64,000 nucleotides of DNA from NCBI RefSeq assembly GCF_009914755.1, contig NC_060931.1; one strand, written 5' to 3'. The DNA is from the human T2T-CHM13v2.0 reference genome, Homo sapiens. Under the pieces are notes generated by a model, which saw only the letters and a list, made by a program, of their open reading frames with translations, searched no databases and was not told where the DNA came from. Shown here one piece after another: positions 1 through 64,000 of this stretch. The position numbers were made by a program, and so were the translations under genes. Positions within the stretch are counted from its first letter, which is position 1. Every line of letters begins with the position of its first letter.

Positions 1-539
1 TTCTCGGTGAGGGGTTACCCAGGCGCAGAGGCACCGCAGAGCCCCATCATGCAGGAGGGCAACCTTGTCACCTCCATGGGACTGAAGCTCATCTTCCGCG
101 GGCCAGAAAAAGAAACTTGGGGCTGTGGTGTCAACACTTGCCACAGCTTCCTGAACATGCACCCCAGGTTCCCTGTTCCGGCCTTGTCTTTTTGGAGACC
201 TGCAGTGACTGCTGTTTATCCAGGGGTTTCCCCTGAAGGGTGTGGGCACCATACAGGAGGGGACAGTTTTAGTGTCAATCGGGACAGGAGTTCAACAGGT
301 CCTTTGGATGCAGCTAGAGCTAGACCTTCTCAGCCTGTGGCATTTGGGGCTCTGGGAGGTGTGCCCTCTGCTCTGTCGCTGGCCCTACCTGTGTCCACCA
401 AATCGCCCTCACACCTCTGGAGGGGTCCTCCTGGGTGGGTCCTTACTGCTTTATGTAGCCTGAGGAACGAGCAACCTTGAGCCCCCGCAGGAAGCGGATG
501 CCACAGCAAGCCCTGCTATTGCTTCTGGGGAGGAAGTCA

Positions 540-4560
<4,021 letters not shown>

Positions 4561-5273
4561 AGGAAAAAATGTGTTATGTACACACAGAATTGTTGTAATG
4601 GATTGAATCATGAATATCCTTGGCAAGTCTGTGACCTCACAAATGAGTGTGAAACCAGTAACTGAACGGAGATTCATGGCAGAGCTGGGCTTTTGCCAAC
4701 GGCAGCCTTGCCATGGCCCTGATTCTCCAGGATGGGTGCTGGGAGGTGTGGCTGAGGGTGGCGCGGCAGGACACATTTTAAGAACATGTTAAAAGAACTG
4801 TGAGATGCTATCAGAGAAGCAGTCTCCTCCCAGGTTAGCAGGCAGGTGAATCGTGAGATCAGTTTCCCTTTCTGGCACACGCGGATAGGGCACGGCAGAG
4901 GCAGGGACCACGCTGAGAACAGAAGAGCCTCAGAGTCAGTGTGTGGGCTCAGGCAGGAGGGACTGCTGCATGAGCTCTCGATGGCAGGGGCTTTTGGCAC
5001 CCAATGTCGTATGTGAGCGGCTCTCCATACACAGCTGGCATGGCCCAGATGGAAGGGTGGGGGCCCTGGCCCGCTCAGAGGAGATGGGCAGCAGCGGTCT
5101 GAGAAACACCGCAAGTGGCGCTGTCCCCGGGAGGCCCGGCGGGCTCTGCCCAGCGCCAGCCTCGGCCTTGGTCTGCGTCCCACCTACGCCGAGCCACCCC
5201 CAAGCTTCCCCAGACAGGACCATGAAAACAGCCGAGAGAGCAATGACTTAGTGTGTGAAAGGCATGGATGGAT

Positions 5274-5279
5274 TTTATT
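5274..5279 (-). terminator. Distal polyadenylation signal AATAAA
   Basis: tttatt on the plus strand at the end of the AT-rich UTR, followed by CA dinucleotides 15-25 nt downstream in transcript sense. Confidence 0.75.
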
Positions 5280-5733
5280 GATTACCCTATATCTACAATT
5301 TGAGGTAAAATAGAAGCAACACATAAAAGGGCCTATTTCTGCTACCATGTCATATAATTCTCCATTGTGAATATTGTGATAAAGCTACTGAAAACTATGC
5401 CGTCACAGAGCCTAGCTTCTTGTAGAGCTGGTATTTTACAACTCGCATTGCTTGTGAAATCTCAACACATGTAAGACTCTCCTAGGAAGGCGCAGAACGT
5501 CAGAGGTTGCATCCTTAGCCCCCTGACCCCTCCTCACTCCCCGCGCTGGCACCTCAGGGTTACAAGAAGAACTAGGAAATAATGCCGGCCACGGCGACCC
5601 CTGGAGAGGGGGCCGGCTAGAACAGCGTTCCTAAGAATCCGCGCCACAGCAGGTCCCGCGATGTTGGGGCCTTAGTGTCATCGAGCTAGCCCCAATCCTC
5701 AACCCGATCTTCAACTTCTGGTACACCATGCAT

Positions 5734-5739
5734 TTTATT
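5734..5739 (-). terminator. Candidate proximal polyadenylation signal AATAAA
   Basis: Hexamer only; usage not shown by sequence. Confidence 0.4.
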
Positions 5740-7085
5740 TGGACGAAAAGTAAAAGTGGAAGAGGTTCTCTCTGTATTTCCTCTATAATTCACACGCTGA
5801 GATACTGACCTCTGACTGTTAGGTGATCCAGATGGTTTTGCTTTTAATTATGATAAAAAAACATAGGAACCATGAGAGATAGCTTAGGAAAAGGTTTAGT
5901 CAAATATACAGATAGGAACTGTTCACTCAGTCATTAAGGAGAGCCGTGAACAAAGGATCATTTAAATGATTTTTTTTTTTCAAATAGAAAAACTAAAGAA
6001 CTGAACTATCACAGGAATTTTTCTTCACTGCAGAAGCTGAGATGTTCCAGTAGGAGAAGTAGGAGATATCTTCACTTGATTGGAAAATAAACACCGTAAC
6101 TCAAGGCTCTGCTGAGTACATAAAAAATCTGGTGAGATTCATTCCTGTCATTTTCCCTGTCATTTCCCAGCATTGCTGTAAAATCCTGATAGTACATTCC
6201 CAAGTACACCAGCCATTCCAGACCCACAGTCACTCTGCTCTTTAATTCACAGAACTGCTGAAAAAGTAGACATTTCTATCTAAAAGTAGAAAAAAAGGTT
6301 TGTATAGAAGGTATTTCTGTTATACAAGTATATTACACAGCTTGGGGTAGTAACAGGTCCGAAAAGCTCTTCTCAACCACTGATACTTTAAGCTAAAATA
6401 GGAGAGAAAACAAACAAGCAAGCAAAGAGGTTAATCTAATTACAGGAATTTAACAGTCACGAATATCACAACTTAATTTGCAAATTCAGGTAACAATGAC
6501 TTGGATTCAGAAGCACTCATAAAGCGGGATGAAACCTTAAGTCCATGAGCTGACAGGGTAAGGCAAATTCCAGTACAAGTCTCTGGATTAAAAAAAAAAA
6601 ATCCATTGTCAAAGTTTCCTGACTTCGGGTCTCAAGCTACTGCTCCTATTATAACTTGGCCAAATTTAAGAAATCTGGACTAACAGGATCAGACTTGTTA
6701 ACTCTGCAAGATGAACAAAAGATCTGCAGCTCTGTGAGACTCTGCAAAATACTATTACTATGGAAAAAAAAAAGTCAGTCTAATGATTCTGACTCATAGT
6801 GAATTCCAATGAGGAGGACAACGTTGACTCTATTTAGAAACAGAACATTCTTTTTAAGGCAAAAGTGCTTTTACATCTTTGACTGAGAGACATATATTGA
6901 TCCAAGGAGAATCTCCCTGTAGAATCTTCTAGCTTAAATATCCGGGAAGGCTCCCACCTGGCTCCCACATTCCCTGAAGGCAGGGCCACCATCTTATGTG
7001 AAAGTGGGGAGATCACATTAGCTACGCGTATGCAGGGGGTTCAGATGGACGCCACACAGCATCCCTGACACAGAAGCTGATTTAC

Positions 7086-7161
7086 CCTAGGAGGGAAGAG
7101 GTCTACCACGTGGGGTCTGGTTCTTGCTTGATCTGAGAGCTTCCATCAGTCTCTTTTATTT
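7086..7161 (-). pseudogene. GTF2I-like exon 34 (76 nt) with the native stop
   Basis: EIKETDGSSQIKQEPDPTW*; TAG at 7103-7105, 17 nt before donor GG|gtaaat. Confidence 0.93.
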
Positions 7162-7939
7162 CTATCAACAGAAACAAAACGGTACCGATTAATTATTTTG
7201 CAGACCTGCTCAGTGATAAATCCATTCGTACCAAACTATTTACTAAGATATGGTTTAATAAGAAGGACAAGACACCAAACATCAAAAGAGCTTCAGAGAG
7301 ACATCTCTTTAGCAATACATTCAAAATTTTGTTACTTATGTTTTCAAAGTAACATACATCTTCTGGCTTACATGCATTTAAAGGACACACTTAGGTTATC
7401 TAGGTTATGTAGCAGAGTCATTCACGGAGAATTTACCAAGTCATCTGGGGAAAATGGAGCAAAAGCAGCTATGCGTCATCACTCAACAGCATAACCTGCA
7501 AATCCAATTCACCCAGAAGAAAGAGAGCAAAACCACCACCCAGTTCTAGTGAAATAGTTTAAATGCACAATCCTTTGTCCTGATAAAAAAGTCTTGGCTG
7601 GGCAAGGTGGCTCGCGCCTGTAATCCGAGCACTTTGGAGGCCAAGGCTGGCGGATCACTTGAGGTCAGAAGTCTGAGACTAGCCTGGCCAACATGGTGAA
7701 ACCCCGTTTCTACTAAAAATACAAAAATTAGCCAAGCATGGTGGTGCAGGCCTGTAATCCCAGCTACTCGGGAGGCTGAGGCAGGAGAACTGCTTGAGCC
7801 CGGGAGGCGGAGGTTGCAGAGATCGCGCAACCTCACTCCACCCTGGGTGACAGAGCAAGTCTCTGTCTTTAAAAAAAAAAAAAAGAAGAAGAAGAAAGAA
7901 GAAGTCTTAAGGACTTGCAGGACCACCCCACCCTTTTAC

Positions 7940-7981
7940 CTTCTGTGGCTGGAACTTCCAACTGGCTTGGTTCAGCTGATT
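7940..7981 (-). pseudogene. GTF2I-like exon 33 (42 nt)
   Basis: ESAEPSQLEVPATE; AG/GT. Confidence 0.93.
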
Positions 7982-8350
7982 CTAAAGAGAAACACAGAGA
8001 CTGATTTCCACATTGTTCAACAGCTGCTTTATACTATGTAAAGAACCCAGGAGGAGGAAGAGGAGAAAAGCCCTCTAGACTCTGTACAAACACAGGTGCA
8101 TGATGAAACAATGCTCACGGTCTTGAGATGGAGCACACGATTATCCAAGTGTACTTTCAAATTTCTGTTTTTCAAATGTGGTCCTAAGTTCACATATACA
8201 ACTGAAGTTTGAAAGAGCAGAGTCTTAACATAGCTCTACCATGAAAACAAGCTCCTTAGTTATGCTTTCTCCCTTATCCTTCTGTTTACTCCCTTTAATA
8301 AAAGCTTTTCATTACTTTTTTTGTTTTTCTTCGTATGTTTGTTTTTTTGA

Positions 8351-8455
<105 letters not shown>

Positions 8456-9077
8456 TGAGTAGCCGGCACACGCCACCACGTCTGGCTAGTTTTTGTATTC
8501 TTAGTAGAGACGGGGTTGCACCATGTTGGCCAGGCTGGTCTCGAACTCCTGATCTCAAGTGATCTACCCTTCTCAGCCTTCCAAAGTGCTGGGATAACAG
8601 GCGTGAGCCACCGCGCCCAGTCTCATTACTTTCAATGACTCACACAGCACCAGGCCATTCCACTTGTTTTTTAAGGAATTTTTTAAGAGCACAATCTGTA
8701 CATTTCTACTGAAGAACATTTTGCTCACTGACTTATGGCAGACATTAGAAATGGATGGCAGAGTCAGGTTAAAGTGACGGCCCTCTTGCTCTGCCATTTC
8801 ATCCTACCCATTAATCCTGGGGTTCCTGATGTTAGGCCTGAGCTGGGATAGGGGGTGCAAATGGTCTGCAGCCCCCAGTTCTCAATCAGGACCCACAGCT
8901 TGAATTTATGTTTTGATCAGCTGTCAAACCCAGGAGTGAAAACCACAGAGAAGCATGTGTGTAGTGTAACTGAGTCCCCTCAGGGCAGGTGACTGAGAGC
9001 CAAAGCCACACGCAGGCACGCCATGTGTGCCACTGTGCAGGCAGGAGTAGCTCCGGGCCCTCCCCTGCCTCGCTCAC

Positions 9078-9119
9078 CTTGTATCACGGGGCCTTCTGAC
9101 TCACTCTGATCAACCAGCT
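9078..9119 (-). pseudogene. GTF2I-like exon 32 (42 nt)
   Basis: QLVDQSESEGPVIQ; AG/GT. Confidence 0.93.
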
Positions 9120-9260
9120 CTGAAAATGAAGCAGATTGGTTTAAATAATGTAAGGATGTGTTGTTCCCTTGGAAAAGCATTTTAACATACATTTGCTGTT
9201 TCCCTCAAGATGAGAAGGAAACAAACCTCAGAGTTCTGATATGTCCCTCAGAATCACTAA

Positions 9261-9564
<304 letters not shown>

Positions 9565-9954
9565 TGATCCGCCTGCCTCAGCCTCCCAAACTGCTGGGAT
9601 TACAGGCGTGAGCCACCACGCCTGGCCTCACTTTTATACATTTTTAATAATAAAGTTAAGAAAACAAAACACACTCGCAAAATTAAGTTTGGCTCAAAAT
9701 ACTATTGAAAATGACATCAACGTTAAGGAATTGAAAGGACATTTGTTCACTCGCTCAGCAATATTTGAGAGCCCCATGTGTGCCAGGCACTGTGCTGAAA
9801 TACTAACAGAAGCAGGCACATTGTGACTTACTTTGTAACGAAATCCAAGCACAGTAATTATAACAGTCATAAAAGCAGTAATAAATATAGATTGTATTCG
9901 CTGAGCACATACTGTAGGCTAAACACATACTAGAGGCTAGACACTGTTCTAGGT

Positions 9955-10122
9955 TAGGGGGATGCAAACTCTTTTCTTGCAGAGCCAATTAGTAAATATT
10001 TTAGGTTTTGCAGGCACACACTTGCTGCTGCCATCTCTCAGTTCTGCCATAAACAAATGGACACGATGGTGGTTTCAATAAAACTTTATGCATACACGTC
10101 GGCAGGAGCTTGCTGACACCTG
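9955..10122. mobile_element. MER58A-like hAT-Charlie MITE
   Basis: caaac...tagtaaatattttaggttttgcaggc...caataaaactttat...ttgctgacacctg. Confidence 0.6.
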
Positions 10123-10401
10123 TTCCAGATGCTTTCCATCTACTGGAACGACTCCCCCAAAATCGGTGCTATTATTACCATTTTATGATTAAGTGCATCG
10201 AGGATAGGAAGTTAAGAAGCTTGAATAATTTTACAACTAGGAAGTGCCTGGTGTTTTTACTGAGGGCTAAAACAAGTATTTGGCCTGGTTACTGACATAG
10301 GTGAAGTAACGTGATATACGTTAAGCATGTATACACACTCACACGCACACACGTCAGACCCCAGGAAAAAACAAAAACAAAACACTTCACAAAATACTCA
10401 C

Positions 10402-10430
10402 GGTTATTAATCACAAGTCCTGGAAATGGT
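10402..10430 (-). pseudogene. GTF2I-like exon 31 (29 nt)
   Basis: PFPGLVINN; tag|ACC...AACC|gtgagt. Confidence 0.93.
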
Positions 10431-11213
10431 CTAAAGAGAGAAACAAATTGTAAAGTATAACAATTTATTTTCACTCTGTAAGAATTTACAGGTATAACTG
10501 TTTATTCAACTCATATCTAGCCCACGTCATTTACGTACTACAATGAGAAGTATTATCCATGACCTTATAAGCTTATGGAAGAGATAGATACGTATCAATA
10601 ATAAGAACACTGTTAGAAAGTGTTAAGCTACTAGTAAATGGAGGAAAAACAAAAAATAGAAACGCAGAGCAGGGAACAGAGTGATTCTAAGTTTAACATA
10701 CGGAAGAACGGAAGGGGCTTTTTGCCTAACTCCTGGGAGTGATATGGAGAATGACCGTGGGTGAAGTGGAACCAAAATATGAGATTTTGAGGGAAAGAAG
10801 ATTGGAAGAAGACGAGTGTATGAGAAGCCTCAAGAGGATTTATTATGAGATTTCTGAGTGCCAGTCCCAAGAGACCTGAACTAGAGACAGTGGCAATCTG
10901 ATGATGAAATGATTGGGTAGGTTGAGTCGTAGCTGTTTCTGGGGGGCTGGAAGACAAAGGGGAAGATAACCTGGGGTTGGTGCTCAGGTGGGCATCTCTT
11001 ACGGTGACAAGGACGTGGGAAGGAATGTGGCACTCACAATGGTGTCAGAGGTGAGTACAATCATCATGCCTGCTCTATGGGAAGGAGCTGACACTCTCAG
11101 TGGGAACAACGATCAATCTCATTTACAGACAAAGAACAGAGTGACCTGGCTAACAAATGGCTGATGCGAGGTTGAATCCGTCTGACCCGAAGCCTGTGAC
11201 AAGGCGCCCTAAG

Positions 11214-11715
<502 letters not shown>

Positions 11716-11908
11716 CCAAAGAATTAAAAGAGTCAGCTTAGTTCGTAGAAGCACATCTGACATTCTAATGATGACACAAGTTATTTTGATTTGTTGATTG
11801 CACAGCATAGGAAGCCGGATTCGATGACTACCTGTGGCTGCATTTTAGAAGAGTCAGCCTCATGAGCTCCAGATTCGCTCCTGTGACTAAGCAGGAAACT
11901 CTCACTTA

Positions 11909-12205
<297 letters not shown>

Positions 12206-12250
12206 CTAAGGTCTTTGTACACTTCAAACAAATTTAAATATGAACCTTAA

Positions 12251-12550
<300 letters not shown>

Positions 12551-12729
12551 TGAACCTTAAATTCATTAACTTTCATACTGACAATCAATAGTGTAACACT
12601 AATGGTATCTTATTAAATAAATTTAGCACAAACAACTCACTTTTAAATTTTAACTCCTTTTATATAGGATTACAACCATCTAACCATCATCTGCTGAAAA
12701 GATCTTATTAAAACAAATCTCTTTGCTTA

Positions 12730-12855
<126 letters not shown>

Positions 12856-13178
12856 TCAGAGAAAACCCAAAACTTAAATACTGCTTTTTTTTTTTTTATG
12901 GTAAAGAGATGGTATCTCACGATGTTGCCCAGACTGGCCTTGAACTCTTGGGCTCAAGCGATCCTCCTGCCTAAGCCTCCCAAGTAGCCGAGACTACAGG
13001 TACAAGCCGCTGCTCAATGATGCACTTTTAATCCCAATTTTTAGGAGCTCTGTGTAATGTTTTCAAGCATTTTCCATTTTTTAATGATTTAAGTATTTGA
13101 GCACTTTGAGCTAATTAAATTTGAAATTGTTTAAAATAATGCCTAACTAAAAATGCTACAAATTTATTCTTGTTATAA

Positions 13179-13423
<245 letters not shown>

Positions 13424-13534
13424 TGAATTCCTGACCTCAAGCGATCCTCCTGCCTCAGCCTCCCAAAGTGCTGGGATTACAGGCGTGAGCCACCGTGCCC
13501 GGTCTCATATAGACTTTTTTTAAGGAACAGACTA

Positions 13535-13906
<372 letters not shown>

Positions 13907-14093
13907 TCATGCTGTCTGAGACTGTTTTATCTCAGTCCTGTTCAAGGTTCTTTCTTTCCATGGTAGATCATTTCAAGAAGACATGATGCCCCCTGAAGGG
14001 CTGCCTTTCACTGTTTTTCTCTTCCTGGGGGTACTTAGGAGATCATCACACACTCACAGAGCCACCCAATTATTAAATAACTAAAAATTGTGA

Positions 14094-14247
<154 letters not shown>

Positions 14248-14521
14248 TAGCTGGGATTATAGGCGCCTGCCACCACGCCTGGCTAATTTTTTATATTTTT
14301 AGTAGAGACAGGGTTTTGCCGTGTTGGCCAGGCTGGTCTCAAACTCCTGACCTCAGGTGATCCACCCACCTCAGCCTCCCAAAGTGCTGGGATTACAGGC
14401 GTGAACCACCATGCCTGGCCTCAATGGCTATTCTTTAAACAATGTTTGTAAACCACAGCTGCACAATGCATGCCTAAGAGCGTGTGTTCTATAGCAATGA
14501 AAATACAGAAAATACACTCAC

Positions 14522-14577
14522 TGGGAGGGCTCTTAGAGGAGGTGCTCTCCTTAATCGCCGTCTCAAACATTTCGGGC
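14522..14577 (-). pseudogene. GTF2I-like exon 27 (56 nt)
   Basis: PEMFETAIKESTSSKSPP; AG/GT. Confidence 0.95.
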
Positions 14578-16043
14578 CTATAGACAAAAGAGAAAAAAAA
14601 TGTGCTGATCAAACAGTAAAACTCTAACATTAAAATTTAAACAACTCAAAGATTTACAAACCAGTAACTCTGTAAAGTCTAAATTCAATTCTTAGTCATG
14701 AAGAACAGAAATCACATGCTTATCTAAAGAACCACAGCCAAAAAGACAAACCACAATTGTAAATTTAACATCCATTGCTGCCTCTCATTGGCTGCCCTTC
14801 CCCTACACTGGTTTTATTGGCATCTTCTTTCCAAGGTTAGAATGTATCCTGAAAAGAATCAGCGCCAGAATTGAGGATGGAAAGAGAAAACGCCCCACAA
14901 ACGCAGCATGGAAACACAAGATGGGCTGTGAAAACAGGAGCACTTGAGGCTCTCACTCCGGAAGCAGAAGCAGAGGGCTTAGAGGCTGCCAAACCTCTGC
15001 AGACCTGGCCAAAAGCATAAAAGGTGGCCATTGGCCGGGCGCGGTGGCTCACGCCTGTAATCCCAGCACTTTGGGAGGCCGAGGCAGGCGGATCATGAGG
15101 TCAGGGGTTTGAGACTAGCCTGACCAACATGGTGAAACCCCTTCTCTACTAAAAATACAAAAATTAGCTGGGCATGGTGGCACATGCCTGTAATCCCAGC
15201 TACTTTGGAGGCTGAGGCAGGAGAATCGCTTGAACCCAGGAGGCGGAATTTGCAGTAAGCCGATATCACACACCACTGCACTCCAGTCTTGGGTACAGAG
15301 AGAGATTCTGTCTCAAAAAAAAAAAAAAAAAAAAAAAGTGGCCAGCTTTGCTTGAGAGCATCCCTGGGTGACTCAAAATTAAGCCTGACACCAAGCAAAT
15401 GAAACCTAAAATTCATTTCAATTGATTTCAAATAATTCATGTGCATTAGCATGTACTATAAAATTCCAATTATTCTTATTTCTTTTTTTAATTTTTTTTG
15501 AGACAGAGTCTTACTCTGTCATCCAGGCTGGAGTGCAATGGCACGATCTCCTCCGCCTCCTGGGTTCAAGTGATTCTCCTGTCTCAGCCTCCCTGAGTAG
15601 CTGAGATTATAGGTGCCAGCTACCACCCCTGGCTATTTTTTTTTTTTTTTTTTTGTATTTTAAGTAGAGATGGGGCTTCACCATGTTGGCCAGGCTGGTC
15701 TCGAACTCCTGACCTCAAGTGATCTGCCTGCCTTAGCCTCCCACAGTGCTGGGATTTATGGCCGCACCCGGCCCATTCCTATCTATTTCAATTATGTTAG
15801 CCTAATCCACAGATGTTCAAGCAAACAGGAGAAATTGAAAATATTCTATTAAGTTGGAGAAATAAAAGGACTTGAAAAACTAAACAGCTGCTCAGATTCC
15901 AGCAGCATCAAATAGTAACAACATAGCTGTGTAGATTTAGCAACCAAAAGTCGTTATCTCTCTAGTATGGTGGAGTCCTCCTTCCCTTCTACCAGCAGCA
16001 TAAGGAAAATTTCTTCTTCTTTTTTTTTTTTTTTTGTTTTTGA

Positions 16044-16250
<207 letters not shown>

Positions 16251-16477
16251 TGACCTCAGGTAATCCACCTGCTTTGGCCTCCCAAAGTGCTGGGATTACA
16301 GGTGTGAGCCATCGCACCTGGCCAGAAGTTTTAAACATATACAAGAGTGCAGCTTAAAAAGCAGTTTTTCTGACTCCAGAGCTAATTCAGCCCTGCCACA
16401 AACACAAACCCACATACCCATCTCCCAGTGTCAAACACAATCAACTCATGCTAATCCCACTTCATCCAGTTTCCTTA

Positions 16478-17343
<866 letters not shown>

Positions 17344-17808
17344 TTACCATGATATGACTTGACAACTACTCCCATCCTGATACATAAGCAAACTGTTTTA
17401 GTACATTGTTTTTATGTTGACTACAAATAAGTGAACAAATGCTAAAATAAAGAAAAAACAAATGAAAACCCCCAAAATGCCCCCACAAATTATAGTCTCT
17501 ACTACATGCGAGGTATGGTTCTAAGTACTTTAAATGACAGTATTTATAATCCTCACCATAACCTCATGAGAAAGAAAGTAATGTTATTACCATTTTGCAC
17601 AAAGGGAAACTGAGGCAGGGTGTATTCGCCTGCCCAAGTGGCATCGGATTTGAACTCAGATCTGAACTCAGGCAGCCTGGCTCTACGGGCTACTCCTTTA
17701 ACCTTTGATATATACTGACTCACCAATAGGAACAATTCACCTGGTAAAATGAAACATAATGAACGTATTCTATTTAAAACTATGAAAGAAAGAAAAATAA
17801 AACGCTTA

Positions 17809-17952
<144 letters not shown>

Positions 17953-18830
17953 TTAATGACGTAAGTGTCTCTAGGTTACAATCTTCAAGTCCAGCCTGTG
18001 CCAGAAAACAAAGCTAGGTTCAAATTGAAATGGGTATTCTTGTCATTCCGGCGAGTTCCACAGAAACCATTTTTCTATTTCTACAGAAACCCATTTTTCT
18101 TCTCTTCTTCTTCTTCTTTTTTTTTTTTTTTTTGAGACAAAGTTTCGCTCTTGTTGCCCAGGCTGGAGTGCAATGGCACAATCTCGGCTCACCACAACCT
18201 CTGCCTCCTGGTTTCAAGCGATTGTCTTGCCTCAGCCTCCTGAGTAGCTGGGATTACAGGCATGCGCCACCAGGCCCAGATAATTTTGTATTTTCAGTAG
18301 AGATGGGGTTTCTCCATGTTGGTCAGGCTGGTCTCGATCTCCCAACCTCAGGTGATCCGCCTGCCTCGGCCTCCCAAAGTGTTGGGATTACAGGCGTGAG
18401 CCTCCACGCCTGGCCCTAATTTTGTATTCTTAAAGCAGGCCTCCCAGGCCCCGTGAACTTGGCTCTGCCCTTTAGGAAAGGCTGGCATCTTGTATATAAG
18501 AGAGATCTTCCTCTGATCTCTTCCGGAAGGAGGAAAGTCAAGGGTTCAATATATTTTTAATTCTTGGCATTTTTGAACAGAAATAATTAATCAGGTGTAA
18601 GTTGTCCATGGATGCCTGTTGGCTATCTTATGAGAAAGCAGGCTCTCTGAAAGTGTGCCACATGACTAAATAGGGACTTCTGCGCCACTCAACACCAGTA
18701 CGGCAAACTCTTATTTAAAAACTTGACACCTGGGATGTAGAGAATGATCCTAATGCAGTGATTTCCTTCTGCATTTATGAAGAGATGGAAGAAATATCCA
18801 TACTTGACAGTTGGTTGGAGATTGTCTTTA

Positions 18831-19142
<312 letters not shown>

Positions 19143-19452
19143 TCAAAGCACTGCTGTTTAAACCACCCTAAACTTTCTTTCCTTAAAAGAATAGAAAAAA
19201 ATGAAGAGGAAAAAAAAGATAAAACATTCCACATGACTCTGCACCCTTATTTGTTATGATAAAGGAAAAGCATTTTAGGACTTTTCTTGGGGGAAGTTTA
19301 TGATGTGATCCATGTTATCTGTTTTCTATTAAGGATTTAAAAATTTTCAATTAGAAGCATTCAGAAATTTAGCTTTATCACAGGCAGCTGTTCACAGTTA
19401 AAAGCTAGTTTGGTTAACGTCATCTGTATAAACCTGTATAAACACATAGCTA

Positions 19453-19668
<216 letters not shown>

Positions 19669-19984
19669 TTAAAATTCATACAGTTTGGTTCTTTTCAAAG
19701 AAACCTGCAGAATTAAACTTGTAGTGTAATCCTCCACAGGGGCTCAACAAAGCTGTGAAAACATGAATGAACTGGGATTGCAAATGTGACATTTCCAATG
19801 AAATGTTTTGTTTTTTTTAAAAAAAAAAAGAAAAATAGTTCCATTAAATAAAATACCTTAGAAAGCAAAGTAAACAACTCCAAGCCCCGCAGAGATATTG
19901 GCCGATTCCGTATGATTTAAGGAATGCGGATAAAGAGTGTCTTAATGCGCTCAAATAGGATACGGAGTACACGTCGTCTCTTAC

Positions 19985-20043
19985 CTTTAGTGTTTATTTT
20001 ACTAGCCATCCCAGGAGGCAAGTAGGAAATAACTAGTTCAGGT
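19985..20043 (-). pseudogene. GTF2I-like exon 22 (59 nt)
   Basis: PELVISYLPPGMASKINTK; AG/GT. Confidence 0.95.
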
Positions 20044-20405
20044 CTAGAAAGAAAACCAAGAAGTGTTACAGTAGCCAGTACAGTGGTGGCCTCACAGCTA
20101 GTAAAACGGTCGTGATGTGATCAGGGTTTTTTTTCTAAAGGCATTCACAGAATCATCCTGTAACACAATAATTCCTAGTGTTGTGGACAAAAGACCCTGA
20201 CTTTTCCTTCCCATGACTGGTAAGCCATTTTATGAAGAGTAAATAAGTGACTATTTTCATTAAAAAAGAAAAAAAAAACACTAGTGTACTTTCTTTAGCC
20301 ACTAAAATTCTGCAGAAATGTAGATAAGAAAATCAATCATTAGGCCGTGCACGGTGGCTCATGCCTGTAATCCCAGCATTCTGGGAGGCTGAGGCGGGTG
20401 GATCA

Positions 20406-20591
<186 letters not shown>

Positions 20592-20983
20592 TCAAGCCTG
20601 GGCGACAGAGCAAGAGTCCGTCTCAAAAAAAAGAAAGAAACTCAATCATCAATATTTAGTCGCTCTCAAGATTGACCAGGAATAACAGAGCAGATAAAAA
20701 CCAGCAAATTAAACTTCCATTCAAGTACTCAGGCATACTGCGAGTCACCACGGGGCCTCACGGTGACTCCGCGGAGGCGATTGTCACTATTTTCCTTGCA
20801 CGGATGAAGATGATTGAGTATGGGCAGGGGCAATGGACAGTACCCGGACTGCAGCTCACAGCCAGGCTTTGCCATCAAGGACTTACAGCCACGCCTGTCA
20901 CCTCTAGCTTGAAAAACATCTTAACAGAAATGTCATTTTATTGTTTTGATTCCAGAAACGACTACAGTGGCAAAAAGAACTTA

Positions 20984-21187
<204 letters not shown>

Positions 21188-22005
21188 TTAAGTTGCGGAG
21201 GATAACATTTGACACAGACATTCTTTCTTTGTGTCTACATTCTCGAGTACAGTATGGACAAGCTCCCTACGGTCAAGCAATATCCACTTCATATTGAAGG
21301 CATTTTGCTTAGGATATGGGGCAAATCTGAAGAACGAGCCTAAAAAATAAGTGCTTTTAGGAGGAACATTTTAACACTTTCAATCAAAAGGAGAGTTATG
21401 TTATTAGTGAAAATGACCTCTATGCTCTGGGCAGAAATGACCGAAGGCCATTCCACACAGCAGTGGACCCTGCTGGCCTTTGTGTTATCATCAAGAAGCA
21501 GGGTGTCTGTTCACAAACAGGCGGTGTCTACGATACAGCTAAGCAGCACTCAGTTCGAGTGGTCAGAGGCAGGGTAGTCAGGACTCCTGATCTGAGACAG
21601 GAAATGTCAACCCCAGGTATTGAGATAATGGACAGAAGTGCCCCGGGAATTTTGCTAGCACTGCCCACTCCTTACTTCCTTCTCCATGACAGACACACCC
21701 AATCAACTGAAACACTCTTTCTTGCTGAGCCTCCTCAGAATCGTTCTCAAGACAGCACTCCAGGAAACCGCTGTCAACAAATCTAAGCTGAAACAAATGA
21801 TGAAACCTATTTGCCACATGGGTGTTAGCCAGACGAGAAGTACAAACAGTGGAACTGAAACTTATCCCAACACCTCCCTTCCTCTCCCATTCTGACACGT
21901 GAGAAAGTGGAATCCAAGAGAAATGAAGTCATCTGCTTGGTTTCAGTAGCAAGTGTAGTGGTAGAAAGAAACAGAAACCCAGTTTCTGGGACCTTCCTTC
22001 TTTAG

Positions 22006-22260
<255 letters not shown>

Positions 22261-22399
22261 TGATCCGCCCGCCTTGGCCTCCCAAAGTGCTGCGATTACA
22301 GGCGTGAGCCACTGCACCCGGCTGGTCCCGAACTTCTATACTTCATTCAGACATGGCCCTTTGTTGATATGTTATTAAAGACATAAATACTGGCTTTTA

Positions 22400-22507
<108 letters not shown>

Positions 22508-22937
22508 TTATTTATCAGTGCTGTTGCAAATCAGAATGGATTTTGCTAGAAAGTACTCTTGTTTGCAGTGATTCTTTTTTGTTTGTTTTGTTTTATTTTT
22601 TTGAGACAGAGTCTTGCTCTGTCGCCCAGGCTGGAGCGCAGTGGCGCGATCTCGGCTCACTGCAAGCTTCGCCTCCCAGGTTCACGCCATTCTCCTGCCT
22701 CAGCCTCCTGAGTAGCTGGGACTACAGGCACCCGCCACCATGCCCAGCTAATTTCTTTTTGTATTTTTAGTAGAGATGGGGTTTCACGGTGTTAGCCAGG
22801 AAGGTCTTGATCTCCTGACCTCGTGATCTGCCCGCCTCGGCCTCCCAAAGTGCTGGGATTACAGGCGTGAGCCACCATGCCCGGCCTGCAGTGATTCTCT
22901 TAATTCAGTTTTGTTAAAAGCAAACATTTGGGGTCTT

Positions 22938-23046
22938 TTTTTTAAATTAATTAATTTATTTATTTTTTATCATACTTTAAGTTCTAGGGTACATGTGCAC
23001 AACGTGCAGGTTTGTTACATATGTATACATGTGCCATGTTGGTGTG
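22938..23046 (-). mobile_element. Severely 5'-truncated young L1PA 3' end with TSD
   Basis: tatcatactttaagttctagggtacatgtgcacaacgtgcaggtttgttacatatgtatacatgtgccatgttggtgtg is an L1PA 3' terminus. TSD atttggggtctt at 22926-22937 and 23050-23061. Confidence 0.85.
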
Positions 23047-23124
23047 AAAATTTGGGGTCTTAAGGAAAATAATAATTTCCAGTACTTGCCAAATATCAGA
23101 AAAACTGCAGAAAGACAGAATTAA

Positions 23125-23452
<328 letters not shown>

Positions 23453-23732
23453 TAAATAAAGTGAAATTTGTCCACATGAAAGAGTGCTCAAAATCAGTGC
23501 TTCTCACACATTCCTCCTTGGAGAAGTCCCTCAGGGAACTCGGTCAGAGCAGGGAGGCCAGCTGCATGAGGTTCAAGGGCTCCCACACCAGTTTCAACAA
23601 GAGGGACTTTGCTTTTATTTGCTTTCTCTACAGGCAATCCTCGTTTTATCTAACAGATGTGTGCCTAAAAATCTACATAAAGCAACACTTCACTAATCAA
23701 AGTGACTTTTCGCATCAGAAATCAATGATAAA

Positions 23733-24733
23733 GGGACGGAATTCATGTGGGGGGTTGGAGTGGACGCAGGCGTGAGTGGGTCCAGCAGATGGAAACACAG
23801 CTGCCAAGTCTGCCCTGTCCTTAGCTTCTGCAGGAGGTGTGGGGAACTCTGCCTTCTACAATGTGATGCTGCACAGAGAGCTGTCTGTCATCTTCAACCA
23901 ATTCCATGGCATTCAGGACACTGTGATAGGGGAAGGAACGCACTTTCTCATCCCATGGGAAAAGAAACCAATTATTTTTGACTGCTGCTCTTGACCACAT
24001 TATGCACCAATCATCACTGTGAGCAAAGATTGTCACCATCACACTGGGCGTCCTCTTCCCGCCTTGTTGCTGGCCAGGTCCTTGCATCTTCCAATTACTG
24101 GAGAAGCCAATGAAGAATGTGCTGCCATCCATCACTGCGGAGCTCCTCAAGCTGGGGGCGGCTCAGGCTGACGCTGGAGAACTGATCACGCAGGGAGAGC
24201 TGGGCTCCAGACAGGTGAGCAATTAACTTCGGAGCAAGCAGCAACCTTTGGGTTCCTCCTGGATGCTGTGACCTTGGATCTGACCTTCGGGAAGGAATTT
24301 GCAGAAGCAGTGGAACCAAAGAGGTGGCTCAGCAGGAAGAAGAGAGGGCCAGATCTGTGGTGGCAAGGGCTGAGCAGCAGAAGACGGCGGCCATCATCTC
24401 TGCCGAGGGCGACTCCAAGGCCACGGAGTTCATCGCCAGCTCAGTGGCCACCGCAGGTGACGGCCTGATCAAGCCCACAAGCTGGAACCATGGAGGACAC
24501 TGTACCGGCCCTCCAGCTCTCAGAACTCATCCACCTGCCCGTGGGGACATCTGTGCTCCTCCAGCTGCCCCAGCGCAGGCCGCCCTGCCCTGCACCTCCT
24601 CCAGCCAACTGGGCCACAGCACCAATGACTTTTACTACCACCTTCCTTCTGTCCCCACTCCAGAAATCACTGTGCAATTTCACGAATGGCTTAAAGCAAT
24701 GGACATAAAAGGAAAAATCACTTCAGAAAAAAA
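23733..24733 (+). pseudogene. PHB1P6: Prohibitin 1 processed pseudogene in intron 19, antisense to host
   Basis: Intronless PHB1-like fragments ([11 protein letters not shown]; [24 protein letters not shown]; [12 protein letters not shown]; [32 protein letters not shown]). The start ATG is mutated to ACA and there are frameshifts and a short A-tail. TSD is agaaatcaatgataaa 23717-23732 / agaaagcaatggtaaa 24734-24749. The family call is secure; the pseudogene number is from memory and depends on the paralog. Confidence 0.85.
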
Positions 24734-26453
24734 AGAAAGCAATGGTAAAAGACCTAGAGACGTTATTCAGCTTCACTCACAGTGACAGTGGGGTGTGTTT
24801 TCCTATCCCTAAGACAACCATTGCCTTTTAAGCATCAAAATTTAAAAAACAAACAAACAAACAAACAAAAAAGCTATTATAAAGACATGTAGAATATCAC
24901 TGATGTGGACAGAGTATTCAGGTGTGGACGAGGTGCGGATGAGGATGGAGGTCAACTTGGAGACAATGCAGGATGACTGAAGTGTTTCTGGATGAGCAAA
25001 GGAGGGAAAGAGAGAAAGAGGAAACGGGTCGGGGGGTGGAGGGTTCGCCTCGGTGTGGAGGTCATCTCTGATTGCTGACAAATGCAGTGGAAAATGTTGG
25101 AGAAGGTCTGACAATATCGCTAAAGGTTGGTGGTTTCAGAAAATCTTATAACATTTCCTTTACTTTAAAAGAAAACTTAGCATCTCAAGGGTTGAATGTG
25201 AGTTGTTTTTTCCCTGTGGATTTCAGAGTAGGCCATTCAGCCACAGAAAATAACTCTGGATGAACCACATTTGAATACTACCAATAAAGACCTCGGACTC
25301 TCCTCCTCTAAGGTCGAGCGCCTCTATTAACTGCTCAGCCTCCTCTTCTGCCCCACCCCCACCCCCTCCTCCCCCACCTTGCTCCTCCCATGCAGGACTT
25401 CACAGCCTCCTCACAGAGCCAGGTGCCACCTCCCACTCCATCACATGCCTGGCTCCGCTGCCTTCTCGCGTGTGACATCTCCCTTTCACCAAGCTGAGGA
25501 CACTGTGCACCCGTGGTGTGTTTAAGCAGACAATTCTGATGGCCACAAAATTCTTTTCTCTTGTGGTCTGTGACTCGAGTTGTCCTGTCCAAAGACTAAC
25601 GCATGTTCCACGGGCAGGCCAAGTAAGGTGTTGTTGGAATGAGGAACCACCAAGCACCTTTAATTCCTTCCAAGATCTTTTATGAATGGGACAAAGTCAA
25701 GTGCTGTTAGTGACGACAAGAGTGGAGATTCTCCTTCTGGTGAATCTGCTGCACTCTGGTGACGATGGCAGGTCCGGCACTGCTCCAGCACCCAATCCTT
25801 GCAGTGACTTCTATGGCACTTGCACATTCTTTTTACAATAGAGGCTTCGCATTCTCAGTTTTTGCAGTCACTCACTGTCACAACTGCCCCTAACAAAAGT
25901 GGTGACTGCATTCCTCACAACCTTGAATTTGAGCTTTGTCTTGAGAAATGAAGGTTTCTACAGGTTTCATCATGTTCAGACTAATCCAAACTGAAGATCT
26001 ACCTCCAGGAAGATTTTTCTTTCTCCATTACTTCCCTGAGCAAAAAATGTGTCACTTCCAATCTTCAATTCTTCACCAGTACTTTGATTGCTTGACCAAA
26101 TCAAAAGCATGCTGAGGTTAACCTATGAGTTAAGCATTGACTTTTATCTTCTCCACTACAGGACTCCTGGACCAAGATAATTTTGTTACCCTGCTACAGA
26201 ATTTCTCAGCCACTTTCCATGCCATAATCCACACAAAATCTATTTGGCACACTGACTGACCTTCACTCATGTCCACAAGGTGCTGTGAGAGCTGAAGGAG
26301 AAGTATTTTAGGGCACACCCAGGAACCCAACTTGAAACATTTGTTCACCTTAGTAGTCGTGAGCATGATTAACTGCACCAATCTGTATACACCTAGTACA
26401 CACACAAATTTCATACTTGATTCCTAACACTTATTTCTAACAACAGAAAACTT

Positions 26454-26501
26454 CACACTACAGGGTATGGGCATTTACACACTACAGGGTATGGGCATTT
26501 A
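26454..26501 (+). repeat. Perfect 24-bp tandem duplication
   Basis: cacactacagggtatgggcattta x2. Confidence 0.95.
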
Positions 26502-26601
26502 TTGGTTCTTGGCAACAGAAGTTCCTAAGGTGGCTGATGATCTACAGAGTGTGGTCACTTCCTCTGACATTACACAACGGCAAACAAAAAGAAAGAGGTC
26601 A

Positions 26602-27071
<470 letters not shown>

Positions 27072-27084
27072 CTAAATGCATATA

Positions 27085-27310
27085 GCAGGTACTATCCCCG
27101 AGCAGTTGAAATGTTTGAAATGTGGCTACTTGGAACTGAAATATGCTGTGAGTATGAAAGACGCGCCAACTGTCAAATAAAGAACATGGGATAAAGACCG
27201 TGAAATACTTCCCTGTGTATTTCTTTATAATGATTACAGGCTGAACTAGAACGTGGACGATTACACATGTGGCTTGCATTTGTGGGGCACACTGCCTTTC
27301 TCATGGATAG
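27085..27310. mobile_element. MER33/MER3-like DNA transposon fragment
   Basis: ttgaaatgtggctac...atatgctgtgagtatgaaa...atgtggcttgcatt. Confidence 0.5.
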
Positions 27311-27453
27311 CAGTGGTCTACGGTCAAAGCTTGAGTTATCTGTGCACTGCAGGTGTTCACATTGATAAATCAAGGAGTGGCTGGATTGAGCTTCTGCAAA
27401 TGATTTTTTGGGGAGGCAGGGGAAGGGGGACTTCCATAATTTTAAAAGATTAA

Positions 27454-27691
<238 letters not shown>

Positions 27692-27824
27692 TAGCCAGGA
27701 TGGTCTTGATCTCCTGACCTTGTGATCTGCCCGCCTCAGCCTCCTAAAGTGCTGGGATTACAGGTGTGAGCCACCGAGCCTGGCTGATCTGTGTTTTTAA
27801 AAAAGGATTTCACAACTAGTTTAC

Positions 27825-27883
27825 CTGGTGTATTCGTTCTTGGCTGAGTAACTTCAGTGGTACTGTGAGTCAGAAGTTCTGGT
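27825..27883 (-). pseudogene. GTF2I-like exon 19 (59 nt)
   Basis: PELLTHSTTEVTQPRTNTP; AG/GT. Confidence 0.95.
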
Positions 27884-28694
27884 CTGTAGAAACAGAGTTG
27901 ATATTAGTAATAAAGCATTTAGAAGCAACTCACAGGCCTTTCTCACACAGCTGTTCATTGCCAATTAGTTATAAATATGGTTCATCCTGCCTTCATTTTA
28001 TAGTGAAAAAAAAATCATTTTGGTGACGAGTTTATTTTGAAAATGGCAATTTTCAGATATTCGGGTGAGACCTTCAAAATCATCCTATATTTAAGATAAA
28101 CAGGCGAAAGTCACTTTTCCCCCAAACCAGCTCAATTCTGTTTCTGAATCTTAGATGAACTGTCCCACAGCACAGCCAGAAGCAGCTCGCTGTAGCATCT
28201 TAAACGTTTCCTATCCCTTATAACTCAGTCCCAACAAACACACAGAGGCATGACCCCAATCAGTAAGGAAGGTTTACCCTTCCACATCCCGTCAATGAGT
28301 GGAGAGAGGCCTTCTGTTCCTAACCCCGCACCCAAACTAACCATTGTGTTATCCTTCAAAATCAAGCCAGAATTACCTTTCTAAAGGGCGGATCCACATT
28401 ATTTTCAGAGGCATCTGCCTCGAGACCACTTCGTGACTGCCTCTGTGTTCGTAGGATCTCAGGCCTTCCTCCACTTGCCCACCCAAGTCGATCCATGCAA
28501 CCCCACCACGCCCACGTGGCAGTCCTCACTCCACACACGGTGGGTGAGTTCTGTGGATACGCAGGCATATTTGCCACCTCCTCCCCCTACTCATATGATT
28601 TCCTTCACTTGAAACACCTTCCATCTCTTCTGGATGCACAAGTGACCGAGCTAGGTGTGCCATCCTTGCCTTCTCCCTTAAAAACGCTCAATAA

Positions 28695-28846
<152 letters not shown>

Positions 28847-29244
28847 TAGCTGGGACTACAGGCTCGCACCACCGCTTCCAGCTAATTTTTGTATTTTTAC
28901 TAGAGATGGGGCTTCATCATGTTGGCCAGGCTAGTCTTGAACTCCTGACCTCAAGTGATCCACCTGCCTTGGCCTCCCAAAGTGCTGCGATTACAGGCGT
29001 GAGCTGCCGCGCCCGGCCTTCAGTGCATTTTTCTTTGTATGAAGGCCCCAAGGACAGTGTTCTTGTTAGACCCAATTTTGCACATCTGATGCTTATACTA
29101 ATATTTGTTCACTAAGTGAATCTAAATATTAATGCCTTCATTGTCAATAGAAATAAGTCATAAGGTAAACAAAAGGCCCTTCTTCATCAAATTAACCTCT
29201 TCTCAGGGAAGACACTGAAACTATTTCTACAGATTATCATCTTA

Positions 29245-29475
<231 letters not shown>

Positions 29476-30001
29476 TCAGATTTTAGTACAATCCAAAGAA
29501 AGGCACAGGTCAATTTTGTTTTACTTGAAAAAAACTCTTTCTAGAAACATATTTATTAACTATTGAATAGACTTAATACAGCAAAGACAAGTAGAGATGA
29601 CCGATCATCAACAGCCAGATTTGGGCAGATTTAAGTGTCCTGGTCCTAAGACAATCTTAATAGCTCTGAGATCTTTAAAAGATTAAAGTTTGTTTTTCAA
29701 TATCCTTAGGAAGAAAAGAGAGAAAGAAAATCATCATGGACAATAGAGGACACAACCTAAATACTATCTGGAAGCAGCCTTTTGCTACTAACTGTTCAGG
29801 ACCGTAATTACCCTCCTCCATCGGCTATGGCAAACTGGTAACACATTTCCGACTACACTTTCATCTGCGTGGCAACCAGATCAATGTTCTTTACCCCTTC
29901 AACCTCACGAGCATGCCATTTTAAAGGAAATAACTTTCCACAGATAATTCATAGAATGGGGGCCGGGCGCGGTGGCTCACGCCTATAATCCCAGCACTTT
30001 A

Positions 30002-30298
<297 letters not shown>

Positions 30299-30363
30299 TC
30301 ACTGTATTTACTTTCCTAAAATAAAACAACATTTAAAAAAATGTTACTCAGTAATACATTTTA

Positions 30364-30501
<138 letters not shown>

Positions 30502-30528
30502 TTAATGGGTTTAATAACTTGATTATTA

Positions 30529-30931
<403 letters not shown>

Positions 30932-31945
30932 TTATTTCTAAAACAATGCTGACACTGTACAAAAAGAGGAAGAACGAAACATTCATTAGAGCTAGGAAAA
31001 AGCAAAACTCAGTGTATTCAGGAACAGCTAGCAGGTAACACTTGCTACAGGAAGATTAGGGCTATGATCTTGCTGCAGTCCTTCTATCTTAGTAAATATC
31101 AACAGGGTGATTCCATTCTGTTTTATCCTCACTCCACTCCACTCCAGAGCAAAAGCAAGCAAGAAAATCAATTATATTTCTATTTATTTTAAAACACATC
31201 TAACAGGCTGGGCGCGGTGGCTCATGCCTGTAATCCTAGCACTCTGGGAGGCCGAGGTGGGCAGATCACCTGAGGTCAGCAGTTTGAGATCAGCCTGGCC
31301 AACATAGTGAAACCCTGTCTCTACGAAAAATACAAAAATTAGCTGGGCATGGTGGCAGGCACCTGTAATCCCAGCTACAGGGAGGCTGAGGCAGGAGAAT
31401 TGCTTGAACCCAGGAGGCGGGAGGTTGCAGTGAGCGGAGATCGCACCACTGCACTCCAGCCTGGGCAACAGAGCAAGACTCCCTCTCAAAAAACAAAACA
31501 AAACAAAACAAAATACATCTAACAATTAAGAGATGATATAAATGGCTCCATGCTCTAAAAGGAAACCTTCTTATGTCCTGCATATCATGGACATTCAATG
31601 AATGCTTGTTCCATTGACTCGTGTAGACTTCAATAATAAACTGTTCAATGCATTATGCCAGATAAATCTTGCATCAAAAGTAGAACAAATATTGTTCTTT
31701 TACTTCTGTCTACCCATAAATGCAATATTTATAAGTATTTACAATGGGTTAATAAAAAGAAGATGCGTTTATTCTTCTAGAAATTATTAGAATTTTGACA
31801 ACATGAATTCTCCTGTAATGGCACATAATTAATAGTTAGAGACATATTATTTCATGTGGAAGGTAACATAAAGAAGAAATCAATGTTAAGCGTGAAATAA
31901 TTATTGCACATAATCTTCTGATCTGCCTCGAGATTGAAGACCTAC

Positions 31946-32004
31946 CTCCTGAAGCTGGCTTATCAAGCTGTAAATCTTCACGTGTTGAACTCAGAAGCTC
32001 ATGT
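31946..32004 (-). pseudogene. GTF2I-like exon 16 (59 nt)
   Basis: cag|ACATGAG...GGAG|gtaggt; HELLSSTREDLQLDKPASG. Confidence 0.95.
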
Positions 32005-32118
32005 CTGAAAGGTGAGAATAAATACTCAATAATCACTAGGTAATATTCAGCAAACTAATAACGACTAGTACATATTTAACATTTAGTCAGTAAGGCTGGT
32101 TTTGAAAAGAAAAGATAA

Positions 32119-32388
<270 letters not shown>

Positions 32389-32708
32389 TGATCCAGCCGC
32401 CTTGGCCTCCCAAAGTGCTGGGATTACAGGTGTGAGCCACTACACCCAGCCCACAACTAAATCTTAATTTGAGGTTTCTACAGAGTAAAAAGCAAACTAA
32501 TAATTGCAAGTTGTCTCATAAGGTGCTTCATGGAGCATGTATCCTCACAAGTAAAGAGGTAACTTTGCAACCCACAGGTCTTTGAAGCATATTACAAAAA
32601 TCTTAAATGGGATCCTTTAATGTCATATTGCATTCAAGACTATCTTCCTCTGCACATCTATAAAAACAATCATATATTCCCACGCATGCTTTAAAAATCT
32701 CAGGCCTA

Positions 32709-32972
<264 letters not shown>

Positions 32973-33271
32973 TCAGGCCTAAAAACAAGGCGTGGATTCT
33001 ATGTTCTTTAGCAAAAGTAGCAGAAAATTGTGAAAGAAAATGTGAGTTGCATGCCAATCCAGTGCGGGCACTGTTCATGCTTCGAATGCCAACACTGCAT
33101 GACTGATGCAATGCTGGACCCAGATAAATTAAAAAGTGCAAGATAAAAATACATAAAATAACTCAAACTTCATCACATAGAACCCTAGTGGTGAATGAAT
33201 ATTGGTCAACAATAAAAAAGACGTATTACTCAGAAAAGAGACAAGAGTTCAACAGGAATCCAAGAGTCTTA

Positions 33272-33456
<185 letters not shown>

Positions 33457-33517
33457 CTATAAGGACAAAAAGAGAAAGAGATATCATTTAAACACAATTT
33501 GTAGAAAAGAATAATAA

Positions 33518-33883
<366 letters not shown>

Positions 33884-34024
33884 TGAAGCACTTTACTATC
33901 TTATCAATCTCCAGGATAGATCTTCAGTTCTCATGACCACAAAAGAGGATACTAAGACTCAGACAGGAGAAGAGACGTGGCAAGGCACTGTGTCCCCAGA
34001 GCCTATGATCTTACCACTAGGTCA

Positions 34025-34261
<237 letters not shown>

Positions 34262-34920
34262 TCAGGAGGCTCAGACAGGAGAATTGCTTGAACCTGGGAG
34301 GCAGAGGTTGCAGTGAGCCGAGATCGTGCCACTCCAGACTAGGCAACAAGAGCAAAACTCTATCTCAAAAAAAAAAAAAAAAACAAAAAAAAAACAAAAA
34401 ACAAAAAACAAAAAACCACGGGCAAAAAAGGTGTAAGCTATTAAAAACTGGGAGAAACACTAAGAGAACCTTAAGTAAACCACTAAAAATATGGAAAAGT
34501 TACTGAATTCATTAGCAAATTTACTCTAATTGTAGATTTTCATTGAGGGGTAGGTTATATTACTCATGATGAAGAAAAAATGCTCATTTTAAGTTTGTTA
34601 ACACAAATACCATCAATATGGTTTATTGCATTTAAATTTTCACTTATAGCAATTCAGTTAAAACTGCATATCATACAATTTTACCGCTTGCTAGTTAATG
34701 GCAAAGTAAATAGTCATCCAAATAAAAATGATAACAGATGATAATAAATATGATAAAAATAAAATGATTTTTATTTTAAATCATTTTAAATATTTTATAA
34801 AAAATAAAAATGATAACAAATTGTGAATTTCTTTGATCATTATATAAAGGTGGCTATAGGACAGAATAGTAAAAGGACAAAGAAGGAATTGAAATCTAGC
34901 ATCAACTCAGTTATACATCA

Positions 34921-35268
<348 letters not shown>

Positions 35269-35620
35269 TTAACAGAAACTATCAGTTAAAAAAATAATTT
35301 TTAATGAAACCCCCAAGATCCAGAGCTTTGTAATAAATATGTAAATAAATTCCCAAATATCCATGCTGGAAGTTTAAAAGAAATGTTAGCTGATAACTAC
35401 AGAAATACAACTTTTCCTTAGCTTTACTGTAATCTAGAAACAAAGACTGTTTCTAATATTTAGACAGACACTACTAAGGACCTTACAATGAGAGACGTGT
35501 AAGAAAGTGTGGCACGGTTCACTGGCAGCCCTGGGCTGGGCTTGTCCACATCACCCCCATGATGAACAGTAACGCCATTGTGTAAATGCTCATGAACAAA
35601 GTATTACAGGAATTTTCCTA

Positions 35621-35722
<102 letters not shown>

Positions 35723-36320
35723 TCATTAAGAAGTCCCTACCATCGGGGCAGCACTAGGGTCTTGGGATGACTGAACATACAATGACATATTTTCTACATT
35801 TTTACATCCCAACTGTCCATATCATTTTACTGCTTTCCAAGAACTTTCCCCTTTTTGGTGGTTCTTAGAATTAGTAGGTTGGTGCAAAAGTAACTGTGGC
35901 TTTTGCCATTACTTTTAATAGTCTCATGGGAGACTACACGAGAAGTTTTAACATTTAGCACCTCTTTTTAGCCTTTTAATTTCTGAAAAGCAGGAGGGCA
36001 GAAAAGATCAAGCAAATGAAACACGACAAAAGGGAGACCACGATAAAGGTCTCCAGGGGTCTTTTAGCAAACTTCCTAAAACATGTGTTAGTTGTGTGGA
36101 AATAAGACTTTACGGATATATAGTTGCAACTTAAAATGCTAAAGAACAGGCCAAGTGCAGTGGCTCATGCCTGTAATCCCAGCACTTTGGGAGGCTGAGG
36201 CATGCGGATCACCTGAGGTCAGGAGTTCGATTCCAGCCTGGCCAACATGGTGAAATCCCATCTCTACTAAAAATACAACAATTAGCTGGGCATGGTGGTG
36301 GGCGCCTGTAATCCCAGCTA

Positions 36321-36428
<108 letters not shown>

Positions 36429-36931
36429 TCAAAAAAATAATAATAAAAATTAAAAATAAAGAACAAAAACATATTTAAAAAGTACAAAAATTCAATTCAT
36501 ATCCAATCATTGTGACTATGACACAGTAGAATATTAAAGTACTATTTTCAAGATGTATACAAGCTTAATATTCCATTTATTCAAAATATGAATCATCAAC
36601 ATAATTTGCCGCTAATATCTCATTCAGTCCCTTGCTAGGATACATCATCCATTGAGAGCTCACAGATTAGCAGCTGCAGTAACACAGAGCAAAAAAAAAA
36701 AAAAAGAAAACCAAGAGGTGAAATAGTTCTGAAATAAAGATTTTAAAGCTAAGAGAAATAACTAAATTACTAAGTCTTTAGCACTAATCTTGAGCTGACT
36801 AATTAACATCAGACAAGACAATGTCCTATGCTTTGGTAAATCCAAACTATGTTTAAACAATGTCTGTAATGTAATTTTCAAAATGCTCCTGGCTTTCCAA
36901 AGATGAGATTATGATGCAGTAATAGACGCTA

Positions 36932-37177
<246 letters not shown>

Positions 37178-37589
37178 TTACAGTTACAGTCACCTCCTGG
37201 TCAATTCCCAACATTCAAAAGGTGAGCAGGGCTTTAAAGCTATTTTGAGTATCAATAGTTATTTCTGTATTGTGAGCTTTAGCAGGCTTTTTCCTTGTTA
37301 CATTTGAAATTTTCTTTGTTTGGGATGTGTTCAAGTGAATACTGCTTTTTCCTCTGTCTTTCTTCATTATTTTTTAGTTTGCTTCATTTGAATTGTCATT
37401 ATAAATTTCCCCTTCTCAAATAACTTTCAAATTGCCAAGAACTATATTGTTTTAAGACTTTCAAGAAAAAACTTTTAATAAAGACAGCCACCTAAAGTTA
37501 TAAAAGGGGATAGAGTACAGCTTAGATGGAAAAGATATTTAAGCTTATACAAAATTTAAGCATGCATAAGCAAGGGAAATTGGGTAAAT

Positions 37590-37760
37590 AGTTTTTTTTT
37601 GTTTTTTTGTTTTTGTTTTTGTTTTTGAGACAGAGAATTGTTCTGTTGCCCAGGCTGGAGTTCAGTGATGCAATCTTGGCTCACTGCAACCTCTACCTCC
37701 TAGGCTCAAGCAATCCTCCCACCTCAGCCTCCTGAGTAGTTGGGATCACAGGCAGGTGCC
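37590..37760 (-). mobile_element. Truncated hybrid Alu at the GTF2I/CASTOR fusion junction
   Basis: Right arm only, ending abruptly at 37760. Bases 37678-37756 are identical to 45849-45927. Confidence 0.85.
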
Positions 37761-39334
37761 CAGGCAACTCTCCCAGGCAACCATGGTTGGCAGGTCCCAA
37801 TTTCTACTGAGATCACCCCACGTAGGTCACATGGCGAGGGTCCCACACCCCAGCCTCACCACTTCCAACGAGCCAAACGCTTCCCATTTCCAGCCCGACG
37901 ATGGTACTAACTTCCCTGCCCCTCCTTGGAGATCCCCAACCCCAAATAACCTCTCCTGATCTCCAGGGTCTCTTGGTGACAATACCTGCCTGCCTGCCTT
38001 AGCTAAGGGGGTCAGTTGCTTCTATCAGTCTCAATGCCCCAGAAACTGAGCGAAAACCCAAGTATTCATGGCCTACTGAACGCAAAGTCTGAGTCTGACC
38101 CTGGTATTCTATTCCTTGGTTTTTAGAATGCCCCCAGACAAAGATGAGGGCTGAAGGCTCAGAAAGGCCGGGTCAGGCCAGGTGAGGTGGCTCACGTCTG
38201 AAATCACAGCACTTTTGGAGGCCGAGGCAGGAGGATCGTTTGAGGCCAGGAGTTTGAGGCCAGCCTGGGCAACAAAGTGAAACCCTGTCTCTACAAAATA
38301 TTGTAAAAATTAGCCAGGTGTGGTGGCACACACCTGCGGCCCCAGCTATTCAGGAGGCTGAGGCAGGAGGATCCCTTGAGTCCAGGAGCTGCAGTGAGCT
38401 ATGATTTTGCCACTGAACTCTGGCCTGGGTGACCGAGCGAGACCCTGTCTTCAAAAGAAAACAAGAAAGGTAGGGTGACCTGCCTGGGAATATGTGGTAG
38501 GAACAGCAGAGTGGAGAGAGAGCGCTTGATAAGGTGTCTTGTTGGGAGACATTCCCCACACCATGGTGCCATGGGAATCACATAAGCAGGTCAAGTGTGC
38601 CTCACTCAAGCACTCAGGAACCAAGCTTGCAGAGGGGGTCAGGGCAGGAAATGCACACGACTCCCAGCCAACCCCACACTCTGGACCTGGGGCACCTGCT
38701 AAGCACTTTCTCTGTAAGATCTCACTTCAACCTCCCGTGAACAGCCCTATAACGTGGGTGCTATCACCTTCTTCATTCTTCTACAGAAACTGACAAACGC
38801 AGTTAAACCAGGCTAATTTGGACTGACGGGCTGGGTGGGGACGTCATCAGAGAGAAGCTGCAGGAGGGAAATTGTAGACTAGAACAAAGTCTGAAGAGGG
38901 TGGAGAAAAGCACAGATTAAAAAAAAAAAAAAGAAGAAAGAAAGAAATGTAGCCAGGCATAGTGGCTCACGCCTGTAATCCCAGCACTTTGGGAGGCTGA
39001 GGCAGGTTGATCACCCAAGGTCAGGAGTTTGAGACCAGCCTGGCCAACATGGCGAAACCCTGTCTCTACTAAAAACGCCAAAATTAGCTGAGTGTGGTGG
39101 TGCACACCTGTAATCCCAGCTACTCGGGAGGCTGAGGCAGGAGAATCGCTCAAACCCAGGAGTCAAGAGTTTGCAGTGAGCTGAGATTGCGCCACTGCAC
39201 TCCAGCCTGGGCGGCAGGGTGAGACTCTGTCCCCGCCACCAAAAAAAAAAAAAAAAAATGCGTTTTACTGCCTGCAAGCTCGAGTTCTCCCTCCAGCACC
39301 CTACCCACCAGGGCTCCTCAGAGGCCTGGCTTGA

Positions 39335-39640
<306 letters not shown>

Positions 39641-40135
39641 TGATCCGCCTGCCTCAGCCTCCCAAAGTGCTGGGATTACAGGCGTGAGCCACCACGCCCA
39701 GCCCATACACCCCCTCATTCTTGACTGTGCTGCTCTAGTGGACGAAACAGCCCCAAAGCATTGCTCAGTTGGGAGGGGGTGGAGGGAGTCCAGCCTGGGT
39801 GTGTGCAAAGGAGTCACCCAGGAAATTCGCCGCGGGATCTGCCCTTACAGATGCACTCGCCTGGGGCCAAGCCCTCGGTGGCTGGGGCAGGTTACCCAGA
39901 GGCCCAGGGGCCAAATGCAGGAGCAAGTTCCCATCAGGAAAGGGGAAGAGTGAAGCAGAGATCCAGCTCCTGCATGCAGGGGAGTGGGCACGGGCAACCC
40001 CTTACCCCAGGGTCGTTCCCCAGCCTCACCTCTAAGGCAATGAAGGAGGGTAGAGTCTGAGGGCGCCCCTGACACCTCCACCTGTCCCCATCCCCTATCA
40101 GCGTTCCACATTCCAGTGCAGGCCCAAAATTCTAA

Positions 40136-40393
<258 letters not shown>

Positions 40394-42077
40394 TGAATTC
40401 CTGGCCTCAAGCGATCCTCTTGCCTCCACCTCCCAAAGTGCTGGGATTATAGGCGTGAGCCACCGCACCGGGCCTTGATTTCACATTTGAACTCTCCCAC
40501 ATTAAAAAAAAAATTATTAAAAAAAAAATAGGCCCGGCATGGTAGCTCATACTTGTAATCCCAGCACCTTAGGAGGCCAAGGTAGGAGAATTGTCTGAGC
40601 CCAGGAGTTCAAGACCAGCCTGGGGAACATGGTAAAACCCCAACAGGATGGATTTGATTCCTATACAAATTGAAGCTGCCCTGCCAAGGAGGGCCTGCCT
40701 GGAGGGGATGAGACCTTCGTCCTGAGGCCTCAGAGTCAGGGGATCAGGAGTCGGGGAGCTAGAATAGAAGCACACAGCCTGGGCACGGTGGCTCACGCCT
40801 GTAATCCCAGCACTTTGGGAGGCCGAGGCGGGTGGATCACCTGAGGTTAGGAGTTCGAGACCAGCCTGGCCAACATGGTGAAACCCTGACTCTACTGAAA
40901 ATATAAAAATTAGCCAGGCATGGTGGTGTACCCCTGTAGTCCCAGGGAGGACTGAGGCAGGAGAATCACTTGAACACGGGAGGCGGAGGTTGCAGTGAGC
41001 CAAGATTGCGCCATTGCACTCCAGCAGCCGGGATGACAGAGCAAGACTCTGTCTCAAAAAAAAAGAAAAAGAGGACAAGACATGGCGGTCAGCGTGCAGA
41101 GGAGGTGCGACTGGAGAAAGACTGGGGGTCACGTGGGCAGGACCTGGGTGGGCTGGGTGGGAGGGGGGCTGGATGTGGTGCTGTGCACCAGGGAGGGGAC
41201 ACAGAAGCAGGGGGCAGTCTGGGAGGAAGACTTGCAAGCACCATATGGGGACACAGTAGACACCCAGAGTGTCCAGGCACCCTGCAGGCAGAGCTGGTGT
41301 GCAGGGCAGAGAAGGGTGCCCAAGACATTGCTGGGAGCAGAGAAGTCACACCTTCCTCAAGGCCGGCTGGAGGACGCAACGGCTCTTTGTGTTCCAAGAA
41401 GCAGCTCTTACCAGGGGGCTGCCTGCCTGGTCCCCAGAGTTTCTCCAGTCTCCTTACTATAGACCCCTCCCCTCCTGCCAGCCTCCCGCATCCCCACAGC
41501 TCAGCCAATCTGAAACAAATAAACAGCTTCCCTTCCTCCAATAAAAACCAGCCATCCTGCAATTGTCAGATGTGCCCTTCCAGTGCTTCCAAAGCAGAAC
41601 AGACCATCCGTGCCATGGGGACAGAGGCCACCACTGCCACCTCGCTGAGGCTTGCATCAAGTAGAGGGCACCTCAAAACATCCATTGAATTTCTGTGAAT
41701 AATAGGTTCACTATGTAATCAACACCTCACTAAGTCCCTAACATAAAATTCCCCATTTAATTCTCACAACCACCCAAGATGTTGATAGTGTTATCTTCAG
41801 TTATTTTTTGGTAGAGATGGGGTCTCACTATGCTGTCCAGGCTGATCTCAAACTCCTGAGCTCAGGCAATCCTCCCGCTTCGACCTGCCAAAGTGATGGG
41901 ATTACAAGTGTGAGCCACCATGCCTCACCTTATCCCTATTTTAAAGATGAAACCAGGCCACGGTGTGGTGGCTTACGCCTATAATTCTACCACTTTGGAA
42001 GGTCAAGGCAGGAGAATTGTCTGAGCTCAAGAGTTTGAGACTGGCCTGGGCAACATAGTAAGACCCTGTTGCTACTA

Positions 42078-42365
<288 letters not shown>

Positions 42366-42859
42366 TTAACAGTGGAAAGGAGTGGAGGGCATAGGCGGCG
42401 AGGAGTTCGGAGTGGGGGGGCCAAGGCTGACCCCCAAACTGCTGTTGTCCACTGTGTGACTTGGGGGCAGACAGCTCCTTCCTGTAGAGCTGCTATGAGG
42501 GTGAATGATGGGAACTCCCAGCGGAGGCCTCATGCATAGTGGGTGTTCAAGAAGGATCTGCCATGGCCGGGAGCAGCGGCTCACGCGTATGATCTCAGCC
42601 CTTTGGGAGGCCGAGGCAGGCGAATCACCTGAGGTCAGGAGTTTGAGACCAGCCTGGCCTACATGGTGAAACCCCATCTCTACTAAAAAATACAAAAATT
42701 AGCTGGGTGTGGTGGCACATGCCTGTAGTCCCAGCTACTCGGGAGGCTGAGGCAGGAGGATCACTTGAACCCAGGTGGCAGAGGCTATACTGAGCCGAGA
42801 TTGCACTGCACTCCAGCCTGGGCAATAGAGTAAGACTCCGTCTCAAAAAAAAAAAAAAT

Positions 42860-43055
42860 ATGGGAACATCAGACACTGGGGATTCCAATAGAGGGGAGGT
42901 TGGGAAGGGGAGGAAGGTTAAAAAAATTACTTATCGGGTACAATGTTCACTATTTGGGTAATGGGCGTACTAGAGGCCCAGTCCCTACCAGTATGCCATA
43001 TATCCATGTAACAAACATCCACATGTACCTCTTGAATCTAAAATAAAATAAAATC
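42860..43055 (+). mobile_element. L1 (L1PB-like) 3' end
   Basis: gggtacaatgttcactatttgggtaatggg...catgtaacaaac...tgaatctaaaataaaa, typical of an L1PB/L1MA 3'UTR. Confidence 0.7.
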
Positions 43056-43087
43056 TTAAACATTAATTTTTATTTTTATTTTTTTGA

Positions 43088-43198
<111 letters not shown>

Positions 43199-43369
43199 TA
43201 AGACCACAGGTGCACGCCACTAAGCCCAGCTACATTTTGTATATTTTGTAGAGATGAGGTTTCACCATGTTGCCCAGGCTGGTCTCCGACTTGTGAGCTC
43301 AACCAATCTACTCACCTCAGCCTCCCAAAGTGCTGGGATTACAGGCATGAGCCACCACACCTGGCCTCA

Positions 43370-44173
<804 letters not shown>

Positions 44174-44259
44174 TTAAGCAGAGATGCAGAGATCTAGCTC
44201 AGAGGTTGGAGTATGTTCAATGTGTTATGGTGAGGGCAAGCCTGAGAATATGGCACCTA

Positions 44260-44451
<192 letters not shown>

Positions 44452-44695
44452 TCAGTGGGGCTGAGGCAGGGAGGATTGCTGGAGCCTGAGAAATCGAGGC
44501 TGGAGTGAGCTGAGATTGCATCACTGCACTCCAGCTTGGGTGACACAGTGAGACCCTGTCTCAAGAATTTTTTTCAGGCCAGGTGCGGTGGCTCATGCCT
44601 GTAATCCTAGCACTTCGGGAAGCTGAGGCGGGTAGATCACAAGGTCAGGAGATCGAGACCATCCTGGCTCACACAGTGAAACTCTGTCTCTACTA

Positions 44696-44884
<189 letters not shown>

Positions 44885-45076
44885 TCAATTTAGCACCGTA
44901 GATGGCCCACAGGGACCTTGGACACCCAGAATCCCACTGGCCCAGAACGGATGCAACTGGGCTGGTTTCTCATACTGCAGATCTGTTATAAGAGAAAACC
45001 TTTCCAGCCGTGTGCAGGCTCAGAAGAGAGACCAATTAAACCTTTTACAAGGTGTTTTTTTGTTTTTTTTTTTTGA

Positions 45077-45438
<362 letters not shown>

Positions 45439-45485
45439 TGAGGACAGAAGGGGATCAGGACCAGCCCTCTCATCCTGCACACTGA

Positions 45486-46100
<615 letters not shown>

Positions 46101-46164
46101 TAAAGTACTTCCTGCTATTCTAAAAAAAGTTTATTCCCATCTCAATGATAAATGGCAGGGTCAT

Positions 46165-46620
46165 TTCATTCCTTATCTGTTGCTACATAACAAATTACCC
46201 CAGATCTTAGTGGCTTGAAACAACAACAAACTTTTATTATCTCTCACAGTTCCTATGGGTTAGGAATTTAGGTGTGGCTGAACTTGGCAGTTCAAGGCAT
46301 TGGCTGGGGCTGCAATCCATTGGAAGGCTTGCCTGGGGCGGAAGGATCTGTTTTCAAAGCCCCGAGCTGCCGGTTGGGGGTGGGATGCCTCAGTTCCTCT
46401 CCATATGGGCCTCTCCATGGGGCTGCTTGGGTGTCTTCAGGCCTTGGGGGTTGGTTTCCTACAGAGCAAGGGATCTGGGAGAGAGGGAGCACCACGCAGA
46501 AGCCATCCTTTCGTGCCCTAGCCTCGGAAGTCTCATGGTATTGCTTTTACCATCTCCTAGTGACTTAGAAGAAAGTAGCCAAGACAGACATTTAAAGGAG
46601 AGGGGGGTGGAGGGATCCCA
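46165..46620. mobile_element. MaLR (MLT1-like) LTR
   Basis: ttgctacataacaaattaccccagatcttagtggcttgaaacaacaacaaacttttattatctctcacagtt, typical of an MLT1 terminus. Confidence 0.6.
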
Positions 46621-48703
46621 GGTTTTTTTTTTTTTTTTTTGACATGGAGTCTGGCTCTGTCGCCCAGGCTGGAATGCAGTGGCGCGATCTCGGCTTCACG
46701 CCATTCTCCTGCCTCAGCCTCCTGAGTAGCTGGGAATACAGGCGCCCGCCACCACGCCTGGCTAATTTTTCTATTTTTAGTAGAGACGGGGTTTCACCGT
46801 GTTAGCCAGGATGGTCTCGATCTCCTGACCTTACAGGCGTGAGCCACTGCGCCCAGCCAATCCTAGCTTTTAAAACCACCAGCAGCTGGGAGCAGTGGCT
46901 CATGCCTGTAATCCCAGCACTTTGGGAAACCAAGACGGGAGGATCACTTAAGGTCAGGAGTTTGAGACCGGCATGGACAACAGAGTGAGACCCCCTCTGT
47001 ACAAAAAATCTAAAAACTACCACGGTTGGCCAGGCGCAGTGCTCATGCCTGTAATCCCAGCACGTTGGGAGGCCAAGGCGCGCAGATCACTTGAGGTCAG
47101 GAGTTCAAGACCAGCCTGTCCAACCTGGGAAAACCCATCTAAATTAAAAATACAAAAAATTAGCTGAGCATGGTGGTGGTACCTGTAACCCCAGCTACTC
47201 AGGAGGCTGAGGCAGGAGCATCACTTCAACCCAGGAGGCAGAGGTTGCAGTGAGCCGAGATCGTGCCACTGCACTCCATCCTGGGCAACAGAGTGTAACT
47301 CCATCTCCAAAAACAAAAGCAAAACAAAACAAAACAAAACTACCATGGTTACCTAAAATAGGGCATGTGTTGGGAAGGGAGTAGACAGAGCCAGAGTGGA
47401 TAGACAGAAGACATCTGATCAAGAAAGATTCAGGCCGGGAGTGGTGGCTCACGCCTGTAATCCCAGCACTTTGGAAGGCCAAGGTGGGTGGATCACCTGA
47501 GGTCAGGAGTTCGAGACCACCCTGGCCAACAAGGCAAAACCCCGTCTCTATTAAAATACACAAAATTAGCCAGGCATGGTGGTGCACGCCTGTAATCCCA
47601 GCTACTCAGGAGGCTGAGGCACAAGAGTCACTTGAACCCAGGAAGCAGAGGTTGCAGTGAGCTGAGATCACGCCATTGCATTCCCGCTTGGGTGACAGAG
47701 TGAGACCCTGTCTCAAAAAACAAACAAAACCAACAAGGCAGAGATGTGGCCAGGGCTTCTGAAGGAATGCATGAAGTCCACCCAGCACCCACTCCAGTTG
47801 TGTCCCTCCATCCTCCCAGACTACCCCCTGCCCCTGCACTCCCAGCCATGCCCCCTGTGTGGGGCTCTGGTCCTCTCACCCTCTACCTTTGCTGGAGAAC
47901 ATACAGGACTCACGTCTTTTCCTCCCATGGGACAGAAACTCCTTTCGCGCTTCCTATCAGGCCCTGCCTACCGCAGGTATACACTGCGGGGTTTCTCAGT
48001 GAACAGAGCATACCAATTTGCACCCGCCACAGGACAGTGGCTTGTTCCCTGCAGACAACTTACTCTTTCAGCCTCCAGGCGTTTGCTCCTCCAGCCCAGA
48101 GGGATGGGGCAGCAATGAGCATTTGAGCCGCCCTAGAAGCAGGAGGCAGGAGGCAGGAAGATATCTGGATAGTTCAGGAAAGAGATGAGGAAAAAGGAAA
48201 AAGGCATAGGAAAAAGATTTGGGAGCTAGGGTTGAGCCAGCCCCTTTCTCTGGGCAGCAGCAGACTATGGCTGTCCTGAGTGGGCACACGCAAGGCTCTG
48301 GGGCTCACCCCGTACCCTCTTCACCTATACCCCTCCCCTGATCCATCTGTAGCCACCCACTCCTGTTCCCTGCTTGCTCATCTTGCTTTAACCCCAGCAC
48401 CTCCTGACATTTTCTCATGCCAGCCATCACCCCATTCTTGGCTCAGATGGTGCTGCCTCCTCTAGGAAGCCTTACTGGCTTGCAGCTCTGTGGTCCTAGA
48501 GCATTTTGGCTGCCCCTGCCAGAGGCCTGACACCTAAATGACAGGTGAGGTCCTTGGCTTAATTCTGCGAGAGCAGTGACAGCATCTCCACTTTCCAGAA
48601 TCAGGATGCGATTATGTGTGTGTGTAGTCTTCTAAGCCTGGGCTTTTCTGGCTCTGCCCTCACAAACTGGTGCTGGCCAGTGGCCCCAGGGCCTTCCCAG
48701 TTA

Positions 48704-49013
<310 letters not shown>

Positions 49014-49274
49014 TCATCAAGCCCTCACAACCACTTACGTTACAGGCATGATCATCATCTCTGTTTTACAGGTAAGAAACATAGCACAGAGAGGTCAAGC
49101 AACTTGCCCAAGGTCACACAGCCAGGATGAGCAGTGCTGGGATTCCAGCCCAGGTGTCCCAGGGCTCTAACTCCCTTGGGATAGCCTGTCTTTCCCTAAA
49201 CTGCAATTAGACAGTGGCCTCAGCCCAATGTGTTGCGAGGAATGAGGGCTCTGCATGGACTTTTTGCAATTTTA

Positions 49275-49768
<494 letters not shown>

Positions 49769-50087
49769 TTACTGCATACTTGCCTGTGTAGTTTTTGCCA
49801 ATCCAATGGACTTTCTAGAATGGAATTTAAAGATAACAGCATTTCATGGGCAAAAAGGAGAGTGCTGCTTGGCTGAGCATGGTGGCTCACACCTGTAATC
49901 TCAGCACTTTGGGGAGGCCAAGGCAGGTGGAGCGTCTGAGGTCAGGAGTTCGAGACCAGCCTGGCCAACATGTTGAAACCCCATCTCTACTAAAAATACA
50001 AAAATTAGCCAGGCATGGTAGCTCACACCTGTAATCCTAGCACTTTGGGAGGCCGAGGTGAGAGGATTGCTTGAGGCCAGGAGTTCA

Positions 50088-50995
<908 letters not shown>

Positions 50996-51117
50996 TGGCT
51001 GGGCGCAGTGGTTCACGCCCGTTATCTCAGCACTCTCGGAGGCCAAGGAGGGAGGATTACCTGAGGTCAGGAGTTCGAGACCAGCCTGAGTAACACGGCT
51101 AAACCCCGTCTCTACTA

Positions 51118-51324
<207 letters not shown>

Positions 51325-51440
51325 TTACATTTCTTCTTCTTTTTTTATTATTTTTCAGAGACAGGGTCTCTGTCGCTCAGGCTGGAGTGCAGTGGCACCA
51401 TCATAGCTCACTGCAGCCTCAAATTCCCGGGCTCAAGTGA

Positions 51441-51788
<348 letters not shown>

Positions 51789-52906
51789 TGAAGGCTGGAG
51801 GCACGCTAGGGTGTGGCTGGAAGCTTCGAGGTGAGGCTGGAGAGACAAGGTGAGGTGGGCCACAGAGGGCCCTCAGCTAGGTCACAGAGCCTCAGGGTTA
51901 CCACAGAGGACAAGGGAAGCTCATCGGACAGACCTACCCAGGGTCTTGCCTTCTGGCTTTATGCTGAGAATAAGTAAGCACATTCCTCGCCTAGTCCAGC
52001 CACACCCAGATGCTCCTCCAAAGGTCCTGGGCAGAGGCCTGGTTCAGCAGACCCGGGACAGGGTCGCTGGGCTCTGCTTCTAGCAGGTGTGATCCTGCCT
52101 TCTACAACGACATATCTTCCAGCCCCAGGGCACTCCTATGAGACTCTGGCAAATACTTGGGTTGAAATCTGGGTCACTCTGATGGTCAGAAATCCATCAA
52201 ACAGACGTTTACTAAGTGCCTACAAAGCAGGGTGCTACACGCAGCGGAGACGGGACCTAGTTCAAATCCCAATTCTGTTTCTTTCCAGCTGTGCGACCTT
52301 GCCATTGTACTTCTCCAAAGCTAGTGTCTTCACCGCTCTGCAAAATATGGCAAAGTCAACGGTAGCTCTCATCACCACTGGTAGGTACTGTGGTGATGTG
52401 GTGGGAAGGGGTGGATCAAATCATGCACAAAAAACTTGAAGGTTGATAATCTAGGTAAGAGAAAAAGACAAGCCAATAACATGTTGTTATCGGCAAAAGT
52501 TGAGAAATACGCAAGGTGCCCGGAAGAAAGTATCTGAGATAGGCTCTAAGGCTCTAACGAAGTAGAATGTCTAAGCAGGTCGCGGTGGCTCTCGCCTGTA
52601 ATCCCAGCATTTTGGGAGGCCGAGGTGGGTGGATCACTTGAGGTCAGGAGTTCGACACCAGCCTGGCAAACATGGCGAAACCCAGTCTTTACTAAACATA
52701 CAAAAATTTACCGGGCGTGGTGGCGCACGCCTGTGATCCCAGCTTCTTGGGGTGGAGGTTGCAGGGAGCTGAGAACACACCACTGCACTCCAGCCTGGGT
52801 GACAGAGCAAGACTCCGTTTCAAAAAAAAAAGGAAGTAACCGTCTAGATGGGAGTGATAAGGACCAAGTATCCCTGGGAGAAGAAAACAGCTCTGGTAGC
52901 AGATCA

Positions 52907-53074
<168 letters not shown>

Positions 53075-53554
53075 CTAAGCCTTTCAGAACACTGTGCTGT
53101 AGACAGAAGGGCTGGACATAACCATTCAATGGGGGCATCTCTTGCAACCTGCAATAGCAAAATCTCAGAGCTTGTGCCAGAAAGGTGCAGATTGGCACAT
53201 TTAAATCCCGGATCTATCACTTCTTGCCTGACCTTGAGCAAGTCACTTAATCTTTGAACCCCAGCTTCCTGGTTTGCAAAGCAGGTTTAATACCTAATAC
53301 ACAGAACGTACCTGGGGGTCCTGGGGTCTAGATCCTCTCTTCCAACTAGTTAACTCCAAATGTGAGCCACTGGCTTTCCTACTTCAAAAGCCCTAAGGGC
53401 CAATGGCTCATGCCTGTAAGCTCATGCCTGTAACAGTTTAAATGTTATGTCCGCACGCACCTCTGACAGGCTGAGGTGGGAGGATCATGTGAGGCCAGGA
53501 GTTCAAGGCCAGCCCGGGCAACACAGTGAGACCCCCATCGCTACAAGAAATTTA

Positions 53555-53746
<192 letters not shown>

Positions 53747-54201
53747 CTACAGGTAGGCACCCGGCGTTCTAGGTACCCTGCTAGACCAGCCCTTCCCTGA
53801 CTCCACCCTGCTGTAGAATGATGGCCTCTTTCTTTCTCTTCCACCAGGCTCTAGGGCTTGGCAGAGGAAGGGGCAAGGTATCTCTGCATCCCTTGGACCC
53901 AGCCACACCCCAACACAGAGTGAATGTTTCCTAATGCCATTCCCTTTCCACAACTCCACTCCACGAGAGAGAAGTGACTTAAGCCTGCTAAGGAGCGGAG
54001 GGAAAAGTTCAGGAAGGTTTCAGCATGCTATCATTAGCGCTATCATTAGCTCTTGAGGACTGAATAGGAATTTACTAGGGGTGGGTGGGGGAGAATATTC
54101 CAGGCAAATGGAAGAGAGGTAGATACAAAGGCACAGAGGTATGTAGGGAACAATAAGGGAAATTGTGTATTTGCTGGGGGAGGGCTAAAGATGAGGATTC
54201 A

Positions 54202-54378
<177 letters not shown>

Positions 54379-54538
54379 TCAGGATCTAGATCCCAAAGGG
54401 CCTCGAATGCCATGTCAATGATTTGATGCTATAGAGTGACTGACAAAACTGTAAACGGGCCGGGCGCGGTGGCTCACGCCTGTAATCCCAGCACTTTGGG
54501 AGGTCGAGGCCAGTGGATCACCTGAGGTCGGGAGTTCA

Positions 54539-54721
<183 letters not shown>

Positions 54722-56373
54722 TCAGTCTCAAAAAAAAAAAAAAAAAAAAAAGTAAACAGGTGGCACAGGGACCCTCAGGGCATGCTGTGCTAGTCTGGGC
54801 TAAACTTAGGTTTTGGAGAGGGAGGTGACAGAGCTATGGGTCACCACCTAGGGGCAGGTATTGCAGGAACAATCTAAGGGGTTCTACCTGGATGGCTGAT
54901 TATTGAAAACAGTTTAAATGCTATGTCGGCAGGCTGCAACCCATTAACACTTGCTAAAAAGCCATTTCCCACAATCGTCCCACACCATCCACACAGCAGT
55001 TCTGTGTCCATGAGGGGGCCAAATAGTATTATCTCTATTTTACAGACGGACGAAGTGTGAGCCAGAGGAGACAGACTTCGCCTCAGCCAGGCAGGCAGGG
55101 GGCTGTGGTCACACATGACCTGAAGCCATGATCTGGGCTCAGAGTGCATGGGGTGGCAGGTCCTCAGGCATTTGACGAATGTTCCGCACCTTCTGAGGCC
55201 GGACCATGGAAACACAGCGATGGCCTTTGGCCTCTGAGTCATCTTGAAACTGGACTAGTCAGCTGGGTCACCTGGGCCTGGGACAGGACAGGCTGCTTTC
55301 TGCAGGAGGGAGGAAGGGGGACCCACTGAGGGACAGGTCTTCTTGTGTTCCCAGAGGCCAGCAGGGGGGCTTGACCCCAGAGACACGCCTATCCATGAGT
55401 ACCCAAAGGGGATCCTGAGTTGGGGGCTGGAAGAAGGCCAGTCTCTCCACCAAGGGAAAGGGGCTGAGGGACCCTGCCCTTTGCTGCCTTTCTAAGAAGC
55501 CCCCAAATGCCCCCCGCTTCCAGCACCCAGGCCCTGTGCACAGCCGCAGCCTGAGTCATCATTCTCATTTGAATGGTGGCCGAGAAATCAGCCAGGGGGC
55601 TGCCCAGGGCTGAGGGCCAAGGCTAGGAAAAACAAGGCTGTTCTGTTACCTCCAAGCTTTGGAACGTCAAGCCCGGCTAGGGAGTGGGGGGCAGAGGGCA
55701 GGCAGAAGCAGGATCTGAAGGTGTCAACAGCCAGAGGGGGCTTTGTGTGAGGGGTGGGGGCGCGGTTCAGAATCCGAGCTGTTGGCTTTTGTTTTCAAAT
55801 GACCTGTTTAATCATTACCCTTTGCAATCAACGGGGAGCACAGGCTCCGTGGCAGAGGCTTGGCGACTATTTCAAATCTCCATCCCCTACTGAGCAGCCG
55901 GAGACGAAAGTAAACAAGATGCCACCGGCAGGTCTGGCTCCATCTCGCAAACAATAGCCGGACTGAGCACCCGGCTCAGACACACACATCAAAGTGAGAT
56001 TTCCAAGCAAGAACTTTTCACAGGCAGATAACAGGCTGGAATTATTTCCCTGTGTCCCTAGAGCTCAGTGCCAAAGGGGGCAGCCTAAGGGGGCTGTCAT
56101 TTTCACGCTAACCTTGACCCGAAAAGTATTCATTCATTTTGCAGTGAGGGAGAGCCACCACCGCCCCAAACCGCGAAAAACCAACCAGTAACAACTTTAT
56201 CATTCCTTTTTAACAGTCACAATGGTGGGCAAATGAGACTTAAGTTACAGCAGCTAGCTGGCACTCACACTCCCCTCGGCTCAGGCTCCTTAAACAACAA
56301 CAACAAAACCCTAATGCAAGCACCCACCGGGGCTCACAATGTCAAACCCTCACCTGGCATAGGGAAAATCCAA

Positions 56374-56376
<3 letters not shown>

Positions 56377-56450
<74 letters not shown>

Positions 56451-56460
56451 TGTGTGTGTG
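56377..56460 (+). repeat. Compound (GA)n(GT)n microsatellite
   Basis: About 22 GA followed by about 20 GT with one interruption. Confidence 0.97.
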
Positions 56461-57211
56461 ATTCCCTCTTTTACCTTCCAAGGCCTTCAACTATTTTTCC
56501 CCCTGCAGCATCCAAGCCCAGCCTCAAGGCAGATGCATAAACATGCCTGCTCCTCCCCTTCTACGGTTGGGCAAAACACCCCCCCACCCCCTTTCCAGGA
56601 CCCCAAGGAGAAAGAATCACGTCCTCTGCAGCCCCTCCCTGGCCCTCGCCCACCCCCCGTTTCCCCCCCGCAATTCCAGGCCGTCCGCAGCAAGCCTCGT
56701 AGGCACCTTGAGATAAACACCCACTAATGATTTTATGATTTTCTGCTCTGGGTAACCGCGCTCAGCGGAATCCCTCCCCCCGCCGTGGCGACGGGGCCGG
56801 CCCAACCGAGGGATGGGGGGATGGGGGCGTTTGTTTTTTCCACGGCCTCGTCCCCACACCTGTTTTTCATTCATTCATTCGTTCGTTCCTTCATCCATTC
56901 ACGGATCCGTCACTGCAGCCGCCCCAGCCCCCCGGATTTCGGGGAGGGGGCTGCGATGGGGGAGGGGGTGGGAGATGGGGGGACGACAGAGGTGGGGGGT
57001 GGCGCACCGGGGGGTGGAAGGTTGCGAGGGGTCCGGGAGCCAGGACCCTGCGGCTCCGGCTTTGTCAGACGCGAGCGAAGCGGCGGCGGGGGCGGGGCGG
57101 GGGCGCTCCCGGGGCCCGAAGTTGTTTTCCGAGGCGCGGCGGCGAGGACAGCGGCCCGGGGTGCGCCCCCTTTGTCTGTCCCCGGCCGGCGCCGCGTCCC
57201 CGCGCGCTTAC

Positions 57212-57324
57212 CTGGTCTTGGAGGACAGGAAGGCAAGTTTGATCAGGCCGTAGGTGAACAGCGGGATACTCTCCTTGGCGACGCTGGCAACTTGCAGCCG
57301 GTGCTCCAGGATGTGGAGTTCCAT
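57212..57324 (-). pseudogene. CASTOR2/CASTOR3(GATS)-type exon 1, coding part (113 nt), used as first exon of the chimera
   Basis: ATG at 57324 in strong context (ACGATGG) encodes MELHILEHRLQVASVAKESIPLFTYGLIKLAFLSSKT(R), the CASTOR2 N-terminus. Donor AG|GTAAGC is phase 2. CASTOR exon 2 (CKFFSLTETPEDY) was not found downstream. Confidence 0.93.
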
Positions 57325-57652
57325 CGTCCGCCCGCGCCCCGTCCGCGGCGGCTCATCCGCGGGGGGACGAGCCGCGGCCCCCGCCCCCTCCGCGCCCTGC
57401 CGGCACCGACAGCCGGCCCGGAGACCCGGGAGCTCGGCGCCGGGCGCGGGGGGCGGCGGCGGCCGGGCCGGGCCGGACAAAAGGGAGGAGGCCCGCCAAG
57501 TTGCAAGGGGGAGCCGCGGGGCGAGGGAGGCAGCGCCGGCGGAGCAGCAGCCGAGGGGCCGAGCGGCGGAGCAGCGGCGCGCGGCGCCCGGCGCGGGGAG
57601 CAGCTGGTGTTCGCTGTAACAAACAACTTGCCACTCAAACGCCGGTCCCCGC

Positions 57653-57664
57653 TGCGCATGCGCG
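57653..57664. promoter_or_regulatory. NRF1 consensus site
   Basis: TGCGCATGCGCG matches YGCGCAYGCGCR exactly. Confidence 0.75.
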
Positions 57665-57674
57665 GCCCGCGCGC

Positions 57675-57694
57675 GGCCTGCCGGGACTTGTAGT
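57675..57694 (-). promoter_or_regulatory. ZNF143/THAP11 (ACTACA-SBS) motif
   Basis: Minus strand reads ACTACAAGTCCCGGCAGGCC, versus consensus ACTACAnnTCCCAnnnnnC. Confidence 0.65.
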
Positions 57695-57718
57695 CCGCCT
57701 GGGGGGGCTCCCCCGGTG

Positions 57719-57751
57719 CTGCTGCTGCTGCTGCTGTTGCTGCTGTTGCTG
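57719..57751 (-). repeat. Interrupted CAG repeat: CAG CAA (CAG)2 CAA (CAG)6
   Basis: 11 triplets read directly from the sequence. Confidence 0.95.
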
Positions 57752-59132
57752 CCGCGGGGGCTGGGCGGCCGGAGCTACCGGCAGCCCGGTGCACGGGAAA
57801 TGCAGGAGCGCGGGCACCCTCAGGACTAAGGGGAAGGCCGAGGGGAGGCACGGGGCGGGTGGAGCCAGCCTGAGCCTAGGCGCGCCCTCTGGCACCCAGT
57901 CAGGCTCGGTACTAGGTGCTTGGAGTGTAAAGCGAGCAAACCAGACGACTCCGGTGCTGGAGAAGGCCCGAGTCTGGGAGCGCCAAGATGTAGGGCAATC
58001 GGTCATGAGAGTGCGGAGAAGCCAAACCGAAAAGCTTGCTGGGGACCCGGAGGGAGGGGATTGACAGGTCAAAGGGGGTGACCCGGGGGAGGGGACACTC
58101 AGGCTGGGTTTTGAAGGATGAATGGGAGTTCGTAGCAAGAGAGTGAGGGCGCGCGGATGGAGGACAGAGGCCTTCCAAGCTGCAGGAACAGCGTGTCCTA
58201 GGGCACAGAAGCGTGAAAGCCCCCACGGTGCTGTGTTTGGCTTTGTTGCAGCGGAAAATGTAAGGGAGGAGAGAAAAGAGATAAGGCAGGCATAGTCACC
58301 AGGAGTCAGGTCGGGAGGGTCATGTGTGCAGAGCTAATGAGGTGGCCATTTATCCCACTGGAGAGGGGGTGATGGGGACTGCGAAGGGTGAATTCGGGGA
58401 AAATGTAAAGTGCGTCTGAGGCACTTCCAACCCCAGGGCCCACGCGCCCGGACCACAGAGGTTCCTCCTTCATGGCTGTCTGGTTTTGAAATGTTCTGGG
58501 TTAAAGTGATTGGTGCTTCCACCTTTGGCAGAGTAATCTGGGGACGCGATGGGTGAGATCTATCTGCCAGGGCAGGCTGAGAACTCTTTTTCAGGGGAAA
58601 ATTGCAGTTGTGCTCCCTCACCTTCCCTCAGCCCTCCTCTGTTAGGTAGGAACATACTAGGTTTTGTCATTTCCACAAAAGGGTGAAAAGCCTGTAATCT
58701 GTGGTAGATAGATCTTAGAGCATGCATATCCCCCTCCCACTTTATTTTCTTTTACTCTTTTTCTTTTATTTATTTATTTTTTAGAGACAGGGTCTTGCTC
58801 TGTTGGCCAGGATGGAGTGCAGGGGCGCAATCATAGCTCACTACAGCCTCGAACTCCTGGGCTTAAAAGATCCTCCCACCCCAGCTTCCCCAGCAGTTGG
58901 GACTACAGTTATGCCTGGCTAATTTTTTTTTTTTTTAACTTTCTTTTTTCCCCCCCGAGATGGAGTCTTGCTCTGTCGCCCAGGCTAGAGTGCCATGGCG
59001 CGATCTTGGCTTACTGCAACCTCCTCCCCCTTGGTTCAGCGATTCTCGTGCCTTGGCCTCCCAGCTAGCTGGGATTACAGGTGCTGGCCACCACGGCTGG
59101 CTAATATTTGTATTTTTCGCAATGTTGCCTAG

Positions 59133-59465
<333 letters not shown>

Positions 59466-59846
59466 TGATCCGCCCGCCTCGGCCTCCCAAATTGCTGGGA
59501 TTACAGGCGTGAGCCACCACACCCGGCCTTTTTTTTTACTTTTTGTAGAGAGGGGTGTCTCACTATGTTGTTCAGGCTAGTCTCGAACTCCCAGCCTCAA
59601 GTGATCCTCCAGCCTCAGCATTTTTTTTTTAAAGCTTATCTGTCTCTCCCCTACACAATCTCAACTCCACAAAGGCAGTGATTTTTGTCTGTTCTCCGCT
59701 GTGTTCCCATTGTCAGCAATAGTGACTGGCCTATGAGAGACACTCATTCAATATTTGTGGAATGCATCAATGCACCTATCTATGCCTTTAGAATCTAGAG
59801 ATCCAGAAATCCCAAACAGAAATGCATTCAGGGGCCAGACAGATTA

Positions 59847-60300
<454 letters not shown>

Positions 60301-60303
60301 TCA

Positions 60304-60603
<300 letters not shown>

Positions 60604-60971
60604 CTAGTTTTCTGACTTCTGCTCTGGATGGCCTAAGGTAGCATTTTTCAATCTGCAGACTGTGTATGACCCATGTAGTGGATGGTGAAATCAATTTAGC
60701 AGGGCATGGCAATTATTTAAAAAAATAATTAAACAGGCTGGGTACAGTGGCTGATGCCTGTAATCTCAGCATTTTGGGAGGCCAAGGCAAGAGGATCTCT
60801 TGAGGCCGGGAGTTTGAGACCAGCCTGGGCAACATAGCAAGACTGCTCATCTCTACAAAAATAAAAATATAAGAAACTAGCTAGATGTGGTGGCGTGCAC
60901 CTGTAGTCCTAGTTACTCAGGAGGCTGAGGTGGGAGGATCCCTTGGGCCCAGGAGTTCGGAGCTGCAGTGA

Positions 60972-61244
<273 letters not shown>

Positions 61245-61357
61245 TGATCCACCTGCCTCGGCCTCCCAAAGTGCTGGGATTATAGGCGTGAACCACTGTG
61301 CCCGGCCGCTGTGAACTATTATTGTACCACTGGACTCTAGCCTGAGTAACAGAGTGA

Positions 61358-61966
<609 letters not shown>

Positions 61967-62599
61967 TGATTTTTGTATTTTTAGTAGAGGCAAGGTTTCA
62001 CCATGTTGGCCAGGATGGTCTTGATCTCTTGACCTCGTGATCCACCCACCTTGGCCTCTCAAAGTGCTGGGATTACAGGTGTGAGCCACCACGCCCAGCC
62101 AATTTTTGTATTTTTAGTAGAGACGGGGTTTTACCATGTTGGCAAGGCTGGTCTCAAACTCCTGGCCTCAGGTGATCTGCCCGCCTCAGCCTCCCAAAAT
62201 GCTGGGATTACAGGCGTGAGCCACTGTGCCTGGCCAAAACTGTTTAAAAGCATTGTGGGCTTTATATTTCATCAAGCCAGACTGCCATAAAGTTTGCAAA
62301 TTTAGACCACCTTGTTTTTGACTTGCAGAATTGCTTTCGCTCAGTTGTATTTGGTGCTTAAGATTTCTGTGAAACTAACTTCCGAAATTCATGTTGGGGT
62401 GTTAAGGAAATTGACCTCTGAGTTGCCAAGTCCTGAGGATTCAGGCTGGAATTGGGGTGAAGCAAGTTGAGGCACTTTGGGCCCTGAATTTAAGGAGGTA
62501 CTGGCTCCCAAGGTAACACAAGTGTTGGATGGGCACCGTCCTGGTAGAATTCCCTCCTCTTTGGGTTCCTTAGCACTGCCCTTTTCTGGTCTTTCACTG

Positions 62600-62955
62600 A
62601 TTGACTCTAGGTCTGGCTATGTGATTTTCACGGCTTTGGCCAATGGGGTATTGGCAAATCTGCTCCCTAAGTCCTGTGCATTGGGACTTGCCCTCTCGGA
62701 AAGAATGCTGCCCTGAGACCATCACGCTGTAAAGAAGCTTGCAAGAAAGATCACATGAAGAGGTCCAGGTGTTCCAGCTGTGTCAGGCCTCTGCCAACAG
62801 CTAGCACCAACTACTAGAGCATGCTAAGATGTGAACGAGACCATCTTGGACTTTGCATCTGACTGTCTAACTGAGTGCAGCCACACACATGAGCCCAGGT
62901 GAAACCAGAACTATCCAGCCAACCAATAGAAACACGATGAATAAAAAAATAGCTG
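62600..62955. mobile_element. MaLR (MLT1-like) LTR fragment
   Basis: gccatcttgga-like, ccagccaacc and aataaa...tgtt motifs. Confidence 0.4.
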
Positions 62956-63051
62956 TTGGCTGGGCACAATGGCTCACGCCTGTAATCCCAGCACTTTGGG
63001 AGGCCAAGGCAGGTGAATCACAAGGTTAGGAGATTGAGACCATCCTGGCTA

Positions 63052-63650
<599 letters not shown>

Positions 63651-63769
63651 TCACTATGTGGGTGTACCCAGTCTCTGGCTTCTAATGTCAAGGGCCTCCA
63701 ACTTGACACTTCCAGCTCAGAGTATGTTCTTAAGGCCCTCCCTCACTTATAGAACTTCCTAGTGGTTAG

Positions 63770-64000
63770 CTATGATGCATGGCAAACACATCTGGCAACA
63801 GTAACATCAGCATACCTTGAAAATGACCCCATGGTCTAAGAAGAGTATGTGTTGAAAGTTCTAAGCTAAGGAATCCAGGAGTGGCCAACCCGGAGATTCA
63901 TTTCTTATCTATGAGGAACATCTGAACCCCTGGACCATCTAGGGGATGGTGGCCTTTGTTTGGGGTTAAATGAAGGTTGCCAGAGGGAGGGTGCTAGGGG
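63770..64000 (+). mobile_element. ERV1 LTR (LTR9/MER61-like), running off the window end
   Basis: gcataccttgaaaatgacccc...gctaaggaatccaggagtggccaacccggagattcatttcttatctatgaggaacatctga. Confidence 0.55.

What the first reader, a model, noticed from the sequence alone, without database searches (positions are those of the whole stretch)
37590..37790. Fusion junction is a hybrid Alu containing a 79-bp perfect copy of an Alu 8.17 kb away (template-switch scar)
Seen: 37678-37756 is identical over 79/79 bases to 45849-45927, including non-consensus bases (cctctacctcctaggctc, gtagttgggatcacaggcagg). After one CpG-type mismatch 3 more bases match; to the left of the block the two Alus differ. The Alu then stops dead at 37760 and is followed by a 10-bp microduplication (cccaggcaac at 37759-37768 and 37772-37781). 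Composition changes here from AT-rich (GTF2I intron 12) to GC-rich. Inference: the chimera arose by a multi-step FoSTeS/MMBIR-like event. There was an Alu-Alu switch from GTF2I intron 12 into the Alu at 45.85 kb, about 80 bp were copied, and a second microhomology jump followed. This is more than a simple Alu-Alu crossover.
Basis: partly seen in the sequence, partly recalled or inferred. Interest (0 to 1): 0.8.

Follow-up and report, generated by a model that had tools for sequence, protein, structure and literature searches.

The report
Three-part Alu scar at GTF2IP1 fusion
The point where a copy of the GTF2I gene was fused to a copy of the CASTOR2 gene near the Williams syndrome region is a three-piece join carrying a short patch copied from a repeat 8 kb away, the kind of scar left when DNA copying jumps between templates.

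Summary

**Observation**
- Window 37678-37756 equals 45849-45927 at 79 of 79 bases.
- With up to 3 mismatches, the whole T2T genome holds only 6 matches. Two are the fusion junctions (GTF2IP1 here, GTF2IP4). Four are paralogous copies of one CASTOR-intron Alu.

**Parents**
- GTF2I intron identity runs to 37693.
- CASTOR2 and CASTOR3 homology starts exactly at 37765, in non-Alu sequence.

**Inside the hybrid Alu**
- 10 of 10 diagnostic sites at 37634-37677 are GTF2I-type.
- 13 of 13 at 37694-37756 are CASTOR-Alu-type.
- The switch lies in 16 shared bases, 37678-37693.
- The patch ends at 37760. Four orphan bases (CAGG) follow and create an exact 10-nt repeat of CASTOR sequence 13 nt downstream.

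**Reading**
One complex event with serial template switching is most likely (about 0.7). FoSTeS/MMBIR cannot be told apart from break repair with templated synthesis. Later gene conversion is disfavoured because only 4 nt of homology lie to the right of the tract.

**Status**
The chimeric gene and Alus at block edges are already published. I found no description of this fine structure, but the key 2005 paper was unavailable. It is a new member of a known kind, of moderate interest.

The parts
27755..37693 (-). GTF2I-derived arm of GTF2IP1. This is the part I checked. The hub table puts GTF2I-type exons from 5248 to 37140.
   Evidence: window 27755-37754 aligns colinearly to chr7:75940459-75930460 (minus) at 99.19% over 10,023 columns; identity from 37500 to 37693, broken only by a 2-nt poly-T indel.
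37592..37626 (-). T-rich tail (the A-tail on the minus strand) of the GTF2I intron Alu. Its length differs among GTF2I, GTF2IP1 and GTF2IP4.
37627..37677 (-). GTF2I-type part of the hybrid Alu.
   Evidence: 10 of 10 sites where the two parental Alus differ carry the GTF2I base.
37678..37693 (.). First switch interval. These 16 nt are identical in the GTF2I Alu and the CASTOR-intron Alu (microhomology inside 82.8% homeology).
37694..37756 (-). Patch that unambiguously derives from the CASTOR-intron Alu.
   Evidence: 13 of 13 diagnostic sites carry the CASTOR-Alu base; identical to 45865-45927.
37757..37760 (.). Last 4 nt of the Alu patch (TGCC). 37757 is T, where both parental Alus have C in a CpG.
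   Evidence: The T is shared with the GTF2IP4 junction.
37761..37764 (.). Four orphan bases (CAGG) found in neither parent at this place. They are probably templated filler.
   Evidence: CAGG is the only one of 256 fillers that gives the 10-nt repeat.
37759..37781 (.). Exact 10-nt direct repeat CCCAGGCAAC (37759-37768 and 37772-37781). The second copy is parental CASTOR sequence.
37765..64000 (-). CASTOR2-derived arm: part of the intron, the first coding exon and upstream sequence. It runs on past the window end.
   Evidence: three colinear blocks to chr7:76186815-76160644 (minus), 99.03-99.25%; 94.5% to the CASTOR3 locus.
45798..46085 (-). Full-length Alu of the CASTOR-type intron, the donor lineage of the patch. 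The 79-mer is 45849-45927.
57208..57324 (-). ORF inside GTF2IP1 exon 1 that encodes the CASTOR N-terminus (38 aa). It shows what the 5' partner is.
   Evidence: ORF. Pfam Castor1_N, 35.9 bits against a cut-off of 26.5, E = 6.8e-9.

Best explanation
The join between the GTF2I copy and the CASTOR2 copy was made in one complex event with serial template switches. It underlies the chimeric pseudogenes GTF2IP1 and GTF2IP4.

A DNA end being extended on the GTF2I intron-12 Alu paired with a homeologous Alu in the first CASTOR2 intron. The two Alus are 83% alike and share 16 identical bases at the switch. Then 67-83 nt were copied from that Alu. The end came off and was joined to unique CASTOR2 intron sequence about 8.1 kb away. 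That last join went through a tiny templated insertion, CAGG, copied from 13 nt away, with 2-nt and 4-nt microhomologies. The same steps can be read in the reverse order.

Shown: the three-part anatomy, the identity of both parents and of the donor Alu lineage, and that the scar predates the GTF2IP1/GTF2IP4 split.

Inferred: that all joins were made in one event, the direction of synthesis, and whether it was replicative (FoSTeS/MMBIR at a collapsed fork) or break repair (aborted synthesis-dependent strand annealing followed by polymerase-theta-type end joining).
For: 1. Clean chimera. 10 of 10 diagnostic sites at 37634-37677 are GTF2I-type and 13 of 13 at 37694-37756 are CASTOR-Alu-type. GTF2I identity holds to 37693.
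2. The patch sequence is specific to one Alu lineage. There are 6 genome-wide matches at up to 3 mismatches: 2 junctions and 4 paralogous CASTOR-intron Alus.
3. The donor lies in cis, in the same orientation, 8.0-8.2 kb from the CASTOR breakpoint in all four loci.
4. The CASTOR breakpoint at 37765 is in unique sequence, and the donor Alu is still intact. One crossover therefore cannot give this structure.
5. The patch ends 4 nt after its last diagnostic base and abuts a 4-nt filler that makes an exact 10-nt repeat 13 nt away. Only 1 of 256 fillers does so, and only about 1% of 50-bp bins of the window hold such a repeat.
6. Both arms differ from their parents by about the same amount: 99.19% for GTF2I and 99.03-99.25% for CASTOR2. 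The other junction copy is 99.67% identical with the same scar.
7. Chimeric Alus with microhomology, and microhomeology with small insertions, are described as signatures of template switching in passages of PMC6071635 and PMC6902434.
Against: - No intermediate or outgroup sequence was available, so simultaneity of the two joins is not shown.
- One base of the patch (37757) differs from every donor copy. It could be a later CpG transition or a copying error, and it says nothing either way.
- The 8 bases 37757-37764 have a second possible template: TGCCCAGGC at 37647-37655 in the GTF2I Alu, a 9-nt match. A random 8-mer is found somewhere in the 6 kb of parental sequence searched 8% of the time. 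The micro-insertion reading is therefore suggestive rather than proven.
- No strong secondary structure lies at the CASTOR2 breakpoint (DNA fold z = 0.34).
- Genome search counts are stated by the tool to be lower bounds for repeats.
Confidence: 0.7

Rival explanations
1. Simple end joining first, gene conversion later. The GTF2I Alu, broken at the position of 37760, was joined directly to CASTOR2 at 37765 with a CAGG filler. Afterwards a short conversion tract from the nearby CASTOR-intron Alu overwrote 37694-37756.
For: The donor is in cis and 8.17 kb away, and the tract of 63-83 nt is short. That short Alu-Alu conversion tracts of about this length are known is recalled, not checked here. 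The patch equals the local donor at 79 of 79 bases.
Against: Only 4 nt (3 matching) of Alu homology lie to the right of the last converted site, before unrelated sequence starts. Conversion normally needs homology on both sides of the tract. The tract would have to end by coincidence at the junction. The patch, including its private T at 37757, is already present in both GTF2IP copies, so it is as old as anything that can be dated here.
Confidence: 0.12
2. Two separate rearrangements. First an ordinary Alu-Alu recombination between the GTF2I Alu and the CASTOR2 Alu made a full hybrid Alu followed by 45928 onward. Then a second breakage inside that hybrid Alu, 67-83 nt from the first join, was joined to an intact CASTOR2 copy at 37765.
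For: The first join has the form of a classical chimeric Alu with 16-nt microhomology. The region is known for repeated rearrangement (PMC5035501 passage).
Against: This needs two independent breaks within about 80 nt of each other. No copy of the presumed intermediate exists in the genome. Only two junction copies were found, and both have the full three-part structure.
Confidence: 0.08
3. An inherited structure. A now-lost CASTOR paralogue already had a truncated Alu copy next to 37765, and a plain Alu-Alu exchange with GTF2I used it.
For: No call supports it directly. CASTOR-type sequence is multi-copy on chromosome 7.
Against: Both surviving parental loci, CASTOR2 and the older CASTOR3 (94.5% to the window), read unique sequence, not Alu, immediately before the breakpoint. 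Only four copies of the unique flank exist.
Confidence: 0.05
4. Chance resemblance between two Alus, or an assembly artefact.
For: Alus are abundant, and one search lists dozens of Alu matches at 79-93%.
Against: There is no other match within 3 mismatches in 3.1 Gb. The switch in parental type is sharp, 10 of 10 then 13 of 13. The same scar sits in two separately assembled loci 2 Mb apart.
Confidence: 0.01

Closest known systems
Alu/Alu-mediated rearrangement (AAMR) with a chimeric Alu, as in pathogenic CNVs (PMC6071635; passages read)
   Same: The two Alus are in direct orientation, and the hybrid Alu has a stretch of perfect microhomology at the switch (16 nt here; that paper says most are under 25 bp). 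The partners come from different Alu types and are only 83% alike, which that paper argues favours template switching over NAHR.
   Different: AAMR leaves a relatively complete chimeric Alu whose flanks are those of the two partner Alus. Here the chimeric Alu is cut off after 67-83 nt of the second partner. The sequence that follows lies 8.1 kb from that partner, which itself survives intact.
Complex rearrangements by FoSTeS/MMBIR with microhomeology and small insertions at join-points (PMC6902434; passages read)
   Same: There are several join-points within one junction. A short templated segment comes from nearby sequence in cis. Microhomology is embedded in microhomeology at one join, and a small insertion sits at the other.
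   Different: Those are recent pathogenic copy-number gains with known parents and sometimes de novo status. This is a fixed evolutionary scar at the edge of a segmental duplication, so simultaneity cannot be shown.
Templated insertions of polymerase-theta-mediated end joining (recalled from general knowledge; no paper read here)
   Same: A 4-nt insert plus flanking microhomologies (2 nt and 4 nt) reproduces a 10-mer lying 13 nt away on the joined end.
   Different: The enzyme cannot be inferred from sequence, and the 67-83-nt Alu patch is longer than typical inserts of that kind.
Alus at the edges of the 7q11.23 duplicated blocks (Antonell et al. 2005, known to me only through a passage of PMC5035501, and my recollection of its abstract)
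   Same: Same region and the same general statement: an Alu sits at the junction of large duplicated blocks and probably helped to create it.
   Different: That statement, as quoted, does not describe a three-part junction with a patch from a second Alu and a non-Alu partner breakpoint. I could not read the paper, so it may hold more.
GTF2IP1/GTF2IP4 as GATSL-GTF2I chimeric pseudogenes (PMC6169893, passage; PMC13122177, passages and held supplement)
   Same: Both papers state that the promoter and first exon come from a duplicate of the neighbouring GATSL gene (the former name of the CASTOR2 family, as I recall it) and the rest from GTF2I. My searches agree.
   Different: [quoted passage not shown] Its main text and held supplement have 0 occurrences of 'Alu', and its main text has 0 of 'microhomology'. 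At base level the fusion is not simple.

Membership tests
Alu/Alu-mediated rearrangement (AAMR) | Both breakpoints lie in Alus of the same orientation, with microhomology at the switch | tested here: met
   This holds for the first join only. Both Alus are antisense on the + strand, with 16 identical bases at 37678-37693.
[quoted passage not shown]
   The Alu stops at 37760. The flank is CASTOR2 sequence that lies 8.1 kb from the partner Alu, and the partner is intact at 45798-46085.
FoSTeS/MMBIR-type complex rearrangement | Two or more join-points in one junction, with a short segment templated from nearby sequence | tested here: met
   The order is GTF2I, then a 67-83-nt patch from the Alu 8.17 kb away, then a 4-nt filler, then CASTOR2.
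FoSTeS/MMBIR-type complex rearrangement | Microhomology or microhomeology at the join-points | tested here: met
   The first join has 16 nt inside 82.8% homeology. The second has 2-nt and 4-nt microhomologies around the filler, under the templated reading.
FoSTeS/MMBIR-type complex rearrangement | All joins were formed in a single replicative event | not testable with these tools
   Only one human assembly is held. No ape genomes or intermediates were available (one search says the genome has no relatives here).
FoSTeS/MMBIR-type complex rearrangement | Point mutations clustered near the join (error-prone synthesis) | tested here: inconclusive
   There is one change, 37757 C to T, in the 83-nt patch. 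It is at a CpG, so ordinary decay explains it equally well.
Interlocus (Alu-Alu) gene conversion | The converted tract is flanked by homology on both sides | tested here: not met
   The left flank is homologous. The right flank has only 4 nt (3 matching) before unrelated sequence.
NAHR between large duplicated blocks | Long, highly identical substrates on both sides of the exchange | tested here: not met
   The parents share only the Alu, at 82.8% identity. The flanks are unrelated.

The most novel reading that the evidence does not exclude
This scar is the founding join of the fused B-A block that now flanks the Williams-Beuren deletion region.

The join connects chr7:76,186,815 to chr7:75,930,521-536 head to tail. 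In today's medial arrangement that is the junction expected of a 256-kb direct duplication.

Read along the gene strand, the junction shows three successive backward switches of growing reach and growing homology: 13 nt (4-nt microhomology), 8.0 kb (2 nt) and 256 kb (16 nt within Alu homeology). That is the pattern predicted for a low-processivity MMBIR polymerase.

If so, a disease-predisposing low-copy repeat was seeded by replicative template switching, not by Alu-mediated transposition or NAHR, and the base-level fossil of that event survives.
Probability: 0.35. Interest if true: 0.55.

Novelty: new member of a known kind. Interest (0 to 1): 0.4.

Why it matters
The low-copy repeats that flank 7q11.23 cause the recurrent Williams-Beuren deletion and its reciprocal duplication. 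How those repeats first formed has been argued mostly from Alus lying at block edges.

This junction gives a base-pair record for one founding join. One breakpoint is in an Alu and one is in unique sequence. They are bridged by a patch from a second Alu 8 kb away, with a small templated filler. That is the signature seen in present-day pathogenic complex rearrangements, and it argues against a plain Alu-Alu crossover for this join.

It also corrects the published label of a 'simple' intron fusion for GTF2IP1/GTF2IP4.

The result is a well-documented example, not a new principle. The patch itself is intronic in a transcribed pseudogene, and I see no reason to expect a function.

Tried and rejected
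- Secondary structure at the CASTOR2 breakpoint: a DNA fold of 121 nt around it is no better than shuffles (z = 0.34; 124 of 200 shuffles fold at least as well). An 11-nt-arm imperfect palindrome beside it (I4) is therefore only noted.
- Alternative templates for the orphan bases: a systematic search of 1 kb around each of the three parental sites, both strands, gave four matches of 9-10 nt that overlap them. A random 8-mer is found there 8% of the time, so only the longest and nearest match (10 nt, 13 nt away) is used. The 9-nt match in the GTF2I Alu is kept as an alternative, and the two minus-strand 9-mers are dropped as probable chance.
- Literature: Antonell et al. 2005 is not held by DOI or PMC id. 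Searches found no base-level description of this junction. PMC8535890 concerns other GTF2I pseudogenes and was irrelevant. PMC7450558 only cites Antonell.
- Not attempted: Alu subfamily assignment. No repeat library is on hand and consensus sequences from memory are not usable. My impression that the donor is an older J-type Alu and the GTF2I Alu an S-type is recall only.
- Not attempted: dating in years.

Full report
**Observation.** Window 37678-37756 and 45849-45927 are identical at 79 of 79 bases, and the 79-mer occurs nowhere else in the window on either strand. One mismatch follows (37757 T against C), then three more matching bases, and then all similarity ends. The 10-nt repeat CCCAGGCAAC at 37759-37768 and 37772-37781 is exact and maximal. 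GC content is 0.33-0.43 in the 500-bp windows starting at 36000-37250. It is 0.50-0.58 in those starting at 37750-41250, except one at 0.60.

**The parents.** The window's whole assembly could be searched. A 341-nt query across the junction found only two places that span it: the window itself, and chr7:74.37 Mb on the other strand. The second is the other GTF2I pseudogene copy, 99.67% identical over 3,308 columns.
- The left part alone matches chr7:75.93 Mb. Extended, window 27755-37754 aligns colinearly to chr7:75940459-75930460 at 99.19%.
- The right part alone matches chr7:76.187 Mb and chr7:101.496 Mb. Extended, window 37765-64000 aligns in three colinear blocks to chr7:76186815-76160644 at 99.03-99.25%, and at 94.5% to the 101.5-Mb locus.
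- The right-hand partner is a CASTOR-family gene. Exons matching Pfam ACT_7 lie downstream of both loci and at the chromosome 22 paralogue. GTF2IP1 exon 1 holds a 38-aa ORF that matches Pfam Castor1_N above its cut-off.
- The names CASTOR2 and CASTOR3 for the two loci, and 'intron 12' of GTF2I, rest on my recollection of gene maps and on the exon count in the hub table. They agree with the published statement that the promoter and first exon of GTF2IP1 and GTF2IP4 come from a duplicate of the adjacent GATSL2 (PMC6169893, passage).

**Anatomy at base level.** The parental GTF2I intron carries a full-length Alu. It is identical to the window up to 37693, apart from a 2-nt poly-T indel, and then differs densely.
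- I compared the junction with the GTF2I Alu and the CASTOR-intron Alu at every position where those two differ. 10 of 10 sites at 37634-37677 carry the GTF2I base, and 13 of 13 sites at 37694-37756 carry the CASTOR-Alu base.
- The two parental Alus are 82.8% alike over 134 ungapped positions. The switch falls in the 16 bases 37678-37693 that they share. The copied stretch is therefore 67-83 nt long.
- Position 37757 is T where both parents have C in a CpG.
- The Alu ends at 37760. In both CASTOR loci the sequence just before the point of homology is unique, non-Alu sequence, and homology with the window starts exactly at 37765. Four bases, CAGG at 37761-37764, belong to neither parent.
- The other junction copy has the same structure, including the T and the filler.

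**Specificity of the patch.** With up to 3 mismatches the 79-mer has six matches in 3.1 Gb, and none for the reversed control.
- Four are exact: the two junctions, and the Alu about 8.17 kb from each junction.
- One, with 1 mismatch, is in the CASTOR2 intron.
- One, with 2 mismatches, is in the CASTOR3 intron.

In each locus the Alu lies 8.0-8.2 kb from the breakpoint position, in the same orientation. The CASTOR3 copy shows that the Alu carried this sequence before the fusion, so the transfer went from that Alu lineage into the junction. Unrelated Alus reach only 83-89% over the Alu part of the query. The tool warns that repeat counts are lower bounds.

**The second join.** The filler CAGG, the CC before it and the CAAC after it reproduce a 10-mer of parental CASTOR sequence 13 nt downstream.
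- Of 256 possible fillers only this one does so, and only 13 of 1280 50-bp bins of the window begin a comparable repeat.
- This is the pattern of a templated micro-insertion: prime on CC, copy a few bases, come off, and re-anneal on CAAC.
- A second possible template exists. TGCCCAGGC at 37647-37655 in the GTF2I Alu would account for 37757-37765, including the T.
- Matches of 9 nt are not rare in the 6 kb searched, where a random 8-mer is found 8% of the time. I prefer the nearer, longer match and hold the other open.

**Mechanism.** A single Alu-Alu crossover cannot give this structure. The partner breakpoint is not in an Alu, and the donor Alu survives with 8.1 kb of intron between it and the join.
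- The simplest account is one event in which a growing DNA end changed template at least twice. The order is GTF2I Alu, then CASTOR2-intron Alu, then unique CASTOR2 intron, with a micro-slip at the last join. The order can equally be read in reverse.
- Whether the end came from a collapsed replication fork (FoSTeS/MMBIR) or from a double-strand break (aborted strand invasion followed by microhomology end joining) cannot be read from the sequence.
- A later short gene conversion is the main rival. It is disfavoured because only 4 nt of homology lie to the right of the last converted site.
- Two independent rearrangements within 80 nt of each other, or a lost paralogue with a pre-existing truncated Alu, are possible. 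Nothing in the genome supports either.

**Geometry (inference).** The GTF2I breakpoint is chr7:75,930,521-75,930,536 and the CASTOR2 breakpoint is chr7:76,186,815. They lie 256,294 bp apart, both arms on the same strand relative to the window.
- The join is thus head to tail, as in a direct duplication of that interval, provided the ancestral arrangement resembled today's medial one.
- The fused unit is now inverted relative to both parents, so this rests on an assumption I could not test.

**What is known.**
- The chimeric nature of GTF2IP1 and GTF2IP4 is published (PMC6169893, passage; PMC13122177, passages).
[quoted passage not shown] Its main text has 0 occurrences of 'Alu', 'breakpoint' or 'microhomology'. 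The supplement held as text has 0 occurrences of 'Alu'. Supplementary figures in PDF form were not visible to me.
- Alus at the junctions of the 7q11.23 blocks were reported by Antonell et al. 2005, according to a passage of PMC5035501. That paper is not held and may describe this edge in more detail.
- Seven full-text searches found no description of the three-part junction.
- Chimeric Alus with microhomology, microhomeology and small insertions as marks of template switching are well established for pathogenic rearrangements (PMC6071635 and PMC6902434, passages).

**Verdict.** This is a new, cleanly resolved example of a known kind of scar, at a medically relevant duplication boundary. It is of moderate interest rather than the high interest first assigned. 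It becomes more valuable if ape assemblies show that the scar is the founding join of the block fusion.

Noticed in passing
window 45690-45797: A purine-only microsatellite of about 110 nt, (GGGGGA)n then (GGA)n, sits where the tail of the donor Alu should be. In the CASTOR2 copy it is mostly (GGA)n, and in the CASTOR3 copy (TGA)n. The repeat has therefore changed motif among paralogues, and it interrupts the BLAST alignment at 45723-45765. Such tracts can form non-B DNA, but I did not test any link to the rearrangement.
   Followed up: partly
window 37773-37794: An imperfect palindrome with 11-nt arms and no spacer (perfect 12-nt core at 37778-37789) lies 8 nt inside the CASTOR2 arm, overlapping the second copy of the 10-nt repeat. 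The parental stretch does not fold better than shuffles (z = 0.34).
   Followed up: yes
window 57208-57324, minus strand: GTF2IP1 exon 1 keeps an ATG and a 38-aa ORF that matches the CASTOR N-terminal domain (Pfam Castor1_N, 35.9 bits). The pseudogene transcript therefore starts with a CASTOR2-type coding exon.
   Followed up: yes
window 46033-46066: The donor Alu carries an internal tandem duplication of about 17 nt near its end. The CASTOR3 copy has one more unit in the alignment.
   Followed up: no
window 37592-37626, and L002 / L003: The T-rich tail of the GTF2I Alu differs in length among GTF2I (2 nt shorter), GTF2IP1 and GTF2IP4 (one extra TTTTTG unit). This is ordinary microsatellite drift.
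   Followed up: no
window 37789-37798 against 37751-37760: The last 10 nt of the Alu patch match CASTOR2 sequence 38 nt downstream at 9 of 10 positions (D4). With the T at 37757 the shared run is 7 nt. This may be chance or a further microhomeology, and it was not resolved.
   Followed up: partly
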